The position numbers were made by a program, and so were the translations under genes. Shown here one piece after another: positions 1 to 64,000 of a DNA stretch of 64,000 nt (positions are counted from its first letter, which is position 1; each line of letters opens with the position of its first letter). The notes below the pieces were generated by a model. That model was not told where the DNA came from. It saw only the letters and a list, made by a program, of their open reading frames with translations, and searched no databases. Location of the stretch: NCBI GenBank assembly GCA_964448315.1, contig CAYUWJ010000044.1:15636-79635 (forward strand). The letters are read 5' to 3'. The DNA comes from an uncultured Sphingomonas sp. Lineage in GTDB: Bacteria; Pseudomonadota; Alphaproteobacteria; Sphingomonadales; Sphingomonadaceae.

Positions 1-390
1 ATCAACAATTTCGGGCTCGGCGAGACGGGCCGCTACCGCACCAACGTGCTAGACTACCCGGGGGCGAACGGCTTCTATCGCGGTCGCGCGCGTGACCTTG
101 CCGATCACGCCACGATCAAATCGACAGCGCTTGTGGCGGACCTGTTGCTCGATTGCTCGAACCGCGGCGATCTGGTGCTCGATCCGTTCGCAGGCTCAGG
201 CACCACGCTCCTGGCCGCCCACCACACCGGCCGCCGCGGAGCCGCGATTGAGATTGACCCGCTCTATGTCGACACCGCCATCCGCCGCCTGACTTCCGCG
301 TCCGGGCTCGCCGCGATCCATGCCGATGGCCGTTCCTTCGATGAGGTAGCAAATGATCGCCTCGGTGTACGGGGGGCGCTCCATGGCTAA
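1..390 (+). CDS. DNA methyltransferase (N4/N6 type), C-terminal part; 5' end lies outside the window
   Basis: Frame 1 is open from base 1 (INNFGLGETGRYRTNV...) to TAA at 388-390. Carries the SAM-binding motif DPFAGSGTT. Sits directly upstream of phage terminase genes. Confidence 0.8.
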   Translation: MNNFGLGETGRYRTNVLDYPGANGFYRGRARDLADHATIKSTALVADLLLDCSNRGDLVLDPFAGSGTTLLAAHHTGRRGAAIEIDPLYVDTAIRRLTSASGLAAIHADGRSFDEVANDRLGVRGALHG

Positions 391-835
391 GGGCAAACCC
401 TACGAGGTCGGGTACGGCAAACCGCCCAAGGAGCATCGCTTCCCGCCAGGCCAGTCCGGCAACCCTGGAGGACGCAAGAAGGGTTCCCGCGGCATCAAGA
501 CTGATCTTCATGCCGAGCTGAGCTCGGTCCTGACGATCAGCATCAACAGGCAGCCGGTCAGCGGGACCAAGCAGCGGCTGATGCTGAAGTCGCTGGCGAC
601 CCGGGCAGCCGCCGGGGACGTTCGCGCAAGCGCGCTCCTGCTGCCGCTCATCATGCAGATCTTCGGCATAGAGGACCGCGGCCATGATCGCCGGCAGCTG
701 TCGAGGCAGGATCAGGCCATTCTTGACGAGCTACTGGCGGGGACATGTGAGTCCACAGAGCAGGGCGCCGGCGACAACGAAGCAGCAGGGGAGCTGCCGC
801 CGGACGCTACCCCAATCGCCGGCGAGGAAGCATGA
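383..835 (+). CDS. DUF5681-like phage protein (putative small terminase-like)
   Basis: ATG at 383 overlaps the methylase stop. The N-terminal motif PPGQSGNPGGRKKGS is typical of the small proteins found upstream of TerL in alphaproteobacterial prophages. Its stop overlaps the TerL start (ATGA at 832-835). Confidence 0.55.
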   Translation: MAKGKPYEVGYGKPPKEHRFPPGQSGNPGGRKKGSRGIKTDLHAELSSVLTISINRQPVSGTKQRLMLKSLATRAAAGDVRASALLLPLIMQIFGIEDRGHDRRQLSRQDQAILDELLAGTCESTEQGAGDNEAAGELPPDATPIAGEEA

Positions 836-2397
836 CGATGGTCATCCCTGCTCGCATCGATGATCCGTACGCGCTCCTTCTGGCGCTCATGCGGCGCGAC
901 TTCAGGGTGTTTCTGCGCAAGGCTTACCCGGCAATCCGCGGTGGCGAGATGATCCGCTGGAACTGGCATCTCGATGCAATCGCGCACGCCCTTGACCAGG
1001 TAGCGGATGGGCAATCCCGACGCCTCCTCGTCACCATGCCGCCGCGCAATCTGAAGTCGATCACTGTCTCTGTCGCCTGGGTCGCCTGGATGCTCGGACG
1101 CGATCCTGCGCGCAACTTCGTGTGCGTCAGCTATTCGAACGAACTGTCTGCCAAGCTGGCACGCGACTGTATCGCTGTGGTGCAGTCGTCTTGGTATCGC
1201 GAGCTGTTCCCCCGGACGCTGATCTCGGCGAAGCGCTCGGCCTCTGGGGACTTCGAGACCACGCGCGGCGGCGGACGTCTTGCGACCTCGGTCACGGGGA
1301 CGCTGACCGGCCGCGGCGGCGACATCATCATAATCGACGATCCGATCAAGCCCGAGGAGGCCCACTCGGAAACCACCCGCAACTTCGTCAACCACTGGTT
1401 CCAGTCGACGCTTGCCTCGCGCCTGAACGACAAGGAGACCGGGGCGATCATTACCGTCATGCAGCGCCTCCATCAGCACGACCTGGCTGGCATGATGCTC
1501 GAGAGAGGCGGATGGGATCAGCTGGCGCTTCCAGCGATCGCACTCCAGGACGAAATCGTCCCGCTTCCCGGCGGCCGGGAGCACCTGCGGGCTGAGGGCG
1601 ATGTGCTTCATCCCGAGCGCGAGCCACGCAGGGTCCTTGATGAGATCAGGGCTCTGATGGGATCGATGGACTTTGAGGCCCAGTATCAGCAGCAGCCCCT
1701 CCCAGCGACCGGCAACATCGTCAGGGCCGACTGGCTGAAGACGTACCCGGCCGGGTTCGATCCCGGATCACTGCCTGGCAAAATAGTCCAGTCGTGGGAT
1801 ACGGCCACCAAGGATGGGGTGCTGAACGACTGGTCGGTATGCATCACGGCGCATGTCTCAAGGAACGAGATTCGCATTCTTGATGTCTTCCGACGGCGGC
1901 TGCTGTTTCCGGAACTTAAGGCCGCGGCAATCCGACTTGCGCGTGCCCACGGCGCTACAGCTCTCCTGATCGAGGACCAGGCTTCGGGAAGCCAGCTCAT
2001 CCAGACGCTGCGAAGCGAGCAGCCCCGCGGCGTCCCGCACCCGATCGCGCGACGACCCGAGGGTGACAAATATTCGCGGATGGCCGGGGTCAGTGGGCAG
2101 ATAGAGGGCGGCCAGCTCCTGCTGCCGGAAGACGCGCCGTGGCTCGGCGAGTTTCTGACTGAGCTGATCGGGTTTCCCAACGCACGTCACGATGATCAGG
2201 CTGACGCACTGACCCAGTTAATGAACTGGGTGATGATTTTCGGACCGGCGGAGGCTCAATCGGTTGCGGGGCCCATCCTGTTCTGGGAGGAGGATGGACG
2301 AATTCGGACCACCGGCGACGAAGAGCTCTTTGGACGCGGCAACAGCAGCCGAGCTTGCCACGAGCGCTATGATCTCGATCCGTGGGAGGCCCTTTGA
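832..2397 (+). CDS. terL: phage terminase large subunit
   Basis: 521 aa. ATPase part with LLVTMPPRNLKS and Walker-B-like DIIIIDDP. C-terminal nuclease part ends in ...GFPNARHDDQADALTQL. Translationally coupled to the upstream gene. Confidence 0.85.
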   Translation: MTMVIPARIDDPYALLLALMRRDFRVFLRKAYPAIRGGEMIRWNWHLDAIAHALDQVADGQSRRLLVTMPPRNLKSITVSVAWVAWMLGRDPARNFVCVSYSNELSAKLARDCIAVVQSSWYRELFPRTLISAKRSASGDFETTRGGGRLATSVTGTLTGRGGDIIIIDDPIKPEEAHSETTRNFVNHWFQSTLASRLNDKETGAIITVMQRLHQHDLAGMMLERGGWDQLALPAIALQDEIVPLPGGREHLRAEGDVLHPEREPRRVLDEIRALMGSMDFEAQYQQQPLPATGNIVRADWLKTYPAGFDPGSLPGKIVQSWDTATKDGVLNDWSVCITAHVSRNEIRILDVFRRRLLFPELKAAAIRLARAHGATALLIEDQASGSQLIQTLRSEQPRGVPHPIARRPEGDKYSRMAGVSGQIEGGQLLLPEDAPWLGEFLTELIGFPNARHDDQADALTQLMNWVMIFGPAEAQSVAGPILFWEEDGRIRTTGDEELFGRGNSSRACHERYDLDPWEAL

Positions 2398-2578
2398 AGC
2401 CCTCGCATCAAGACGAATCTGGATTGTCAGATCGGCCGACGCGCCCCTATCGCGATAGGAGGAAAAGGCAGACGATCGGAGAAAGCAAGTCGGCGGTGTG
2501 GCATATCGGGCGGGCTGTAGGACAGGGGGAATCGGCGGCGTGGCGAATTAGTGCGCTGTCACCGTAATTGCGTAATTC

Positions 2579-3037
2579 TCATGTCCTCGGAATTCCCCCG
2601 TGAACTAAAGGTAATCTGGGTTCTCCTGAGATACAAGTAGCAATGGATACTACGACTTTTAGGTGATTTGTCTCACAGACGAGAGAAGTCAACACCCGTT
2701 GAGCCATATCAATAAAAAGGAAGATAAAATCTATATCATCAAGTGACCACGTTGTTTCTAGATCACTTAAGCATAGGATAACTCGCCGTCTGTCTATAAT
2801 TTTCTTTTCTATTAACTCCAATACAGATCCATAATCAACTTTATCCCGTTGCACGCTCTTTAAACGATGGCTAGCTTCAATTTCATATCCAATTGGCGCT
2901 CTTCTTACAGAAATTACGTCGTCGAAGTTCTTCTCTGCGAATCGCTCAAAATACCTCTTTCCTTCTATATCAAATGAATCAATTAAATGAACAACACCTT
3001 CCCAAAAAACCTCACCTGCGCGTTCTTCATTGGTCAT
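2579..3037 (-). CDS. putative immunity protein for the RHS C-terminal toxin
   Basis: ATG at 3037 (MTNEERAGEVF...) lies 8 nt downstream of the RHS stop on the same strand. Strongly AT-rich: two 60-nt lines counted at 32% and 35% GC. I recognise no family. Confidence 0.55.
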   Translation of the reverse strand: MTNEERAGEVFWEGVVHLIDSFDIEGKRYFERFAEKNFDDVISVRRAPIGYEIEASHRLKSVQRDKVDYGSVLELIEKKIIDRRRVILCLSDLETTWSLDDIDFIFLFIDMAQRVLTSLVCETNHLKVVVSIATCISGEPRLPLVHGGIPRT

Positions 3038-3044
3038 GTGCAGC

Positions 3045-6000
3045 CTATCTCCGTAACTCCTGAAACAATAAAATGAAACCTGATGGGACACCTGGGCCAG
3101 GCCGGCCGTGGAATGGCGCGAAGTATATTGCACCGGTTGTTGGACCGTAAAATATTCTTGGTCCGTTTAACACCAGTTCTACATTATTTGGAATGTCATA
3201 AGGCTGGTAGCGCTGATAGAAGTCGTAACGGCCGCCAATGAGCCCGTATTGAGTTGCTGGAACGCTTGCGCGATCGCTTGAGAGAAATCCTGATAGAATA
3301 GCATTAAGATTCGATTCAAGCGCGTTGAGCCCAGGGTCAATGATTCCGTAAGCCTCCCACCACGAAGGCTCCGCAAAGTCATCGCCACCTAGGTAACCCC
3401 GCCTGATATCAGCTTCATAAACAAGACCACCTACGGCAGATAGTAAGCACGCACTCGCATTCCCTTGCGCACATTCGGCTAGTGCTGGATCCAACATAAA
3501 TAGCCCAGTGTGCAGCTCGTCATCCGTGTCTCGGCCTGTCTCCGGCTGGACAAATTCAGCGATGATTCCGACTGCCGCCAAGGCGCCGATGAGCGCCCCT
3601 CCGGATAAGCAAATGCGGCTTCCGGTGACGACCGCGCAACCGTTTAGTCCAAGGGGATCGGCGAAGCTTACCGGATCGTTCCCGACATAAGCATAGAGGT
3701 TCATGCCACCATCATACCTGATCGGGTCGGGCTGAAGGAACCGCCCCAGGTGCGGCGCATAGACGCGCGCCTTGTAATAATATGTGGCGAGTTCCGGCAG
3801 CCACGCCTGGCCGGTATATTGGAACCGCCCGACGTTGGAAGCGCCCGGCGTGCCGTATTCGCCGTAGGTGTTGATGCTGCCCGCAATCAGATTTCCCGAC
3901 GAGTCGGTCGCCGCGACGATCGAGCCGCGCTCGTCGGCGTGGAGGAAGCGGCGGTTGCTGGTGCCGGTGCCCGCATATTCGACCAGAGGCTCGTCGATGC
4001 CGGGACCGAACACATAGCGATTCTGGAGCGCATTGCCCGCGTCATATTCAGCGATCATGTTTATGCCGTCATAGGCGAACCGCGTTCCGGCGCCCGACGT
4101 GTTGCCGATCACATCGTGCAGCCGCATCAGCGGGTCGTAGGTGAGGGTCACCGCCGGGACACCGGCGCCTGACGCAGCACGCAGCAAATTCTGCGACGAG
4201 TAGAGGTAATTCTTGCCGGTCTGCGGATCGCTGGTGAGGTTGCCGTTGGCGTCGTGCGTGGTAGTGGCGGCCGAGATGCTTGCGATCTGGTTGAGGCCGT
4301 TCGGCACATAATCGGTCGAGCCGTTGCCGTGGCCCATCCATGAATACGCATCGTTCGTCCGGTTCTGCGAGACGATCTGGCTGGCGGGATTGTAGCCGAT
4401 CGAGCCGATCGTCAGGTCGTTGGCGGTGCCGCCGAGGTTCTGGGTCAGTGATGAGAGCCGCGAAACAGGATCGAAGGTGTAGGTCGTGGTCGTCGTGTTG
4501 CCGCGGGTCAGCGACGTGCGCCGGCCGAGATTGTCATAGGCGATTGTGGCAAGCACACCGACGCCGCTCGTAGCACCATTCTCGCGAATCTTCGTCATCT
4601 CGCCGGTGACGAGGTAATCATAGTCCATGAACATGGTAGGACTGGCACAGGCGCCGGCGTAGACAAGGCGCGTTCGGCGGCCGGCAAGGTCCCAATTAGA
4701 ACAGATTGTTCCGAGCGGCCCCACCTGTGTCAGATTCCGGCCGAGAGCATCGTAGGTAAAAGACAGGCTGTTGCCGGTCTGGCTCGCCGAGGTCATTCGG
4801 CCGAGATTGTCGTAGGCATAGCTCACGTCGGGCTCGGTGCCGGGCAGGTTTTTGAGCGTCTGCCGGTTGAGCGCATCCCAGGTAAAGGAGGTCGCCTGGC
4901 CGGCACGGTTGGTGAACGTCGTGACATTGCCGTTGGCGTCATAGGCGAACAGCTCCCTGTCAGTGGTCGAGCTCGGGTTTTCGCCCGGCGGCTTGACCTT
5001 GACGGGATAGCGAACCTCACCGAGCCGGTCGTGGCCGTCATAGAGGTAGGTAGTGCGATTAACGGCGGCGTCGAACAGGTAGCGCAGCCGGCCGTTCGGC
5101 GAATGGTTCTTCTGAACCTCGTAGGTCTCTTCGTCGGTGTGGTAACCGACCAAGGTCTTGGTGTGCCGGCCGACCGCATCATAATAAAGCCGGGTCAGCC
5201 GGTCGGGGCCGTGACTGCCTTCGGTCCCGAGGCTGCAGGCGGTCGACGGAAGCGAGCCGAACACCGCCGGGTTCATGCGCTGGGCGATGCACTGCAGTCG
5301 CCCGTTTGCGTCATAGCTGTTCTGAGTCACGGCGTAGGTCGTGCTGCCCGCAACGAGGCGGCTGGCGCTCGGACGCCGGTTCGAGTCGTAATCCTGTTGC
5401 AATTCCTCGAGTGGCGCGAATGCCGCCCATGCGGCGTCCGACTGTCCAATGGTCGTGCCACTCTCGATCCTGGTGACGAGGCCGCGATTGTCGATGGTGA
5501 CTCGCCGCGCCCGGTTTTTCAGCGCGCCTGCGCCGTCCGGGTCCGGCCCGACCACCCCTACCATCTCGCGGTTCAGATTGTAGCGATTGCGGGTTATGTC
5601 CGCCGTGCCGGGCAGCGGCCCGTCGACGGTGAGGAGATTGCCGACGGCATCATAGGTCATTGCGAGCGTCGCGGTGAGGCTGCTGTCGCCGGCGCCGCTG
5701 CTGGTCGAAGCGGGCTGCAATCCGTATCCATACGCAATGCTGGACTTCACTTCGTTCGCGGTGCCGAGGCATGACGGCGCGGTTCCGGTCTGGCAATTCG
5801 AGCTTCCGGTCGGAACGATGATTCCGGACGCGCTTGGCGCGCCGTTCGCATCGAGCCGAGTGTAGCTGAACCGGCTCTGCGGGCGGACCGCCCCGCCGGT
5901 CGGTGCGGGAGCGGTGACGGTGAGAACACCGCCGTGGGCCGAGTCATAGGTGAGGTCGGTGACGTTGCCGCGCGCGTCGGTAGTGCTGGACGGATTGTTG

Positions 6001-7253
6001 CAGGTCTTGGGGTTGGCGCAACTGGCGGGGTAGCTTGCGGTCGCGATGATGTCGGAGAGGCCGGAACCGGACTTGGCGACGTTGCGTATTTCGGTGACAT
6101 TGCCGCGCGAATCATAGGTCATCTGCGTGTAGTCGCCCTCGGGTCTGGTGACGCGGGTCGGGCGGTTATTGCTGTCGTACTGATAGCTCGTCGTGTCGTC
6201 TGTCTCGTTCTCGTCCGAAAGCATCAAGGCTTTGGCGATGTCGAAGGTGACGACCCGGGTCGCGCCGCCGGGATAGGTGACGGTGACGGTGCGAATGCCG
6301 CTTGCGTCGGCATAGCCGTAGCCGGTGGTCACGCCGCGATTGGTGATCGAGCTCACTCTGCCGCTGGTGTAGGTGACCGACACATTGTTGGTGGCGCTTC
6401 CCGGGAGTTGAATTGCGGTGACCTTGCCTCCGCTCAGCGTGTACCGCGTGGTGCGGCCTTCGGCGTCGATATAATCCTGTTGCCCAAAGCTCGTCTGCGG
6501 CATGTTGAGCACTGGCCGGCCGCTTTCGGGGCAGGAGAACGCCCAGGTCGGGCAGGGATCGACGGCACTGTTCAGCCCCTTCACCGTTTCGATATGCGAC
6601 CAGGTCATGATATCGCCGCTGCCGCTGACGGTGTTGATCGGATAGCTCAGCTTCATCATGTAGCCGGCGTTGGTCACGACAGCTTGCAACCGGCGGCCGT
6701 ACCGGGTCTGGCCGCGCTCCGAGACGTAGCTGTCCTCATGGTAAAGATAATCAAGCGTCCGGCCGCTGGGATAGGCCAGAGTCGATATGACGATGCCGCG
6801 CGCATTGCCGAAGAAGATCGTCGGCCCGCTGTAGAAGGTGGCGACGGTGCCCTCGGAGCTGGTGTAGGAATAGATGCCGCCCGATAATGTAAGGGTGGAA
6901 CCGGTCTGCTCGACCGGGGTGAACACGCCGCTGGAAAGGGTGAAGACTTCGGATCGGGGCCCCATTGCTACCGTGTAGGTCGAGCCGCTGACGCCGATGT
7001 TCCACATCATCGTGTCGCGGAACGTTCCGCCGCGGACTTCGCGAACGTAGCTCAGACCCATGTTGCCGCCGATGCGGATGGAGGGGCTTAGCACCGTGAA
7101 CGTGCCGGACAGGAGATCGACGCCGTTCCCGTCGGTGAACTGGCGGACCGGGAACGGAACGATGCTGGCCTCCTGCGCCAGCGACGGCGTGGCGAGCGAG
7201 GTGGTGGCGAGAAGAGCGCCGAAGCCGGCGCGGACAAAAACGGAAGCACGCAT
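3045..7253 (-). CDS. RHS / YD-repeat toxin with an N-terminal Sec signal peptide
   Basis: 1402 aa. Signal peptide MRASVFVRAGFGALLATTSLATPSLAQE. Dozens of YD repeats (YxYDxxGN/R). Core-end motif PDPIRYDGGMNLYAYVGNDPVSFADPLGL, followed by a 199-aa unrecognised C-terminal domain (about 3048-3644). RBS AGGGGGGA upstream. Confidence 0.9.
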   Translation of the reverse strand: MRASVFVRAGFGALLATTSLATPSLAQEASIVPFPVRQFTDGNGVDLLSGTFTVLSPSIRIGGNMGLSYVREVRGGTFRDTMMWNIGVSGSTYTVAMGPRSEVFTLSSGVFTPVEQTGSTLTLSGGIYSYTSSEGTVATFYSGPTIFFGNARGIVISTLAYPSGRTLDYLYHEDSYVSERGQTRYGRRLQAVVTNAGYMMKLSYPINTVSGSGDIMTWSHIETVKGLNSAVDPCPTWAFSCPESGRPVLNMPQTSFGQQDYIDAEGRTTRYTLSGGKVTAIQLPGSATNNVSVTYTSGRVSSITNRGVTTGYGYADASGIRTVTVTYPGGATRVVTFDIAKALMLSDENETDDTTSYQYDSNNRPTRVTRPEGDYTQMTYDSRGNVTEIRNVAKSGSGLSDIIATASYPASCANPKTCNNPSSTTDARGNVTDLTYDSAHGGVLTVTAPAPTGGAVRPQSRFSYTRLDANGAPSASGIIVPTGSSNCQTGTAPSCLGTANEVKSSIAYGYGLQPASTSSGAGDSSLTATLAMTYDAVGNLLTVDGPLPGTADITRNRYNLNREMVGVVGPDPDGAGALKNRARRVTIDNRGLVTRIESGTTIGQSDAAWAAFAPLEELQQDYDSNRRPSASRLVAGSTTYAVTQNSYDANGRLQCIAQRMNPAVFGSLPSTACSLGTEGSHGPDRLTRLYYDAVGRHTKTLVGYHTDEETYEVQKNHSPNGRLRYLFDAAVNRTTYLYDGHDRLGEVRYPVKVKPPGENPSSTTDRELFAYDANGNVTTFTNRAGQATSFTWDALNRQTLKNLPGTEPDVSYAYDNLGRMTSASQTGNSLSFTYDALGRNLTQVGPLGTICSNWDLAGRRTRLVYAGACASPTMFMDYDYLVTGEMTKIRENGATSGVGVLATIAYDNLGRRTSLTRGNTTTTTYTFDPVSRLSSLTQNLGGTANDLTIGSIGYNPASQIVSQNRTNDAYSWMGHGNGSTDYVPNGLNQIASISAATTTHDANGNLTSDPQTGKNYLYSSQNLLRAASGAGVPAVTLTYDPLMRLHDVIGNTSGAGTRFAYDGINMIAEYDAGNALQNRYVFGPGIDEPLVEYAGTGTSNRRFLHADERGSIVAATDSSGNLIAGSINTYGEYGTPGASNVGRFQYTGQAWLPELATYYYKARVYAPHLGRFLQPDPIRYDGGMNLYAYVGNDPVSFADPLGLNGCAVVTGSRICLSGGALIGALAAVGIIAEFVQPETGRDTDDELHTGLFMLDPALAECAQGNASACLLSAVGGLVYEADIRRGYLGGDDFAEPSWWEAYGIIDPGLNALESNLNAILSGFLSSDRASVPATQYGLIGGRYDFYQRYQPYDIPNNVELVLNGPRIFYGPTTGAIYFAPFHGRPGPGVPSGFILLFQELRR

Positions 7254-7292
7254 GAAAAATCCCCCCTGTTCGAACCCTGACCGAAGCGGGGA

Positions 7293-7520
7293 TCAGGGCG
7301 GCGGGGGATTGGGCGAGCCGGTGGTCTGCTTCAGCGTCCGATTATCGGCTTTATCGATCGTGTAATTGGTGACGACATTGTCGTTCACCGTACCGCTGCG
7401 CTCGACCTTAACCAGCCGGCCGCGCGAGTCGTAGCGGTAGGTGATCGTCTCGGCCGCATAGGCCGCTGCCGCGATGGCAGCTACGCCAAGTGCCAAAAGC
7501 CAGCGATGTTTCGAGTTCAC
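7293..7520 (-). CDS. small secreted YD-repeat protein upstream of RHS
   Basis: GTG at 7520 preceded by GGAGGAGG with a 6-nt spacer. Signal peptide VNSKHRWLLALGVAAIAAAAYA. One YD repeat (YRYDSRGRLVKV). The gene ends 39 nt before the RHS start. Confidence 0.5.
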   Translation of the reverse strand: MNSKHRWLLALGVAAIAAAAYAAETITYRYDSRGRLVKVERSGTVNDNVVTNYTIDKADNRTLKQTTGSPNPPPP

Positions 7521-7839
7521 GCCAAACCTCCTCCCGCGACAAAGCGCGGACGACTCGATTCGGCGGAGAAACAACTAACGCAAAAGCCAGGAGATGGAAA
7601 GCTGCGGGCATTCGGACATCGAGAATTCCATCATGCCGGAGAGCGGCGCCCGCTTGCGCAGCTGCATGGCTTTGAATAAGCAGAATCATCAGCGTGCCAG
7701 GGGCGGTAGCCGAATCCCGCCCCGTTTCGTCACAGCCAACTTCGCCGCCCTATATACGCTCCTGGCGCCTCAGGCGTTTGACATAATCAGGTGGATGGGG
7801 AGGATTGCCTGGCCGAATCGCTTCTCAGAGGGGAAGCCT

Positions 7840-8139
7840 GTGCGCATTGTCATTTCGCTTGTAACCGCCTCACTGGCGGCCGCTGCACCTGAAGCTGTGA
7901 TCGCTCATCCGGGCGGCCTCAATTCCGAGGGCTGCCACAATAACTGGAAGACCGGGGACTATCACTGCCACCGTGCATCGGCTTCTGCCAATCGAGGAAC
8001 GGTCAAAACCCTTTCGGGCAACCGCGCATTCCGCAACTGTTCCGAGGCGAGGGCTGCTGGCGCGGCACCGGTGAGGCGCGGCGATCCAAGCTACGGTCCG
8101 CACCTCGACCGGGACAATGATGGAGTCGGGTGCGAATGA
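7840..8139 (+). CDS. YHYH-domain / excalibur calcium-binding domain protein (secreted)
   Basis: GTG at 7840 after GGGGAAG. Signal-like N-terminus. HPGGLNSEGCHNNWKTGDYHCH matches YHYH. FRNCSEARAAGAAPVRRGDPSYGPHLDRDNDGVGCE matches excalibur. An upstream ATG at 7795 is an alternative start. Confidence 0.7.
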   Translation: MRIVISLVTASLAAAAPEAVIAHPGGLNSEGCHNNWKTGDYHCHRASASANRGTVKTLSGNRAFRNCSEARAAGAAPVRRGDPSYGPHLDRDNDGVGCE

Positions 8140-8609
8140 AGGCCCTGTTCTACTTCTACATGTTCCTGTTCGCCTTTGGCCTGCTGCCGGCCAATGACGC
8201 CAATGGCCAGGTCGTATCGGCTGGCCGAACCTTCACCTGTACGCCGGTCGCAGTCTGGGATGGCGACGGCCCGATCTGGTGCGCAGAAGGGCCAAGGATC
8301 AGAATTTCCGGGGTGGCTGCACGAGAAATCGACGGCGCCTGCCGCTCGAATCAGCCCTGCCCCCCCGTCAGCGGCACCGATGCCCGCGACCGGATCGTGC
8401 GGCTCTTCGGCGGCGCCAGGGGGAAGCTGCCGACCGGACACATCAAAGTGAGCGCGCCCGCGATGACCTGCGTGTCGGACGGCTCAGCCGGCGGTTCCAG
8501 AACAGCCGCATGGTGCCGGTCGCCTGTCTTCGGCGATCTATCATGCGCCGCGGTAAAAGCGGGCGGAGCTGTTCGCTGGGCGCGTTACTGGGGCGATCAT
8601 CGGTGCTAG
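8130..8609 (+). CDS. thermonuclease (SNase)-like secreted protein
   Basis: Hydrophobic signal sequence. The VWDGDGPIWCAEGPRIRISGVAAREIDG pattern resembles the DGDT..G..IRL.GIDAPE motif of SNase homologues. Overlaps the previous stop. Confidence 0.55.
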   Translation: MRMKALFYFYMFLFAFGLLPANDANGQVVSAGRTFTCTPVAVWDGDGPIWCAEGPRIRISGVAAREIDGACRSNQPCPPVSGTDARDRIVRLFGGARGKLPTGHIKVSAPAMTCVSDGSAGGSRTAAWCRSPVFGDLSCAAVKAGGAVRWARYWGDHRC

Positions 8610-8611
8610 CT

Positions 8612-9142
8612 GTGCGACGATCATCGCTGTCAGCTCTGTCTTCACTGTTGCTGGCATTGGCAGCCTGTGACGATCAGCCGCAGTTCAGCGAAAGCGCCCC
8701 GATCGCCGCAGCCGCTCAGGAGTTTCCTGAGCTGACAGGCACAGTCGTTGATCAGGCGAACCTGCTGACAACAGCTCAGGAACTCGAGCTAGCGGGCAAA
8801 TCGCAGGTGCTGGAGAAGCGGACGGGACGCCAGTTCGTAATCGTCACCGTGAACTCGCTGAGCGGCAGAGACGTGGCAGATTACACGACCGACCTGGCAA
8901 ACACGTGGGGCATCGGCCGCCAGGATCATGACGATGGGGTCGTTCTCCTGGTTGCTCCGAACGAGCGCAGGGTACGGATCACCGTTGGCTATGGGCTCGA
9001 GAAAACGCTCACAGACGAGTTGGCCGGTCAGATCATCAAAGAGGATATTCTCCCCCGATTCAGGGAGGGTGAGATGTCAGGAGGCATCCTCGCCGGTGCA
9101 GATGCCATCACCAGCCATCTGACCCCCCACGAGCAGAAGTGA
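8612..9142 (+). CDS. TPM-domain lipoprotein
   Basis: GTG at 8612 gives VRRSSLSALSSLLLALAAC (lipobox). Then LTGTVVDQANLL...QFVIVTVNSLSGRDVADYTTDLANTWGIGRQDHDDGVVLLVAPNERRVRITVGYGLE, typical of TPM domains. The longer ORF-track start (8279) overlaps the nuclease gene. Confidence 0.7.
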   Translation: MRRSSLSALSSLLLALAACDDQPQFSESAPIAAAAQEFPELTGTVVDQANLLTTAQELELAGKSQVLEKRTGRQFVIVTVNSLSGRDVADYTTDLANTWGIGRQDHDDGVVLLVAPNERRVRITVGYGLEKTLTDELAGQIIKEDILPRFREGEMSGGILAGADAITSHLTPHEQK

Positions 9143-9205
9143 ATTCACACCAGGCGACGGGACAGCAAGCCGCCCAGTCCTGTCACCGCACCTCGATGTT
9201 TGCTT

Positions 9206-10969
9206 TCAGTATGTCTCCTCGGCGGTTCGCAGTGGCGGCTGGTCGGGGAAGCCGAACAGTTTCCGCTGCAGAGCCCAGTCGAGAGGCAGGTTTGCGTCAA
9301 GGAGCGCCCTTCTCGTCAGGCTCCTGGGCTGCGCCCCATCCATGATGGACGTGACAATGTCGGGAGCGAGATAGTTCAGGCGAAGCAGCCGCATGAAACG
9401 GCTGAGGCTCATGTTTCTGCGTTTAGCGATCTCGGCCGGCGCAAGCTCGCGGTTCTGCTCGATCGTCGTCCAGGCCTCCCGGGCTTCGGTGACCAACTCT
9501 CGCAGCCGCCTGTTGATGCGATAGGTCTGAGCCTTGCGCGCGACGATCGGCAGGCGAACGTAGCGCTCGAGACGGATCGCACCGGCGCAGGGAATATCGA
9601 TCAGATGTGTGGGAGCTCGTGGCGTGTCTTCAGTGCGTCGGCGAAACAGACCGACTGAATCCCACTCGAGCAGATTCTCATATTCCAGCCCACGGGTCAC
9701 AAGCTTGATGCGCTCGCGCGCCACTTCGATACGAACGATCAGCGCATGCAGTACGCTACGGAGCTGGTCCCTGGTCAGGGCCTCCAGCCGCCGGCTGGCG
9801 ATCGGCCCCTTATGACACGCGTCGGCGAGCTCAGGCCCGTGTCGCCCCAGATCAAGAAGCAGCGATCTCAGCTGCTCGCGGTCGCAAAGCAGGTTCTGGA
9901 GTGCTGAGACTACAAGCTGCTCAATCTCGACTGAACGAGCGCCCATCCTCTTGACGCCATGTTGCTGGCACCAGGCACTCTGGTTTGAACGGTAGTACAC
10001 GCGCCACTTGCCCGACCTGAACTGCCGGTTGACCGGCATGCTTCGACCATAACAGTCGTACATCAGCCCACCGAGAACCTCTCGGGGCGCCGTAGTTGCC
10101 CTCTGCTCGATCTGCTTTTTTCGAAGGTCCGCGACACGCTCCCACTGGGCGGTCGAGACAATGCTCTCGTGGATCCCTCGGTACGGCTGACCGCCCGTCA
10201 TCACAAAGCCTGCGTAGATCGGGTTCATCAGGATATTGCGGATGTTGCCCGCTTGTAACGGGACGCCCGATTGCAGAATGCCCGTGCTCGGCCGCCAGGT
10301 TTTGGATCTGTAACCACGGGCCCTGCACGCCCGCCCTACAGCCGTAAGGTTGCCGCTCTCCAGATAGGAGTCGAAGATGAAGCGCACGATCTCCGATTCC
10401 TGCCGGTTCACGACCAGCTTCTTTTTGATGAGATCGTATCCGAGGGGCGGCCTGCCCCCGCTCCAGAGTCCCTTCTGAGTCATTGCACGGCGCTTGTCGC
10501 GAATGCGATCGCTCGTCATCTCCCGCTCGAATTGCGCGAAGGTGAGCAGGACATTCATCACCAGCCGGCCGAGGCTGTCGTCAGTGTCAAAGTTCTGTGT
10601 GATGCATGCAAACGACACGCCGTAGCGCTGAAAGACGTCCATCAGCCGCACGAAGTCCAGGAGACTCCTGCTCAGACGGTCGAGCTTGTAGACTACCACC
10701 ACATCGACACGGCCGCGCTCGATGTCTGCCAGCAGGTCCGTCATTGCCGGCCGATCGAGGGAGCCGCCTGACTGAGCTGCATCCTCATACTCTTTGTTGA
10801 TCTCAGTCCAGCCCTTGTGCTGCTGGCTCTGGATATATGCCGAGCAGATGGCATGCTGCGCCTTCAAGGAATTGAAGTCCTGCTCCAGCCCGTGCTCGCT
10901 GCTTTTGCGTGTGTAGATCGCGCATCTCTTTGTAGCGATCGGTGTGATGCTGAGGGTGGTCGCGTTCAT
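9206..10969 (-). CDS. large serine recombinase
   Basis: Start MNATTL at 10969. Resolvase catalytic N-terminus (RCAIYTRKSSEHGLEQDFNSLKAQ, VVVVYKLDRLSRS), then a recombinase domain. The C-terminal tail LAPDIVTSIMDGAQPRSLT..LPLDWALQRKLFGF is shared with the second recombinase at 44540. Confidence 0.9.
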   Translation of the reverse strand: MNATTLSITPIATKRCAIYTRKSSEHGLEQDFNSLKAQHAICSAYIQSQQHKGWTEINKEYEDAAQSGGSLDRPAMTDLLADIERGRVDVVVVYKLDRLSRSLLDFVRLMDVFQRYGVSFACITQNFDTDDSLGRLVMNVLLTFAQFEREMTSDRIRDKRRAMTQKGLWSGGRPPLGYDLIKKKLVVNRQESEIVRFIFDSYLESGNLTAVGRACRARGYRSKTWRPSTGILQSGVPLQAGNIRNILMNPIYAGFVMTGGQPYRGIHESIVSTAQWERVADLRKKQIEQRATTAPREVLGGLMYDCYGRSMPVNRQFRSGKWRVYYRSNQSAWCQQHGVKRMGARSVEIEQLVVSALQNLLCDREQLRSLLLDLGRHGPELADACHKGPIASRRLEALTRDQLRSVLHALIVRIEVARERIKLVTRGLEYENLLEWDSVGLFRRRTEDTPRAPTHLIDIPCAGAIRLERYVRLPIVARKAQTYRINRRLRELVTEAREAWTTIEQNRELAPAEIAKRRNMSLSRFMRLLRLNYLAPDIVTSIMDGAQPRSLTRRALLDANLPLDWALQRKLFGFPDQPPLRTAEETY

Positions 10970-11325
10970 GAGCGGGTCCTTGCGAATCACCCCACCCCGA
11001 TGGCGTTCAGAAGTTACGCCGAAGCGGCTCACGTGTCCTCGCACCTGCTCCTGCTATCCAACCCGCAGGATGCTCCAGCTCAACCAGCCGAATCCGCGGA
11101 TTTGGTGCACGGTGTTGAGTGGGGCTGTGTTGTGAGGCGGCTCGTATTGCTGTCGGCCATATGATCAGCCCGACACATGCCGGACGTCATGTGATGCGGC
11201 TGTTCAGGTCCTGCATTGAAGCTGAGGCTGTCCGCGGCCATTGGCCTGGTGCGAGATCGTCTGGCCCTTGACTCACTGGCGATAATTGCCCCAGCTGCGG
11301 CCTGCTCGGTTCCGGGGGGAACTGC

Positions 11326-11544
11326 ATGAAAATTCCGATCTTTTTCGTACTCGGCGCTGCCGTTCTGCTTGACTGGGGGCCAATTCCAGCGCCCGCGCTC
11401 GCTCATGGCGGGGGCGCGACAACGACGGGATCGGCTGCGAATGATTTCAGCTCAGGCTACACACCAACCCGTGTGCATATGGACGTACGCTTCCAACGAG
11501 CCAGAGCGTGGAGCGGGGGCGGTATTCGTAGCGTGACGACATGA
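11326..11544 (+). CDS. possible small signal-peptide ORF coupled to the membrane operon
   Basis: MKIPIFFVLGAAVLLDWGPIPAPALA looks like a signal peptide. Its stop overlaps the next start (ATGA at 11541-11544). No recognisable family. Confidence 0.25.
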   Translation: MKIPIFFVLGAAVLLDWGPIPAPALAHGGGATTTGSAANDFSSGYTPTRVHMDVRFQRARAWSGGGIRSVTT

Positions 11545-12956
11545 AGCCCCTCGAAGCTCTGCGCGCCTTTTTCAAACCGGCCGACGTCACCGTCGCGCTG
11601 CCGGACTCGCCGTTCATAGTCATCGACCGGCAAAAGGCCATTGAAACTCTCAAGCTCGAAAAGCGCGGAGAAGAAGCGGGCGCGAGGGAGCAGCCGCCGA
11701 CCGATGGTACCGAGCCTGACGCCGTCGAGGCCGAGATCTTTGCGGAGATGAGCGAGCACCTCAACCGGGCGCAGATCGATGCTGATAATAACCTCAGGGT
11801 CTACAGCCAACGACTGGGCGAGCTGGCGCTTCTACGGGAACTGTCGACAGTCACAGGGGCGAGTGAAACCGCTCTGGGCGATTACGATGCGACGATCATC
11901 GCCTGGAGAAATCGCCTGGCGAATGCGCGGGACGCTATCAAAGACTCCTACCAGGAGCTGACCGATTTCAAGGCTGAGCATGGACTGCGCCGGCCGGCGC
12001 ACGATGTTCCGCCACTGTTATACACCGGATCAGTCATCGGCGCGTCATGGGTAATCGAATCATTTGCCAACACCGCCTTCCTCCGTGTCGGCGACGAGTA
12101 TGGACTGGTCGGCGGGTTCGTCGCAGCAGCAATAATTGCCGCAATCAACGTATTCGTCTCGGCAATTGTTGGTCGGAAAATCTGGCCTTACCTCTTCCAC
12201 AGAGACTTATGGCGCCGGCTGGCCGCGTGGGTTGCCAGCGCCGCCTGGGCAGCAGGGCTCATTACCTGGAACATGCTCGCTGCCCATTTCCGCGACGCAA
12301 AGTCGCTTGGACTCGAAACGCCCGAAGTTCAGGCCCTGTCGCTGCTGGCCAGCAACACGTTCGTGCTGTCCAGCATCTACTCATACGGGCTTCTCGCGAT
12401 GGGCCTCGTCTTTGGAATTATTTCAGCAATCGCAGCCTTCAAGATGGACGACCCATATCCGGGCTACGGGCCGATTTATCGCCGGCACGAGGAGCGATGC
12501 GATGACTATGCCGATGAGATTGAGCAGGCGCTTGGCGAGCTGAAAGCGATACGGGATTCGGCGATTGGAATCCTGCGTGCCACGCGAGACCAGCTGCGAA
12601 TGCAGTTCGGTGAGCGCAATCAGATCATTGATGCGAGAAAAGCGCTTCTGGCCCGCTTCGAACAACACCAGGATTATCTCGACACTGTCGGCAATTCGCT
12701 CCTCGAACATTATCGCGCAGCCAACAGGCAGGCTCGTTCAACGCCGCCACCGGGCCATTTCAGACAAAAATGGAAGCTGCACCGCGCTCCACTGCCCCCG
12801 GTTCCCGAAGAGCCCAGCATCGAGGCAGACGTGGCAGCGGCCCAGCGAGCCCTTGATCACTCGATCGAGACGATCAGTAACGCTCACAACGGCGCGATCC
12901 GCAACTTCCAGGCACTCGACGAAATCAAAGGGTCGCTCGAACATGGCAAGGCGTAG
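11541..12956 (+). CDS. integral membrane protein with flanking coiled-coil regions (unknown family)
   Basis: 471 aa. Four hydrophobic helices in the centre (about residues 160-300), with helical charged segments on both sides. The 3' end overlaps the next gene by 14 nt. Confidence 0.7.
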   Translation: MKPLEALRAFFKPADVTVALPDSPFIVIDRQKAIETLKLEKRGEEAGAREQPPTDGTEPDAVEAEIFAEMSEHLNRAQIDADNNLRVYSQRLGELALLRELSTVTGASETALGDYDATIIAWRNRLANARDAIKDSYQELTDFKAEHGLRRPAHDVPPLLYTGSVIGASWVIESFANTAFLRVGDEYGLVGGFVAAAIIAAINVFVSAIVGRKIWPYLFHRDLWRRLAAWVASAAWAAGLITWNMLAAHFRDAKSLGLETPEVQALSLLASNTFVLSSIYSYGLLAMGLVFGIISAIAAFKMDDPYPGYGPIYRRHEERCDDYADEIEQALGELKAIRDSAIGILRATRDQLRMQFGERNQIIDARKALLARFEQHQDYLDTVGNSLLEHYRAANRQARSTPPPGHFRQKWKLHRAPLPPVPEEPSIEADVAAAQRALDHSIETISNAHNGAIRNFQALDEIKGSLEHGKA

Positions 12957-13761
12957 GACCGCGGCGGCTCTGCGCAAGCAGGACCACAACCGCAAGGCCG
13001 TTCGCAATATTGCGATCGCCGGACTGGCGCTGCTTCTGATCGGCTTTATCTACTTCAGGGCCGTGCTGGCCCACCAGTCACTCGACGAGGAAACGCTTTG
13101 CCCGCCTGATCCGACAAGCGTGACCGTACTTCTGGTGGACGTGACCGACCCGATGAACCTGCCGCAGCGGCAGGACTTCCTGAACCAGCTGGAAAAGCTT
13201 CGGTCTTCAATTCCGCGTTATGGCAAGCTCGTCGTGGCCAAGGTGGACCCGGTTTCTGATCGTCTGCTCGACCCGGTCATCACCCGCTGCAATCCGGGCA
13301 CCTCGGCTGATGTCAGTGAACTTACCGGCAATAAGCAGGCTGTGCAGAAACTGTGGGAGGAGCAATTCAAGGCGCCGCTGGATCGCGCTTTTGAGTCTCT
13401 GCTTACGGCCTCCGGCGCAGGCCGCTCACCGATTCTGGAGTCCATCCAGTCGGTAGCGCTGACGGAGCTTCAGACGCCGGATGTACTGGATAAGCCGAGG
13501 CGCCTTGTAGTCGCATCAGATCTTCTGCAGAACACCGACGCGATCAGTTTCTATCGCGGGCTTCCACACCCCAACCAACTCACGACCAGCCAGGCATTCA
13601 GCCGGGTTCGCACGGACCTTGGTGGCGTGGACGTTGAGCTGTGGATGCTGCAGCGCGACGACTCTCGAGTGACCCAGCCACGCCAGCTTCCAGACATCTG
13701 GGATCACATCATTGAGCGCCAGGGCGGCACATTGCGGCGCCTGTACACAGTGAGTGGGTAG
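12943..13761 (+). CDS. TM-anchored protein, possibly a vWA-like fold
   Basis: ATG at 12943 (MARRRTAAAL...). One N-terminal TM helix (IAIAGLALLLIGFIYF). Then VTVLLVDVTDP ... SPILESIQ ... RRLVVASDLLQNTD, which resembles a degenerate MIDAS/Rossmann pattern. The fold call is tentative. Confidence 0.6.
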   Translation: MARRRTAAALRKQDHNRKAVRNIAIAGLALLLIGFIYFRAVLAHQSLDEETLCPPDPTSVTVLLVDVTDPMNLPQRQDFLNQLEKLRSSIPRYGKLVVAKVDPVSDRLLDPVITRCNPGTSADVSELTGNKQAVQKLWEEQFKAPLDRAFESLLTASGAGRSPILESIQSVALTELQTPDVLDKPRRLVVASDLLQNTDAISFYRGLPHPNQLTTSQAFSRVRTDLGGVDVELWMLQRDDSRVTQPRQLPDIWDHIIERQGGTLRRLYTVSG

Positions 13762-13763
13762 CC

Positions 13764-15011
13764 ATGGAGAAGCATAAGATCGGCTGGATTGACCGACTAC
13801 AGGATCGGGGATTCGTCGATCAGTGGGGGTTTGTCCTGTTCGCATTTGCGGGCAGTGTCGCGATCGTTGCAGCCAAATATCTGGAAGTCTCTGCTACGTG
13901 GGTGGTGATCGGCGCCGTTGCGGTCATGCTGCTGTACGCGGCGATCATCGCAAGATCCGGTACCGGTCGGCTCCGCTCGGATCAGGCTGGCGACAATTGC
14001 TACTACCTCGGGCTGATTTACACCCTTTCCAGCCTCGCATATGCGATCTTCTTTTTCGATCCGGCAAACACGGCCACGACCATTGTCCAGGGTTTTGGGA
14101 TTGCGCTGGCAACGACAATCGCGGGCTTGATCCTGCGTGTGTTCTTCAATCAGGGACGGCCGGATCTGGAAAATGTCGAAGAGATCGCGAGGCTGGAACT
14201 CACCCAGGCCGCGGCGCAGCTGAAGACAGAGCTCGGCCAGGTCGTTCTCGGCATGAACGACTTCAGCCGACAGGTTCAGCAGGCCATCGCAGAGACACGC
14301 GATGCCGCAGTTAACGACATCAGCAATTTCACAGGCACCGCGATTGGCGGGCTGCAGGAAGTTGTTCAGACGACGAAGGATTCAATCAAGAACGAGGCAA
14401 CGGATTTCGCCTCCCGGTCGAAACGCTTTTCGAGCGCTGCAGATCGCCTGGTCACGGCAATTGAAGGCCATGGCAATAGTCTCGACCGTCTTCAGGAGAC
14501 CCAGGAGGCAATCGCCGAGACTGCCAGCGGTCTCAGCAACTCGACGAGCCAGGCGCAGACCGCTGTTGCTGGCTTCGCCACGCAATCCGAGGATGTTGCC
14601 GCAGGTATGCGGGCCCTTCGCGAAGGCGGCGAACATGTGCACAACACCGCTGAGCGAGTCTCCGTCATGCTGGGAAGCATTGAGGAAAGGGTTACGGCGT
14701 TCCACGGAGAACTGAGCCGGCAGCTCGACGAGGTCAGAGCAGCTCCGGGAACTGCGATTGCCAACGCAACGAGACTGCTCGGAGAAGCCGCAGCTGTTGT
14801 CAGGGCCGAACTGGAAGCACTTCAGACCGCTCACCAGAACGTCACGACGGAAATTTCCAACCAGGCTTCGGCCGCTCTCGAGACCACGAAACGACACAAC
14901 CAGGCGATGGAAGGCGAGCTCTCGCGCTCGCGCGAACTCCTTGAGAAAGTACACTCCAATCTCTCCGGAATGACGGCTGAGCTGGCCGCCCAGGTAGAGG
15001 GGCGCCGCTAG
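13764..15011 (+). CDS. MotA/ExbB/TolQ-like proton-channel protein with a roughly 270-aa C-terminal coiled-coil tail
   Basis: Four TM helices. The last two, YLGLIYTLSSLAYAIFFF..TIVQGFGIALATTIAGLILRVFFNQ, align by eye with the ExbB segment GLFGTVWGIM...GIAEALLATAIGLVAAIP. The rest is Ala/Gln/Glu-rich and helical. Starts 2 nt after the previous stop. Confidence 0.65.
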   Translation: MEKHKIGWIDRLQDRGFVDQWGFVLFAFAGSVAIVAAKYLEVSATWVVIGAVAVMLLYAAIIARSGTGRLRSDQAGDNCYYLGLIYTLSSLAYAIFFFDPANTATTIVQGFGIALATTIAGLILRVFFNQGRPDLENVEEIARLELTQAAAQLKTELGQVVLGMNDFSRQVQQAIAETRDAAVNDISNFTGTAIGGLQEVVQTTKDSIKNEATDFASRSKRFSSAADRLVTAIEGHGNSLDRLQETQEAIAETASGLSNSTSQAQTAVAGFATQSEDVAAGMRALREGGEHVHNTAERVSVMLGSIEERVTAFHGELSRQLDEVRAAPGTAIANATRLLGEAAAVVRAELEALQTAHQNVTTEISNQASAALETTKRHNQAMEGELSRSRELLEKVHSNLSGMTAELAAQVEGRR

Positions 15012-15014
15012 CCG

Positions 15015-15938
15015 ATGCAACGTTACGACATCAGGCAGGACAAGACCTATCGGCGTGGCCTCGTTCTGGGGCTCACAATGGCTGAGGTCATGATCCTCCT
15101 GATCTTCGTGCTGCTGATGGCTCTGGCAGCAGCACTGTCAAACCGCGACAAGCGGCTCGAAGCCGTGGAGGACGGAACCGGAAGCCGATTAGTGGAGGCG
15201 ATACAGGCCGCATATCCACAGACAGACAAGCCGGACGACTATTATAAGGAACTGGTTCGCGCGATCGAAGCACGCAAGGCAGTTGAAAAGGTCGGCCTGA
15301 ACTCTGCTCGCAGGAATCTGACCGAAGATGCAGAACTGGGTGAGCGAGTGCGTGAGGCAGCGCAGGATGCCGGCGCCGCAGACCCATGGAAGTTCGCCGA
15401 GAATGCGGTTGCTCGCGCAGGAGCCGGAAAGAAGGGCGAGTGGCCACCCTTCTTCAGCCTGAGCGAGGCCGGCGGATATTACTTTGACAGCGGCAAAGCC
15501 ACGCTGCGACCGGAATTTGAGCGCAACCTCCGTTCCACAATCATTCCGCTCCTGAGGCGCAACATAGATGACTATGGAGTCGATGTGGTCGAGGTGATTG
15601 GGCATACCGACGAGGTGCCTATGGTCGGCTCATCCAACCTCGACCAGACGCTGATCGAAGCTTCTGCAAGCCGGCTGCCGGTTCAGGCACTGCGTTCAAC
15701 CGACAATGCAGGCCTCGCGATCGCGCGCGCTGTTGCAGTCGTGCGTATCCTCCGAGCTGATCCGCGACTTCAGGGAATCACGATCCTCCCATTGTCGGGC
15801 GCACAGATGATCGTTCCGGTCGATCGGGTGGCGGATGGCTCAGCGAAAGGAAGTGACCAGCGCCGGCGCCGTATCGAAGTTCGACTGCGTCGTTCCACCG
15901 AGCAGGTTGCAACGGTTACTGAGGCGGCGCGCCCGTGA
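15015..15938 (+). CDS. MotB/OmpA-like peptidoglycan-binding protein
   Basis: N-terminal TM helix LTMAEVMILLIFVLLMALAAAL, with Glu where MotB has Asp. C-terminal OmpA-like domain (YFDSGKATLRPEF...VEVIGHTDEVP...NAGLAIARAVAVVRIL...RRRRIEVRL). Starts 3 nt after the previous stop. Confidence 0.8.
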   Translation: MQRYDIRQDKTYRRGLVLGLTMAEVMILLIFVLLMALAAALSNRDKRLEAVEDGTGSRLVEAIQAAYPQTDKPDDYYKELVRAIEARKAVEKVGLNSARRNLTEDAELGERVREAAQDAGAADPWKFAENAVARAGAGKKGEWPPFFSLSEAGGYYFDSGKATLRPEFERNLRSTIIPLLRRNIDDYGVDVVEVIGHTDEVPMVGSSNLDQTLIEASASRLPVQALRSTDNAGLAIARAVAVVRILRADPRLQGITILPLSGAQMIVPVDRVADGSAKGSDQRRRRIEVRLRRSTEQVATVTEAARP

Positions 15939-16234
15939 TGGATGAAATTGACCGCAATATCGCACGACTCTGGAGTGCGGTTCGACAGAAACAGCAAAGG
16001 GATGCCCGGACTGCGGGAACTTTAAAAAGACCTCACCCTGCCGGGCCGGCGCGGGCGCCTTTGGCCCCACCCCCCAGACCATCTTCAGGCGCGCCTGCGA
16101 CCTATTCAGATCCTGATTTGCCCCTTGAGCCCGTTGAAATCGACCAGTCTGTGGCAGACTCTACACGAGCTCCAGTCTCTTCCTTCAAGCGCTTGTTGCG
16201 TAGTTTAAGACGGTGGAGTCATCTGCAGCGGTGA
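15935..16234 (+). CDS. possible Pro-rich ORF coupled to the MotB-like gene
   Basis: GTGATG at 15935-15940 overlaps the TGA of the upstream gene. 99 aa, low complexity. No family recognised. Confidence 0.3.
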   Translation: MMDEIDRNIARLWSAVRQKQQRDARTAGTLKRPHPAGPARAPLAPPPRPSSGAPATYSDPDLPLEPVEIDQSVADSTRAPVSSFKRLLRSLRRWSHLQR

Positions 16235-16249
16235 CCCTGCCAGTAGTGC

Positions 16250-16575
16250 TGCCATCGCACTGCAGCGCCACTTCTGATCATTGCACGGCTCGCTCGAGAT
16301 CATGGCGCCACAGATCTCCTCGTCGAGGACCAGTCGTCAGGAAGCCAGCTCATTCAGACACTGCGAAGCGAGCAGCCCCACGGGGTCCCGCATCCGAATG
16401 CGCGGCGGCCCGAGGGTGACAAATACTCGCGGATGGCTGGCGTCAGCGGACAGATCGAAGGCGGCCAGCTCCTGCTCCTGGAAGATGCACCGTGGCTGGG
16501 CGAGTTTCTGACGGAGCTTCTTGGGTTCCCAAATGCGCGTCACGACGATCAGGCGGACGCGCTTAGACAGTTGGG
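16250..16575 (+). pseudogene. terminase large subunit 3' fragment (remnant)
   Basis: Translates to ARLARDHGATDLLVEDQSSGSQLIQTLRSEQPHGVPHP..EGDKYSRMAGVSGQIEGGQLLLLEDAPWLGEFLTELLGFPNARHDDQADALRQL. This is colinear with TerL residues encoded at about 1930-2220 but diverged at the DNA level. No N-terminal part is present. Confidence 0.75.
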
Positions 16576-16643
16576 CTCCACCAAATACAGTGTCACCGAC
16601 CGCTCGTTTCTCAATCGCGGTCTCAATGACTGCACGACGGTTC

Positions 16644-16970
16644 GGGATGAACCTCGGCCCGCTTCCGACAGCAAGTGCGACAGGAGCCTGCTCGCTCGGC
16701 ACTCAGGCCACTCAGGGGCCGGACCGGATCACGAAGAACATCTATGATTCGGCTGGTCAGCTGACGAAGGTCCAGAAAGGTTTCTCACCGCAGATCAGGC
16801 CGATTACGCCACCTACACCTACACGCCCAACGGGAAGCAGCAGTATGTAACTGACGCCAACAGCAACAGGGCGCAGTTCCAGTATGACGGCCACGATCGT
16901 CTCCAGCGCTGGTATTTCCCGAGCAAGACCACCAAGGGCGCCGTCAACACCGCCGATTACGAGCAGTACG
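16644..16970 (+). pseudogene. RHS core fragment (frameshifted remnant)
   Basis: RMNLGPLPTASATGACSLGTQATQGPDRITKNIYDSAGQLTKVQKG, then a frameshift near 16790, then ADQADYATYTYTPNGKQQYVTDANSNRAQFQYDGHDRLQRWYFP. It parallels the intact RHS segment RMNPAVFGSLPSTACSLGTEGSHGPDRLTRLYYDAVGR...YLYDGHDRLGEVRYP. Confidence 0.7.
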
Positions 16971-17097
16971 TCCTGAGCGGCAGACAGTCTCATTGCCAAT
17001 CTCGCCGAACAGGCGGATAATAGAACAACAGCGTGCCGAATCTGACTGACGGAAAGCTGTGTGCAACCGGCACGCAGCCCATTGGCGGGAGGTCGAT

Positions 17098-17904
17098 ATG
17101 TGGCGGCTGCAATTCAAGCTCAGGCAAAAGGTAACTTCGAAGCGAGTCCTGTTGCTCGCGGCCGCTTCGGCGTTCATCATACCTGCCACACCGGCGCGGG
17201 CTGACGATGCGCGGCTGTACACGTTTCACTGCATGCGATCGTGTCCCGTCGGTGCGCCCGGGAACGCTGACATTGTCGTCCGGGAAATCTACACGCTCGC
17301 TTCGGACCCGCTGACCAAAATGTCCGTGTGGGTCGCGTACCGAGTCACTCGCGAGACGATCGGCCCGTCGCAGTCGCGCGGATGGGCGGCTGATCCGGCG
17401 CTTGCTCCCGACAGGACTCTTGAACCGGACGACTATGAAGGAGCAAATGCGGCGCTTAGCGTCGACCGCGGCCACCAGGCGCCACTGGCGGCGTTCTCAG
17501 GAACGCCATTCTGGCCGCACACCAACTACCTCTCAAACATTACTCCGCAGCCCTCCGAACTTAACCAGGGACCATGGCAGCGGCTGGAGGCCCGAGAAAC
17601 GAGATTGGCTAGAGAGACCGGCGCAGCGGTCTACGTCCTCACCGGGCCCCTGTTCGAGCAGCTTATGCCCGCTCTTCCGCGCGCCGATGAACGGCACAGG
17701 GTGCCGTCCGGATACTGGAAGGTGGTGATGACCGAAGATGGCCGCGCCACCGCTTTTGTCATGAATTACGATACGCCGCGCAATGCGAACTACTGCTCTT
17801 ACCGAGCCACACTCGATCATGTTGAACTGCGTGCGAGGCTTGTGCTCCAGCCTGCACGCACAGCACCGCTTCCCCCACTCGATTCGGAACTGGGGTGCCA
17901 GTGA
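17098..17904 (+). CDS. secreted DNA/RNA non-specific endonuclease (NucA/EndoG family)
   Basis: ATG at 17098. Signal peptide ending in ATPARA. Catalytic motif SVDRGHQAPLAAF, followed by NITPQPSELNQGPW. Confidence 0.85.
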   Translation: MWRLQFKLRQKVTSKRVLLLAAASAFIIPATPARADDARLYTFHCMRSCPVGAPGNADIVVREIYTLASDPLTKMSVWVAYRVTRETIGPSQSRGWAADPALAPDRTLEPDDYEGANAALSVDRGHQAPLAAFSGTPFWPHTNYLSNITPQPSELNQGPWQRLEARETRLARETGAAVYVLTGPLFEQLMPALPRADERHRVPSGYWKVVMTEDGRATAFVMNYDTPRNANYCSYRATLDHVELRARLVLQPARTAPLPPLDSELGCQ

Positions 17905-18062
17905 GCTCAAAGGCGGACCCGCGCCGGCTAACGACGCCTGCTTCACACCATTCGCTGCATTCGAACGTGCCTGATTGGCGCACCGGAAAACGCCGACGCT
18001 ATGGATAAAAAACAGCATTCACGACGCGCGCATACTCACCGCGTTGAAAGCCGCAGGCCAGG

Positions 18063-20354
18063 ATGAAAAGTAGGTCCGATCACAACACACCAGGAGCCCC
18101 GGTTAACTTCAGCGAAGTGATCAGGGGCGAAGCAGACGAAGTCCGCCGGCGTCGGCAAAAGCGCGGAGTAACCGAGGACGCTGTCCTCACCGGGCTGTCG
18201 CTGTCCGGTGGTGGGATCAGGTCGGCTGCGGTGTGTCTCGGCGCACTTCAGGGCCTGCACAGCAATGACGCGCTGCAGCGGTTCGATTATCTCTCAACCG
18301 TTTCTGGCGGCGGATACATCGGATCGTGCCTGAGCGTGGGCATGAGCGATACCGGAGGAGGAACGCATCCTTTCGGAGACGATGTCCGCGATAATGCGAT
18401 CGTCGCGCACCTGCGCAACTATTCGAACTACCTGCTGCCCAGGAATCGGAGTGCGATCCGCAACTGGCTTGAGGCCGCGGCGATCATTCTCAGGGGCCTT
18501 CTTGCTAATTCGATTGCCGTGGCCGCGTTTCTTGTCCCCGCGGTAATCCTGACGGTTCTCGCATTTCCGGGCCGCGAAAGCCTCCACGATCCCAATTTCC
18601 TTCCGCGACTGGTCGGGGGAATTTCCTCCCTGTTCGGGAGCGGCCTTCAGGTGCCCGGCCCGGGGATCGCAGGCAAGTCTGTCCCGATGATCATCCCGCT
18701 CGTTTTTGCAGTTCTGCTCGCAATCGTTCTGACTGCCTGGGCAATGCTGCGCACGTTTCCGGCGCTGGATGCAGTCACAAACGATACCCGAAGCTTCCTT
18801 CTCAGACTGGCATTTGCATTCCTGGCCGCGTCGCTTGTTTTTGTGCTGCTCGATCTGCAGCCGCTTCTGATCGGCTTCGCTCTTCGGGCAGCTGCCGCGC
18901 TGCGGGGCTGGGACATTGGTCCCGCACTGCTCACCATTGCGACCGCAATGGTCGGCCTCGCCACGTTTGCCGGCCGCCTCGGCCACTTCCTTGAATCCAG
19001 CAGCCGTACGGAGCGGCTTCGCACAATCCTGCTTCGTGGCGCAGCGAAGTCTCTGCTGGTTCTCGGTGCACTGCTGCTTCCCGCCCTCCTGTGGCTGATC
19101 TACGCCTGGTTATACCAATGGTCGCTTGAGGGCGGGCCCTATCGGATCAGCTTCAGCGGTCCGTTCCGGCCGGACACGCGCTTCGACCTTCTCGTGGTCA
19201 TCTGGACAGTCACCGTGCTGATCACCCTCGCGCTGCGGGCGAACAATTATTCGCTGCACTGGTTCTATCGCGACCGGCTCAGCGCCGCGTTTCTCGTCGG
19301 GACGAAGCAGGACAAGGTCGTTCATCTCGACGCCATGAAACTGTCTGATCTCGCGCCCAGCAATGGGCCGTTGCCGATCATCAATGCTGCTCTCAACTTG
19401 CAGGGCTCGCTCGAGGCGAACAAGCGGGGCCGCAATGCCGACTTTTTCAGCTTCACGCCGTTTTACACAGGCAGCGAACTTACAGGCTATGTCCGAACCG
19501 GCGACATGGAAAGGCTCGACCGGCGGGTCGATCTTGGTACCGCGATGGCGGTTTCGGGAGCCGCGGCATCGGCAAACATGGGCAGCAACACGGTCAGGCT
19601 TCTTTCTCCAACGCTGTCCCTGCTGAACGTCCGGCTCGGCTATTACCTGCTCAATCCGCGCTACATCGGTGAACTTGATTCAGGCAGAGCTCGTGCGAAA
19701 GCAGCACTCCAGCGCGGTTTCGACCGCTTCTATCTGCTGATTGAAATGTTCAATGGCCTCACCGAGCGCCGCCGGTCGATCTATCTGACGGACGGCGGAC
19801 ACGTTGAGAACCTCGGGATCTATGAGCTGCTGCGACGCAGGTGCGGGGTGATCTTTGCGATTGACGCGGAGGCCGATCCCGAGATCGCCTGCGGTTCGCT
19901 TCTCCGCCTCGAGCGTTACGCGCGGATCGATCTCGGGGCACGGATCACGCTGCCATGGGAGGAGATTGCCCGTCAGTCGCGCGCGACGTCAGCAGGCATT
20001 CAGGCAGGCGGCGCACCGTGCGAGTTCGGTCCCCACTGCGCGATCGGCAGAATTCTGTACGATCATGATCAGCAGGGACTTCTCGTCTACATCAAATCAT
20101 CGCTCTCGGGCGACGAGAAGGATTACATCCTCGACTACGCAAGACGTTTTCCGACTTTCCCTCACGAGAGCACCAGCGACCAGTTCTTCTCCGAGGAACA
20201 GTTCGAAATGTATCGGGCGCTGGGGTTCCACATGATTCAGGGACTGTTCGGGCGTGACCGGATTTCATTCGTGCAGGGTGAACCCTCCGGTTTTGCTGAC
20301 GAGGCCGCAGCGCGCGCGGCATTGCTGGCGCTCGGCAAGAAGATCGTGCCATGA
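18063..20354 (+). CDS. patatin/cPLA2-like phospholipase with a multi-TM insertion
   Basis: Oxyanion motif LSGGGIRSAA (about 18207). Nucleophile motif STVSGGGYIGS (about 18300). Catalytic Asp motif LTDGGHVENLG (about 19790). About 500 aa with roughly 8 hydrophobic helices lie between the Ser and the Asp. Confidence 0.85.
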   Translation: MKSRSDHNTPGAPVNFSEVIRGEADEVRRRRQKRGVTEDAVLTGLSLSGGGIRSAAVCLGALQGLHSNDALQRFDYLSTVSGGGYIGSCLSVGMSDTGGGTHPFGDDVRDNAIVAHLRNYSNYLLPRNRSAIRNWLEAAAIILRGLLANSIAVAAFLVPAVILTVLAFPGRESLHDPNFLPRLVGGISSLFGSGLQVPGPGIAGKSVPMIIPLVFAVLLAIVLTAWAMLRTFPALDAVTNDTRSFLLRLAFAFLAASLVFVLLDLQPLLIGFALRAAAALRGWDIGPALLTIATAMVGLATFAGRLGHFLESSSRTERLRTILLRGAAKSLLVLGALLLPALLWLIYAWLYQWSLEGGPYRISFSGPFRPDTRFDLLVVIWTVTVLITLALRANNYSLHWFYRDRLSAAFLVGTKQDKVVHLDAMKLSDLAPSNGPLPIINAALNLQGSLEANKRGRNADFFSFTPFYTGSELTGYVRTGDMERLDRRVDLGTAMAVSGAAASANMGSNTVRLLSPTLSLLNVRLGYYLLNPRYIGELDSGRARAKAALQRGFDRFYLLIEMFNGLTERRRSIYLTDGGHVENLGIYELLRRRCGVIFAIDAEADPEIACGSLLRLERYARIDLGARITLPWEEIARQSRATSAGIQAGGAPCEFGPHCAIGRILYDHDQQGLLVYIKSSLSGDEKDYILDYARRFPTFPHESTSDQFFSEEQFEMYRALGFHMIQGLFGRDRISFVQGEPSGFADEAAARAALLALGKKIVP

Positions 20355-20418
20355 TAGAAGTTGCGGGATACTGGATCCGCACTGCGCTCGAGATACCCGC
20401 TCACTCTGGAGGGGTGTT

Positions 20419-20958
20419 GTGAACGAAGACCAGAAGGCGATACTAGGCTGGCTGGGAATTGCCGTTTTGCTGGCGGCGGCTGCGTTCACGATAGCTTTGA
20501 TGGTTCAACTGAGAAATGGGTCGTATCTCGACGCGGCCGACCCTGAAAACGTAGTATTGAGTTCGCTTTGGCAAAGCGCAGCCACGATCATGAAATTGGG
20601 TGCTGCCGGAAAAATTGCCTTTGCGACTGTTTTGACTGTCATTACAGCTGGCATTGCGGTTGTTGCGAGGACATATAGAAGTAAATGGCAGATCTCTGTT
20701 CTTGTCGTAGTCTGTGCAGCGGGGATTATCGCTGCCCTTATGCTTGTCGGAGCTGCTGGCCCAGATGCGTCAATAACGAACGACATTCGTTATTACGGCG
20801 ATTTCGGCCAAACCAATGAAGATGTGTCAGATCGGGTAAGCAGTTTCTGCTATGGTCTCATCTCATGGTTTGGCGCATACGCGGCTACAATCCTCGGCAT
20901 CAGCTCTTTGAAAGAAGGCGGGACGCTTGCCAATCTGATTCAGCGTCTGAGGGGGTGA
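20419..20958 (+). CDS. membrane protein (unknown family)
   Basis: GTG at 20419 (VNEDQKAILGWLGIAVLLAAAAF...). Four or five hydrophobic helices. GC is lower than the flanks (one 60-nt line counted at 48%). Confidence 0.55.
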   Translation: MNEDQKAILGWLGIAVLLAAAAFTIALMVQLRNGSYLDAADPENVVLSSLWQSAATIMKLGAAGKIAFATVLTVITAGIAVVARTYRSKWQISVLVVVCAAGIIAALMLVGAAGPDASITNDIRYYGDFGQTNEDVSDRVSSFCYGLISWFGAYAATILGISSLKEGGTLANLIQRLRG

Positions 20959-20960
20959 TA

Positions 20961-21974
20961 ATGTTGATCGGCAGATCGATCGCGATAGTTGGTCTGTTGT
21001 TCATCGCCGGCGAAGCTTTGAGTCAGCAGTCGACTCCTGATCGGATCCGCGTTGGCTGGTACGGAGAGGATAAACCCAATCTAGTGAAATTTGAGGGTGG
21101 CGGCCCGTTTATGGAGGAGAATCGCTACTACGTCGCGAAACCCGATCAGCGATCGATCTGGGCCACATACGACTTAAACATTGTGCACGGCAACGAGCCT
21201 TTTCCCGTCAGAGTTGTGACGAAGGTTTCGCAGGAGGCCGTGACATTTCATGTTCGCAGAGCCAGCTACCAGGACTGTACACGCGCAGACGTGAACAGCA
21301 TCTGGAGCGATCAGCGGTCAACAATCGACGAGCGTGTCGCTCGAATGATGAGGGCGAGGCACCTCTTGGTAAATGGGCGATGCCCTACACCGGAAATGTG
21401 GAAGCTGGCCAAACGGTATTTTGATACGAGCTGCTCGCTCGCCCTAGACCCGCGAAGTCGATTGGACCTCTCACCCGAGGCCCAGCAGTTGTACAGTCAC
21501 TATGCAGTAAGGCCGAGGGATCTGAAGGAGGCGGAAACATGTACTGCAGCCGCTCAACAGCGCGCGATCCTCGACTTGCAGTCCCGGATGCGCCTCGCAC
21601 GTGATATAGGTGAATTCAAGAGAGTGGCTGACGAGCTAATCACTCATGCTGTAGATCCGACCTGGGATGATGCATTCGCGGCATTGGAAGTGGATGAAAG
21701 AGTTTTCCGGATCAGGAAGGTTCATGGAATCTATGCACGACAGCTGCTGGCTTGGGAGCAGCGGCGGGTAGAAACGGCGCTCCAGCTGAACGGCGAACTG
21801 TTAGAGCTGATAGAGTTGCGAGAATATAAGCCCGCCTTGAGGGCTGAAGCGATTACGAGAGACAAGCTGTGTCGAGACCGGGCGCTGTTTCTCTCGAACG
21901 TATCTGGGAGCGTCGAGATGCCAACGTCGTGCGATGCCCTTTTCGACGATCGTCCCACAAGGGATGTAATGTGA
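20961..21974 (+). CDS. secreted hypothetical protein
   Basis: ATG at 20961, 2 nt after the previous stop. Signal peptide MLIGRSIAIVGLLFIAGEALSQQ. No recognised motif. Confidence 0.55.
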   Translation: MLIGRSIAIVGLLFIAGEALSQQSTPDRIRVGWYGEDKPNLVKFEGGGPFMEENRYYVAKPDQRSIWATYDLNIVHGNEPFPVRVVTKVSQEAVTFHVRRASYQDCTRADVNSIWSDQRSTIDERVARMMRARHLLVNGRCPTPEMWKLAKRYFDTSCSLALDPRSRLDLSPEAQQLYSHYAVRPRDLKEAETCTAAAQQRAILDLQSRMRLARDIGEFKRVADELITHAVDPTWDDAFAALEVDERVFRIRKVHGIYARQLLAWEQRRVETALQLNGELLELIELREYKPALRAEAITRDKLCRDRALFLSNVSGSVEMPTSCDALFDDRPTRDVM

Positions 21975-22154
21975 AGCGGCGTTTCAGATCCCGCCGGCGA
22001 CCTGCGGCTTCTTGAGATTGAAGCCCACGTTCAATTTCCGTTGACATAATAATCTGCGAGCCGCATCTTTCTCTTTCCAGCGTGCCGAACCCGCTGACTG
22101 ATCGCGACTGCAGTCCTGATGGGCTGTGGTCCACGTCGGTTCAGGGGAAGCGCG

Positions 22155-23126
22155 ATGATGAACGAAGATCAGCAAGTTGCGGCACCGATCAGGGGTGCTG
22201 CTCGCGACAGGATGCGAATGCTGGGCTGCGCGTGGCATTCCGACATTGGCTTTCGGCTCACAGCGATCATCAGCAGCGCTGCGGCCTTGGCCGGCTGTTA
22301 CAATCTTGAGGCTGTACGGTCCCTCTCCGGCAAGCTGTCTGGGGCAACTGCAACCTGGGCCGATCCGAGCCGCGAATTTCACGCGTCCTGCCTTCGGAGC
22401 CGTCAGCTCGGTAGCGGCAAGGATGACTGCACAATCCAGAAGCAGGCAACCGACGGCCTGCTCGCCGCCAACAAGATCCTGAACAATTACTTCAAGGCAA
22501 TCGAGGCAACGGCGAACGAGCAGAACTTGAGCGTAAGTGGAGGTGTGGACAATCTCACGTCGTCTGTCGCGGGCGTACCCGGCGTCAATTCAGACCAAGT
22601 GCAGGCTGTCTCTGGCCTAGGAGCGCTGCTGGCTCGTCTCGCACTCGCCGGCTACCGGGAGCGAACCCTTCGAACGCTCATCACGGAAGGCGCTCCCCCC
22701 GCGCATCGGATAATGGAATTTATGCGCACGACAGTCGCGGACAATCTGGCTTCGGTACTGCTTTCCGAAAAGATCAGGCTGACCTCGTTGTTTGCGGACG
22801 AAGGCTACATCCCGAACTTCAGGAGCAAGATAGGGGGCGACCCGGCAGCTGCGTGCAACGACGGGCCGATCGCAAATCGGTTTACGAACGGCGCAGAGTA
22901 TCTGCTGGCTCTCGAGTTTTGTCGTCGGCAGCTGTCGATTGCCGAGAAGGAGAAGGCGATAGCCAACTACCGCACATCGGTAGCAACGTCTGAAGACGCG
23001 CTGCGCGCGCTTCAGTCGTCCAAGGCGCGCCTCAGTTCGGAACAGATGGCCCGGCAGCTCTACGCGATTGGCGCTGAGCTCGATGAGCAGGTGCGTGAGG
23101 TCCGCAGCGCCTTTGGAGGAGAATAG
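22155..23126 (+). CDS. hypothetical lipoprotein
   Basis: ATGATG at 22155 after AGGGGAAG. Lipobox AAALAGC. The rest is helical. Confidence 0.55.
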   Translation: MMNEDQQVAAPIRGAARDRMRMLGCAWHSDIGFRLTAIISSAAALAGCYNLEAVRSLSGKLSGATATWADPSREFHASCLRSRQLGSGKDDCTIQKQATDGLLAANKILNNYFKAIEATANEQNLSVSGGVDNLTSSVAGVPGVNSDQVQAVSGLGALLARLALAGYRERTLRTLITEGAPPAHRIMEFMRTTVADNLASVLLSEKIRLTSLFADEGYIPNFRSKIGGDPAAACNDGPIANRFTNGAEYLLALEFCRRQLSIAEKEKAIANYRTSVATSEDALRALQSSKARLSSEQMARQLYAIGAELDEQVREVRSAFGGE

Positions 23127-23129
23127 CAC

Positions 23130-23555
23130 ATGGACGCCAGTAAGCTCCTTCGCAGCGCATCCCAGCTGTGCAACGCCAGCGCGGCAACCGCACTTAAAGC
23201 GCAGCTCGCGCTCGGCGCACGCCCTGCTGCCCCTGCCGAGGCCGCGCTATGGGATCAAAAGAACACGAGGCTAAGAGGGCAAATACTGAGCCTGACTGAA
23301 CTTGCCCCCAAGCTTGCAGCGGCTTCAGTTCTCCAAGGGTTGAGCAGCCTTCAGGGGGATCTGGACACGCTGACGACAATTACAAAAGAGGCCGAAGCCA
23401 AGATCAAGAAGATTGCCGAAGTCTCGGAACTTCTAACACAAATTGGAAAGGTGCTGGATCTCGGAGTTGCCATCTTAATCATGGCCGCATCGCCTTCAGC
23501 GGACAACGCTGAAAAGGTTGTTGCTGCAGTGAAGAAGCTCGCGAGCGACGACTAG
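23130..23555 (+). CDS. hypothetical helical protein
   Basis: ATG 3 nt after the previous stop. 141 aa, Ala/Leu/Lys-rich. Confidence 0.45.
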   Translation: MDASKLLRSASQLCNASAATALKAQLALGARPAAPAEAALWDQKNTRLRGQILSLTELAPKLAAASVLQGLSSLQGDLDTLTTITKEAEAKIKKIAEVSELLTQIGKVLDLGVAILIMAASPSADNAEKVVAAVKKLASDD

Positions 23556-23974
23556 AAGGTGGACCGGCGGAAAATTCGGCACGGACAACCGAGCCTCAGA
23601 ACACTGCTGCCGAACTGACGACTGAGTCAAGAAGGTGCCGCGCGGCGCGCAGCACAGGTCCGCTCGGCAACGTGATGTTATGTAAAGCAGCGGTTCGAGT
23701 GACAGTGCGCTGTAACAGTTAGATCTCGACGCAAATGGAGCGTGCCTTCGCGTGCTCCGCGGAGGCACTCGAGTTTGTCAAACGTCGTTGATCGGCCGGA
23801 CAAGTAGGCGTAAGTCCGACTCGCTCGGACTTTTTGCGGAGGCCACTGATGGTCAAGTCTCCTGACTGGGCAGATTCATCAAAGCAACGACGGCAGCGAC
23901 CCGGGACGGGAATTCTGACACGCCGGGGTGGGCGGGTGTGCGGCGATCGACGCTCTTCTGCCGCAAAGGCCCGC

Positions 23975-24334
23975 TTGGCAAAGAGTCTGCGTCTCTGCAC
24001 CGTAGCTGCGCTCCTCGTGATGAGTGGCTGCGCCAGTCACCTCATAATGTCGGCCGAGGCGGAGGATGTCGGCATAGCCGGTCAGCCCTTCAGGCACCAG
24101 TCGACCTCATATGTAGGAGGATCGACGGGATTCACGTCGGAGGGCGTCGGCTATGTGACGCGCGACACGTGCAGAAGCGCGGATCTTGCCAAGGTCGAAT
24201 ATCGCCGAAACTTCGGGCAAACACTTGTGACTCTGCTCACCCTTGGCCTGATCTCGCCGACCACGATCTACTACTATTGCGAGAAGCCGCAGCCGCCGCC
24301 GCCGTGCGACTGCCCGGCGCCCGACGAACTGTAG
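23975..24334 (+). CDS. Bor/Iss-like outer-membrane lipoprotein (tentative)
   Basis: Candidate TTG at 23975 after AAAGG. Lipobox LLVMSGC. The C-terminus ADLAKVEYRRNFGQTLVTLLTLGLISPTTIYYYCE parallels the Bor ending ...VKTETQQTFVNGLLGFITLGIYTPLEARVYC. Start uncertain (the ORF opens at 23834). Confidence 0.5.
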   Translation: MAKSLRLCTVAALLVMSGCASHLIMSAEAEDVGIAGQPFRHQSTSYVGGSTGFTSEGVGYVTRDTCRSADLAKVEYRRNFGQTLVTLLTLGLISPTTIYYYCEKPQPPPPCDCPAPDEL

Positions 24335-24343
24335 GCCGGGGCC

Positions 24344-25915
24344 GTGCCTGACGACAGCCGAATGCTCGATTGGGTGCCGCAGGCAGTCCCCTGGAAAAAC
24401 TGGCACCAGACTGTCAGCGCTGATATCAAAGGAGTCTATAACGTCTGGTATCCGCCGGACATGCCGCAGTACGGCGCCGCGACGATCAATCGCTGCACGC
24501 GGCAGATCCAGCGGGCAATCGCCGAGGCCAGGCGGAAGAGCATGCCGATGCGGGCCATCGGCCATGGCTGGTCACTCTCGGAAGCGCCGGCCACGACTGG
24601 CGCAATGGTCGACATCAGCCGACTGAATTCGATGAAGCCGCTGCGAGCAGACCAGCTCGATGCCGCCTATCCCGGATCAAAAGATCCTGCGGCCCTGTGG
24701 CTCATTCAGGGCGGCGCCTATATATCTGAGATCAACCGCATTATTGAAGGTAACTCGTTCGGCCGCTCCATGATCACGAGCGGCGCTGCCAATGGGCAGA
24801 CGATCGTCGGCGCGACCGCGACCGGCACTCACGGATCTGTCCTCACGACGGGCGCTCTGCATGACCAGATTGTTGCGATTCATCTGCTCGCCGGCCCGCA
24901 GGCGCAGTTCTGGATCGAGCGTGCGTCCTGGCCTGTGCTAAAGCCCGGCCTTGCCGCTTCCCTCGGCGCGACCGTGATCCGCGACGACCGACTTTTCAAT
25001 GCAGTCGTTCTCGGACTCGGCGCGTTCGGCATCATCGCCAATGTCGTTCTCCAGACTCGTCCTCGGATGCTGCTCTTTGCGCGAAGCATCGATCGTGACC
25101 AGAACGGGCGGCTGCTCGAACTGGACGGGCCGATGCGTCAGGTAATCAGGACGCTCGACTTCGATGCGCATCCGCTGCTGCGAAGTCCCGCCGGTCTGGG
25201 GCCACCCTGTTTTTTCCAGCCGATTATCGATCCAACTTCGCATCCGCCGAAGGTAGTCGTGATGCTGATGTACGAGAGACCGTGGCAACCCGGTTACGTC
25301 CCTGACTACCGGATGGCGGCGTCGAAGTTCGGTCCGGGTTACGATTTTCTTTCCGTCGTCGGCCGCCTGCTGGATGTGTTCAAGCCCGGTGTCGCGATGT
25401 TCGCGCAGATCGCACGCGCGCAGCTTTTCACACCCGGTGACAAGACCGGAAGCTGGGGTGAGCTGTTCGGCTTCAAGTCGCCGCGCACCAAGGTCGCATC
25501 GGGGTCCGTCGCCGTACCACTCGACAGAATACTCGATGCACTGGACGTGCTGATTCACCTTAATGCACAGATGGGACCGGTGCCACTCGTCTTCGGGGTG
25601 CGCTACGTGCGGAAATCGCAGGCTCTGCTTGCGATGAATCGCTGGGACGTGACAGCGGTGGTCAGTATTGACGGCATTCACAACCGTTCCTCACTCAGTT
25701 TCCTGCGCGCCATCCCCGCTGCGATGGATGCGCGCGGTATCCAGTTCACGCAGCACTGGGGCAAGACCAACGGCTACACGCTACAGCGTGTGAAGACACG
25801 GTTTGGCGCCGATTACGACGCCTGGATTGCCGCGCGGCACCAGCTACTCCCGAATGCTGCTGATCGTACGCTATTCACGAACGAGTACATGGTCGCACGT
25901 GGTCTGGCTGCTTAG
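24344..25915 (+). CDS. FAD-binding oxidoreductase (PCMH-type; sugar-1,4-lactone oxidase-like)
   Basis: MPMRAIGHGWSLSEAP ... ITSGAANGQTIVGATATGTHGS matches the FAD_binding_4 pattern. 523 aa. Confidence 0.75.
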   Translation: MPDDSRMLDWVPQAVPWKNWHQTVSADIKGVYNVWYPPDMPQYGAATINRCTRQIQRAIAEARRKSMPMRAIGHGWSLSEAPATTGAMVDISRLNSMKPLRADQLDAAYPGSKDPAALWLIQGGAYISEINRIIEGNSFGRSMITSGAANGQTIVGATATGTHGSVLTTGALHDQIVAIHLLAGPQAQFWIERASWPVLKPGLAASLGATVIRDDRLFNAVVLGLGAFGIIANVVLQTRPRMLLFARSIDRDQNGRLLELDGPMRQVIRTLDFDAHPLLRSPAGLGPPCFFQPIIDPTSHPPKVVVMLMYERPWQPGYVPDYRMAASKFGPGYDFLSVVGRLLDVFKPGVAMFAQIARAQLFTPGDKTGSWGELFGFKSPRTKVASGSVAVPLDRILDALDVLIHLNAQMGPVPLVFGVRYVRKSQALLAMNRWDVTAVVSIDGIHNRSSLSFLRAIPAAMDARGIQFTQHWGKTNGYTLQRVKTRFGADYDAWIAARHQLLPNAADRTLFTNEYMVARGLAA

Positions 25916-26011
25916 TCTTTCTCGATTTCGCCCCTCCGTAGCGGGCGATGATCTTTTCGATCAAAAGGTAAGGTTTGAGTGCCGGATCGACCCGCAGAAC
26001 GGGAGCGAACA

Positions 26012-26278
26012 ATGGCGGACTATCATAGCACCTGCATCCGGCGAGACAGCAGCGATGCGGACCGGCGCATCGATGCAGTGGGCTTTGGCGGCCGGCTGTA
26101 TGCCATTGATCAGGTCATCGCATGGATCCAGGGTGGCACGCATCGCTTCTGGACCGTCGCCCAGGGTCAAAGCGTCTGGGTCGTCGTCAAGCAGCACTCG
26201 ACGTCGGGTAGGCTTTACCTCGCAACAGAGAATGACGGCTTCCCGCCCAATAATCTGCTCAGCCTGCCCGAGTGCTAG
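26012..26278 (+). CDS. DUF3892-like small protein
   Basis: ATG at 26012 after GGGAGCG. IDAVGFGGRLYAIDQVIAWIQGGTHRFWT...GRLYLATENDGFPPNNLLSLPEC fits my recollection of the DUF3892 pattern. Confidence 0.45.
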   Translation: MADYHSTCIRRDSSDADRRIDAVGFGGRLYAIDQVIAWIQGGTHRFWTVAQGQSVWVVVKQHSTSGRLYLATENDGFPPNNLLSLPEC

Positions 26279-26331
26279 TTCGCAGCAGTTAGCCGCGATA
26301 CATCTCGGTTTGGGCCTTAAGCTGGAGCCAA

Positions 26332-27852
26332 TTGTTGAGAAACAATCTGCACGCGATCAGTGCCGCCGGAGCGCCACTCGACGCAACGTTCAGCGTTGAC
26401 CGCACTCACAGTGGGTTTGACGTCATTCTGGAATCCAGAAGCGGTGCGAAGCACGGCAAAGGCAAGCCGCGGAATCAGGATTACGAGAGATTGTTCACCC
26501 TTATTCTCGAGCGGGCTGAGGCGCTCGGTTCCAGTCTTGCGGGCGCATGGGTAGTCAGCAGTGAGACTACACATCTTCCCGCGACTGACCGGCAGCTTTC
26601 GCCACAGGGTGTGAAATTCCCGGTCGACCTTGCACTGGTCGATGACCTTGACGAGCTTCGTATCAGACTGTCGCGGATGCAGGGCGCGATCGGGCGGCAG
26701 CCGGGCGCGAAGGGTGCCGGAAATCGCAACAGGCGTGTCCTGCTCCGTTTCCGTCTTGCCCGATCACATGGCGAACGATCGCTCGCTGCTGCGCTGGTCT
26801 CTGGAAAGGTGCTGCAGCAAAAAGGCGTCAATATTCAAACGGCGTCGTCCGAGATGGCGGCGCTCGAAACATCGAAGGAGTGCACGAAGGCGAGAGCAGA
26901 CTTTGAGAAGCTATTCACCGACGGCGCCGAAGAGCTGCGGGGGATGCGCGGGACGGCGTTCTGGCATGAGGATCTCGGGATCTGGGGCCATTTCGGCCGA
27001 GCGCTCCGGACTGATGGCACGGAGCGCATATGGAGCCCCTTCGGACAATTACCTGCCAATTTCCGCAGTCACATCGTTGTGGAGATTAATACGCCGATCT
27101 CCGGCCAGGATCTTGATCTCCAGGGAGCGTTCGCCCGGGACAAGTCGGGCCATCGCTGGCTGTTGCATCAGGGCCGGATGAGCATTTCGGGAAAACGCAT
27201 TACGCAGCAGGATTTCCGGACGCAGTCGGGCCTCCGCCCAGTCCGCGTGAGGTTCCGGGACGGCTCGTCCCGCCTCTTTCATCCCGTCGCCGATCTCGAG
27301 CAGCCGGCCCGGGCAGTCCAGGCTGCGGTTGCCCGCTTTGTGGCCATCTGTGCGGAAGTGCGTGAGGCGAGCCGCTCCTCGGCTCCGGCACGCAGGGCGG
27401 TCGCCGATGCACTCAGATGGGAAGCCCTGCTGAGCCCCGAACGCACCGGTGACTATGATGTTAAAGCCCGATCCGCCTCTAAGGCGGAGCACCGTCATGG
27501 ACGGGTTTGGAAGAAGCTGGTCGCGGAACTCAAAGCGCGCGGACTCCAAGTGTCCAACGCACGGGTTGGGCAGTATGGACCGGACCTTTATACGGTCCAG
27601 CCACCGATGGTTCTGTTCGAAATCAAGTCGGATGCCAGAGCCTGCGATCTGTTCGGGGGAATCGGACAGCTCCATGTCTATGAAAAGTTGATGGGGCGTC
27701 AGTTCGGAAAGGTTCTGGTCGTCCCGTCCGGGGCATCCGAAGCGCTGAGAAAGGTACTTCCGGGGATGAGAATTCAGCTGCTCGAATATGAGAGGCGCGG
27801 ACAGAAGATTTCATTCGACAGCGAGGCGCTCCTCGCCGCGATCAAGCGGTAG
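26332..27852 (+). CDS. hypothetical protein with a C-terminal PD-(D/E)xK nuclease-like domain
   Basis: 506 aa. The C-terminal part YGPDLYTVQPPMVLFEIKSDARACDLFGGIGQLHVYEKL has the D...E-x-K arrangement of restriction-endonuclease-fold proteins. The N-terminal 380 aa are unrecognised. Confidence 0.55.
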   Translation: MLRNNLHAISAAGAPLDATFSVDRTHSGFDVILESRSGAKHGKGKPRNQDYERLFTLILERAEALGSSLAGAWVVSSETTHLPATDRQLSPQGVKFPVDLALVDDLDELRIRLSRMQGAIGRQPGAKGAGNRNRRVLLRFRLARSHGERSLAAALVSGKVLQQKGVNIQTASSEMAALETSKECTKARADFEKLFTDGAEELRGMRGTAFWHEDLGIWGHFGRALRTDGTERIWSPFGQLPANFRSHIVVEINTPISGQDLDLQGAFARDKSGHRWLLHQGRMSISGKRITQQDFRTQSGLRPVRVRFRDGSSRLFHPVADLEQPARAVQAAVARFVAICAEVREASRSSAPARRAVADALRWEALLSPERTGDYDVKARSASKAEHRHGRVWKKLVAELKARGLQVSNARVGQYGPDLYTVQPPMVLFEIKSDARACDLFGGIGQLHVYEKLMGRQFGKVLVVPSGASEALRKVLPGMRIQLLEYERRGQKISFDSEALLAAIKR

Positions 27853-27861
27853 GAAACGCGC

Positions 27862-29145
27862 ATGGCAAAGTTCCGCGATGTTTACGGCAACTCGGCCCAG
27901 ACCGGTTACACGATCGATTTTTTCACGCTGAACGCACCTGGAGCTAAAAACGCCTTTTTGGCCTGTCCCTTCTTCTCAACTTATGAGCCCGTCCGGAATT
28001 TGACCGAACGGGGCTGCGAGGTCCGGCTGCTCGTCAGGCTCTGCTCGATCACACCGCCGCCGGTCCTCAGGGAAGCGCTCAGTGATCGTCTGGTGACCAT
28101 CCGCTATTTCACCAGCCGGGAGTTCCACGCCAAGCTCTATATCGTTGATGACAATGCGCTGATCGGCTCCGCCAACCTCACCGTCTCGGGGCTTAACACC
28201 AACCGCGAGGTCTCAGTCGTCCTCAATCGCGAGCGGGATGCCTGCTTTGAGGAACTCCCCGGACTGTTCAACTGGTTCTGGGACTACGCCGACGTACTAA
28301 ACGAGGAAGTTCTCCAGGCGTATACCCTCGCGTTCCGCTCCATCGGCAGGCCGACCGAGGAGGCACAGTTTGAGAAGGAGCTGGGCCGGCATGTGCCGCT
28401 CGTCGCACCGCCCAGCGCGAAGGTCGGCAGCGACATTGTGTCAGCGAAGCGGTCGTTTCTCCAGAGCCTGCGCCGGAAATATGACGAGCAGCTGCTGCCC
28501 GCTTATGATGAGGTCCGAACTCAGTTCACGGCTGATGGCAGGCGCCGAGCCGAATATGGCGCCGGGGACCCGGAAATTGAAATCAACCGCTTTCTCGGGT
28601 GGAGTCGGCTGGTGCATGCACCTGGTGACAGCTGGAAGCAGACACCGCTGACTGACGGCGATGCGCGCGCTCTGAGAGTTCAGGCCATGATCGATGGCTG
28701 GCATTCAGCCGCGACCGTCGGCGCCGGAGACATGGTTGACGAGGACAGCGAGGTGGAGAAGATCGAGCGGCTGCGCTCCACTTTCAGCACGGCTGAAGGG
28801 ATCCGCGCGCTCGGTTACGACGATCTTTTCGACACGCTGACCTCCTGTCATGCATTTCTTGAGCTGCTCCGGTTCGTCAGCGGCGGGCTGAGCGGTCTTC
28901 GCAAGGACTTTGCCGAGCGCAACTCACTCAGCCGCATCCAGAACACGCTCGTGCATCTGCTGCACGGGCAAGGTACCTCGCTGGAACGTGCCTACGACTG
29001 CATCTTCAGCGAAAAGTACAAGCTGGGCAGGTTCGGAGAGTCCTGCGTAATGGAACTCATTGGGTGGATGGACCCGAAGCGCCCGCCGATCAACGGCCGG
29101 ACGATCAAGGCACTCCGCTTCTTCGGCTACGATGTGTCCGACTGA
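27862..29145 (+). CDS. single-HKD phospholipase D-family (Nuc-like) protein with a helical C-terminal domain
   Basis: One HKD motif, FHAKLYIVDDNALIGSANLTVSGLNTN. Starts 9 nt after the previous stop. 427 aa. Confidence 0.8.
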   Translation: MAKFRDVYGNSAQTGYTIDFFTLNAPGAKNAFLACPFFSTYEPVRNLTERGCEVRLLVRLCSITPPPVLREALSDRLVTIRYFTSREFHAKLYIVDDNALIGSANLTVSGLNTNREVSVVLNRERDACFEELPGLFNWFWDYADVLNEEVLQAYTLAFRSIGRPTEEAQFEKELGRHVPLVAPPSAKVGSDIVSAKRSFLQSLRRKYDEQLLPAYDEVRTQFTADGRRRAEYGAGDPEIEINRFLGWSRLVHAPGDSWKQTPLTDGDARALRVQAMIDGWHSAATVGAGDMVDEDSEVEKIERLRSTFSTAEGIRALGYDDLFDTLTSCHAFLELLRFVSGGLSGLRKDFAERNSLSRIQNTLVHLLHGQGTSLERAYDCIFSEKYKLGRFGESCVMELIGWMDPKRPPINGRTIKALRFFGYDVSD

Positions 29146-29365
29146 ATTTATGGGACCTGATCTGCGGCGCAGTTAGCCAAGCGTCCGGCAGGCCATTCTC
29201 GCACTCAGGGTGCCTGCCGGCGAGCTACTTGACGGCCCGCGTTCCTGACGGTGTGCCCCCTGAAGCGAACCCCGTCACAATAACCGTGGATAACCTCTGG
29301 CACCGCTTGAACGGCGGGAGTCTCTGCGCCATCGTGTCAGGAAGAGTCCCAGCGGAGCTTCTCCT

Positions 29366-30604
29366 GTGCCCGACCGCCACTTGCCCTTCTCCGCCGCCTT
29401 CGCTCGATCCGGGATGTCGATGCCCGAGGCGGAACAGCGGCTGGGGGTGTCGGAGCGACAGATCCACCGCTACCTGTCCGGTGAATGCCCGCCGCCTAAG
29501 CTGGTCGATGAAAAGGTCCGCGAGATCGCAGGTGCCCGCAGTGCCGATCGGCCGGAGTCCGCATTTCGATTCATAGATCTGTTTGCCGGCATCGGCGGGC
29601 TGCGGCTGGGGTTCGAAGGCATCGGCGGCCGCTGCGTCTTCACCAGTGAATGGGACCGGTTCGCTCAGAAGACCTATCTCCGGAATTTCGCTGATGATGA
29701 CGACCACGTTATGACGGGCGACATCCGACCTTACGGCGCCGCCCCATCAAAGATTCCCGAGTTCGACGTTCTGCTCGCGGGCTTTCCGTGTCAGCCGTTC
29801 TCGCTGGCAGGTGTGTCCAAGAAGAACTCGCTCGGCCGGCTGCACGGCTTCGAGGACGAAAAGCAGGGCAACCTGTTCTTCGAGATCGAACGGATCCTGA
29901 GGCATCACCGGCCGCCCGCTTTCCTGCTCGAGAATGTGAAGCACCTCACTCGGCACGACAAAGGCAATACCTTCGAGGTGATCCGCCGAACGCTTGAAGA
30001 CGACCTGGGCTACGCAATTGATTACCGAATCATCAGTTCCGCACCGTGGGTGCCACAGAACCGTGAGCGCATCTTCATCGTCGGCTTCCGTCAGGACGTG
30101 GGCTTCTGTTTCGATGGGTTTGACGCTGTCATTCCGGAAGAGAAAAACTGGCCGCGGCTCGGCTCGATCCTTCAGAGCCACAATGAGGTCGATTCAAAAT
30201 ACACATTGACCCCAAAGCTCTGGGAGTACCTTCAGGCCTACCGCGCCAAGCATGAGAAAGCCGGCAACGGGTTCGGATACAGTCTTTTCGGAAAGGACGG
30301 GGTCACCCGCACCCTTTCAGCCCGTTACCACAAAGACGGGTCGGAGATACTGATTGAACAGAAGGACGCCCGCCCCCGCCGCCTCACGCCCACCGAGTGC
30401 GCGCGGCTGATGGGGTTTGAGCATGGGGAGCGCGCGTGGAATACCAGCGCGGTCTCCGACACCCAGGCATACCGCCAGTTTGGCAACGCCGTGGTGGTTC
30501 CCGTCGTTGAAGCGATCGCGCGCTACATGGAGCCGTCGCTGAAGAAGATGCTCGACATCGATCGAAAGGAGCGGAGTGGGACGAAGCGGCGAAAGGTTGC
30601 GTAA
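29366..30604 (+). CDS. dcm: DNA cytosine-5 methyltransferase, Dcm-like, with an N-terminal HTH
   Basis: FRFIDLFAGIGGLRLGFEGIGGRCVFTSEWD, DVLLAGFPCQPFSLAGVSKKNSLGRLHGF, FLLENVKHL, RRLTPTECARLMGFE and SDTQAYRQFGNAVVVPV are near-colinear with E. coli Dcm as I remember it. The start may be ATG at 29414. Confidence 0.92.
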   Translation: MPDRHLPFSAAFARSGMSMPEAEQRLGVSERQIHRYLSGECPPPKLVDEKVREIAGARSADRPESAFRFIDLFAGIGGLRLGFEGIGGRCVFTSEWDRFAQKTYLRNFADDDDHVMTGDIRPYGAAPSKIPEFDVLLAGFPCQPFSLAGVSKKNSLGRLHGFEDEKQGNLFFEIERILRHHRPPAFLLENVKHLTRHDKGNTFEVIRRTLEDDLGYAIDYRIISSAPWVPQNRERIFIVGFRQDVGFCFDGFDAVIPEEKNWPRLGSILQSHNEVDSKYTLTPKLWEYLQAYRAKHEKAGNGFGYSLFGKDGVTRTLSARYHKDGSEILIEQKDARPRRLTPTECARLMGFEHGERAWNTSAVSDTQAYRQFGNAVVVPVVEAIARYMEPSLKKMLDIDRKERSGTKRRKVA

Positions 30605-31049
30605 GCCCACTCCGGCCCGGAGCCGCAACATGGCGGCGATCCGGTCCGCCAATACCCGACCCGAACTGATCGTCCGGAGACTGCTGCATGCGGCTGGCTT
30701 CCGTTACCGCCTGCACCGCAGGGATCTTCCGGGCACCCCGGATCTGACCTTGGCAAAGTGGAACGCCCTCATTGAGGTGCATGGCTGTTTCTTCCACGCG
30801 CATGACTGCCATCTCGTCAGAAAGCCGCCTGGCGACAACGCTGAGTTCTGGTCCAGCAAGCTGAGTGCAAACGCCGCCAGGGACCGGAGGAACGCCGAAG
30901 CTGCGGCAGCACGGGGATGGCGGCGGCTCGTTATCTGGCAGTGCGCCGTTACCGGGAAAACCCGGCTTGATCAGGGCGACCTGCTTTCCCGCATTTCCGA
31001 CTGGCTTCACGGGACGGACCGCAGCAACGAGATACGCGGGAGCGACTGA
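30576..31049 (+). CDS. vsr: very-short-patch repair endonuclease
   Basis: RSRNMAAIRSANTRPELIVRRLL...PGTPDLTL...IEVHGCFFHAHDC...FWSSKLSANAARDRR...GWRRLVIWQCA matches Vsr. Its 5' end overlaps the dcm 3' end by 29 nt in another frame. Confidence 0.9.
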   Translation: MGRSGERLRKPTPARSRNMAAIRSANTRPELIVRRLLHAAGFRYRLHRRDLPGTPDLTLAKWNALIEVHGCFFHAHDCHLVRKPPGDNAEFWSSKLSANAARDRRNAEAAAARGWRRLVIWQCAVTGKTRLDQGDLLSRISDWLHGTDRSNEIRGSD

Positions 31050-31093
31050 GCGCAGGATTGCGGCGAAGATGATGGCGCGCCATCCTGCGTGCC

Positions 31094-32437
31094 ATGCCCG
31101 TCAGTACCATCTCAGAGCTGCAGCGTCTGTTCGCCAGCCAGGAAGTCCGGACGCTCTACGTCAAACATCTCGCGCAGAACCAGGATAACGACAAGAACCA
31201 GATCTATCTGGGCAAAGGTCTCGACGGCATCCTCAATCTGTTCCCGGCAAGGATCGTCGAACGTTCAGCGAGTGAGAGCGTCGCCAAGGCCCGGTCGAGC
31301 AGCGGCAAACCGAAACTTGAAGCACTGATCGATCTCGCCTGGATGAGCCACAACGGTCCTCTGGAGCGCGTCCCGGGCGCGCGTATCATCGACTACTTCC
31401 AGTATCCGGAAGCCCGTCTCTCAGGATTTCTGACCGGGTGCGACACCGCGCCCGATGCTCTGCGCCGCACCTCGCTGGCCAAGTACGGCAAGCGGATACT
31501 GGTTCTCGGAACGGCGCCATCCGGCACCGTTGTCGGCATGGTCCTGACCCAGCGTGACGATCCGCTGGTCGGCAACTTCCCCGAACTGCCTGTGCTCGCC
31601 GCGGTGCCGGTATTCCGGGTATTGTCGACAACAGCTGCAGCCGGCGTCGCACCACTCGACCTGCTGCTTGGTGAACTGCGCGCGATCGTTGCGGCCGGAT
31701 GGCACCCGTCTGTCATCCTGAAGAGAGGCGCAGCGGGGCCGGTTCCCTTCCGTGGCAATCAGGGCGCCGGCTACACGCTCGAAGCGCTGCTCGGCGTTCC
31801 TGCCAACGCCACCAAGGCGCCCGATGCCCACGGCTATGAGATCAAGAGCTACCGCGGCAGTCGCATCAGTCTGATGACCCCGGTCCCCGACGGGGGATTT
31901 CAGGGCGAGCGCAGTTTTCGCGAGTTCATGGCGCGCTATGGTCGGCAGGCAATCAAGGGCGACGGAAGCCGTCGCTTCACTGGTCTCCATCGCGTTGGGA
32001 AGGTCTGCAGTTCCACCGGGTTTGAGCTCCGCGTGAGTGGCTATGATGCGACATCTGACAGCTTCGACGCCGATCGCGGCATCGCAGTTGAAATGATTGT
32101 CCCTGCCACCGGTGAAATCGTCGCCTCCTGGTCACTCGAGCGGCTCGCAAACTCATGGAATGCTAAGCACGCCTCCGCCCTCTACCTCTTCGCTCAGGCG
32201 CAAGATGCTGGCGGAGAAGTCCAGTATCGCTATGCCTGTGAGGCACTCATTGGCGAAGGCACGGACGTGTTCCGTCTTCTGAGGGCAATCCACACCGGTC
32301 TGGTTTATTACGATCCCGCGGACAGCGTATATGCCAACGGAACTCAAAAGGTCCGACCGCAGTGGCGGATGTCGTCGGCCAATCTCGAGCGCACGATGGG
32401 GAAGCTTTACTCGAACGTGAGGCGCGTGGCGCTTTAG
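31094..32437 (+). CDS. putative type II restriction endonuclease (MvaI/BcnI-like catalytic half, extra N-terminal domain)
   Basis: The C-terminal half, GNQGAGYTLEALLGVPANATKAPDAHGYEIKSY...ISLMTPVPDGG, fits the MvaI/BcnI (MutH-like) pattern. The N-terminal LYVKHLAQNQDNDKNQIYLGKG resembles the EcoRII N-domain motif YIKRLSANDTG...GLYIP. Position next to dcm-vsr. Confidence 0.6.
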   Translation: MPVSTISELQRLFASQEVRTLYVKHLAQNQDNDKNQIYLGKGLDGILNLFPARIVERSASESVAKARSSSGKPKLEALIDLAWMSHNGPLERVPGARIIDYFQYPEARLSGFLTGCDTAPDALRRTSLAKYGKRILVLGTAPSGTVVGMVLTQRDDPLVGNFPELPVLAAVPVFRVLSTTAAAGVAPLDLLLGELRAIVAAGWHPSVILKRGAAGPVPFRGNQGAGYTLEALLGVPANATKAPDAHGYEIKSYRGSRISLMTPVPDGGFQGERSFREFMARYGRQAIKGDGSRRFTGLHRVGKVCSSTGFELRVSGYDATSDSFDADRGIAVEMIVPATGEIVASWSLERLANSWNAKHASALYLFAQAQDAGGEVQYRYACEALIGEGTDVFRLLRAIHTGLVYYDPADSVYANGTQKVRPQWRMSSANLERTMGKLYSNVRRVAL

Positions 32438-32618
32438 TCCGCTTTGCGCCCAACTCAGACGCTTCGATGCGTTTCGGAATGCCGAGCAAAGCGGACGTTC
32501 AGTTTAGCCTCTGCGCCGCACGCGATTTCCCCGCCCGTGCGATGGCAACTGCGCTTGTCATTTCATGGTGCCTGCGCTTAACCAGCTCTGTGCCGATCGA
32601 TAGTGATGCAGGGAATGC

Positions 32619-34445
32619 GTGTTCCAGCTAACTTTCCCTTGTGACGGCACAGTAGCGCGGGCCAGCATTTCGAAAGCCATCTTGGCTTTGGGCAAGCTTC
32701 AGCTATGCCTCGTTCAGCTGGACAAGCCACCAACCCCTGTGATTGCGGGCGATAAATCGCGCGCGAACGCCGTAGCCGTGATCCGTGACCTACTCGTTGG
32801 CAACGAGGCCCAGCCGATCCCGGCTCTCCGGGAGATGAACCCTGGCAACGTAATGGCCGTCATGCTGCTTCCGGAGCTGGCGTTGGGCTCACCGGACTGG
32901 GATGCCGTCGACGCCCTTGTTCGCGCCACAGACCGGCCACTCGTCCTGATTGCAGGGTTCGGCTTTTCACCGGGAAAGAGAGTCCTCGACTGGAAAGCGG
33001 CGCAGCCGGACGAGGGGACCGTGCGTCACGTTGGCTGGGAGGAGGGCGACGATCCAAGCAGCGTGATGCTGGTCAACGGCGCCTGGTGCTGGGTGCATTT
33101 TCCCGGGGAGCAAACGCACTGCGTCGTCACCTTGAAGAACAGCCAAGAGCAAAGCATCGAAGCCGTCGAATTTGCCCATGTGCAGCAAGGCAAGACGATC
33201 CTTCACCTGCAGTTCGACGACGTCGACTTATTTCCCCTCATCTGTTCCGACATGCTTCGCCTGCCCGAGGATAATGACGCGTCGGCCCAGGCCCGGGTGC
33301 GGCGATCCATTGCAGACGAAGACGATCCGGAACGTCCTGCGCTGATCCTCGGATCGCTGCTCCAGCCGCAGTATAACCCCAATTGGGAGGTTGCGATCGA
33401 TCGAGCGGTAAGTCACAGCCTAGCGGGCAGAAAGGGCGCTGTCGCGCTTTGCAACATCGCAATCAGCAAGTCCGAGGGTGATGAGGAGGTCGACCGCTGG
33501 CGTAGCCTGACCGGCGCTTATGTGCGGCTGTCTGAGCTATCCAGGGGCCAGCGAACGCTACCCGTCTGCCGTACACTCAAAGCTCCTGCAATCTCAGGCG
33601 CAGTCGCCCGGGTCACCACGGCGAGCGTTCATTCAGGGCCCGTTGGATGGCGGCCGTTCAACGTCATGGACGAGAACTTCGTCTGGCAGGGTAAGATGAA
33701 TGCCCGGATTGGCGCCACGGGCCTGGCCTTGCCACTCAAAGCGCCGGCGGCAATCGCGGCGACCGAGCTTCTCCGCTTTCTTGATCGTTTCCCGCCAGAT
33801 CCAGGGTTCGCGCCAAGGCTGAACGACGGTGTGCAGCAGCTGGCCGAGAGAGTGGAGAGCGGGCAGCGCCCGTCAGCCGAAGTCGTGATCAATACGGTGT
33901 TGCAAGGGACGATTGGCGAGCGTGTCGATCCTGACTGCCTCCACCCGCCCGCCGTGCAACAGGCCCTCAAGGCAGGATTGAACGCTCTGGCGACGCTGAA
34001 GTCGATCGAGTCCATCGGCTGGGAGGCTAATGCGTCGCAGACGGGTCAGTTGGTGACGGAATCGGGCATGAATGTGCTAGTGTGGCGGTCACCCGGTGAA
34101 AGCGGAAAGACAATGCGAAGACGGCTGTCGGTCTGGAAGCTGACGCCACAGATTCATCCAAAGCTGGTAGTGTTCGGCAGGGGCCCGGATACGGAGCTGC
34201 CGCAGGGAGAGATCAACGACGATCGCCGCGATGATTTCACGACCGCGCCGAAATCGAGTGCGGACCTTGAGGCGGCCGGCACGCTCCAAGCCAGCAATGA
34301 TGACTTCACTGCGACTCGCGTTGTTCGGCGCGTGGCCGGGTTGCCCCTGTCGCAGGCCGCCGCCCTCTATGCTGAATATGACGCGGCGGAGGACAAGGCG
34401 AAAGTCGACGCATTACTCGCTGCGATAGACGGGGCATTCCAATGA
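32619..34445 (+). CDS. candidate effector: N-terminal carbon-nitrogen hydrolase (nitrilase-superfamily)-like domain plus an unknown C-terminal half
   Basis: 608 aa. VMLLPELALG (Glu86, codon 32874-32876), VVTLKNSQEQ (Lys173, 33135-33137) and LFPLICSDMLRLPE (Cys209, 33243-33245). The order and spacing match the nitrilase E-K-C triad. First gene of a 3-gene overlapping operon. Confidence 0.55.
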   Translation: MFQLTFPCDGTVARASISKAILALGKLQLCLVQLDKPPTPVIAGDKSRANAVAVIRDLLVGNEAQPIPALREMNPGNVMAVMLLPELALGSPDWDAVDALVRATDRPLVLIAGFGFSPGKRVLDWKAAQPDEGTVRHVGWEEGDDPSSVMLVNGAWCWVHFPGEQTHCVVTLKNSQEQSIEAVEFAHVQQGKTILHLQFDDVDLFPLICSDMLRLPEDNDASAQARVRRSIADEDDPERPALILGSLLQPQYNPNWEVAIDRAVSHSLAGRKGAVALCNIAISKSEGDEEVDRWRSLTGAYVRLSELSRGQRTLPVCRTLKAPAISGAVARVTTASVHSGPVGWRPFNVMDENFVWQGKMNARIGATGLALPLKAPAAIAATELLRFLDRFPPDPGFAPRLNDGVQQLAERVESGQRPSAEVVINTVLQGTIGERVDPDCLHPPAVQQALKAGLNALATLKSIESIGWEANASQTGQLVTESGMNVLVWRSPGESGKTMRRRLSVWKLTPQIHPKLVVFGRGPDTELPQGEINDDRRDDFTTAPKSSADLEAAGTLQASNDDFTATRVVRRVAGLPLSQAAALYAEYDAAEDKAKVDALLAAIDGAFQ

Positions 34446-35035
34446 CCGAATCAGTCCCGAACGTAGAGGGGGCTCGCATGCAGCTCGGCGACCTGTGCGA
34501 AGCCGTAGGCCTGAGGCAGGTAGCAAAGCTTCCCTTGGTCGATAATGTCGATGCTCCCCCGGAGGGTGCGACTTTATGGCAGTCGTCTTATGCCATCGTT
34601 TTGCTCTGGCCCTGCCAAGCGAATTGCCTTGACGACATTGTAGGTGCGGTTGAGCGCGGGCAAAGCTGGTTCGACCTGGTGCTTTGCGCCGAAGAGGCGA
34701 AACGGGCAGGCCGCGTGGTGGACGGCTATTTGGTGCTGGCACTATCCCAAGCACCCTCGGCAGAGGCACGGGACGATGTCCGCAGGCTCGAGCTTTCTTC
34801 GCTGATCTGCCGGAAGCATTTGATCTGGCCCTCGACACCCGACGAAAACGACCACGAGCAAGGGCTGTGGCGGCGCGTTGCTGACGTGACCGTGGTTGGG
34901 CTGCCGGAGGTCGAGGTCCCGGCTACGGGCGATCTTCACTGGCCCATACTGGACGAGGATGCAAAAGCGCAGCTCGATGAACTGCAAAGGCTGGGCGTGC
35001 AGGGCTTGGTGATCAAGGACCGGGCGGGCCAATGA
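34442..35035 (+). CDS. small middle-component protein (unknown family)
   Basis: 197 aa. The start overlaps the upstream stop (ATGA) and the stop overlaps the downstream start (ATGA at 35032-35035). Confidence 0.6.
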   Translation: MTESVPNVEGARMQLGDLCEAVGLRQVAKLPLVDNVDAPPEGATLWQSSYAIVLLWPCQANCLDDIVGAVERGQSWFDLVLCAEEAKRAGRVVDGYLVLALSQAPSAEARDDVRRLELSSLICRKHLIWPSTPDENDHEQGLWRRVADVTVVGLPEVEVPATGDLHWPILDEDAKAQLDELQRLGVQGLVIKDRAGQ

Positions 35036-37899
35036 GGGGAATCCGCCTACACCGGATGATGGTTTCTGCGTTCCGTGGCATCGCCTGCCCGGTAGAGTTT
35101 GATCTGAGTTCGCCCCTGACCCTCGTGTTCGCTCCCAATGGCACGGGCAAAACGACCATGTGCGAGGCCGCCGAGTGGCTCCTCACGGGCCAGATCGAGC
35201 GGCTGAAGGAAGGGAAGGATTTCGACCCGGCGGAGCTCAGGTCAAAGTTCTACCTTGATCTCCAAACTCCAAATGTTTCCGCCGCGCTTCGTGTCGGCGC
35301 AGATGAGAAATACTTAGATCGAGCTGCGAAGGATCACGACATCCGGACGCTATTCGGCGAAACCCCCGAGACTGCCAAGGCTTGCAAGCCGCACGAGTTC
35401 CTATCGCTCCTTGCGCCCGCTGCGGCGGCCGACGAAGCGCATCACTTAACGGCGATCAACTTGCGTCAGCGATGGGTAAAGGGAACTCGGTTCCTGAGTT
35501 CCGACGCGCTGGCTGCCTTGGTCGACACCGATCCCGAAACCGTCGACCGCCGCAGGCAAATCTTCGCTGACGTCTTGGGCATCCGACATTTGCTCGATGC
35601 TGAGCGCCTTGCTGGCAAATACGCGGGCGAGCTGAAAACGCTGATCAACGCGCTCAACACGTCGATCGATCAGCAGGAGAGGGAGGTCAAAGACCTCGAA
35701 CAGTCGCTAGCTGGGATGGAGGAGCAGCGGCCGAACGCTGCGTCGGCTCGGTCCGAAGTCGACGCCGCACAAGACATCTTGGGTCCGGAAACGATCCCGG
35801 CTGGTCCCTCAAACAATACATCATCGATGGACGTCCTATTGGAGAGTCTGACGGTGGTTCATGGCCGCCGTCAGCATGAGCTTTCGGAACGCGCAGGTCT
35901 CCTAAACGAGATCGAGGCGCAATGGTCCACTCGCGCTCAACTGGAAGTAGCGGTCGCCGAGGGTCGCGAAACGGAAGCCAAACTAGCCTCTCGGCTGGCA
36001 GAGGTCGATACGGCTGGCCGAGCGGCGGCAGGTGTTATTGCGGAGAATGTCCAGCAGCGGGATGCTCGGCTGAGTGAATTGAACCGCTTGGCCGCGGCAC
36101 GGGATCTTCTCTCGAAGCGGGCTGTAACGTTGCTCGAAGCCGTCCAGAACCCCTTGATGGCGGGAGAATATCAAACAAGTCTGGCCAAGCTGTCGGAGTT
36201 GCTGCCGGAAGCGCGGTGGCCTGACGCGGAGCGAAGGAATCGCGAGAGCGAACTTTCGACGCTTGAAACGCAGTTGAGCTTCGTCGAGACGGAAGCTCCT
36301 CGCGCGGACCAAGTGAACAGGCAAATCTTGGACTTGTCCGAAAAGGCGTTGAGCGACGCGGATTACGCGCAGCTAGAAACGTCCGTTCAAAACGCCGAAG
36401 CCCAAGCCCGGTCCGCGCAGGCGGCGCTCGACGCCCTGCTTCAACCCGTCGACCGGATTCAGGCCGCGGCGAAGGAGCTACTAGCCCATGACCATGGCTT
36501 TGATACGCAGTATTGCCCTTTGTGCGCGGCGGATTGGAAGTCCGTCGATCGATTGAGAGCGGCGATCGAACAGGTGCTCCGGGGGACTCCGGAACTGGCT
36601 GCAACGGCCCGTGAAGCGTCGACCCAAGCAAACCAGCTGGCGGCGGACCTGAAAACACGACTCACGAACGCGAGGGCGTTTCGCGAGAAGCTGACCGCAC
36701 TCCGAACTGAAAGCGCTCAACTCCAGCAGCGAGTAGCGTGGACTTCGATTCAACTGGCGCGGGTTGGTGGCGCATCGGACCAACCAACGAAGACGCTGCC
36801 GATAGAGAGGGCTAAGTTGGCCGCGGCGGATGCGCTAGCGGCATTCATGCAGGCTTGGGCCGAGCATTCATCCCTCCTCACCGACCCAGACGAACGATTT
36901 GCGGACACCGTTATCGGCAATGTAATCCAGACCCTTGACGGCAAAGCGAGCCGCCGTGAACAGGATATCCAGTTCAACCTGGCGACTTTAACTAAATCGA
37001 TCGAAGAGGCTTCGGCCACCAGGGACAAACTTGCATCGGAGCATGCGTCATTGACGCAGCAGCTCACCGAATTGCGCCTCAGACTAGCCGAACAATCAGA
37101 GCAGCTCACGGCGTTCCATTCGAAGTGGGCGCAGTTGTCATCCGACCAACCGCCATCCAACGCAACGCTCGCGAAAATTCGCTCCTTCCTGCAAAGCGAG
37201 CGCGAGCGACTATCTAAGGCTGCTGCGCATATTGAGGCGGCAAGGTCAGCCTGGAGCCGGGAATCGAGGCGCTCTCGGCTCCAACAGCTGCGGCTATCCG
37301 TTGATCCCGAAGTCAAGCAGCGCGGCCGGCTTCAACAGCGCTTGCAGATCGCACAGCGGACGATGGCGGTGTTCAATCATGCCTGCACAACGATTAGCCG
37401 TAATCAGGTCGACGGCCTCAGCCGGGTCGTGAACCCATTATTTGCCAGGATGCACGCGAACCGAGTGTTTGACCGCATCAGCCTCGGCCAGGACACCGAC
37501 TTCCTCCATTGGCTCGCCAATGCGGGGGACGAGAAACTGGATCCAAGCAAACACTTCAGTCAGGGGCAACGGCAGGATCTAGCGCTTGCGCTGTTCCTGG
37601 CTCGCGCTCGCGGACTGGGTGGCACATTCTTCCTCGACGAACCGATCCTCCACCTCGACGACCTCAACCGGGTTGGTTTGCTGGATATTTTCAGGGCGTT
37701 TGTGCTCGAGCACCATCCAGCACTCAACCTAGTGATCACGACTTCGAGCCGGACGCTGGCGCGGCATATGATCGAGAAGTTTGCTGCCGTCAGTCCGATC
37801 GACGCTTCGGACGAGGGGACGCCACCGCTGAGGGTTCTCGAAATGGAGGGCAACGGTCGCGACGGGGTGGAGGTACGTCAAGCTTACCCCATACAATAA
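35032..37899 (+). CDS. Rad50/SbcC/SMC-like ABC ATPase with a central CxxC hook
   Basis: N-terminal Walker A LVFAPNGTGKTTMCEAAEWLLTG. About 750 aa of coiled coil. CPLC at about residue 494 of 955 (nt about 36511-36537). C-terminal signature/Walker B FSQGQRQDLALALFLARA...FFLDEPILHLDD. Confidence 0.85.
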   Translation: MRGIRLHRMMVSAFRGIACPVEFDLSSPLTLVFAPNGTGKTTMCEAAEWLLTGQIERLKEGKDFDPAELRSKFYLDLQTPNVSAALRVGADEKYLDRAAKDHDIRTLFGETPETAKACKPHEFLSLLAPAAAADEAHHLTAINLRQRWVKGTRFLSSDALAALVDTDPETVDRRRQIFADVLGIRHLLDAERLAGKYAGELKTLINALNTSIDQQEREVKDLEQSLAGMEEQRPNAASARSEVDAAQDILGPETIPAGPSNNTSSMDVLLESLTVVHGRRQHELSERAGLLNEIEAQWSTRAQLEVAVAEGRETEAKLASRLAEVDTAGRAAAGVIAENVQQRDARLSELNRLAAARDLLSKRAVTLLEAVQNPLMAGEYQTSLAKLSELLPEARWPDAERRNRESELSTLETQLSFVETEAPRADQVNRQILDLSEKALSDADYAQLETSVQNAEAQARSAQAALDALLQPVDRIQAAAKELLAHDHGFDTQYCPLCAADWKSVDRLRAAIEQVLRGTPELAATAREASTQANQLAADLKTRLTNARAFREKLTALRTESAQLQQRVAWTSIQLARVGGASDQPTKTLPIERAKLAAADALAAFMQAWAEHSSLLTDPDERFADTVIGNVIQTLDGKASRREQDIQFNLATLTKSIEEASATRDKLASEHASLTQQLTELRLRLAEQSEQLTAFHSKWAQLSSDQPPSNATLAKIRSFLQSERERLSKAAAHIEAARSAWSRESRRSRLQQLRLSVDPEVKQRGRLQQRLQIAQRTMAVFNHACTTISRNQVDGLSRVVNPLFARMHANRVFDRISLGQDTDFLHWLANAGDEKLDPSKHFSQGQRQDLALALFLARARGLGGTFFLDEPILHLDDLNRVGLLDIFRAFVLEHHPALNLVITTSSRTLARHMIEKFAAVSPIDASDEGTPPLRVLEMEGNGRDGVEVRQAYPIQ

Positions 37900-38226
37900 A
37901 GGGCTGGAGAGCCTATTACGTTGTTCGGTCGGGAACGTGTGGGAGCTCGGTGCAAAGGCCGGCGACGAGCTTGCTTGGGCGCCGGTGCCGTGCGGGTTTG
38001 GGGACGCCGTAAATTATGGTGAGCTGTTCGAAGGCCGCTGCCGAGACGGGGAGCGGCAGAATCCACACGAATTCCTGCCAAAGAAGACGGTCCGCTGCCG
38101 GCCAGAAGCCGTCACTCGGATTAGCGACGCTCGAATTGTCTGACACTGGCCGAAAGCGGAATGGCGGCATTCGGACCGCGGACGAAGTTATCTGCCATTC
38201 TTGAATCTTGATCAGTCGCAGAGCGG

Positions 38227-39156
38227 CTATGTGAGCCTCACGCGCCTACCGAGGTGTGTGCTCCAAAGTCCCAGACGCTTTATACGGTAGTCGACCAGCT
38301 CCGTCGAAGTGCCAAACTGCTCAGCTATCTCCTGTGTACTCCTCTTTTGCTCAACTGCCTTGATCATTGCTGTTCGCGGTAAGAGGGTGGCCGACGCTAA
38401 ATAATAGGCGTCGTGCTCTTCGGCAGAGTCGTACGTCCTGCCGTACGCATCCGCGACTTTCGATATCTTAGTTAGCTTATGCCCCGACAGAATGTGCCAG
38501 TATTCCTCCAGAAGCGTGACACGTTGCCTTTCAATGGTATGACAATCGTTTAGTAACACCGCCCACTTGTCGAATGCAGCGGTCAGCGGGACACTCATGG
38601 CTGACCACTGCGAACAGGCCTCGCCTACAAGCCTTCGTTTGGCGTCGGGATCCAAGCACTTCGAAGCGGTGATGCGCTCAATCCTTACGCCATCGACTAC
38701 AAGACGTAGCGGGTCGAGAGGATCTGATAAGTTCAGACCCAGATCATGTCGGAATCGTTGCGCAGTGAGTTCAAGCTCTTCCTTTGACGAGCCCCCTGCC
38801 GTCGGCTCGCCAGTTACGGTCGGCCTGGCTGCCTCCACTTCATCCGGATATTCTCGCTTGAGGCATTCGGCCGCATGGAGGAGAGCTTTGATTGTCCGCG
38901 ATTGAGCGTTCTTTCCGGCGCGAAAGTGAACGAGCGCGACATTCTCAAAGCCGAGCCCCGCGTCGTCGGCCCTACTTCCCAGCCACTCTAGGAGCCGAAT
39001 CTTCGAGTTATTGTCCGGTGAGCCTTCCCCACGCTCGATACGAGCCAGTGTCGAGAAACTTACGCCAATTTTCGCCGACAAGGCTCGTATACTCAGGCCC
39101 TTTTCGGAACGCTTCTCCCTGACTGCGCTTACGAGTTTTGTATCGAACTCTTCCAT
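38227..39156 (-). CDS. XRE-family HTH regulator fused to an ImmA/IrrE-like domain (metal motif degenerate)
   Basis: N-terminus KGLSIRALSAKIGVSFSTLARIERGEGSP is an XRE HTH. The C-terminal half has VTLLEEYWHILSGH where M78 peptidases have HExxH, so the first His is replaced by Glu. Confidence 0.7.
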   Translation of the reverse strand: MEEFDTKLVSAVREKRSEKGLSIRALSAKIGVSFSTLARIERGEGSPDNNSKIRLLEWLGSRADDAGLGFENVALVHFRAGKNAQSRTIKALLHAAECLKREYPDEVEAARPTVTGEPTAGGSSKEELELTAQRFRHDLGLNLSDPLDPLRLVVDGVRIERITASKCLDPDAKRRLVGEACSQWSAMSVPLTAAFDKWAVLLNDCHTIERQRVTLLEEYWHILSGHKLTKISKVADAYGRTYDSAEEHDAYYLASATLLPRTAMIKAVEQKRSTQEIAEQFGTSTELVDYRIKRLGLWSTHLGRRVRLT

Positions 39157-39397
39157 TTTCCCCCGAGCGTGCGATACGCACGCATTGACACGCCCCGTTG
39201 GGCATGCATCCTCGTGCTAGTGACACAGATTCGCACATCGACAGGCAAATTGGAAGTGTTGTTGAGCAGCGATGCGCGGACTGAGTTGCAGCGAATTGGC
39301 GATGGTTTGGACGCGCGCCAGCTCGTCAGGGTGAAAGGTGGGGGTGTCGTTATCCTCGATCCGCAGCCTGCCTCAACAACCGTCCAGGAGCAAAACA

Positions 39398-39541
39398 ATG
39401 AGCAACGACAAAGAGCGCGAGGATCCGCAGCCCGGTCACTGCAAGGGTCCGCCCGACGACAAGGGTCGTCCGGTCGATCCCGGTCGTCCGGTGCCCAACC
39501 ACGGGTCGTCGGCCTCGCCGGCAACTACGCCCGGCAATTAG
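39398..39541 (+). CDS. possible small Pro/Gly-rich ORF
   Basis: ATG at 39398 is preceded by AGGAG with a 7-nt spacer. Third-codon positions are mostly G/C in this frame and A-rich in the overlapping long frame. 47 aa: MSNDKEREDPQPGHCKGPPDDKGRPVDPGRPVPNHGSSASPATTPGN. Confidence 0.3.
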   Translation: MSNDKEREDPQPGHCKGPPDDKGRPVDPGRPVPNHGSSASPATTPGN

Positions 39542-39546
39542 AAGAT

Positions 39547-40227
39547 GTGCACGGGGCATATCCCGACGCAACCTTCCTCCCCGATGAGCACGGGGTATGG
39601 CTTCTCGCGCGCAGCCGCATCTTGGACGGCCTAGCGCGAGAAGCCATATTTCTCATCGCGCTGCCAAACACGCCGGACGTTGATCCGCGCGGATGGGCAT
39701 TTTGGGCCCAAGACGGGCAGATCGAATGGATTGGCCCGCGACACACCAACTTCACTGATGGTTCGGTGTGCGCCTACCATCCGAAACTCGACAACGCATG
39801 GTCCCCCGGAGACGATCTTCGCACGCTGCTGGATATTTACAGCGTTTGGGCGCTCCGACACCTACACTTGGCAGTCCTCGACCGCTGGCCGGGTCGGCAG
39901 TATGCGATGCCCGACGACGCTGGCCGCTCCGATCCCTATTACCGATTGCTCCAGTTCGAGCCAGCCGAACTTTGCAGCTGTGGCACGGATCGGCGGTATG
40001 GAGAGTGCTGCCGGCCGGGTGACCTCACGCTACCGCTCCTTTCGATCAAAGCCGCCTTCGAAAGGCGTAACAGTGGCCGTAGCATTCATGATCGCGCACC
40101 ACCTCCCGCGATAGCAGCCTTCGTGACGAGCGGTGGACAAAACGCCGCTCCTTCAATCTTCGAAGTTCACGCGCACCTTCGGGCGCACGCCGAGCGCAAC
40201 GGGTGCAAGCGCGAGAGTAATCGTTGA
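39547..40227 (+). CDS. E2/UBC-like domain protein fused to a SEC-C metal-binding motif (start uncertain)
   Basis: PRHTNFTDGSVCAYHPKLDNAWSPGDDLRTLLDIYSVWAL aligns by eye with the eukaryotic E2 core [36 protein letters not shown]. The C-terminal CSCGTDRRYGECC is a SEC-C motif. The frame is open back to 39169. GTG at 39547 was chosen because the upstream part has poor GC3. Confidence 0.5.
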   Translation: MHGAYPDATFLPDEHGVWLLARSRILDGLAREAIFLIALPNTPDVDPRGWAFWAQDGQIEWIGPRHTNFTDGSVCAYHPKLDNAWSPGDDLRTLLDIYSVWALRHLHLAVLDRWPGRQYAMPDDAGRSDPYYRLLQFEPAELCSCGTDRRYGECCRPGDLTLPLLSIKAAFERRNSGRSIHDRAPPPAIAAFVTSGGQNAAPSIFEVHAHLRAHAERNGCKRESNR

Positions 40228-40589
40228 TACCGGGCTCGCTTGAAGCCGGACATGTTGAAGGACAGACCGCGCTCGGCTCTGCCGATCCGCTGGGTCAACA
40301 TGTCCGTTCGAAGTGACCGGTCGATGTCGCTGAGTACACTACATGGCCGCTGCTCAACTGCGTTCCATGAGGCCGGAAGAAGGCTGTCGCCATATCGGCG
40401 ATCCACACCTATTCGGGCTATTGTTCAATTCCTGACAGGCTCAAATCGTCCTGTCGATGGCACTTGATGTGCTTGAAAGGCGAACTGCTTTTCCTACGTT
40501 GTTCTCTTGATGTTCAGGGTGGGGTACCGGCTGTGCATTGAAGTAAACCGCGCCCAAACAGGGGCGTGCCTGTGAGGCAGGAGTGAGGC

Positions 40590-41804
40590 GTGGCGGACGA
40601 AATTCTCTTCAACAAATTCGAACTCGATCGGGTGGTAGAGAACCATCGCTCTTCGATGCTATCGGAGCTGGACCGCATGGCAGACGACCGTCTGCTGAAT
40701 ACCGACATCGCAGGTCTGGAAGACTATTGTTTCAACAAGTTCTCGTTGGACTTCCCTGAGCTAGGCGAGCCGCGCGTCGACAATGCTCGGACGAAAATGA
40801 CTGTCGGCCGCTATGGCGGCTTCGACTATGGGCACGGCAGCGTGGAAGTCGACGCGGAGCGCTTTACGCTGGAGGTGCCGTTTACCGGCGACAAGGCCCT
40901 TTTTCTCAGCCGCGCGAATACATGGAGTTCGAATCCGCCTTACGGTACCGTACGGGACGGCCTTCTCAGCTACACCGTGGTGGAGCGCGACCCGTCCAGC
41001 GACAAGCTGAACCACGAGTTTGATCGCTTTCTAACGAACGTGAAGCAGCATCTGGGCTGGCAGAAGCCGACGGTAGAAGGTTGGAATAGCAGATTGAAAG
41101 GGTTGGTCCGCGACCATATTTCGGAACGCAGGAGCCGCCTCGAAAAGACAACTAGCGTTGCGTCGGGTCTGAAGTTCGCAATGAAATACCGGCGCGATGC
41201 CGCGGCGACGTTTTCAGCTCCGGTTACCCCGAAGAGAATTGCCCCTGTCCTGCCGCCTCCCAAGCCGGGCGCAACGCCAGAGCCGGTGCTGACGCCTGAG
41301 GCTTACCGGGACATCTTGGACACCCTTCAACAGATGTCGGAGGTGATGGAGCGGAGCCCCCATGCTTACGCTGGCATGGATAAGGAAACGCTGAGGTTCC
41401 AATTCCTCGTGCCACTAAATGCGCGCTTCGAAGGTGAGGCGCGGGGCGAGGTGTTCAACTACGGCGGCAAGACCGACATCCTCATCACATACAAGGGGAA
41501 GAACATCTTCATTGCCGAGTGCAAGATTTGGAAGGGCGCTTCGGCGCTGACGGAAGCCATTGACCAGCTGCTCGGCTACTTGAGCTGGCGCGACACCAAG
41601 ACCTCGTTGATGATCTTCAATCGGAATAAGGGCTTCAGCGCAGTCCTCGACCAAATTGACCCCACCGTCCGGGCGCATCCGAACTTTGTGTTTGCTGACG
41701 GCAAAAGGGGAGAGACCGAGTTCCAATACACCTTCCATCATCGCGACGACCCCGGCCGGAAGCTGACGCTTACGGTGCTGGCGTTCGATATGCCTGCTGA
41801 GTGA
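40590..41804 (+). CDS. hypothetical protein with a C-terminal PD-(D/E)xK nuclease-like domain
   Basis: GTG at 40590 after AGGAG with a 6-nt spacer. The C-terminal GGKTDILITYKGKNIFIAECKIWKGASALTEAIDQLLGYL shows the D...E-x-K pattern. Confidence 0.6.
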   Translation: MADEILFNKFELDRVVENHRSSMLSELDRMADDRLLNTDIAGLEDYCFNKFSLDFPELGEPRVDNARTKMTVGRYGGFDYGHGSVEVDAERFTLEVPFTGDKALFLSRANTWSSNPPYGTVRDGLLSYTVVERDPSSDKLNHEFDRFLTNVKQHLGWQKPTVEGWNSRLKGLVRDHISERRSRLEKTTSVASGLKFAMKYRRDAAATFSAPVTPKRIAPVLPPPKPGATPEPVLTPEAYRDILDTLQQMSEVMERSPHAYAGMDKETLRFQFLVPLNARFEGEARGEVFNYGGKTDILITYKGKNIFIAECKIWKGASALTEAIDQLLGYLSWRDTKTSLMIFNRNKGFSAVLDQIDPTVRAHPNFVFADGKRGETEFQYTFHHRDDPGRKLTLTVLAFDMPAE

Positions 41805-41813
41805 GGTCAACCG

Positions 41814-42287
41814 ATGGGAACCTATCGCGTTGGACAGGCCTGCCTCAACGGCCACCCGATTACCGGCAACGCTCATTCCGAGTTTGCGACGGCTTTTTGC
41901 AGCACCTGCGGGGCAACCGCGATAACGCAATGTCCGTCATGTTCGGCTCCCCTGAAGGGGTACTATGAGTCCCCCGGGATCATTTCTCTCGCGGGCTGGA
42001 GTCCGTCGGACCATTGCGACAAGTGCGGCAAGCCACTGCCTTGGACGCAGGCTAAGTTGGACGCAGTCCAGGAGCTGGCCGAGGCTATTGAAGAGCTGAC
42101 CGATTTCGAGCGGGAGCAGCTTGCTGAGTTGATGCCGCACGTTATTCAAGAAACGCCGCGCACTGGGCCAGCCGGCTTCAAAATTTCGGCGATCGTGGCT
42201 CGCATCAAAGGTCCGGCGAAAGGCGCTCTGCAGGACTTGCTGACGAATATCGCCGTGGAAGCCGGAAAGAAGGCAATGGGGTTCTGA
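41814..42287 (+). CDS. zinc-ribbon protein (DUF2321-like)
   Basis: CLNGH..., CSTCG, CPSC and CDKCG Cys pairs in the first 85 aa, then an acidic helical tail. Starts 9 nt after the previous stop. Confidence 0.55.
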   Translation: MGTYRVGQACLNGHPITGNAHSEFATAFCSTCGATAITQCPSCSAPLKGYYESPGIISLAGWSPSDHCDKCGKPLPWTQAKLDAVQELAEAIEELTDFEREQLAELMPHVIQETPRTGPAGFKISAIVARIKGPAKGALQDLLTNIAVEAGKKAMGF

Positions 42288-42293
42288 CGTTCG

Positions 42294-43289
42294 GTGAACA
42301 TTTTCATCGACGAATCGGGCAGCTTCGCCACCCACAAGGCCCCCACCCATAGTTTATCGGCGATTGGTGCGCTGATTGTTCCCGAGTGGCAATCCAATCA
42401 ACTCCTGAAGAAGTATGCGAAGCTTCGACCTTCGCTGCCCAAAGAAAAGGGCGAGGTGAAGGGGCGGCTGCTCAATGAGCATCAGGTGTCCCGCGTGCTG
42501 GAGCTTCTGCGGAAGAACAGCTGCATCTACGAAGGTGTCGTAATCGACATGGGGCTTGAAACCGAAGAGGGCCTTGAGAGGCACCGAACGGGCCAAGCTC
42601 ACGGACTCACCGATGAACTCACCGACGACCACCGACCTGAGATGGTCGCAGCGGTAAAGGCTCTTCGGGCTCGCTTGGAAGCGATGCCGCTCAGCCTTTA
42701 CGCGCAATCTGTCCTGACGGTGCACCTTATCTGGGAAATCCTGAAAATGATGCCGGTCTACTGGGGACAGCGAGTTCCGCGTGAGATCCTAAACTACCAT
42801 TGGGTCATCGACGGGAAGGACGTTGGGCGCGCCACCAACGCGGAGGATTGGTGGTCGACCACGATGCTGGGGCTAATCCAGTCGCGCTCTTATCGTGACC
42901 CAATGCCACGCCTTGAGGGTGTCGATTACGCCGCTTTTGACTCGAAGTTCATGAAGGAACGAAATGATTGGCATAAGGAGAAGATGCCGGGGCCAGACAC
43001 CGCGATGGATCTCTGGTTGCTCCTAAAAGAGTCATTTCGCTTCTCGTCCGATCCGGAGCCGGGGCTGGAACTCGTGGACATTGTTACAAACGCGACCCGC
43101 CGAGCGCTCGCAGGAAATCTGCAAGCTAAAGGATGGGAAGGAATACCCCGCTTAATGATAAATCGACGGGAGCATTGCTTACCCATCGTCACCATAACCA
43201 ACGACATTAAAGAGACGAAGCGTCCTTATGCTCGCATGTTAGCGCGCGGCTTCCGTTATGGCGGCCGGTCCATGCTGACCAAGTCATGA
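42294..43289 (+). CDS. DUF3800-like protein
   Basis: N-terminus MNIFIDESGSF is the hallmark DUF3800 start. 331 aa. Starts 6 nt after the previous stop. Confidence 0.65.
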   Translation: MNIFIDESGSFATHKAPTHSLSAIGALIVPEWQSNQLLKKYAKLRPSLPKEKGEVKGRLLNEHQVSRVLELLRKNSCIYEGVVIDMGLETEEGLERHRTGQAHGLTDELTDDHRPEMVAAVKALRARLEAMPLSLYAQSVLTVHLIWEILKMMPVYWGQRVPREILNYHWVIDGKDVGRATNAEDWWSTTMLGLIQSRSYRDPMPRLEGVDYAAFDSKFMKERNDWHKEKMPGPDTAMDLWLLLKESFRFSSDPEPGLELVDIVTNATRRALAGNLQAKGWEGIPRLMINRREHCLPIVTITNDIKETKRPYARMLARGFRYGGRSMLTKS

Positions 43290-43456
43290 AAAATGCAGGT
43301 GCCGTCGGGACTGGGCGCATTACAATTATCAACCTCAAATCTGAACGAACGACGGCTTTCGGAAGGAAGCCGGGAAGCCGGCAACGGCCGTGACGGGCGC
43401 AAAGCAGACCCTTCTTCCGCCTGCGTAGTCATCCGCAAAGGCGGACCTAAATTTAG

Positions 43457-43768
43457 CTATGCCAAAGGATGGAGAAGGGCGTCAGCAGCGCTCAGAAGTC
43501 GAGCCATGTGGCGAACCGCGAACCTGGAGCGCTCTACTTTTGAGTGAAGGTCGTCGAGAGAAGCGGCTCGGACAAGCGCCTGCACACTTGCGTCCTCCAT
43601 CAGCATTCCGACGCGTGTGCAGAGCTGCTCGATAAGCGCTCGTGTGTCCTCATCCAAATCGTAAATCTCGGCCATGCCGCGCAATGCGCTCATGTCAGTG
43701 ACGCAAGTCCAGACGCAGCTTTCGGCCAGCGCTTCTTTTCGACTGGACTGGTGCCGCAATGCGAGCAT
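43457..43768 (-). CDS. hypothetical protein
   Basis: 103-aa ORF, helical, no motif. Internal ATG alternatives exist. Confidence 0.35.
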   Translation of the reverse strand: MLALRHQSSRKEALAESCVWTCVTDMSALRGMAEIYDLDEDTRALIEQLCTRVGMLMEDASVQALVRAASLDDLHSKVERSRFAVRHMARLLSAADALLHPLA

Positions 43769-43870
43769 TGCTGTGGCCGTAATAGTGAATGCGGCCGCTC
43801 GACCTGAGGTCCAGCGGCTTGGGTCAGTGCAAGCCGGCGCAGTTCCGCACCGGTAGCTAGGAGACCCACT

Positions 43871-44107
43871 ATGGCAGCCTCAACAAAGCCTCGAACGAAG
43901 TCAGCGACGGTCACCCGCCTCCTCTCACGCGAGAAGGGCGCAACGCTCGACGAAATTGCGAAGGCGACCGAGTGGAAACCGCACAGCTGTCGCGCCTTTC
44001 TCACCGGCATACGTAAGAAAGCGCGCGTGCTGCGGCAGGAACGCCCCGATGGGGCAACCAGCTATCGGATTGTTCAGAAGCCCGCCCCGGATTCGGCCAG
44101 TGAGTAG
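43871..44107 (+). CDS. DUF3489-like protein
   Basis: TKSATVTRLLSREKGATLDEIAKATEWKPHSCRAFLTGIRKK...SYRI fits the DUF3489 pattern usually found upstream of DUF2924 and a serine recombinase. Confidence 0.7.
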   Translation: MAASTKPRTKSATVTRLLSREKGATLDEIAKATEWKPHSCRAFLTGIRKKARVLRQERPDGATSYRIVQKPAPDSASE

Positions 44108-44543
44108 TTTCGAGCGGAAGCTGGCGGAACTTGGTGGCATGACGCCCGCCCAGCTTCGGGCCGAGTGGAGAGACTGCTGGCGTAAACCGGCACCGGAGAT
44201 TGGTCCCGACCTGCTGCGTCGAGGAATCGCATGGAAGAGACAGTCCCGCATTCACGGAGACCTCCCGCCCCATGTCCGGCGGGAGATCGAGGCTGTTCTC
44301 ACTCGCGTGAGTGCCGGCAAGTCTCCCATTAACGACGAGCGTATCTCACTTAGGCCCGGAACCAGGCTGGTGCGCGAATGGCGCGGTACGATGCACCAGG
44401 TGGTAGTGCTTGAACGCGGGTACGAGCATGAGGCCCGGCACTACAGCAGTCTCACTCAGGTCGCTTCGGCCATAACGGGTGCCCACTGGTCGGGACCGCG
44501 CTTCTTCGATCTCAAAACGCGGAGGGCGCCGCGGAAGCCATGA
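44100..44543 (+). CDS. DUF2924-like protein
   Basis: GTG at 44100 overlaps the previous stop. LRAEWRDCWRKPAPEIGPDLLRRGIAWKRQ ... RPGTRLVREWRGTMHQVVVLERGYEHEARHYSSLTQVASAITGAHWSGPRFFDLK. Confidence 0.7.
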   Translation: MSSFERKLAELGGMTPAQLRAEWRDCWRKPAPEIGPDLLRRGIAWKRQSRIHGDLPPHVRREIEAVLTRVSAGKSPINDERISLRPGTRLVREWRGTMHQVVVLERGYEHEARHYSSLTQVASAITGAHWSGPRFFDLKTRRAPRKP

Positions 44544-46114
44544 CGCCGAAGCGCTGCGCCATTTACACACGCAAGTCGACCGAAGAAGGGCTGGAGCAGG
44601 CGTTCAACAGCCTCGACGCACAGCGCGAAGCCTGTGCGGCCTACATCCTCAGCCAGGCTCATGAGGGCTGGGAACAGATCCACGAGCACTATGACGATGG
44701 CGGCTGGTCCGGCGGCAACATGGACCGGCCGGGGCTAAAACAGCTGCTTGCGGATGTGGCCGCCGGCAAGGTCGATGTGATCGTCGTCTACAAGGTGGAC
44801 AGGCTGACCCGCACCCTGGCTGACTTCGCCCGCATCGTGGACACTCTCGATAAAGCCGGCGCCTCGTTCGTGAGCGTAACCCAGGCGTTCAATACGACGA
44901 ACAGCATGGGCAGGCTGACGCTGAACGTGCTGCTTTCCTTCGCGCAGTTCGAGCGGGAGGTCACAAGCGAACGCATCCGGGACAAGGTCGCTGCCTCGAA
45001 GAAGAAGGGCATATGGATGGGCGGCCCGGTGCCGCTCGGATACAGGCTGGGCGACCGCAAGCTGCTCATGGACGACGATGAGGCGGAGATCGTCCGCTCA
45101 ATCTTCCGGCGGTACACAGAGCTGCGATCAGTGACCAAGCTCGTCGAAGAGCTCGCGCAACAGAACGTCAGGACCAAGGTTCGGCAGTACAGCAACGGTC
45201 GCACCGCCGGCGGTGTGCACTTCCAGCGTGGCTCATTGTCTCAGCTGCTGCAGAATCCGATCTACATCGGGAAGGTGAGCTATCGTGGCGAGCTGTACGA
45301 GGGAGAACATGAAGCCATAATCGGTCCAGATGACTGGGCCGAGGTCCAGCGCATCCTCGCTGCAAATCGCCATGACCGAAAGCTTGGCAAGCAGACGCGA
45401 TACCCAAGTCTGCTGACCGGAATGATCAGCGATCCTGACGGACGGCCGATGACACCCGCGTCCACGCATAAGGGCAGCCGACGGCATCGCTATTATGTCA
45501 CGAGGTTGAAGGCAGGTGAGGACAACGAACTTGCCTGGCGAGTGCCGGCAGGCGAGCTCGACAGAGCAGTGATGTCTGCAGTTTGCGACTGGCTGAGGTC
45601 GCATGAACGTCCCTGCGAACCTGGGCAGCTCATGTCTGACCGCGAGCTTGCCAACGAACTCCCCGACTTCTCAGTCCCTGGGCAGCGCAAGGTCCTGATC
45701 GAACTTGCAATGAAGGTGCAACTCGGAAAGACGGAGCTGTACATCCGGATCGGTGACGAGGCTCATCGTGTGATCAGCTTGCCCGTCCGGATGGTCCGTC
45801 GTGGAACTGAGCTGAAAGTGGTTCTGGAGAGCGGCGACCCTCAGCGAGCTCCGGACCCCGTGCTTCTCAAACTGGTCGCATTGGCGATCAGCGCGCGAAA
45901 GTCGCTCTTCTCCAGCAAAGCCGATCAGCTGACCTCCCACTACAGCAAGCGGCACCTTTGGCAGCTTCTCCGGATCAGCTTCCTGGCTCCGGATATCGTT
46001 ACCGCCATCGTTGAAGGGCGTCAGCCGCCCTCACTGACAGGTCGCCGGCTGCTGCGGGTCACTGACCTGCCGCTCGACTGGGCCGGGCAGCGGCGCGTTC
46101 TTGGGTTCAGCTAG
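44540..46114 (+). CDS. large serine recombinase
   Basis: RCAIYTRKSTEEGLEQAFNSLDAQ, VIVVYKVDRLTRT, then a recombinase domain. The start overlaps the DUF2924 stop (ATGA). The C-terminal tail is homologous to that of the recombinase at 9206-10969. Confidence 0.9.
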   Translation: MTPKRCAIYTRKSTEEGLEQAFNSLDAQREACAAYILSQAHEGWEQIHEHYDDGGWSGGNMDRPGLKQLLADVAAGKVDVIVVYKVDRLTRTLADFARIVDTLDKAGASFVSVTQAFNTTNSMGRLTLNVLLSFAQFEREVTSERIRDKVAASKKKGIWMGGPVPLGYRLGDRKLLMDDDEAEIVRSIFRRYTELRSVTKLVEELAQQNVRTKVRQYSNGRTAGGVHFQRGSLSQLLQNPIYIGKVSYRGELYEGEHEAIIGPDDWAEVQRILAANRHDRKLGKQTRYPSLLTGMISDPDGRPMTPASTHKGSRRHRYYVTRLKAGEDNELAWRVPAGELDRAVMSAVCDWLRSHERPCEPGQLMSDRELANELPDFSVPGQRKVLIELAMKVQLGKTELYIRIGDEAHRVISLPVRMVRRGTELKVVLESGDPQRAPDPVLLKLVALAISARKSLFSSKADQLTSHYSKRHLWQLLRISFLAPDIVTAIVEGRQPPSLTGRRLLRVTDLPLDWAGQRRVLGFS

Positions 46115-46532
46115 GATCAGAACGGCATCTGCATCTGGTGGCTGCAAAAGCGGCCAGCAGAGAAAGGCGCCCGTTGCCCGGCTATTCGCCGCGCCAGAAT
46201 GGTCTCTGTAGGCATGAAGCGCGAGCCGCAGCTTCGTATGTCACGGAAATTGCGGGCTGAATTGGGCCGACCGACGGCTCTGACGGTGCCAGTCTCGGGT
46301 CTACGGGAAAGGGTGGTGCCCACTCAAACAGACGAACAACTGACCCCGATTTGTTGCTTGGCAACAAGTGCCGGAAATCGCCCGCTAATTTGCACGCCTC
46401 GGCGCCAGAGACCAGACGACGGAGGTTCTGTTTGGCGCCACAGGCGAAGATCAGCATCCACAATCAGTCAGCGTAGCGGGGGAATCTTTGAGCTCAGACG
46501 CGGCTGAGCCCCCTCAACGTCTGGTTGCACAG

Positions 46533-47339
46533 CTAGAGACACGTGCCGCACTCGCCTTTGTCCGCATATTCGAGGGTTGCGACTTTTGCTCGCGCCTGCT
46601 CGACGCTCGCGAAAGGACCGTGCCACTCGCCGTTCTTGTCGCCACTTGTGCCTTGGCTGCCGCGTCCGCCATTGCAGAAGGAACACTCTGCCCGGTGCAA
46701 GCGGGCGCGCTTGTTGGTCCAGTTCTCATAGACGTAGAATTCACCCGCGCCCGCACTGGCGCCTTGCGGCGCTGCAGCGATAATGGCGACCTCCTCAGCC
46801 TCCTTCCGCTCCTTTTTCTGCTGTGCGACCAGCCCGCGCGCGAAGAGGTCGATAGTTCTCAATATATCGTCGCTAAGATACCCTCGACCCAGGCGGGACT
46901 TCTCGGCAATCTGCTGCATCATGTCAGGCAGTGCCCAGACCTCTACCCCCGCGGCCGCTGCAGCTTCGACGACACCATCCTTCCAATCCCAAGTGACAAT
47001 GGCCCGCCTCAGCCTCCCCGGTGCGCACCCGAAGCAGGCAAGCCTCTCCTCAACCGCCTTCGGCTCGAACTTCTCGACGAGAAAAAAGCCCAACTTCCTT
47101 CGTGCACTCGCTGCCTTCACCCGCTGCTTGTGTTCGCCGGGCATGAAGGGCTCATTCGTAAGCGCACTGAAGCCGGACGAAATGGAAACGCTCGTTTCGA
47201 TGTGCCAGCGCTCGTCAGTGACCGGATCGATCGCAAAGAGGTCGATTTCCTTCTGCGCGTTGCAGCGCAGGTTCGGTATTGTCGCCCATCCTTTGACGTA
47301 GCGGACGTACGCTTCGACTATTCGCTCTGTAGTTTCCAT
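46533..47339 (-). CDS. hypothetical protein: PD-(D/E)xK-like N-terminus and a Cys-rich C-terminal module
   Basis: The N-terminal KEIDLFAIDPVTDERWHIETSVS resembles the YraN/NucS-type D...E core. The C-terminal FYVYENWTNKRARLHRAECSFCNGGRGSQG...GEWHGPF...CGTC has four Cys. The overlapping plus-strand ORF looks non-protein-like. Confidence 0.5.
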   Translation of the reverse strand: METTERIVEAYVRYVKGWATIPNLRCNAQKEIDLFAIDPVTDERWHIETSVSISSGFSALTNEPFMPGEHKQRVKAASARRKLGFFLVEKFEPKAVEERLACFGCAPGRLRRAIVTWDWKDGVVEAAAAAGVEVWALPDMMQQIAEKSRLGRGYLSDDILRTIDLFARGLVAQQKKERKEAEEVAIIAAAPQGASAGAGEFYVYENWTNKRARLHRAECSFCNGGRGSQGTSGDKNGEWHGPFASVEQARAKVATLEYADKGECGTCL

Positions 47340-47416
47340 ATGACCTCTGCCGCGACAATCCGGAGGGATCTACGATGAACACACATCCAAGTCGCGCAAG
47401 ACCTTCGCAAACGGCT

Positions 47417-47480
47417 GCGCCCGCTTTCCACCCAACCTGAATGACGCGCTAGTGTCCGTTTTCGACCCATTCCGGACATT
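47417..47480. repeat. REP-like bipartite repeat, copy 1
   Basis: gcgcccgctttccacccaacctgaatgacgcgctagtgtccgttttcgacccattccggacatt. It recurs with only a few mismatches at 51604-51667 in the same orientation. Confidence 0.85.
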
Positions 47481-47775
47481 GGAGCTGCGGCGGCTAAGCG
47501 CCCATCACAGTCGTTCCGAACCATTTGCCGGTGGCCCGAAAGCGGACATCGGTTTGCTGAAGTTCGAATGGCGAGAATGCCGGACAATTTGGACTGTCCG
47601 CTTTCAGAGCAGAGAACGAAACAAAGCGGACCGAGATTCGGCATACCATTCCCCGAAACGTGAGGCGCTTATCGTCGATGCGGTTTAGAGGTGTGCGCCA
47701 GCTTTGAGAGCCAGGCGGCGGTGGTGGATCGTCAGGGTTCTTGCTAACGCTCGGTTACGGCGCATCATCTATTGT

Positions 47776-48591
47776 ATGCAGTCCGGTTCGGAAGATCAGG
47801 ATATCGGTCCGTCCAGTTCCAAGGTTGAGCTGATCGAAGCGCAGCTTCGCGTTGGTGCGTATTCGCCGCATCGCCACGATACCTATACCGTCGCGGTGAC
47901 CACTATAGGGGTGCAGTCGTTCAATTATCGCGGCGATCGGTGGCGGTCGCTGCCGGGGCAGGCGATGATCTTGCATCCGGACGAAGTGCACGACGGTTAC
48001 TGTTGCGACCAAACCGGTTTTTCGTATCGGGCAGCCTATTTGCCGCCTGTCCATGTCCAGACCGTGATCGGCGGAGCCGCGCTGCCATTTCTGAGCGAAG
48101 TCGTTTCGGCCGACGCCGATCTGGTCGGTTCGGCGCTTCGCCTGATTGAAATTTGTTCTGCCGAGCATGAGCCGTTCGGCTACGAGGACGCACTCCACCA
48201 GCTCGTGTCCGCTATGCAGCGCTGCGATGGCGGCGCGCCGACCAAGCGAACTGTCAATCACGAGGCTGTCATGCGGGTCCGCGAATTCCTCGACACCGTT
48301 CCAGAACCCGGCACGAGCCTGGAGCAGCTGGAAAGGATCGCAGGTTATAACCGATGGCAACTTTCACGGGACTTTCGCTCGCTGATAGGGACAAGTCCCT
48401 ATCGCTATCTGCAATGCCGCAGGCTTGAGCGCACCAGAGAGCTGCTGCGCAGCGGGCGTGGCTTGGCCGCCGCTGCCCATGAGGCCGGATTTGCGGATCA
48501 GAGCCACTTTGGCCGAACCTTTAAGGGGGCTTTTGGGATCACCCCATTGGCCTGGCACCGAGCCGAGCAGCATCGCACAATCATTCTATAA
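47776..48591 (+). CDS. AraC-family transcriptional regulator
   Basis: The C-terminal LSRDFRSLIGTSPYRYLQCRRLERTRELL...GFADQSHFGRTFKGAFGITPLAW is a classic AraC HTH pair. ATG at 47776. Confidence 0.85.
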   Translation: MQSGSEDQDIGPSSSKVELIEAQLRVGAYSPHRHDTYTVAVTTIGVQSFNYRGDRWRSLPGQAMILHPDEVHDGYCCDQTGFSYRAAYLPPVHVQTVIGGAALPFLSEVVSADADLVGSALRLIEICSAEHEPFGYEDALHQLVSAMQRCDGGAPTKRTVNHEAVMRVREFLDTVPEPGTSLEQLERIAGYNRWQLSRDFRSLIGTSPYRYLQCRRLERTRELLRSGRGLAAAAHEAGFADQSHFGRTFKGAFGITPLAWHRAEQHRTIIL

Positions 48592-48621
48592 CCCGGCCCG
48601 GCTCAGGGCCACATTACCAGA

Positions 48622-49536
48622 ATGGCACAAGCGATCTTTTCATCCGAGCCGCATCGCGGCTGGCTGCCGTGGTTTTGGCTTTCGCCTATCGTCTGCATCT
48701 TGCTGGTCGGTTTCTCCAGCGTCCCTCTCGATTATGGCCTTGAATGGTTGGGCTTTGTCGATGCCAAGGGACAGCCACTGTCCACGTTCGGATTTTGCCT
48801 GTTCCTGGTGGTACCGTTCGTGGCGATGGGAGCCGCCGTCTGGGCCTGGTCCCGGTTCGTCGAGCACCGCAGCCTGGCTTCTCTGGGTCTGACTGGCGCG
48901 TATCGGCTGCGCAGATATTTGGCAGGACTGGCGATAGGGGTTGGAATGATGGCCTTGGCGGTCATTTCGATCTGGCTCGCCGGGGGCTATGTCAGCAAAG
49001 ATATCCTTCCCGCCTTTTCCTCGCCGGCATCGTTATTCTGGATAGCAATCCTGCTGGCCTGCTTCGTTGTTCAAGCGGGCATGGAGGAGTTCATTTTCCG
49101 CGGCTGGTTGCTCTCGACGGCGACGCGCCGCTGGAATCTGACGGCGGGGTTCATCGCGAGTTCGCTCGCCTTCACATTTCTTCACTTCTCGCCGCACCAG
49201 CCGGTTCGCGAAATGGTCATGGCGTTCACGTTCGGCCTGTTCGCTTGCGCCTGGGCCTGGCGTGCAGGCAGCATCTGGGGTGTCATGGGCTGGCATGCAG
49301 GCTGGAACTGGTTGACAGGCGTCGGCTTTGCCGTGCCGATCACCGGGCTCGATCTGCAACTGCCGGCCTTGCTTGTGCAACTGACGCCGTCGGGCCCGGA
49401 CTTTCTGACCGGTGGCCACGCTGGACCGGAAAGCAGTATCCTGACGATCGGCATGCTGACTTTGGCCACGCTGCTCCTGTTGTTGTTGCCCAGGCAATTG
49501 GCTGAAGAGTCTCGGATGCCACCCGAAGGAGAGTGA
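48622..49536 (+). CDS. CPBP (CAAX) family intramembrane glutamic endopeptidase
   Basis: Multi-TM protein with motifs GMEEFIFRGWL, FTFLHF and WHAGWNW. Confidence 0.85.
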   Translation: MAQAIFSSEPHRGWLPWFWLSPIVCILLVGFSSVPLDYGLEWLGFVDAKGQPLSTFGFCLFLVVPFVAMGAAVWAWSRFVEHRSLASLGLTGAYRLRRYLAGLAIGVGMMALAVISIWLAGGYVSKDILPAFSSPASLFWIAILLACFVVQAGMEEFIFRGWLLSTATRRWNLTAGFIASSLAFTFLHFSPHQPVREMVMAFTFGLFACAWAWRAGSIWGVMGWHAGWNWLTGVGFAVPITGLDLQLPALLVQLTPSGPDFLTGGHAGPESSILTIGMLTLATLLLLLLPRQLAEESRMPPEGE

Positions 49537-49733
49537 CGGCAGGTCCAGTCTGGGCTAATTGCCGCGACTTTCCAGGACAGGCATCCTTCCAGACCATGGT
49601 GTGGGTCAATTGAATATGCATTGACCGACGGCAGCTTCCTCCCCAGCGCCGCCGCCTACCAAATGCCCACCGACTGGACCATCCAGCCCCGAAAGCCCGT
49701 GGATTTAGGCCTTCTCACTTAGCCATCGCTAGA

Positions 49734-49760
49734 GTCCGCTTTCCACCCATTACGGACACT
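49734..49760. repeat. REP-like repeat unit
   Basis: gtccgctttccacccattacggacact. Same consensus GTCCGCTTTCCACCCATT-N-GACAT as the other copies. Confidence 0.7.
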
Positions 49761-49914
49761 AGGGCTGGCCTGATCAGCCGACGCTCCCGTCTGAAATAGC
49801 CAGTGGTGACGATTTCGAAGGGCCAGCTTCGGTGGTCTCACTTCCGGCTCTGGGTCAGCGGCGGCTTCGACTTTAGTCACGAGATGTTCGGCGGCGGCCA
49901 TGCGCTGCCGAACG

Positions 49915-51396
49915 TCAAACGCCGAAGCTTGGAGCTACTCGCCGGATTTGCGCGATGACTGCTGATCGATCATTGTCAGCGACGCATTCAACCCCCCGCC
50001 TGAAGCAATAATCAGCACGGGAAGCATCTCCGGAAGCATTCACAAGCGATCCAAGATTGATCCAGGCAGCCACTTTGTCTGGCGCGAGGGCAGTTGCTTT
50101 CTCCAAGTATGCGATCGCTTTGGAGGAGTGGCCAAGTTCCGTGAGCGGGCCAGCCAAGTTGATCATCGCACCAGTATTTGCGGGGTCACGGTCCAAAGCT
50201 TTTTCGAGTAGCTCTACAGCGTGGCGGTGGTACCCAGCGCGATGGAAAATGATGCCCATGTTGGTCCAGGGAGCCGAGCGACTACCGTCAAGGTCTATTG
50301 CACGCTGAGTGGCGAGGCCTGCGTCACGCAAGTTGCCGCGCTCCAAGTAAAGTCTGCCAAGCTGCGTCCAGCCTGAAGCGAAACTGGGCCATCTTTCCGT
50401 CAGCTTCTTTGCCGCTGCGAATGCCCTGTCACTTTGGTCCATTGCAGATAGAGATGCTTCCGCCAGCAACTCCTCGCGCTCTTGATTCAGCGGCGGCGGC
50501 GGCTCCGCGAGGGCAACTCCTGCTGCCGCTGAAGCCATCTGTACTGCAGTGCGAAGAACAGCAGGTGAGGGGAAGCGAACCGAGGGATCACGCATGGTCA
50601 TCGGCCCGACAACGAACCCCAGGGGGTGCCCGAGGGGGAGGTTGGCAGCTATTGCTGCGGTGAGGCACTCTCTCCTTAGATCAGGCAATGAAGTGGCGCG
50701 CCACGGCAATCGTCCAACACAGAGCTCGTGCAAAACAATTCCGAACGAATACACGTCAGTGCGGAAGTCCTGTGGCTCGCCGAGCCACTGTTCAGGAGCC
50801 ATGTAAGCCGGAGTGCCGGAGACTATCGCTGCATCGGCGCCATTTTCACCTTGTGCAGCAGAGATTCCAAAATCAGTGAGCTGCAAATCCCCTTCGGCCG
50901 TCGTCAGGAGATTCTCCGGCTTGACGTCCCTGTGAGCCCGAAGTCCCTTTCCGCTGGCATACTGCATCGCGTCGCAAAACTGCGCAGCCCACCGCAGGAT
51001 TTGGTTGAGCGTCGGGCGGCTCACGCGGAGATGATCTCGTAAACTAGTACGCCCCACCGAGTCGGGACTGATGTACTCCGCCGCTACGCAGGGCATGCCT
51101 GCCACGTAATCAGCCCAGAATGCAGGAACAATGTAAGGGTGCCGCCCTAAGCCTACCCACGTGCGTGCTTCCTCTATGAACTCGCGGGCGTTCGCCTCTG
51201 GCTTGCAGGTTTTCAAGATGAAGGGGGCGTCGCCGCCCTCGGAGACAACGAAAACCCGGCCGAGACCTCCCTCGAACACGTTGTGCACCAGATACTTGCC
51301 CGCGATCGTGTCGCCGACGTTGTACTCTGTGAAGACGTGCTGTGGCGGCCTCGCTAATGGCTGTTTTGAACGACCCCTAAAAAATCGCGACAGAAT
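49915..51396 (-). CDS. Hanks-type Ser/Thr protein kinase with C-terminal TPR repeats
   Basis: FEGGLGRVF (G-loop), FILKTCK, HRDVKPENLL, LTDFGIS and GTPAYMAPEQ. The C-terminal third has TPR-like repeats. The start was placed at ATT 51396 (or CTG 51393), just after a perfect AAGGAGG. The ORF-track ATG at 51666 lies inside a REP-like repeat. Confidence 0.8.
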   Translation of the reverse strand: MLSRFFRGRSKQPLARPPQHVFTEYNVGDTIAGKYLVHNVFEGGLGRVFVVSEGGDAPFILKTCKPEANAREFIEEARTWVGLGRHPYIVPAFWADYVAGMPCVAAEYISPDSVGRTSLRDHLRVSRPTLNQILRWAAQFCDAMQYASGKGLRAHRDVKPENLLTTAEGDLQLTDFGISAAQGENGADAAIVSGTPAYMAPEQWLGEPQDFRTDVYSFGIVLHELCVGRLPWRATSLPDLRRECLTAAIAANLPLGHPLGFVVGPMTMRDPSVRFPSPAVLRTAVQMASAAAGVALAEPPPPLNQEREELLAEASLSAMDQSDRAFAAAKKLTERWPSFASGWTQLGRLYLERGNLRDAGLATQRAIDLDGSRSAPWTNMGIIFHRAGYHRHAVELLEKALDRDPANTGAMINLAGPLTELGHSSKAIAYLEKATALAPDKVAAWINLGSLVNASGDASRADYCFRRGVECVADNDRSAVIAQIRRVAPSFGV

Positions 51397-51401
51397 TTGA
51401 G

Positions 51402-51408
51402 CCTCCTT
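51402..51408 (-). promoter_or_regulatory. Shine-Dalgarno AAGGAGG for the kinase gene
   Basis: The reverse complement of cctcctt at 51402-51408 is AAGGAGG. It lies 5 nt upstream of ATT and 8 nt upstream of CTG, both in the kinase frame. Confidence 0.5.
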
Positions 51409-51603
51409 CGTTGAAGAACTCGATAGAAGCAGATCTCTGCACGAAGGATGGTGCGACGGACTCGCTGAAGCAAGCACGTAGTAGCTGTGGTGAGGATCGA
51501 TTAGCCGCTGAGAGCGCAGTAAACGCTTGCCCGTCCAATGCCGAGCTCTGGATATCACCTGTATTACCCCAGGCTCTAGCCGGGCGCCTAGGATTGGCCG
51601 AAA

Positions 51604-51667
51604 GCGCCCGCTTTCCACGCAACCTGGATGACGCGCTAGTGTCCGTTTTCGACCCATTGCAGTCACT
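51604..51667. repeat. REP-like bipartite repeat, copy 2
   Basis: gcgcccgctttccacgcaacctggatgacgcgctagtgtccgttttcgacccattgcagtcact. Near-identical to 47417-47480. Confidence 0.85.
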
Positions 51668-51834
51668 AGGTTTGGCCTGTCGTTTCACAACGACAGTTCC
51701 CCTTGCCGCTATTTAGGTCTAATCTAGTAATTGCTCGGGCAAGTCACAGGGGCGCGATCTATGAGCGAATCTCTAACATCTCAAATCTTTGCTGACGCAT
51801 CACACTTTGCGAACTCGCAAGGGATGACAGTCAG

Positions 51835-52467
51835 GTGCACATCATGATGGAAGACGAGCCGCTGACGAAACTTCGCGCTCCCGCTGCGCTGAGATCCGAA
51901 GTAACGGCGATGCTTCGGACGCCTTTGGTCTCAACCATGGGCCAGTACGATGTTTTGCTGCAGTCAATAATTCCCGACATCGTTCGATACCAGACAATCG
52001 ATGAAGAGCTTTCGCGGGCAGGACTCGAACATACTGCAGCCGAATTTCAGGACGCTGACGGTAGTCCGCTTCCCATGCTGCTCGTGCCCGACGAGGCCGA
52101 CATCACTCGCTCCCGGGACGATTTGATTAAGATATTGGACCGGTCGAACATTCCGATCGAGTGTGTCACGGCCGAGCAAGGACAATCGATTTTCGCTGAT
52201 CGTTTGGCGGAGTTCCTGGCTGTCAGAGGTAACCTTCCTGAGCAGTTCGATAATACGACGAAGGTCACCACGAACCGGGCCGGCGATACCGTCCTTTATC
52301 GCAAAGGCTTTTTCTTCAGCACTGCCGCTGCTTTTGGCGTTTCCAATCCTGCAGTGAATTCGATCCCCGGCGGGAGGTATACTTTCGGCATCATGGACAG
52401 TGGGGGAGAAAGGTTCGACGGTGTGGTTTGGGATTGCCCCGGATCGGTTAGACTAGAATTGCCGTGA
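51835..52467 (+). CDS. hypothetical protein
   Basis: 210-aa ORF (GTG at 51835, alternative ATG at 51844). Lower GC than the flanks. The stop overlaps the next start (GTGA). Confidence 0.45.
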   Translation: MHIMMEDEPLTKLRAPAALRSEVTAMLRTPLVSTMGQYDVLLQSIIPDIVRYQTIDEELSRAGLEHTAAEFQDADGSPLPMLLVPDEADITRSRDDLIKILDRSNIPIECVTAEQGQSIFADRLAEFLAVRGNLPEQFDNTTKVTTNRAGDTVLYRKGFFFSTAAAFGVSNPAVNSIPGGRYTFGIMDSGGERFDGVVWDCPGSVRLELP

Positions 52468-53027
52468 CTGACTACGGGGAATTCGCGAATCTCGTTGCAA
52501 CAGTCACGTCCCTTGTTGCCGCGGGCGCGGCAATTACACTCGCATTCACCAAGCGCTCAAAGTGGCAGCCCCCGGAGGAGGCTGTTTCGGCGGCCGTTTC
52601 GCGCATTGCGGCCTTGATGACAGCAATTGGCATCGCCTTCCTCTATGTTTTTGCTTCTAAGATGCAGTCAGGTGCACTGGCTATCGTCAGCGCTTGCCTG
52701 TTTGCCGCCACACTACTCGCCGTCTTGGTCGCCATCTCTGTGAACATCAGGCGTTCTTTCTACTATCCGGCCATACGGGTTGAAGAAAACCGCGTGTTAG
52801 GAGGTAGTAAGCTCACTCCTGAGGCCGCGAAGATCCATTCCGAGCGCGGGTTTACGGAGCAACGGCTGTTCGAGGACGCGCAAGGTGACAAGGACTTGGT
52901 TTGGACGCGTCCGTCGCAGGTGAGCGTCAATCTCCAGAGTACCTTATCGTTCATAATTTTGATCGGAGCCGGCGGATGCGCCCTTGCCTCGGCTGGAGCG
53001 CTGGTCGCGACGTCGATCAAACCTTAA
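52464..53027 (+). CDS. hypothetical membrane protein
   Basis: 187 aa with four hydrophobic helices. Coupled to the upstream ORF. Confidence 0.45.
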   Translation: MTDYGEFANLVATVTSLVAAGAAITLAFTKRSKWQPPEEAVSAAVSRIAALMTAIGIAFLYVFASKMQSGALAIVSACLFAATLLAVLVAISVNIRRSFYYPAIRVEENRVLGGSKLTPEAAKIHSERGFTEQRLFEDAQGDKDLVWTRPSQVSVNLQSTLSFIILIGAGGCALASAGALVATSIKP

Positions 53028-53111
53028 GCGCAGCTATTCGCCGCGCCGGATATCACCAGCGCTACGATTTCAATTCGCGTGAACTGCCGATCCCCGCCCC
53101 AATGTGCAAAC

Positions 53112-53172
53112 GTCCGCTTTCACCCATTCACGACATTAGCCGCTCAGGTCTGCTTCCAACCCCAAGCGGATC
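53112..53172. repeat. REP-like bipartite repeat
   Basis: gtccgctttcacccattcacgacatt ... ggtctgcttccaaccccaagcggat. Same bipartite layout as 56085-56150. Confidence 0.7.
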
Positions 53173-53225
53173 TTCGCGTTAATGGCGCCTTCTGCGACTT
53201 TCAGTGGAGATAATGCGGTTCCAGA

Positions 53226-53494
53226 GGTATGCTATGCTTGGAGCTGGCCGCTGACAGCCCGCCCGGGCCACTTCTCGATGCAACGAACGTTGCTGCATCA
53301 AACGCGCACTGCAACTGGTGCCAGCGAAACCGCCCCCAGGAGAAACTCCGCCGAATATCGCTCCACGCAAGGGGCCAAAGTGCTCTCTTGGACGCAGTAG
53401 CTGATGGTGGTGGGGTGCACATGTCGCGCACTATGCGGGACAATTCCCGCCGTCCCTACTTCTGCTAAATCATTGTATCCGAAGGAATTATTTT
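53226..53494. repeat. diverged copy of the roughly 270-bp segment that flanks the tRNA-Thr 3' end
   Basis: Colinear with 57868-58135. Shared blocks: ggtatgct, gatgcaac.aacg.tgctgcatcaaac, cactgcaactggtg, agaaactccgccg, gtgctctcttgg, gtagctgatggtgg.ggggt.cacatgtcgcg, gacaattc, tcattgta, ttggagtggtgcc. Confidence 0.8.
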
Positions 53495-53496
53495 GG

Positions 53497-53545
53497 AGTG
53501 GTGCCACGCAAAGGACTCGAGTTCGTGACCCCATTTTGTTGCATC
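53497..53545 (-). pseudogene. decayed tRNA 3'-half remnant
   Basis: tggtgccacgcaaaggactcgagttcgtgacccca parallels the genuine tRNA 3' end tggtgccgcttaggtgactcgaacacctgacccca, but the T-stem halves no longer pair. Confidence 0.45.
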
Positions 53546-53695
53546 TGCACAACTCACTGAAATCGTGCTAGAATTTTAGCACGCGCGTGCCAGATTGGTC
53601 TCTGTCTGGCGAGCGGGTAGCCTAGCCGGCGCCGCAATTCAGCCGGACCTTTGCAAGGGCGAGAGCCCGAGGCCACCACGCAAATCCTCACCCAG

Positions 53696-54550
53696 TTATT
53701 CGTCAGTTGACCCGTTGATGTGAGAATGCACCTGACCTGATTTTATGGGGTCCGTTCGATCGGCCTCTGCCAGTGCCCAGATTTCCCAATCGGCCAATGT
53801 CGCAGCTTCGATTGCCGTTGTGCCGGAAGCGACTGCTTCTCGCACCTGTGTCACAAGTGCTCGGAGATCGTTCGCCTGGCGAAGCAACTCTCCACTGTGG
53901 TGCAGGTTCGCCAGTCTCTCGCGATTGCGCGCTTCCCGCTCTTCGCGCCTCCGCGTTTTTTCGCGCAGGCGCTGCTGTTCCTGAAATTCTTCCGCCTGAC
54001 GAAGGCCGATCCTGAATTGTCGCTCGCCGGCGACGATCAGGCCGGCCGCAACCTCGCCGATCCTCGTTTCCAGCGTTCCGCTCTTATCGTCCTTCCATTC
54101 GTCGACCACCTTGCCGTCCCAGCCGTGTCGCACTGGCACGGCCAGGGGAGTTTTGGCCAGGAGATCAGGAGAAGGACGCTGGCGGCCGTGACGCATGACA
54201 GTTTTGTGCGGCCCGGCAACTTCAACATCGATGCCAATGCGGGTGTCTCCGATAATCGCTGTCGCATGAATCTCGCCGTCACGTTCGTACGCCTCACCCC
54301 AATGTGCGCGTTTGCTCAGGGCCATGAAGATGGCACTGAGGATGCGCAGTCTGCGCCTGTCCAGCGGACCATCGAATTTCGGCAGGTCCCAGGCCCATCG
54401 ATCGTTGGCCGCCTTTTCACGCCGGCGCTCTTCCTTTTTTAGAATGTCGCTCAGTCCGGCATGAATGCGATCAAGCGTCTTGCGCGCGCCCACCCGCCCA
54501 ATCGTCCTCAATTCTTGCTCGTAGAGAGCGTCGGTCCTCGGGCACCGCAC
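53696..54550 (-). CDS. hypothetical protein (charged, coiled-coil C-terminal part)
   Basis: 284-aa ORF starting at GTG, with an in-frame stop just upstream. An Arg/Glu-rich helical segment (QEQQRLREKTRRREEREARNRERL). No motif recognised. Confidence 0.45.
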   Translation of the reverse strand: MRCPRTDALYEQELRTIGRVGARKTLDRIHAGLSDILKKEERRREKAANDRWAWDLPKFDGPLDRRRLRILSAIFMALSKRAHWGEAYERDGEIHATAIIGDTRIGIDVEVAGPHKTVMRHGRQRPSPDLLAKTPLAVPVRHGWDGKVVDEWKDDKSGTLETRIGEVAAGLIVAGERQFRIGLRQAEEFQEQQRLREKTRRREEREARNRERLANLHHSGELLRQANDLRALVTQVREAVASGTTAIEAATLADWEIWALAEADRTDPIKSGQVHSHINGSTDE

Positions 54551-54700
54551 TCGAAGCGAACGAACCCGCCGAACTCATCGGACTCTGCGGTATTCAATAT
54601 GAAGCGATCATGTCGCTCGCGCGTCCGAACCAGGCGTGCTACTCTCCTTCCGCTTGGTGACACTTAGGGCGGTAGATCGCCAGTAGCGGAGCGCGCGCCG

Positions 54701-56029
54701 ATGCCGTGTTCAAAACTTATCGAGCATTCCACCAGATTGCTGCGCATGATCACCCTCTGGGCAATCCTCACCGTATCGCTAGCAACCGCGGCGTTAGCTC
54801 AGAACAACCAGGTTCATCCCTCGGAGCGCGTGCAAAGCGCGGTCAATGTCCGCGCCGAGCCGACCACGTCGTCGGCTGTACTTGACCGGCTGCGCCCTGG
54901 CGAAAACCTTGAGTACTTAGGTGAGGTGCCATTCTGGTATCGCGTGCGCCTCGAGGACGGCAGAGCAGGCTATGTCAGCAAGGCATGGACGGATCTGCTC
55001 GAGGCGGCAGCAGCCGCCGCGGCTCTCTATCGAGTCCATGCCATCGACCTGGGCACCGGCCTTGCAATCTTTGTTGAAGCACCGGACTTCACCCTGCTGT
55101 ATGATGGCGGCAGCAATGACGACCGGGCCCGCGGTACACGCAACCGGCTGCTCGCCTATCTGCGCCACGCGCGTCCCGACCTTAGGATCATTGATCATTT
55201 AATCCTAAGTCACCCACACCGTGATCACGTCGAGCTACTGCCGGACGTATTCGACCAGTACGAAATTCGCGATGTTTGGGACTCGGGGAGGCTGCACCCG
55301 ATCTGCGGCTATCGCGCCTTTCTCACCCGTGTGCAGGCCGAGGCCGGAGTCAAATATCATGATGCGCATCAGGTCACCGGTCCCCATATCGCCAGCTTTG
55401 CCGGCTCGACCTGCTACGGACAGGCCGTTCCAGCCGAAAGCATTGTGATTCCGCACTCGGAGCCAATCCGGGCAGGAGCAAGAATTGTTCTTGGAACGAA
55501 CGCAGCCATGACATTCCTGCATGCTGACGCCGAACACCACAGCAGTCCAAATGAGAACAGCCTCGTTGTGAGACTCGATCTTGGCAGCGAGCGAGTACTT
55601 CTGATGGGCGATGCCGAAGCAGGAGGCCGGCAGGATCCATCACTTCCGCCGCATCCCAACTCAATCGAAGGACGGCTTCTCACTTGCTGCTTCTCTGCCC
55701 TACGATCCGGTGTGTTGTTAGTCGGGCATCATGGCAGCAAAACATCCTCACGCGTTCAGTTTCTCGATGCGGTGGGAGCGCGGATCTTCCTGATCTCGGC
55801 GGGGCCAACCCGCTACGGGTCGGTGACTCTCCCCGATCGCGAAGTCGTCGAGGAACTTGAGCGGCGCGGCTCCGTCTGGCGCACCGATCTCGATGATGCT
55901 GCCTGCGGCCGCAATCCGGAGAAGATCGGCCCCGACAATGACAACAAGCCCGGTGGATGCGACAATGTCCTGATCAGCATTTCCCCATCCGGCGATTTAG
56001 CGGTGAGCTACAGGCGAGTCGCCGACTGA
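54701..56029 (+). CDS. secreted SH3b-domain plus metallo-beta-lactamase-fold hydrolase (ComEC C-terminal-like)
   Basis: Signal peptide. SH3b-like VNVRAEPTTSSAVLDRLRPGENLEYLGEVPFWYRVRLEDGRAGYVSKAW. MBL motif HLILSHPHRDHVELL, and a later VGHHGS. Confidence 0.8.
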   Translation: MPCSKLIEHSTRLLRMITLWAILTVSLATAALAQNNQVHPSERVQSAVNVRAEPTTSSAVLDRLRPGENLEYLGEVPFWYRVRLEDGRAGYVSKAWTDLLEAAAAAAALYRVHAIDLGTGLAIFVEAPDFTLLYDGGSNDDRARGTRNRLLAYLRHARPDLRIIDHLILSHPHRDHVELLPDVFDQYEIRDVWDSGRLHPICGYRAFLTRVQAEAGVKYHDAHQVTGPHIASFAGSTCYGQAVPAESIVIPHSEPIRAGARIVLGTNAAMTFLHADAEHHSSPNENSLVVRLDLGSERVLLMGDAEAGGRQDPSLPPHPNSIEGRLLTCCFSALRSGVLLVGHHGSKTSSRVQFLDAVGARIFLISAGPTRYGSVTLPDREVVEELERRGSVWRTDLDDAACGRNPEKIGPDNDNKPGGCDNVLISISPSGDLAVSYRRVAD

Positions 56030-56084
56030 TGGATGCTCCGGATGCAGAGTGCCGCGATCTCCTCCCGGACCTTAGCGACAGAAT

Positions 56085-56150
56085 GTCCGCTTTCCACACA
56101 TTGGGGACATCAGCAGATTAGGTCTGCTTTCGACCCGTTTCGGCCACACT
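56085..56150. repeat. REP-like bipartite repeat
   Basis: gtccgctttccacacattggggacat ... ggtctgctttcgacccgtttcggccacact. Confidence 0.7.
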
Positions 56151-56211
56151 AACATCGACCAATTGCGACATCACCATCCACCTGCCACTAGACTGGGAAG
56201 TCATCCTCCGC

Positions 56212-56376
56212 TTAGCTCGTTCTCTGAAGATCTTCTCGCAGCCTGTGAAGTGCCAGATCGAGGTGCGCTGCCACGTCCGCAGGACCTCCATGCGCGTCCA
56301 CCAGGTCAATCGCCTCTGTGACTAATTGGATTGCTCGACGAATAGCTTGCGTCCGTCGCTCGTTGTTACTCGCCAT
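56212..56376 (-). CDS. possible small helical protein
   Basis: ATG at 56376 (MASNNERRTQAIRRAIQLVTEAIDLVDAHGG...), 54 aa. The longer ORF-track version would overlap the upstream gene. Confidence 0.3.
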   Translation of the reverse strand: MASNNERRTQAIRRAIQLVTEAIDLVDAHGGPADVAAHLDLALHRLREDLQRTS

Positions 56377-56434
56377 GATACTGGCACTCCAGCGCTCAGG
56401 GTGCGGTAGCCGTTGACCGACAAAAACACAAAAG

Positions 56435-56971
56435 CTACCCGCCCGCATCCTCAGGAAACGGAGGAGCCGGGGTGACACAGTAAAACAGTCGCGTCAGATA
56501 TTGTTCAAGCATTGCCCTGCCAGACTGGGTAAGCCTCACAAGCTGGCATCGCGCGTCTAATTCCTTCGGGCCTCGCTCGATCAGCCCCTTCTCCATCAAA
56601 ATTCGCTGCCAGCGGTGACCGGTGGTTATTGGGACGTTGGCAGCGTGGGCTACTGCTGTCACACTTAGCATCTCACCTCGTGCCGGCAGGCAGTAGACCG
56701 CCAGCAATATGTCCCACGCCGGCTCTCCAAAGAGCTGCTGGTCGAGCATCCGATCCCGGGCCCTTCGTGCGTCGTATATCCGGCACGCCAACCTGCAGAG
56801 CTCGCGGCGTGTCGGTAACCGTCTGGACTGGGCGAGCAATCGCTCAGCCTCGGCCCGGGCCACCTCGTCGATTCCCAGTCTTACATCTACCTGGAACTGA
56901 ATACCGTCGGGCCAGAATGCCGCGCTCTTAGTCTCGATCGCTGGTGCTTTAGTCTTTTCTTCCCGTCCCAC
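56435..56971 (-). CDS. winged-helix (MarR-like) DNA-binding protein
   Basis: FGEPAWDILLAVYCLPARGEMLSVTAVAHAANVPITTGHRWQRILMEKGLIER...VRLTQSGRAMLEQYL is a wHTH pattern. Confidence 0.6.
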   Translation of the reverse strand: MGREEKTKAPAIETKSAAFWPDGIQFQVDVRLGIDEVARAEAERLLAQSRRLPTRRELCRLACRIYDARRARDRMLDQQLFGEPAWDILLAVYCLPARGEMLSVTAVAHAANVPITTGHRWQRILMEKGLIERGPKELDARCQLVRLTQSGRAMLEQYLTRLFYCVTPAPPFPEDAGG

Positions 56972-57196
56972 GCGCGGTTCTCCAGCAGCTACAGCTGCAG
57001 TCTTGTGAAGTACCGAGCATGTCCACAGGTATTCGGGTGGCGCAGCTGGCGCAAGTCATTCCGTTTCCGATATGGATTTGTCCGTTCTGAACTGATCCGG
57101 CGATGACTTGCCGCGTTTCCATTCTGGAAGCGATAGGAGAAGCAATTCGACAGTATGATGGGCAGGATACCTCGGATTCCAACCGAGGAGATAAGC

Positions 57197-57754
57197 ATGA
57201 CTTATCGAAACTCTGCAGCCATCGGCGCTTTAATTGCGATAACATTGGCGGTGCCCGGCAGGGCCACAGCACAGTCGCTTTCGAATGCACCTGCGGACGC
57301 TGCAGCCTCGTCCGAGTCTGTGGAATCATCACCGCAATTGCTGCCGATCTCATTCTCGCTGAGTTCTCATGTTGATGCAGCAGCGGCAGCCGCCGCGCCG
57401 CCGCCGCTGCCGCCGGACATGCCAGAGTCGACAAAACAGAAGTGGCGAGACTGGTACGCCATGCAGTCGAGGGCTCATAAATGGGAGGTCGCCTATCTTG
57501 TGCTGAGCGCGGTCGACGCGGCGGTGACAATCGAGTGTCTGGAACGGGGAAAGTGCACTGAGGTCAACCCGCTGCTGGGGAAACGCCCTAGCCCCGGCGA
57601 GGTAATCCTCTTCAAGACCGGCCTTGGCGTGGCGCACTATCTGCTGTTCAGGGAGCTAAACCATCGGAACCCGAAGGCCGCGTTGCGTACGGCCAAGTTC
57701 AGCGTGGCCCTGCAGGGCGCGATCGTGCTGTGGAACATGCAGGTCGCGTTCTAA
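57197..57754 (+). CDS. secreted/membrane hypothetical protein
   Basis: ATG at 57197 after GAGGAG with a 6-nt spacer. Signal peptide MTYRNSAAIGALIAITLAVPGRATAQS. Hydrophobic helices at the C-terminus. Confidence 0.5.
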   Translation: MTYRNSAAIGALIAITLAVPGRATAQSLSNAPADAAASSESVESSPQLLPISFSLSSHVDAAAAAAAPPPLPPDMPESTKQKWRDWYAMQSRAHKWEVAYLVLSAVDAAVTIECLERGKCTEVNPLLGKRPSPGEVILFKTGLGVAHYLLFRELNHRNPKAALRTAKFSVALQGAIVLWNMQVAF

Positions 57755-57781
57755 TTAGATGGGGCGGCGGCGCGGCCGATG

Positions 57782-57808
57782 TCTGCTTCCCACCCATTCG
57801 AGACATTG
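57782..57808. repeat. REP-like repeat unit
   Basis: gtctgcttcccacccattcgagacatt. Confidence 0.6.
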
Positions 57809-57867
57809 GGGTGTTCAGAGCTGCGGCCTGCGCCGGCAACTTCCAGTGGATATATGGCGTCGCCGAA

Positions 57868-58135
57868 GGTATGCTCTGACTGGGCGGCGTGCGGCGTCAT
57901 CCCCCGTGCAGCCCTTACTGGATGCAACCAACGCTGCTGCATCAAACCGGCACTGCAACTGGTGGCAGCAAAAATAGCCTTCAGAGAAACTCCGCCGCTT
58001 CTGGCTCAGATCAGCCGGCCAATGTGCTCTCTTGGTCCAGGTAGCTGATGGTGGCGGGGTCGACATGTCGCGGACAAAGCGCGACAATTCGCACTTCTGC
58101 AATCTGAGCTAAGTCATTGTATTAGAAGGATAAAT
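57868..58135. repeat. roughly 270-bp tRNA-Thr 3'-flanking segment (second copy of 53226-53494)
   Basis: See 53226-53494. It ends directly at the tRNA-Thr 3' CCA. Confidence 0.8.
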
Positions 58136-58140
58136 TGGAG

Positions 58141-58216
58141 TGGTGCCGCTTAGGTGACTCGAACACCTGACCCCATCATTACGAATGATGTGCTCTACCA
58201 GCTGAGCTAAAGCGGC
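58141..58216 (-). tRNA. tRNA-Thr (anticodon CGT)
   Basis: The reverse complement folds as GCCGCTT-TA-GCTC-AGCTGGTA-GAGC-A-CATCA-TTCGTAA-TGATG-GGGTC-AGGTG-TTCGAGT-CACCT-AAGCGGC-A-CCA. 76 nt, all four stems pair, and CCA is encoded. Confidence 0.9.
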
Positions 58217-58395
58217 GCGCCTGGAACGGTTCGAGCCCATCCGATGAACGGGTTCGAGGCGGCGCACCCACTATCAGCGCGTCCCGCGACGGGCAAGGCC
58301 CGGCCTCCGGACCGCGGCCTGAATCATCATGCTTAACGCTTTGTTTAGGCTAAGCGGCGATCTTGTCCGGCAAGTGGGTAAGTGGGGACCGCTGA

Positions 58396-59697
58396 ATGGA
58401 CAGCTATCGCGATCATCCGAGCGATTTCGACCTGCCGGCGGCCAATGCCGCTCCGGCGGAAGTTGATACCGCTGCAATCGGCTCGGACGAGCGGCGGATG
58501 CATGTCCGCGCCTATAATTACTGGGTGTCGCTGCTGGCCGGGCGCGACTACCCCTCGATCGAGGATCTCGAGCCGGGCAGTATCGAGGATTTCGGCCCGC
58601 ACAGCGTGCTTCTCGATTTCACCGCCGGGCGCGACAATCCGGCGACTCCCTACATCGGCGCCGCGGTCCGCGAAGAATGCGGGTTGGGCGACGGGATCCG
58701 GTCGATCGCCGACGTGCCGAGCCGGTCGCTGCTGTCGCGGCTGACCGACCATTATATGCAGATCATCGCCAACCAGGCGCCGGTCGGGTTCGAGGCCGAG
58801 TTCGTCAACCAGCGCGGCGAATCGATCTGCTATCGCGGCATATTGATGCCCTTCTCGTCCGACGGCGACACGATCGACTTCATCTACGGCGTCATCAACT
58901 GGAAGAAGTCCGAGGCCGAGGCGGCGACTGCGGAGATCGTGCTGCCGGCGAGCGCGGACGCGCCGGAATGGGATGCCGAGGAGGAAGCTGCACCGGAACG
59001 CGACGAAACCCCGTCTCCGGCTCCGCCGGCGCCGACGCATTTCTCTTGGGAAGACGGCCCGCTGGCGGATTCTTCCGACGAGGCGCCGCTCAGCGAGATC
59101 GTCGTCGATGACGATGCCGGGCTCGCCGATCGTCTGTGGGCGGCGCGCGAATCCGTCGACGCATTGAAGGCCGCCGACTGCCGCAGCCGGGCGGCACTCT
59201 ATCGGGCGCTGGCGATGGCCTATGATTTCTCGATCGCCGCGTCGGAAAACCCGCAGGATTATGGCGAGCTGCTCGATGAATCGGGCGTCAAGGCCCAGGC
59301 CCGGGCGCCGATGACGCCGGTGGTCAAGCTGGTTTTCGGAATCGACTATGACAAGACCCGACTGACCGAGTTCGCGGCTGCTCTCTCTTATGCGCAGCGC
59401 AACGCGGTCGGTCTCGGCGGATTCCAGGCGTTCATCGACGGCCAGGCCGGAGGCCTGAAGGCGCTGGTCGCCGCCGAGCGGCAAGCCCGCCGCCCGGAAC
59501 CCAAACCGGACCGGCGCGGCGAGCAGGCGCGCGCGCGGTTGCGCGCTGCGGCTCCCCTGTCGCTCGACGCGATCGCCGGCGACGCCGAGTTCGCTTTGGT
59601 GCTGGCACGGCGCCGGGCCGACGGCTCGGTCGAGGCGGTCGCAGTCATCGACGACGAGGCGATGGTCGAACGCGCGATCCGCCGCGCAGCAACCTGA
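58396..59697 (+). CDS. conserved hypothetical protein (N-terminal PAS-like fold suspected)
   Basis: 433 aa with high-GC codon usage. RAYNYWVSLLAGRDYPSIEDLEP...FVNQRGESICYRGILMPFSSDGDTIDFIYGVINWK. The Ala/Glu-rich C-terminal half is unrecognised. Confidence 0.55.
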   Translation: MDSYRDHPSDFDLPAANAAPAEVDTAAIGSDERRMHVRAYNYWVSLLAGRDYPSIEDLEPGSIEDFGPHSVLLDFTAGRDNPATPYIGAAVREECGLGDGIRSIADVPSRSLLSRLTDHYMQIIANQAPVGFEAEFVNQRGESICYRGILMPFSSDGDTIDFIYGVINWKKSEAEAATAEIVLPASADAPEWDAEEEAAPERDETPSPAPPAPTHFSWEDGPLADSSDEAPLSEIVVDDDAGLADRLWAARESVDALKAADCRSRAALYRALAMAYDFSIAASENPQDYGELLDESGVKAQARAPMTPVVKLVFGIDYDKTRLTEFAAALSYAQRNAVGLGGFQAFIDGQAGGLKALVAAERQARRPEPKPDRRGEQARARLRAAAPLSLDAIAGDAEFALVLARRRADGSVEAVAVIDDEAMVERAIRRAAT

Positions 59698-59799
59698 ATT
59701 TTCCCGGCCCAGCGAGCGACTTCCCAAGGTCGTGCTTGTCGCGGTGAGGGACGCACGGCTATAGGCCGCCGCCAGCAGCATGGCGGAGCGAATAATAGT

Positions 59800-62700
59800 A
59801 TGACGGCCCCTTCGCGACTTCCGAAGTTGCTGCTGGAGTCGCTCCGCTCGGCGCTGACGGCCAGCGCGTTGCCCGGCGAAACCGAAGGCTTCAGCCGCGA
59901 AGAGCAGGTCAGAGCAGCCGAGTTCATCGCCGAAGCGGCGCTTCTGCGCGCCGACCGCACGACCTCGATCCGTCTCGAGTCGACCGGCGGCGAAGCCGGC
60001 AGGCGGCGGATGCGGCTGGTGGTCGTCAACCGCGACATGCCCTTCCTGGTCGACAGCGTCGCCGGCGCGATCGCCGCGCGCGGGCTTGCCATCCACCGAC
60101 TTCTGCATCCGATCATTAAGGTCACGCGCGACGGCGAAGGACAGCTGCAAAAGGTCGGCGAGGGCGAGTCCGAATCGATCATCTACGTCGAGCTCGACCG
60201 GGCCGACGCGCGCGGCCGGCAGGCGCTGGTCGGGGAACTGCACCGCGTGCTGGCCGATGTTCGCGCCGCGGTCGGCGACTGGAAGCAGATGCTGACGCAG
60301 ATGAAGGCCGACGCCGATTGCCTCGACCGGCGGGATCCGGAAAGCGCCGAGCTGCTGCGCTGGCTGGCCGACGACAAGTTCACGCTGCTCGGCCACGCGA
60401 CGGTCTCGACCGATGGTGGTATCACCGACGCACTGGGGATTTTGCGCAACGACGTCGCGCTGTGGGACGAGGCGGCGGCCCGCGCCGCGGTCGAGCATCT
60501 GTCGGACGAGACTCGCGCAGTCCTGTTCCTCAAGGCCGACCGCATATCTCCAGTCCACCGCCGGGTGCCGCTCGACGTGATCATGGTTCGCCGGCCCGAC
60601 GGCAGCCTGTCGCTTCATACCGGGTTGTGGACCAGCTCGGCGCTGCGCTCTCCGGCCGAGCAGGTGCCTTTGCTGCGGCAACGACTGGCGAAGCTCGACC
60701 GCGAACTGGGCTTCGCTCCGTCAAGCCACGGCGGCAAGGCCCTCGCCCATGTCATTTCTACGCTTCCGCACGACCTTTTGATTTCCTTCGGCGAGCCGGA
60801 AGTCAGGACGGCCGCACTGACTGCTATGAGCCTCGCCGACCGCCCGCGACCGAAGTTGTTGCTGTTGTACGGCGCGCTCCGGCGGCATCTCTACAGCTTC
60901 GTCTGGCTGCCGCGCGACGAGCTGACGACCTCGCGCCGCAAGGCGATTGCGATGATGCTCGAATCGGAACTCGATGCGCAGATCAGCAGCTGGTCGGTCG
61001 AACTTGGCGAAGGCGAGCTGGCGCTTATTCGCTTCACGCTGCCGATGGACCCGGCGGCCGAGCTCCCGGACGTCGACGAGCTTGATGCGGCGCTGGTCGA
61101 GATGGTCCGCGGCTGGGTGCCGGCAGTCGAGGCGGAACTGATCGTCGCGGTCGGTGCGCCGCGCGCCACCCGCCTCGCGCTCACCCTGCTGCCGGGCCTG
61201 CCCGAAGGTTATCGGGCCCGCACCAGTCCGGAAGAAGGCGCGGCGGACATACTGCGCCTCTCCGAGCTGCATAACACAGCCGCCCGCGGTGTCCGGCTGT
61301 CGCGGTCGGAAACCGACAAGCCGGGCCAGCTTCACCTCAAGACCTATCGCCGCGGCGGGCTGATCCCGCTTTCGGAAGCGGTCCCGGTGCTGGAGAATTT
61401 CGGCTTCCGGGTGCTTGAGGAAATCCCGACCGCAGTTGGTGACGGAATCGGCTATATTCACGACTTTCGGCTTGAGCTGAACGGCGAAGTCGATTTCGAT
61501 GCCATCATTGCCCGCGCCGACCGGATAGAGTTCGCGCTCAGCTGCGTCCTTAGTGGTGCCGCCGAGAATGACGAATTCAACCAGCTTGTCCTGTTCGCCG
61601 GACTCGAGACCAAGCCGGTCGTCTGGCTGCGGGCCTGGTTCCGCTACCTGAGGCAGACCGGAAGCTCGTTCGGCCTGCTGACGGTGGTCGAGGCGCTGCG
61701 GCGCGCGCCGGACGCGACCAAGGCGCTGGTGCAGATGTTCATCGCCACTCACGACCCGTCGCTGGAACGCGGCCGGCAAGCCGGGATGGCGCGCCTGCAA
61801 TCGGACTTCGACGATGCTTTGTCGCACGTTCGATCAATCGACGACGATCGCATATTGCGGCGGCTGAGGGCGCTGGTCGACGCGGTCGTGCGGACCAATG
61901 CCTTCGCGCCGGCGGCCGACGAAGCGATCGCGTTCAAGATCAATTCGAGCCTGGTGCCGGGCCTTCCGGCACCGGTGCCGTGGCGGGAAATCTGGGTTTA
62001 CTCGCCGCGCGTCGAGGGAATCCACTTGCGCGGCGGCAAGGTCGCCCGGGGCGGCATTCGCTGGTCCGACCGACGCGACGATTTCCGCACCGAAATCCTC
62101 GGGCTGATGAAGGCGCAATTGGTCAAGAACGCGGTTATCGTTCCGACCGGCGCCAAGGGTGGTTTCTATCCCAAGCGGCTGCCGCCATCGGTCGATCGCG
62201 ATTCCTGGCTTGCCGAAGGGACGGAAAGCTACCGAATCTTCATTCGCTCGCTGCTGTCGATCACCGACAACATTGTCGACGACGAAGTTGTCCATCCGGA
62301 TAGCGTGGTCGTCCACGACGGCGAGGATCCCTATTTCGTCGTCGCCGCCGACAAGGGCACCGCGGCCTTCTCCGACGATGCCAACGCGATCGCCCTCGAC
62401 CGCGGTTTCTGGCTCGGCGACGCCTTCGCCAGCGGCGGATCGAACGGTTATGATCACAAGGAAATGGGGATCACCGCGCGCGGCGCGTGGATCGCGGTTC
62501 AGCGGCACTTCCTCGAGATCGGCATCGACGTCCAGACCGACCCGATCAAGATCGCCGGATGCGGTGACATGTCAGGGGACGTGTTCGGCAACGGCATGCT
62601 GCTGTCGAAAGCGATTCTGCTAGTTGCTGCCTTCGACCATCGCCATATCTTCATCGATCCCGATCCCGACCCGAAGGTGAGCTGGGCCGAGCGCAAGCGA

Positions 62701-64000
62701 TTGTTCGATCTGCCGCGCTCGTCCTGGGACGATTACGACCGGTCCCTATTGTCCGAGGGCGGGGCTGTCTTCCCCCGAACCCAAAAGGCGATCGAACTAA
62801 GCAAGGAGGCGCAAAGGGCGCTGGGCATCGAGGCCGCGAGCATCGATCCCAACGCGCTGATCAACGCCCTAATCAAGAGCCCCGTCGATCTGCTCTGGTT
62901 CGGCGGCATCGGTACCTACATCAAGGCGTCGGAGCAGACTCATGCCGAGGTCGGCGACCCGACCAATGATTTGGTCCGCGCCGACGCGACCGAGCTTCGG
63001 GCAAAGGCGATCGGCGAAGGCGCGAACCTGGCGATCACCCAGGCCGGACGGATCGAGTTCGCGGAGAACGGCGGGCGGATCAACACCGACTTCATCGACA
63101 ACAGCGCCGGCGTCGACTGCTCCGACAAGGAAGTGAATATCAAGATCCCGCTCAACCGTGAGATGAGCGAGGGCAAACTGACGCTGGCCAAACGCAACGC
63201 GCTGCTGGTCAAGATGACCGAAGAGGTCGCTGAAATGGTCCTCGAGGACAACCGACTGCAGACCCTTGCCATCTCGATCGCGCAGAGCCGCGGCACCCGG
63301 GCGCTACCCGGCCATGTGCGGACAATCGAACTGCTCGAATCGTCCGGCCAGCTCGACCGCAAGGTGGAAGGGCTGATGTCCAGCGAGGAGCTGTTGCGGC
63401 GGGGCCAGGAGAACCGCGGCCTCACCCGCCCCGAGCTTGCGGTCGTGCTGTCGATGTCGAAGCTGGCGCTCCAGGACGCGGCCGAGCGACTCAATCTCGA
63501 GGCGGACCAAATCGTTTCCCGCGAGCTGGTGGAAGCCTTTCCCAAGCCGATGCGCAAGGCCCATGGCGACGCCATCCGGGCGCACCGTCTGTGCAACGAA
63601 ATTCTCGCTACTCGCGTCGCCAACCGGCTGGTCAACCGGCTCGGGCCCGGCGTCGCGCTCGACATGACCGAGGAGGAAGGGGCGTCGCTTGCCAATGTCG
63701 TCGCGGCATTTCTCGTCACCGAGCAGATTCTCGATCTGCCGAAGCTGTGGACGGAAATTGAGACCGCGCCGCTGCCGGAAATGGTGCGGGTCGAACTGTT
63801 CGCAATCGCTGCCATCAGCATCCGCGCGCATTTGTCGGATATCCTTCGCTGCACCGGCGGCGAGACTCGGGTTAGCGCATTGTGCAAGCTGCTTGAGCCG
63901 GGCGTGCGCAAGATCGCGGCAGCAGCAACCAAACTCATTCGCACCGAAGTCCGCAACGAGGCCGCGGCGCGGCGCGAGCGGCTGATCTCGATGGGCGCCA
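59800..64000 (+). CDS. gdhZ: NAD-specific glutamate dehydrogenase (large, about 1600-aa class), 3' end outside the window
   Basis: Hand translation from ATG 59800 is open to the window end: [19 protein letters not shown]...[33 protein letters not shown]...[20 protein letters not shown]...[49 protein letters not shown]. It is absent from the ORF track only because no stop lies in the window. Confidence 0.9.
   Translation, partial: [1400 protein letters not shown]

Follow-up and report, generated by a model that had tools for sequence, protein, structure and literature searches.

The window, that is, the whole 64,000-nucleotide stretch of DNA analyzed here, was found to contain four coupled genes on the plus strand, all present at the positions proposed by the first-pass annotation. 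Gene A (11541-12956, 471 aa) overlaps gene B (12943-13761, 272 aa) by 14 nt, gene C (13764-15011, 415 aa) follows B after a gap of 2 nt, and gene D (15015-15938, 307 aa) follows C after a gap of 3 nt. More than 300 homologues were found for C, each of about 415 aa, and 375 for B. The first-pass annotation had raised the question of whether the A-B-C-D order is conserved elsewhere, and we found this order at essentially every locus examined in other genomes, about 80 in all, from diverse Proteobacteria. The synteny persists down to 24-30% identity. Across about 84 loci, A was present at 74, B at 78, and D at 81, and the cases in which A, B, or D was missed lie at contig ends. The many homologues of C and B, combined with the conserved gene order, indicate that A-D are not chance ORFs. 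The A-D cluster is a real, conserved, and uncharacterised membrane gene cluster.

Two small flanking ORFs had also been assigned to the operon. No other locus has an equivalent of the upstream ORF (11326-11544), which is probably outside the system, while the downstream ORF proved to be a conserved gene, denoted gene E (15935-16234, plus strand). Gene E overlaps the stop codon of D and likely starts at the ATG at 15938. Its product has an N-terminal motif, MDEIDxN(I/L)xRL, and a basic C-terminal helix. The motif MD-x-(I/L)-D-x-N-L was found immediately downstream of D in close relatives (L001-L023), and in one of these (L003) the gene E motif is fused to an SNase anchor. The gene E product had no match in the databases searched and no TM segment, so it is probably cytoplasmic.

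Gene C encodes four TM helices in about 130 aa, followed by a helical tail of about 285 aa (AlphaFold helices at 17-39, 44-65, 72-96, 100-130, 134-232, and 240-414). The model bears out the long coiled-coil or helical tail described earlier, which is predicted to be cytoplasmic. The Pfam family MotA_ExbB (PF01618) weakly matched the TM3-TM4 hairpin in 57 of 63 C relatives (best E-value 6e-6), compared with 8 of 63 for the runner-up family. The residues G83, T87, L88, F111, G112, A114, T118, G121, and R125 were invariant across 63 diverse sequences, and the stretches GLIYTLSSL and GIALATTIAGLILRVFFN lie within the most conserved part of C. An hhalign comparison of C with ExbB/TolQ was not significant (probability 0.65%); in it, the TM4 segment of C was aligned to the ExbB stretch holding T181. 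The functional threonines are T148/T181 in ExbB and T145/T178 in TolQ. The best Foldseek match of C was not significant either (E-value 0.18), and a profile search of PDB sequences with C returned no stator among the matches. The description of C as MotA-like thus stood in the profile search across the family, where it concerns TM3-TM4. It did not stand in the hhalign and Foldseek comparisons or for the copy in the window, which scored 11 bits (E-value 0.35) against a cut-off of 22.9. Judged by sequence, the MotA/ExbB homology of C is statistically weak.

The product of gene D consists of a single TM segment, a linker, and an OmpA-like domain. The TM segment contains an invariant Glu (E24) within the motif LTMAEVMILL. 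The wider motif Y(R/K)RG...G(L/F)T.AE...LL.F.LL is present in 81 loci, with G19, T21, E24, L28, and F31 invariant. OmpA matches were obtained for 55 of 77 D relatives (top score 34 bits; Pfam cut-off 27.2), and the D of the window matched with an E-value of 4e-4, below the cut-off. The PADLOC model ZorB1 matched residues 155-301 of D (E-value 7.5e-7). The N-termini of both B and D are rich in K/R. D is predicted to have an N-in topology, with the OmpA-like domain binding peptidoglycan. These findings agree with the earlier description of D as a MotB-like protein with a TM Glu instead of Asp. The proposal that C and D are a stator-like pair also held, based on the PF01618 matches of C and on the invariant Glu and OmpA-like domain of D.

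Gene B encodes a TM anchor, preceded by eight K and R residues, and then a vWA fold (AlphaFold pLDDT 89.7). The fold matched integrin I and VWF A domains in Foldseek (E-values 7e-5 to 1e-3, probability 1.0), as expected for the vWA-like, TM-anchored protein that had been proposed. The MIDAS-like motif is partial, and two Cys are invariant. The invariant residues include C53, D66, D69, C116, P118, S162, P163, D193, and W253, of which D66, D69, and D193 lie in VDVTDP and VVASDLLQ. The motifs quoted previously for B, C, and D are therefore real and conserved. The topology of B is predicted to be N-in, with a periplasmic vWA domain. Gene A encodes four TM segments and N- and C-terminal helical domains, which are predicted to be cytoplasmic. 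Members of the gene A family share a DDPYPGYG motif and the invariant residues E173 (TM1), A196, R251, P307, Y391, and R399. As no match was found in Pfam, NCBIfam, or PADLOC, or among PDB sequences, A appears to be a family that matches no known family.

The first-pass annotation had described a system without a nuclease effector, which was found to be wrong for the family. An SNase nuclease was found at no fewer than 42 of 77 loci, fused after the OmpA domain of D at 15 and encoded by a separate gene within 3 kb at 27. This count, from an HMM search within 3 kb, is a lower bound. The same search found no nuclease at 35 of the 77 loci, which counts against a nuclease output. In a single case (L077), GmrSD_C is found instead of SNase after the OmpA domain of D. 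SNase was the sole recurrent neighbour family and the sole extra component that recurs with the operon. The SNases of the family carry a signal peptide or TM anchor, conserved Cys, and Excalibur tails, and in plasmid copies a 'thermonuclease family protein' is annotated beside the four genes. Since the nuclease is either fused past the OmpA domain or separate with a signal or anchor sequence, it is predicted to be periplasmic. This suggests a mechanism different from that of the first-pass annotation.

In the window, the effector of the system is probably encoded by a divergent SNase-like gene with an N-terminal signal peptide, denoted SN-like (8130-8609, plus strand). This gene is 62% identical to a gene in L005 (7269-7769) that stops 5 nt before A, and phmmer linked its product through the SNases of L022 and L024 to the PF00565 seeds. 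The alignment showed that DGD, Arg, Glu, and Arg are retained. The SN-like protein had no Pfam match at E<=0.001. Counting against the assignment, the change of IDAPE to VAARE removes one canonical Ca ligand, and the gene lies 2.9 kb from gene A. An Excalibur (extracellular Ca-binding) domain protein is encoded at 7594-8139 (plus strand; Pfam Excalibur E-value 1.1e-17). Since the end of this gene overlaps the beginning of the SN-like gene, its product may be an accessory to the nuclease module. This Excalibur gene is called at window positions 7633-8139 in L085, an Excalibur-like ORF is also found near the operon in L005, and the SNases of L017 and L026 have an Excalibur-like Cys motif at the C-terminus.

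The segment between the SN-like gene and A (8648-11044, approximately 2.9 kb) is an apparent insertion outside the system. Within it are a TPM-domain gene (about 8648-9142, plus strand; Pfam TPM_phosphatase) and the adjoining large serine recombinase noted earlier (9206-11044, minus strand), which matched the Resolvase and Recombinase domains. The TPM/recombinase segment is missing from the corresponding position in L005. At the other end of the operon, the last 22 or so codons and the stop codon of a convergent SN-like nuclease gene were found on the minus strand (16225-16290). This remnant was detected by tblastn with residues 138-159 of the SN-like protein (54.5% identity, E-value 8e-4) and ends in HRC and a stop codon. 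The remnant stops short at a rearrangement junction, with a truncated terminase copy from 16286. The system in the window is thus rearranged, with the SN-like gene parted from A by the insertion and the second nuclease reduced to a stub. The window also holds a 1402-aa RHS protein, an RHS fragment, a secreted Endonuclease_NS, and a patatin-like protein.

We propose, with about even confidence, that the cluster encodes a new stator-based envelope system, probably acting against incoming DNA. A stator-like, ion-driven C/D pair would form the core of the system, which would span the envelope and move horizontally between genomes. C and D may assemble into a 5:2-type motor or sensor tethered to peptidoglycan, with C as the channel subunit and D providing the TM carboxylate (Glu) and the OmpA-like peptidoglycan anchor. 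The vWA domain of B could act as a periplasmic arm that binds a ligand or transduces force, while A, E, and the tail of C would serve in coupling or regulation on the cytoplasmic side. The output would be an extracytoplasmic nuclease, usually of the SNase type, either on the periplasmic end of D or separate with a signal or anchor. A breach of the envelope by a DNA-delivery device (phage tail, GTA, pilus, or conjugation) would be the trigger, and the nuclease at the inner-membrane/peptidoglycan interface would degrade the incoming DNA in the periplasm. The gene content and its conservation, the domain assignments, and the linkage and swapping of the nuclease are observations, whereas topology, complex formation, ion use, trigger, and target are inferred. 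Two further points count against a defence role. Phage DNA is normally inside a conduit while crossing the periplasm, so the access of a periplasmic nuclease is not obvious, and the long cytoplasmic tail of C is not accounted for by a periplasmic output.

The C/D pair resembles the 5:2 motors MotAB, ExbBD, and TolQR in its TM hairpin motifs (G-x-x-T and A-L-x-x-T-x-x-G), in a partner with one TM segment and a carboxylate near its cytoplasmic end, and in the order of the A-type and B-type subunits. D also shares the OmpA-like anchor of MotB. However, the sequence similarity is marginal, Glu replaces Asp, and flagellar, TonB, or TolA/Pal partners are absent here. The distribution also differs from that of a core-genome motor. 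The cluster was found sparsely and patchily, in 139 of 185,579 species genomes, occurred on 24 plasmids, 11 of them conjugative, and had variable flanks with integrases. It is accessory, in line with the first-pass annotation, and not a core Tol/Exb paralogue.

A rather unlikely alternative, though the most probable of those considered, is that the locus serves non-immune envelope physiology. In that case, a TolQR/ExbBD-like motor and a vWA force transducer would make up a trans-envelope machine driven by the PMF. Its task could be to process extracellular or periplasmic DNA to the benefit of the cell itself (scavenging of nucleotides or phosphate, processing of DNA in competence or from GTAs, biofilm eDNA turnover) or to maintain the envelope, with the nuclease secondary. 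TM-tethered vWA proteins beside TolQ-like motors have been proposed to be force transducers, possibly in motility or adhesion (PMC12204202). B resembles these as an inner-membrane-anchored, predicted periplasmic vWA protein whose gene is strictly syntenic with that of a TolQ-like motor, but it lacks their SHLS/His motif and TM Asp, and the separate MotB-like D, gene A, and the nuclease are added here. Also consistent with this alternative are the extracytoplasmic nuclease of the secreted, Ca-dependent SNase/Excalibur type, its non-detection at 35 loci, the ordinary housekeeping genes flanking many loci, and the lack of a known defence gene near the operon in the window (PADLOC matched 0 of 10 neighbouring proteins). 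However, a nutritional or housekeeping machine would not usually be so sparse and patchy or occur on plasmids, SNase and GmrSD_C replace each other as the nuclease domain, and scavenging nucleases need no motor, vWA arm, or cytoplasmic tail. Defence genes and integrases are also over-represented beside the locus. At least 13 of 122 immediate neighbours at other loci (~11%) were strong PADLOC matches, including SngA, BrxL, pAgo, PD-Lambda-1, RM components, PDC-S01/S02/M28C, and UzuA, and L002, L003, and L008 are adjoined by type I RM and EcoRII/Vsr. The defence-rich context claimed earlier was therefore not found in the window, and at other loci it held only moderately.

It is improbable that the locus is a genuine Zorya type, in which C/D would sense envelope perturbation and the tail of C would signal cytoplasmic effectors that degrade DNA inside the cell. 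The cluster is like the anti-phage ZorAB (types I-III; PMC11946911, PMC11890865) in having a MotA-like subunit with a long helical tail directly upstream of a MotB-like, peptidoglycan-binding subunit, and in being accessory and nuclease-linked, as in Zorya I and II. The only defence-related matches were the PADLOC ZorA/ZorB models and PDB ZorA (8vvn_C, E-value 4.9e-5; 8qyd_A, E-value 2.2e-4), and a type II ZorAB chain was the top, non-significant Foldseek match. However, the ZorA matches were weak and confined to the coiled-coil tail of C, being of a low-complexity kind that also includes SMC, MCP, and apolipoproteins. C is much smaller than ZorA and lacks its large cytoplasmic and periplasmic domains, the TM carboxylate is Glu instead of Asp, and the cluster has two additional obligatory membrane partners, A and the vWA protein B. 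The SNase or GmrSD_C nuclease, lying C-terminal to OmpA or carrying a signal or anchor, is predicted to be on the periplasmic side, whereas the Zorya effector is soluble and cytoplasmic. Membership in Zorya was rejected. The cluster had been called Zorya-like, but its scores fell below the Zorya HMM cut-offs, those of ZorA and ZorB included (antiphage_ZorA_1 of NCBIfam, 13.4 bits against 190). No match to ZorC, D, E, F, or G was found, in line with the earlier statement that known Zorya effectors are absent. Least probable of all is interbacterial antagonism or secretion, with the motor aiding the export of a nuclease toxin or its delivery to competitors. In its favour are the export signals of the nucleases and the position of the operon in the window among the RHS and other conflict genes named above. 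However, this RHS context is restricted to the window, the flanks showed no recurrent immunity-gene pattern or secretion-system genes, and at 15 loci the nuclease is covalently fused to D, an inner-membrane subunit anchored to peptidoglycan, which points to retention over export.

An envelope system against incoming DNA would be similar, conceptually only, to the membrane-bound nuclease SNIPE (bioRxiv 10.1101/2025.11.03.685801) and to HXS (PMC13128918), in which phage DNA is hit during entry. Both distinguish self from non-self by spatial position and not by sequence, and HxsA, which acts in the periplasm, likewise has a peptidoglycan-binding domain (PMC13128918). SNIPE is a single protein, whereas HXS, which has a periplasmic effector, requires maturation by rSAM and is no nuclease, and neither has a stator-like motor. 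If the proposed reading is true, this cluster may represent a new bacterial route to destroying foreign DNA on entry, at the envelope.

All four genes of the candidate membrane operon were recovered in the ORF listing on the plus strand exactly where the first-pass annotation had placed them: gene A (11541-12956, 471 aa), gene B (12943-13761, 272 aa, ATG at 12943), gene C (13764-15011, 415 aa), and gene D (15015-15938, 307 aa). A and B overlap by 14 nt, B and C are separated by 2 nt, C and D by 3 nt, and the start of a small ORF at 15935-16234 (gene E) overlaps the stop of D. The GC content is about 0.59-0.60 over the operon region without a local break, and a promoter and terminator scan gave counts no higher than those of shuffles, with no citable site within the operon. 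We then scanned one genome per species for C, which identified 139 relatives in 185,579 species, and fetched 80 loci. Among about 84 loci searched with tblastn and iterative HMMs, A was recovered in 74, B in 78, and D in 81, and where one of them was missed, the locus lies at a contig end. The order A-B-C-D on a single strand was constant in loci down to 24-30% identity. Gene C has more than 300 homologs of nearly constant length and gene B has 375; because of these numbers and the order kept in other loci, A-D are not chance ORFs. A 72-aa ORF upstream (11326-11544) has a homolog in no locus and was rejected as part of the system. The core proteins A-D are named in none of Pfam, NCBIfam, and PADLOC, direct searches of these databases with the window proteins A, B, and E gave no match, and the RefSeq labels are hypothetical protein or, for C, an apparently mistaken chemotaxis receptor.

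Gene C is likely a MotA/ExbB-like channel subunit. The AlphaFold model of C (47 homologs, mean pLDDT 72) has predicted TM helices at residues 17-39, 44-65, 72-96, and 100-130 and, beyond these, very long helices at 134-232 and 240-414. The TM3-TM4 hairpin is the best-conserved region of the family, with the signature GDNCYYLG(L/F)x(Y/F)TLxSL ... (G/N)FG(I/V)ALxSTIxGxxLRV, and G83, T87, L88, F111, G112, A114, T118, G121, and R125 are invariant among 63 sequences that are 28-40% identical overall. The window protein by itself scored 11 bits against MotA_ExbB (PF01618; cut-off 22.9, E 0.35), its residues 81-124 aligning with profile positions 58-103, and otherwise gave only coiled-coil noise against Pfam, NCBIfam, and PADLOC. 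When the N-terminal regions were scanned singly, 57 of 63 matched PF01618 on TM3-TM4 (E<=10, best 6e-6), and the runner-up Pfam family matched 8 of 63. T87 in TM3 and T118 in TM4 are both conserved across the 63 sequences, and by motif (GLFGT... ALLAT) we take these to correspond to T148 and T181 of ExbB. Threonines of this kind line the pore around the carboxylate of the partner in the channel family, and they have a functional role in ExbB and TolQ (PMC12204202, a 2025 survey).

Structure-based and further profile searches of C count against this assignment. With a thin three-sequence ExbB/TolQ alignment as template, hhalign placed the TM4 segment on ExbB 161-186, the stretch containing T181, at a probability of only 0.65%. 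No stator was among the PDB sequences matched by the N-terminal profile, and Foldseek of the monomer model gave no significant match, the top one being a type II ZorAB chain (E 0.18). The full-length profile was dominated by coiled-coil matches in the PDB (MCP, apolipoprotein, SMC) and was uninformative except for ZorA tails. Deposited plasmid annotations, that of the Rhizobium leguminosarum TA1 plasmid (L087, 8983-10332) and also H13, name the C homolog a 'methyl-accepting chemotaxis protein', which is likely a misannotation probably caused by the helical tail.

Gene D is the putative MotB-like partner. The first 45 residues of all 81 D-equivalents carry the motif Y(R/K)RGxxxG(L/F)TxAExxxLLxFxLL, in which G19, T21, E24, L28, and F31 are invariant. 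The Glu that had been noted in the TM helix in place of Asp is thus a property of the whole family. Five K/R in the N-terminal 22 residues fit an N-in orientation. The C-terminal half of the window protein matched OmpA (PF00691) at 21.1 bits (E 4e-4, cut-off 27.2); the domain was matched by 55 of 77 D relatives (E<=0.01), several of which exceed the cut-off with 28-34 bits. The long D homologs of three loci (L083, L063, and L049) have 150-250 aa without assignment between the TM helix and the OmpA domain.

Genes B and A encode the two further membrane proteins. In B, eight K/R precede a single TM helix, which is followed by a domain of about 230 aa with two invariant Cys and invariant D66, D69, S162-P163, and D193. 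The AlphaFold model (pLDDT 89.7, pTM 0.82) was matched by Foldseek to integrin I domains, VWF A1/A3, CMG2, CLCA1, and BatB with probability 1.0, E values down to 7e-5, and target-normalized TM-scores of about 0.5-0.6, identifying a Rossmann-like vWA fold; Pfam VWA gave no sequence match. Of the 'degenerate vWA/MIDAS' pattern proposed earlier, the fold was borne out, while the MIDAS region (D66-x-T68-D69-P70 with invariant S162 and D193) departs from the canonical DxSxS...T...D, with Pro at the third motif position (DxTDP). TM-tethered vWA proteins beside TolQ-like motors have been proposed as force transducers (PMC12204202). B is compatible with this idea, but lacks the SHLS/His motif and the TM Asp. 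The four TM helices of gene A lie between two helical regions, each of about 165 aa. Polar residues within or close to the membrane are conserved (E173, N177, N203, N244, H249, and R251), and the protein carries the motifs DDPYPGYG after TM4 and YRxANxxAR close to the C-terminus. Searches of Pfam, NCBIfam, PADLOC, and PDB sequences with A, including its profile against Pfam and the PDB, returned nothing consistent, and the matches of the profile to DUF4407 and RexB were dismissed as noise-level.

A staphylococcal-type nuclease (SNase, PF00565) was the sole recurrent neighbor family across loci. In the annotated contigs of all three distant homologs examined, an SNase gene lies just after D. 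By iterative HMM, 15 loci have SNase as a C-terminal extension of D, giving the architecture TM, coiled coil, OmpA, SNase, and a further 27 encode it separately at a distance of up to 3 kb; the resulting 42 of 77 loci is a lower bound, because the HMM misses the nuclease variant of the window and of its closest genome locus, which belongs to a Sphingomicrobium MAG (L005). The relatives' SNases scored up to 57.8 bits against PF00565 (cut-off 21) and retain the catalytic residues. In one D homolog (L077, 11037-12719), a GmrSD_C domain (DUF1524-type, His-Me nuclease) replaces SNase at the same position. The stand-alone SNases have either an N-terminal K/R-rich segment with a TM helix or a signal peptide, they retain Cys pairs, and in some the C-terminus is an Excalibur-like motif. 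Together with the fusion after OmpA in D, these signals, anchors, Cys pairs, and Excalibur ends point to a nuclease on the periplasmic side. The copies on two plasmids (Microvirga and Rhizobium) are annotated as four hypothetical, OmpA, or 'MCP' genes plus a 'thermonuclease family protein'. The Microvirga ossetica plasmid (L086) resembles the window in having a recombinase-family gene (4718-5734) upstream of A-B-C-D-thermonuclease and opposite to it in orientation; the resemblance may be fortuitous, or recombinase and cluster may move together as a cassette.

We analyzed the state of the system in the window. Close relatives encode a 60-180-aa protein directly after D, with overlapping stop and start, whose N-terminus reads MD-x-(I/L)-D-x-N-L-x-x-L and which has a basic amphipathic C-terminal stretch; in one locus (L003) this protein and the SNase anchor form a single fusion. 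Because both features are present in the ORF at 15935-16234, it is a real gene, probably starting at the ATG at 15938. No SNase gene follows E in the window. Of a convergent SN-like gene, the last ~22 codons remain at 16225-16290 (minus strand), followed by a 5'-truncated terminase copy (16286-16573) with 90.6% protein identity to residues 368-463 of the full terminase large-subunit gene at 832-2397. The DNA repeat itself (1948-2207 and 16301-16560) is 85% identical. The entire RHS/nuclease/recombinase/ABCDE block lies between the two terminase copies, which are 14 kb apart. RHS-like fragments adjoin the truncated copy downstream, including a short stretch at ~16740-16990 (plus strand), downstream of the operon, whose translation is YD/RHS-like; together with the 1402-aa RHS-repeat protein at 3045-7253 (minus strand), it suggests that toxin cassettes have been rearranged repeatedly at the locus.

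Upstream of A, the window has an intact gene (8130-8609, plus strand) for an SN-like protein with a signal peptide, overlapped by an Excalibur gene. Its ortholog in the Sphingomicrobium MAG ends 5 nt before A, compared with ~2.9 kb in the window, where the interval is occupied by a TPM gene and the serine recombinase. The window SN-like protein keeps the DGD, Arg, Glu, and Arg residues and has no Pfam match at E<=0.001; its activity is uncertain because VAARE stands for IDAPE (Ala at the Asp40-equivalent), and this variant may be weak or inactive. A secreted or anchored DNA/RNA non-specific Endonuclease_NS (17059-17904, E 1e-35) was set aside as an effector, as terminase and RHS fragments lie between it and E and it recurs in no other locus. 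Neither it nor the following 763-aa patatin-like protein with six TM helices (18063-20354) has a PADLOC match. Elsewhere in the window, ARAGORN reported a tRNA-like element at 41339-41417, 'tRNA-???' (acgc) with undetermined anticodon, in or beside the ORF at 40590-41804.

The N-terminal domain of C was found in 1,621 cluster representatives (50% identity, E<=1e-3) of 1.84 billion, and in 914 at E<=1e-10. The hosts are chiefly Alphaproteobacteria, with Lysobacter-group organisms, Arenicellales, and a few others. A contig binned as Phycisphaerales (L009) is apparently the same locus as one from a Sphingobium MAG (L010), with identical C N-terminal regions, downstream ORFs, and tblastn identities to the window proteins, which is likely binning contamination rather than inter-phylum transfer. 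The cluster occurs on 24 of 72,556 plasmids, 11 of them conjugative. A phage-encoded origin was rejected, as none of 50,697 phage records has a family match. We found no conserved flanks across loci; given these flanks and the distribution, we rejected the reading as a core Tol/Exb paralog. Among the 122 nearest non-nuclease neighbors (>=150 aa), at least 13 have strong PADLOC matches, including SngA (twice), BrxL, a type I MTase, pAgo, PD-Lambda-1, type II RM components, PDC-S01, PDC-S02, PDC-M28C, UzuA, and RmrA; integrases or transposases account for several more. The window had been described as defense-rich, which did not hold: 0 of its 10 neighboring proteins has a PADLOC match, and the genes around the operon instead form a conflict-related mosaic (RHS, terminase pieces, recombinase, secreted Endonuclease_NS, and patatin-like protein).

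The operon had been proposed as Zorya-like on account of its stator-like pair with a coiled-coil tail. The ZorA models match only the tail of C and leave the MotA-like membrane core without a match. The PADLOC ZorA models align from residue ~133-153 onward (best E 9e-5), and NCBIfam antiphage_ZorA_1 gave 13.4 bits (cut-off 190). ZorA models and ZorA PDB chains match the helical tail just as SMC, MCP, and apolipoproteins do. The PADLOC ZorB1 match to D (E 7.5e-7, 27 bits) covers the OmpA part only, and the acidic TM residue is the invariant Glu rather than Asp. None of the partners ZorC/ZorD, ZorE, or ZorF/ZorG was found by PADLOC in A, B, E, and the 10 neighbors. The core would work like that of Zorya, but the system fails the tests of Zorya membership and differs in the location of its effector.

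The results fit an envelope system built on a stator, in which nucleic acid would be cleaved on the periplasmic side as the conserved output; we infer the trigger, the substrate, the coupling to ions, and the stoichiometry of the complex. A function in the envelope or in DNA processing, outside immunity, is a less probable alternative. A role against incoming DNA is favored by the swapping of nucleases, the patchy and plasmid-borne distribution, and the neighbor enrichment. Envelope-stage defense has precedents in the SNIPE membrane nuclease (bioRxiv 10.1101/2025.11.03.685801) and the HXS periplasmic effector (PMC13128918). As a possibility that we consider less likely than not, the operon could represent an undescribed immune class, in which a peptidoglycan-anchored, ion-driven, stator-like motor, joined by a 4-TM partner and by a vWA arm for sensing, would deploy a periplasmic nuclease that destroys phage, GTA, or plasmid DNA before it reaches the cytoplasm, distinguishing self from non-self by compartment rather than by sequence or modification. 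If this were true, the Zorya principle of a flagellar-stator-derived motor as an envelope sentinel would reach a second, unrelated-looking family of ~900-1,600 protein clusters at 50% identity. The output would lie on the opposite side of the membrane, and coupling a periplasmic nuclease to a motor would solve self/non-self discrimination in a new way. Three things would in addition become tractable to study in this family, namely a Glu-based stator, the proposed vWA 'force transducers', and a new 4-TM partner family.

Follow-up and report, generated by a model that had tools for sequence, protein, structure and literature searches.

A three-gene operon of an uncultured Sphingomonas as a candidate long Lamassu/ABC-3C-type defence system with a predicted nitrilase-superfamily effector

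The locus described here raises the question of whether a three-gene operon of an uncultured Sphingomonas sp. belongs to the Lamassu defence systems, which occur in roughly 15% of prokaryotic genomes, and whether its first gene encodes an effector that hydrolyses C–N bonds. The analysed window is the whole stretch of 64,000 nucleotides from contig CAYUWJ010000044.1 (assembly GCA_964448315.1), and all features below lie on its + strand. The first gene, LmuA-like and here called the effector gene (32619..34445), has a GTG start and encodes 608 amino acids. It is followed by a middle component in the LmuC position (34442..35035, 197 aa, with no family assignment) and by an LmuB-like ABC ATPase of the Rad50/SbcC type, which has a long coiled coil (35032..37899, 955 aa). 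The genes are co-directional and overlap by ATGA at both junctions (34442-34445 and 35032-35035); the reading frames and junction letters are exactly those given by the earlier sequence-only reading of this DNA. A gene caller placed the start of the middle gene 12 codons downstream on an identical contig (185 aa, window position 34478); the overlapping start is the one used in most relatives. A protein identical to the 608-aa effector (P0001) is called on public contigs. The order of effector, protein of ~190 aa and hook-bearing ATPase of ~950 aa was kept in 27/27 related genomic loci with downstream DNA, and a promoter and terminator scan of the operon gave no more than chance. The ATGA overlaps and the conserved order indicate that these genes form a co-transcribed three-gene operon, as in Lamassu and ABC-3C systems. 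On balance, we consider it probable that the operon is a "long" Lamassu/ABC-3C-type anti-phage, and probably anti-plasmid, system with a nitrilase-superfamily C–N hydrolase as its effector.

In the effector, a predicted nitrilase-fold domain at the N-terminus is followed by a beta-rich connector and then by the ABC-3C C-terminal domain CTD3. Its structure was modelled with AlphaFold (AF2) without templates (pLDDT 87), and the model was compared with the PDB using Foldseek. The best 19 matches all belong to the nitrilase superfamily, with E values from 6e-6 (5.8e-6) to 0.15, and include 3n05, 5kha, 4hg3, 2plq, 2uxy, 2e2k, 5h8k and 3wuy; the matches below these 19 are noise. The Foldseek probability was 1.00 for the first 12 matches, and the TM scores of 0.40–0.47 on target length are moderate. 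The model suggests that the N-terminal domain adopts the alpha-beta-beta-alpha sandwich of nitrilases, with a core at about residues 20-300 (32676..33518).

The predicted active site agreed with this fold. Glu86 (32874..32876), the predicted catalytic base, stands in the motif LLPE (LLPELAL, residues 83-89); Lys173 (33135..33137), the predicted catalytic lysine, in TLKN (TLKNSQEQ, residues 171-178); and Cys209 (33243..33245), the predicted nucleophile, in FPLICSD (FPLICSDMLRLPE, residues 205-217). The sequence-only reading had named these three residues with their motifs, order and spacing as the catalytic triad of a nitrilase-type domain. All three are found at those residues and are conserved in the relatives, and the matches of the fold lend support to the domain type; its list lacked a fourth residue, Glu181 (33159..33161), the predicted second catalytic glutamate at Lys+8. 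Among 106 relatives with 19–45% identity, Glu86 was kept in 106/106, Lys173 in 105/106, Glu181 in 101/106 and Cys209 in 105/106. This conservation across the relatives argues that the Glu..Lys..Cys pattern did not arise by chance. In the effector model, Glu86 follows the strand 80-83, Lys173 ends the strand 166-172, and Cys209 lies at the elbow of strand 203-208 and helix 209-212, which is the placement of Glu, Lys and Cys in nitrilases. The intervals from Glu to Lys, Lys to Glu and Lys to Cys are 87, 8 and 36 residues in the effector and 65, 9 and 34 in YafV of Escherichia coli. In the hhalign comparison, E86, K173, E181 and C209 were paired with E42, K107, E116 and C141 of YafV, and the best local match joined the Cys209 region to LPLVCYD of YafV. 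The strand and helix placement, together with the YafV register, point to a Glu-Lys-Glu-Cys tetrad at the canonical nitrilase positions.

On the level of sequence profiles, the support for nitrilase homology is weak. The N-terminal domain itself had no match in Pfam, NCBIfam or PADLOC. The Pfam family CN_hydrolase (PF00795) was absent from the effector at E<=1 and from all relatives searched at E<=0.01 (0/66), and no nitrilase was found among the PDB sequences with either the single effector protein or the family profile. The PADLOC model of the reverse transcriptase-associated nitrilase (RTasNitrilase) matched the same domain in 2/66 relatives (E=1e-4) and gave no match to the 608-aa effector. 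For profile-profile alignment, the C–N hydrolase template was built from YafV orthologues and PDB sequences and was shallow (Neff about 3), the word-index search with YafV having returned only orthologues with at least 75% identity. A shallow query gave P=0.013 in local mode with the lysine off by one, while the 106-sequence query gave a score of 30.2 (P=0.0013-0.0016) with the four residues in register. The score was not counted as evidence because block-shuffled controls (n=30) reached 30.3; the alignment in global mode was nonsense and was discarded. Of the structural and profile similarity to nitrilases that the earlier reading had put up for checking, the structural part was thus found by Foldseek and the recognition by sequence profiles was not.

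The relatives allow the function of this domain to be considered further. In ~90% of the family, the nitrilase-like domain and the ATPase are the only enzymatic parts of the system. In ~10% of relatives, a Mrr, trypsin or caspase head has been added at the N-terminal side, so that the nitrilase-like domain lies between the head (Trypsin_2, Mrr_cat or caspase) and CTD3. The headed relatives use the same chassis as the studied operon, with a middle component 36% and an ATPase 33% identical. Degenerate tetrads were found in 4/10 headed proteins and 1/96 headless ones (Fisher P=2e-4, uncorrected for phylogeny), and four of the five exceptions at Glu181 are among the headed proteins. Such decay in the presence of another effector is as expected if both domains are functionally redundant. 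The finding of this domain suggests that the catalogued Mrr and protease effectors of long Lamassu may carry an unrecognised second catalytic domain. We tentatively propose a wider reading, possible but somewhat doubtful at present, in which the whole CTD3 clade of long Lamassu would have the nitrilase-fold module as its catalytic core. In the subtypes with a Mrr or protease head the module would have passed for a "linker", and the commoner headless form would have no other effector. The module would act as an oligomerisation-gated C–N hydrolase that destroys an essential metabolite with an amide or amine group (NAD+, glutamine/asparagine or a nucleotide), or as a protein deamidase.

The same relatives are an argument for a different role, in which the nitrilase-like domain is not the killer but a module conserved in the long-LmuA clade for regulation, sensing or assembly. 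It might then bind or process a small molecule or enforce oligomerisation, and the toxicity of the headless proteins would come from elsewhere, or these proteins would only sense. The domain stands between bona fide heads and CTD3, and the full tetrad is kept in 6/10 headed proteins, so the domain could have a function other than killing; a Lamassu clade that lost its effector domain is also reported. We regard this role as unlikely, since a near-invariant tetrad at 19–45% identity argues for catalysis over scaffolding, the tetrad has decayed mostly in proteins that have another effector, and a nitrilase domain is the proven effector in DRT1.

It was also considered whether the N-terminal domain belongs to another alpha-beta-beta-alpha superfamily and acts on DNA, as a calcineurin-like remnant of SbcD/Mre11 or as an EEP-type nuclease. 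One proposal derives Lamassu from SbcCD and LmuC from the C-terminal domain of SbcD, and the effector had no nitrilase HMM match. The low-ranking Foldseek matches included the EEP-fold structures 4f1r and 8ka5 and the calcineurin-like 3tgh. Their E values were 0.5-1.1 and their probability was <=0.08, whereas nitrilases reached E=6e-6 with probability 1.00. The invariant Glu-Lys-Glu-Cys tetrad differs from the His/Asp metal ligands that Mre11 and EEP enzymes use and is in hhalign register with YafV, and the defence nitrilase HMM matches relatives. This very improbable alternative was rejected.

The C-terminal half of the effector, which the sequence-only reading had taken for some 300 residues of unknown type, in fact holds a described Pfam domain. 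CTD3 (PF20395, ABC-3C effector C-terminal domain 3) covers residues 383-545 (33765..34253) with E=1.8e-46 and 158.6 bits against a cut-off of 28, aligned over profile positions 1-161 of 162, and it was present in all 34 full-length homologues from the word search. In the model, the C-terminal domain has helices at 379-461, strands at 466-521 and 572-576, and a disordered loop at 536-568, the sole segment of the effector with pLDDT below 50. At the start of this loop is the acidic stretch NDDRRDDF (residues 533-540, 34215..34238), in which R537 and D539 are nearly invariant. As modelled, this part of the effector appears to have the helices, beta-sheet and negatively charged loop of a long-Lamassu LmuA C-terminal domain, and CTD3 is predicted to be the docking and oligomerisation module.

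The middle protein, read earlier as having no recognised motif, indeed had no match in Pfam, PADLOC or NCBIfam, and its homologues form 65 clusters that are all annotated as hypothetical. Its AF2 model (pLDDT 84) is alpha/beta. The fold search in the PDB gave no confident match and only weak restriction-endonuclease-like ones (E>=0.01). Neither the structural likeness to the C-terminal domain of SbcD that marks the LmuC of long Lamassu nor a match by sequence or fold to the described LmuC or MC families was found. Its position and size fit LmuC/MC, and it is present in 27/27 loci.

The third protein bears the Rad50/SbcC/SMC-like ATPase motifs that had been read in it, including the cysteine hook near the middle. 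The Walker A motif FAPNGTGKTT occupies residues 33-42 with Lys40 (35128..35157), the ABC signature FSQGQRQ residues 842-848 (37555..37575), and Walker B with the D-loop, FFLDE-P-ILHLDD (FFLDEPILHLDD), residues 866-877 (37627..37662). Between Walker A and the signature/Walker B region (842-877) lie ~800 residues rich in A/E/L/Q/R/K. The single zinc-hook motif CPLC, at the apex of the coiled coil, occupies residues 495-498 of 955 (36514..36525), against a midpoint of 478. These features are shared by the relatives. The motif A[PA]NGxGKT is kept in nearly all related loci (L028 and L029 were not matched), a mid-protein CPxC is found in every related ATPase holding that region and is normally the sole CxxC, FSQGQRQ is identical in the ATPase of the Mrr-headed relative, and FFLDEP (FILDEP in one locus) occurs in all related loci reaching Walker B. 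At the canonical place of Walker B the sequence is FFLDE (Asp-Glu), and ILHLDD, which fits hhhhDD literally, comes six residues further on at the D-loop; compared with the Gx4GK[S/T] of long Lamassu, the Walker A sequence APNGTGKT has Ala in place of the first Gly.

The best matches of the ATPase in any library were four PADLOC LmuB models (E=5e-30, 1.2e-28, 7.6e-25 and 8.8e-19). The Lamassu assignment checked with PADLOC thus held for this protein and not for its two partners, in which the LmuA and LmuC models had no match. Pfam gave AAA_23 and SMC_N, the NCBIfam matches (SMC-related, SMC, Rad50 and RecF; SbcC is not listed) were far below the curated cut-offs, and there was no match among the PDB sequences at 1e-3.

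Directly upstream of the operon are a PLD nuclease and a Dcm/Vsr/MvaI-BcnI restriction-modification system, and the same island also holds a patatin-like protein and serine recombinases, between which the operon is placed. The operon is part of a defence island adjoining a restriction-modification system. Its distribution is sporadic, with 28 loci in 185,579 species genomes, mobile contexts among them. The 27 loci that keep the gene order come from Alpha-, Beta- and Gammaproteobacteria and one Victivallales MAG and lie in unrelated neighbourhoods, once on a plasmid. No reverse transcriptase was found in the operon or its flanks, and Pfam found no calcineurin-like phosphoesterase of the SbcD/Mre11 type in the operon. 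The ABC-3C/Lamassu architecture proposed for these genes from their order is supported by the LmuB models, CTD3, the gene order in 27/27 loci and the defence island. That the operon is instead a housekeeping or repair machine like SbcC/Rad50 with no defence role, to which the canonical Walker B (FFLDE), the zinc hook, the long coiled coil and the weak SMC and Rad50 matches would point, is most improbable and was rejected, as those matches are far below cut-off against E=5e-30 for LmuB, the taxonomy is patchy and the contexts mobile, serine recombinases and a restriction-modification system are the neighbours, and the SbcD/Mre11 partner expected in the sequence-only reading for a housekeeping SbcC/RecN was not found in the operon.

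In the solved Lamassu mechanism, the LmuB2-LmuC complex sequesters monomeric LmuA, and the sensing of DNA ends leads to its release and to oligomerisation driven by the C-terminal domain. This activation logic of a sequestered monomer, its release and its oligomerisation has been solved only for a Cap4 nuclease. Nitrilases are reported to need oligomerisation for their activity (PMC7616060). A nitrilase-fold effector would suit the Lamassu logic because enzymes of this fold need homo-oligomerisation. The analysis itself shows the gene structure, the domain identities, the fold, the conserved tetrad, the conserved operon and the setting in an island; by analogy, we infer the stoichiometry, the trigger, the activation by oligomerisation, the catalytic activity, the substrate and the phenotype of the Sphingomonas system as follows. 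The 955-aa ATPase would dimerise through its CPLC zinc hook and, with the 197-aa protein, hold one effector molecule through CTD3 and the acidic loop and keep it monomeric. The sequestered effector would be silent, since nitrilase-fold enzymes are active only as homo-oligomers. Foreign DNA, in the form of replication intermediates or free ends, may be sensed by the ATPase and the middle component, which would cycle ATP. Once released, the effector would oligomerise, the Glu86-Lys173-Glu181-Cys209 site would become competent, and it would hydrolyse a C–N bond of an essential metabolite or protein with an amide or amine group. The infected cell would be arrested or killed, as in abortive infection.

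Among known systems, SbcCD differs from this operon, which has no SbcD (Mre11-type) nuclease and whose ATPase is below the SMC/Rad50 cut-offs. The metabolic nitrilases (aliphatic amidase, Nit2/omega-amidase YafV, formamidase AmiF and the glutaminase domain of NAD+ synthetase) resemble the effector in its predicted fold, in how the tetrad is ordered and spaced, and in the local motifs xxPE, xK and xxCxD at the nucleophile elbow. However, their sequence similarity to the effector is below HMM detection, and the effector domain is ~100 residues larger, has its own invariant motifs (GFG, NGxWCWxH and DxWR), is fused to CTD3 and is encoded in a defence operon. The type II (short) Lamassu or DdmABC of Vibrio cholerae and the ABC-3C systems with CTD7 and MC3 share the three-component logic, and through CTD3 the ABC-3C nomenclature can be used for the present operon too, but their LmuB is about 600 aa, without a hook in the Vibrio protein, their effector is a Cap4 nuclease that cuts DNA, and CTD7 with MC3 stands in place of the CTD3 and the unassigned middle family found here. 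No sequence similarity to any solved chain was detectable.

A further close comparison is with long Lamassu (LmuA-LmuC-LmuB), classified in bioRxiv 10.1101/2025.04.02.646746, in which LmuB has about 800 aa, against about 600, and exactly one CxxC hook. For one long Lamassu, the Hydrolase-Protease system of B. cereus B4077, there is experimental validation. Shared with long Lamassu are the gene order of effector, small protein and ATPase, the defence-island context, an ATPase much longer than 600 aa that has one CxxC hook (955 aa and CPLC here), an effector C-terminal domain with helices, a beta-sheet and an acidic loop, and a chassis common to the Mrr- and trypsin-headed relatives and this operon. 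The differences are the ATPase of 955 aa instead of about 800, the FFLDE followed by ILHLDD instead of a plain hhhhDD, the PADLOC LmuA and LmuC models, which do not match here, and the predicted nitrilase-fold head, which is absent from the listed domains Cap4, Mrr, Protease, Sir2, FMO, HNH, SMEK and Lipase. Likewise, the listed effector heads Cap4, Mrr, Protease, Sir2 and FMO had no Pfam or PADLOC match in the effector. Since PADLOC gave no LmuA or LmuC match, the effector and the middle component would probably escape current detection tools.

ABC-3C and CTD3 were reportedly defined by Krishnan et al. 2020. Judged against the effector domains listed for long Lamassu, C–N hydrolase chemistry appears new for Lamassu and ABC-3C. 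The novelty claimed by the sequence-only reading stands as regards these listed domains, and has to be reduced for defence in general by the precedent in DRT1 and UG5. It would drop further if a DefenseFinder subtype "Lamassu-Amidase" exists and has this fold. An effector of this kind would extend the killing chemistry of Lamassu from the cleavage of DNA, NAD+ or protein to the hydrolysis of C–N bonds.

DRT1 (UG1) and UG5/DRT11 carry a nitrilase domain with the Glu-Lys-Glu-Cys tetrad predicted here, and there it is an abortive-infection effector whose activity depends on the oligomeric state; the nitrilase domain of DRT1 is inactive when monomeric. The authors of the DRT1 study stressed the lack of precedent, and DRT1 and UG5 are without a known substrate. 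In the reverse transcriptase-associated defence nitrilases (DRT1/UG1, UG5 and UG6), the nitrilase domain is fused to a UG/Abi reverse transcriptase or encoded beside it. The present operon lacks a reverse transcriptase, a DNA adduct and a transmembrane partner, and its sensor would be the SMC-like ATPase. It looks like a separate recruitment, because the RTasNitrilase model misses the effector. If the reading of the CTD3 clade is true, immunity would have recruited nitrilase chemistry a second time, independently of DRT1, and with three proteins and no DNA adduct made by a reverse transcriptase it would be a simpler system for finding the substrate of a defence nitrilase.

The three genes were found as co-directional open reading frames on the forward strand, encoding the effector (32619-34445, 608 aa), the middle component (34442-35035, 197 aa) and the ATPase (35032-37899, 955 aa), and at both junctions the stop overlaps the next start as ATGA. 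This agreed with the sequence-only reading, and every motif quoted there lay at the claimed residue: LLPELAL (E86), TLKNSQEQ (K173) and FPLICSDMLRLPE (C209) in the effector, and FAPNGTGKTT (33-42), FSQGQRQ (842-848), FFLDEPILHLDD (866-877) and a single CPLC (residues 495-498 of 955) in the ATPase. Public contigs carry a called protein identical to the 608-aa effector.

The best matches of the ATPase in any library were four PADLOC LmuB models (E=5e-30 to 9e-19); every match to the NCBIfam SMC and Rad50 models was far under the cut-off, and solved chains gave no sequence match. Residues 383-545 of the effector are Pfam PF20395 (CTD3, E=1.8e-46), entitled 'C-terminal domain 3 of the ABC-three component systems', so the C-terminal half of this protein is not unknown, as had been supposed. 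ABC-3C is the older name of type II Lamassu, and in ABC-3C terms VcLmuA has CTD7 and VcLmuC is MC3. Taken together with the conserved gene order, these matches bear out the proposed ABC-3C/Lamassu-like operon, which belongs to this family by its ATPase, its CTD and its operon.

A scan of 185,579 species genomes yielded 28 related loci, mainly from Alpha-, Beta- and Gammaproteobacteria. In all 27 that have downstream DNA, on which the architecture count is based, the order is effector, small protein and ATPase, usually with overlapping junctions. The small protein has about 135-205 aa, mostly about 176-205 aa, with one longest-ORF outlier of 253 aa; the ATPases have about 920-975 aa where the start is clear and share A[PA]NGxGKT, a single mid-protein CPxC and FFLDEP. 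The neighbourhoods of the loci are unrelated to each other. Among the loci, one operon (L007) lies on a plasmid, p2A1 of Thauera sp. 2A1, and another contig of that assembly has an identical copy (L006). Methylobacteriaceae and one other locus have a fourth ORF, about 456-468 aa long, 3' of the ATPase, within a few bases of it in L003 (13155-14561, weak TPR_19 match) and L029 (5852-7249) and about 70 nt past it in L021 (11362-12732); it is possibly an accessory gene, and it is absent in the window.

The N-terminal domain of the effector had no match in the Pfam, PADLOC or NCBIfam HMM libraries, and its homologues are few: a word search gave 36 clusters, and exhaustive HMMER through 1.84 billion representatives gave 184 at E<=1e-3. 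AlphaFold2, run without templates on 33 homologues, produced a confident model (pLDDT 87, pTM 0.86). When it was compared with the PDB by Foldseek, the 19 best matches all belonged to the nitrilase superfamily (E=5.8e-6 to 0.15, probability 1.00 for the first 12), including glutaminase domains of NAD+ synthetase (3n05, 5kha, 4f4h), yeast Nit2 (4hg3), aliphatic amidases (2plq, 2uxy, 4kzf), formamidase AmiF (2e2k), N-carbamoylputrescine amidohydrolase (5h8k) and Nit6803 (3wuy), and everything ranked lower had an unrelated fold, with E>0.2. The predicted catalytic residues lie at the canonical nitrilase positions in the model: Glu86 comes after strand 80-83, Lys173 is at the end of strand 166-172, and Cys209 occupies the elbow that joins strand 203-208 to helix 209-212. 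In an alignment of 106 relatives (19-45% identity), E86 was conserved in 106, K173 in 105, C209 in 105 and E181, at Lys+8, the position of the second glutamate of the superfamily, in 101.

The nitrilase-type triad claimed for the first gene gained a fold and a conserved tetrad, but not a profile match: Pfam CN_hydrolase was absent in the window effector and in 66 relatives. An hhalign comparison of the 106-sequence profile with a small C-N hydrolase alignment gave P=0.0013 over 157 columns, a score equalled by thirty block-shuffled controls; all four tetrad residues were in register with E42/K107/E116/C141 of E. coli YafV, and only this co-linearity is informative. One independent bridge to nitrilases is the PADLOC RT-associated nitrilase model, which matched 2 of 66 relatives (E=1e-4) within the nitrilase-like domain (residues 331-420 in P0256). 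At the sequence level, the evidence for the assignment is weak.

About ten relatives (680-950 aa) have an extra domain N-terminal of the nitrilase-like module: Trypsin_2 in P0250, P0256, P0305 and P0327, Mrr_cat in P0251 and P0253, Caspase in P0348, and heads without family assignment in P0268, P0274 and P0347. The PADLOC LmuA models match only these heads. The Mrr-headed P0251 has the same chassis, with a middle component 36% identical to that of the window (E=8e-20) and an ATPase 33% identical over its full length (E=6e-95), so the nitrilase-like domain and CTD3 form the common body of the clade. The nitrilase-like domain is probably also present, unrecognised, in the long-Lamassu effectors catalogued as 'Mrr' and 'Protease'. 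Degenerate tetrads (EKRC, EKQC, ERQC, EKDG) occurred in 4/10 headed and 1/96 headless relatives (Fisher P=2e-4, no phylogenetic correction), as would be predicted if the nitrilase site acts as the effector where it stands alone and can be spared once another effector has been added.

The middle protein, described as lacking a recognised motif, indeed had no match in Pfam, PADLOC or NCBIfam, and its family comprises 65 clusters, all labelled 'hypothetical', with D78, D94, E117 and K125 invariant. Its AF2 model (m03e9f8b39867, pLDDT 84) found no confident fold match in the PDB (best E=0.01). Its weak matches are enriched in restriction-endonuclease-like folds (MspJI, BglII, R.BspD6I, Bse634I, XisH, R2 RLE; E=0.03-0.9), a resemblance too weak to interpret.

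Four genes on the same strand directly precede the operon. The first encodes a PLD-family (NgoFVII-like) nuclease (27862-29145). The others, for a C5 cytosine methyltransferase (Dcm, 29366-30604), a Vsr mismatch endonuclease (30576-31049) and a restriction endonuclease of the MvaI/BcnI family (31094-32437), make up a type II R-M system that includes a gene for very-short-patch repair. The operon lies between two large serine recombinases with Resolvase and Recombinase domains (9206-11044, reverse; 43956-46114, forward, preceded by a DUF2924 gene), which suggests that they bracket a mobile element of ~35 kb carrying defence genes. We read the setting as a defence island within a mobile element; a repair-locus reading was rejected on the R-M system and PLD nuclease upstream and the recombinases on either side. 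Also encoded in this island is a protein of 763 aa (18063-20354, forward) that begins with a patatin-like phospholipase domain and is possibly a further defence effector. Convergent with the ATPase gene is an HTH_XRE + M78 (ImmA/IrrE-like) peptidase gene (38227-39156, reverse), and divergent from this peptidase gene is a 352-aa ORF without Pfam match (39169-40227, forward), ending in a Cys-rich CSCGTDRRYGECC motif; they look like a separate regulator/partner pair. An ARAGORN 'tRNA-???' with a four-base anticodon (41339-41417, forward), inside a 404-aa ORF (40590-41804), is probably a false positive. Past a tRNA-Thr (CGT; 58141-58216, reverse), the G+C climbs from about 0.58-0.60 to 0.66-0.69 (59000-62000), a possible boundary between acquired DNA and host backbone. 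A terminase large-subunit-like gene (832-2397, forward), a 1402-aa RHS-repeat protein (3045-7253, reverse) and a Ser/Thr kinase fused to TPR repeats (49915-51666, reverse) point to further mobile or conflict-related cargo around the island.

In solved Lamassu complexes, LmuB2-LmuC sequesters monomeric LmuA, and DNA-end sensing leads to ATP-dependent release and activation by CTD-driven oligomerisation; the authors asked whether non-nuclease effectors are activated in the same way. Nitrilase activity depends on homo-oligomerisation (PMC7616060), and the abortive-infection effector of DRT1 is a nitrilase domain whose monomeric protein is neither protective nor toxic. Putting these together, we propose that the window effector would be kept sequestered as a silent monomer, that DNA sensing would release it, and that oligomerisation would complete the Glu86/Lys173/Glu181/Cys209 site, which would then cleave a C-N bond of an essential molecule by hydrolysis. 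The parts are present in the operon, and we infer all the dynamic steps by analogy.

Among the papers searched, none links Lamassu, LmuA or ABC-3C with nitrilase or C-N hydrolase, and nitrilase was absent from the effector lists of the Lamassu/ABC-3C literature surveyed. DefenseFinder may include a 'Lamassu-Amidase' subtype. We place the operon in the known Lamassu/ABC-3C family, as a variant whose effector chemistry these papers do not describe there.

A 2025 preprint divides Lamassu into short and long types (bioRxiv 10.1101/2025.04.02.646746). In the long type, LmuB is about 800 aa long and has exactly one CxxC, LmuC is longer, and the LmuA CTD combines helices and a beta-sheet with a conserved acidic loop that is predicted to bind LmuB. 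Two features of the window operon do not fit cleanly: at the canonical position Walker B reads FFLDE, and a literal hhhhDD comes only with the D-loop that follows, and a fold search with the middle-component model does not retrieve the SbcD C-terminal domain. Otherwise the operon fits the long type, as the ATPase has 955 aa and one CPLC, and the effector model has helices at 379-461 and strands at 466-521, while NDDRRDDF precedes its disordered loop (536-568), in line with the acidic loop of long LmuA.
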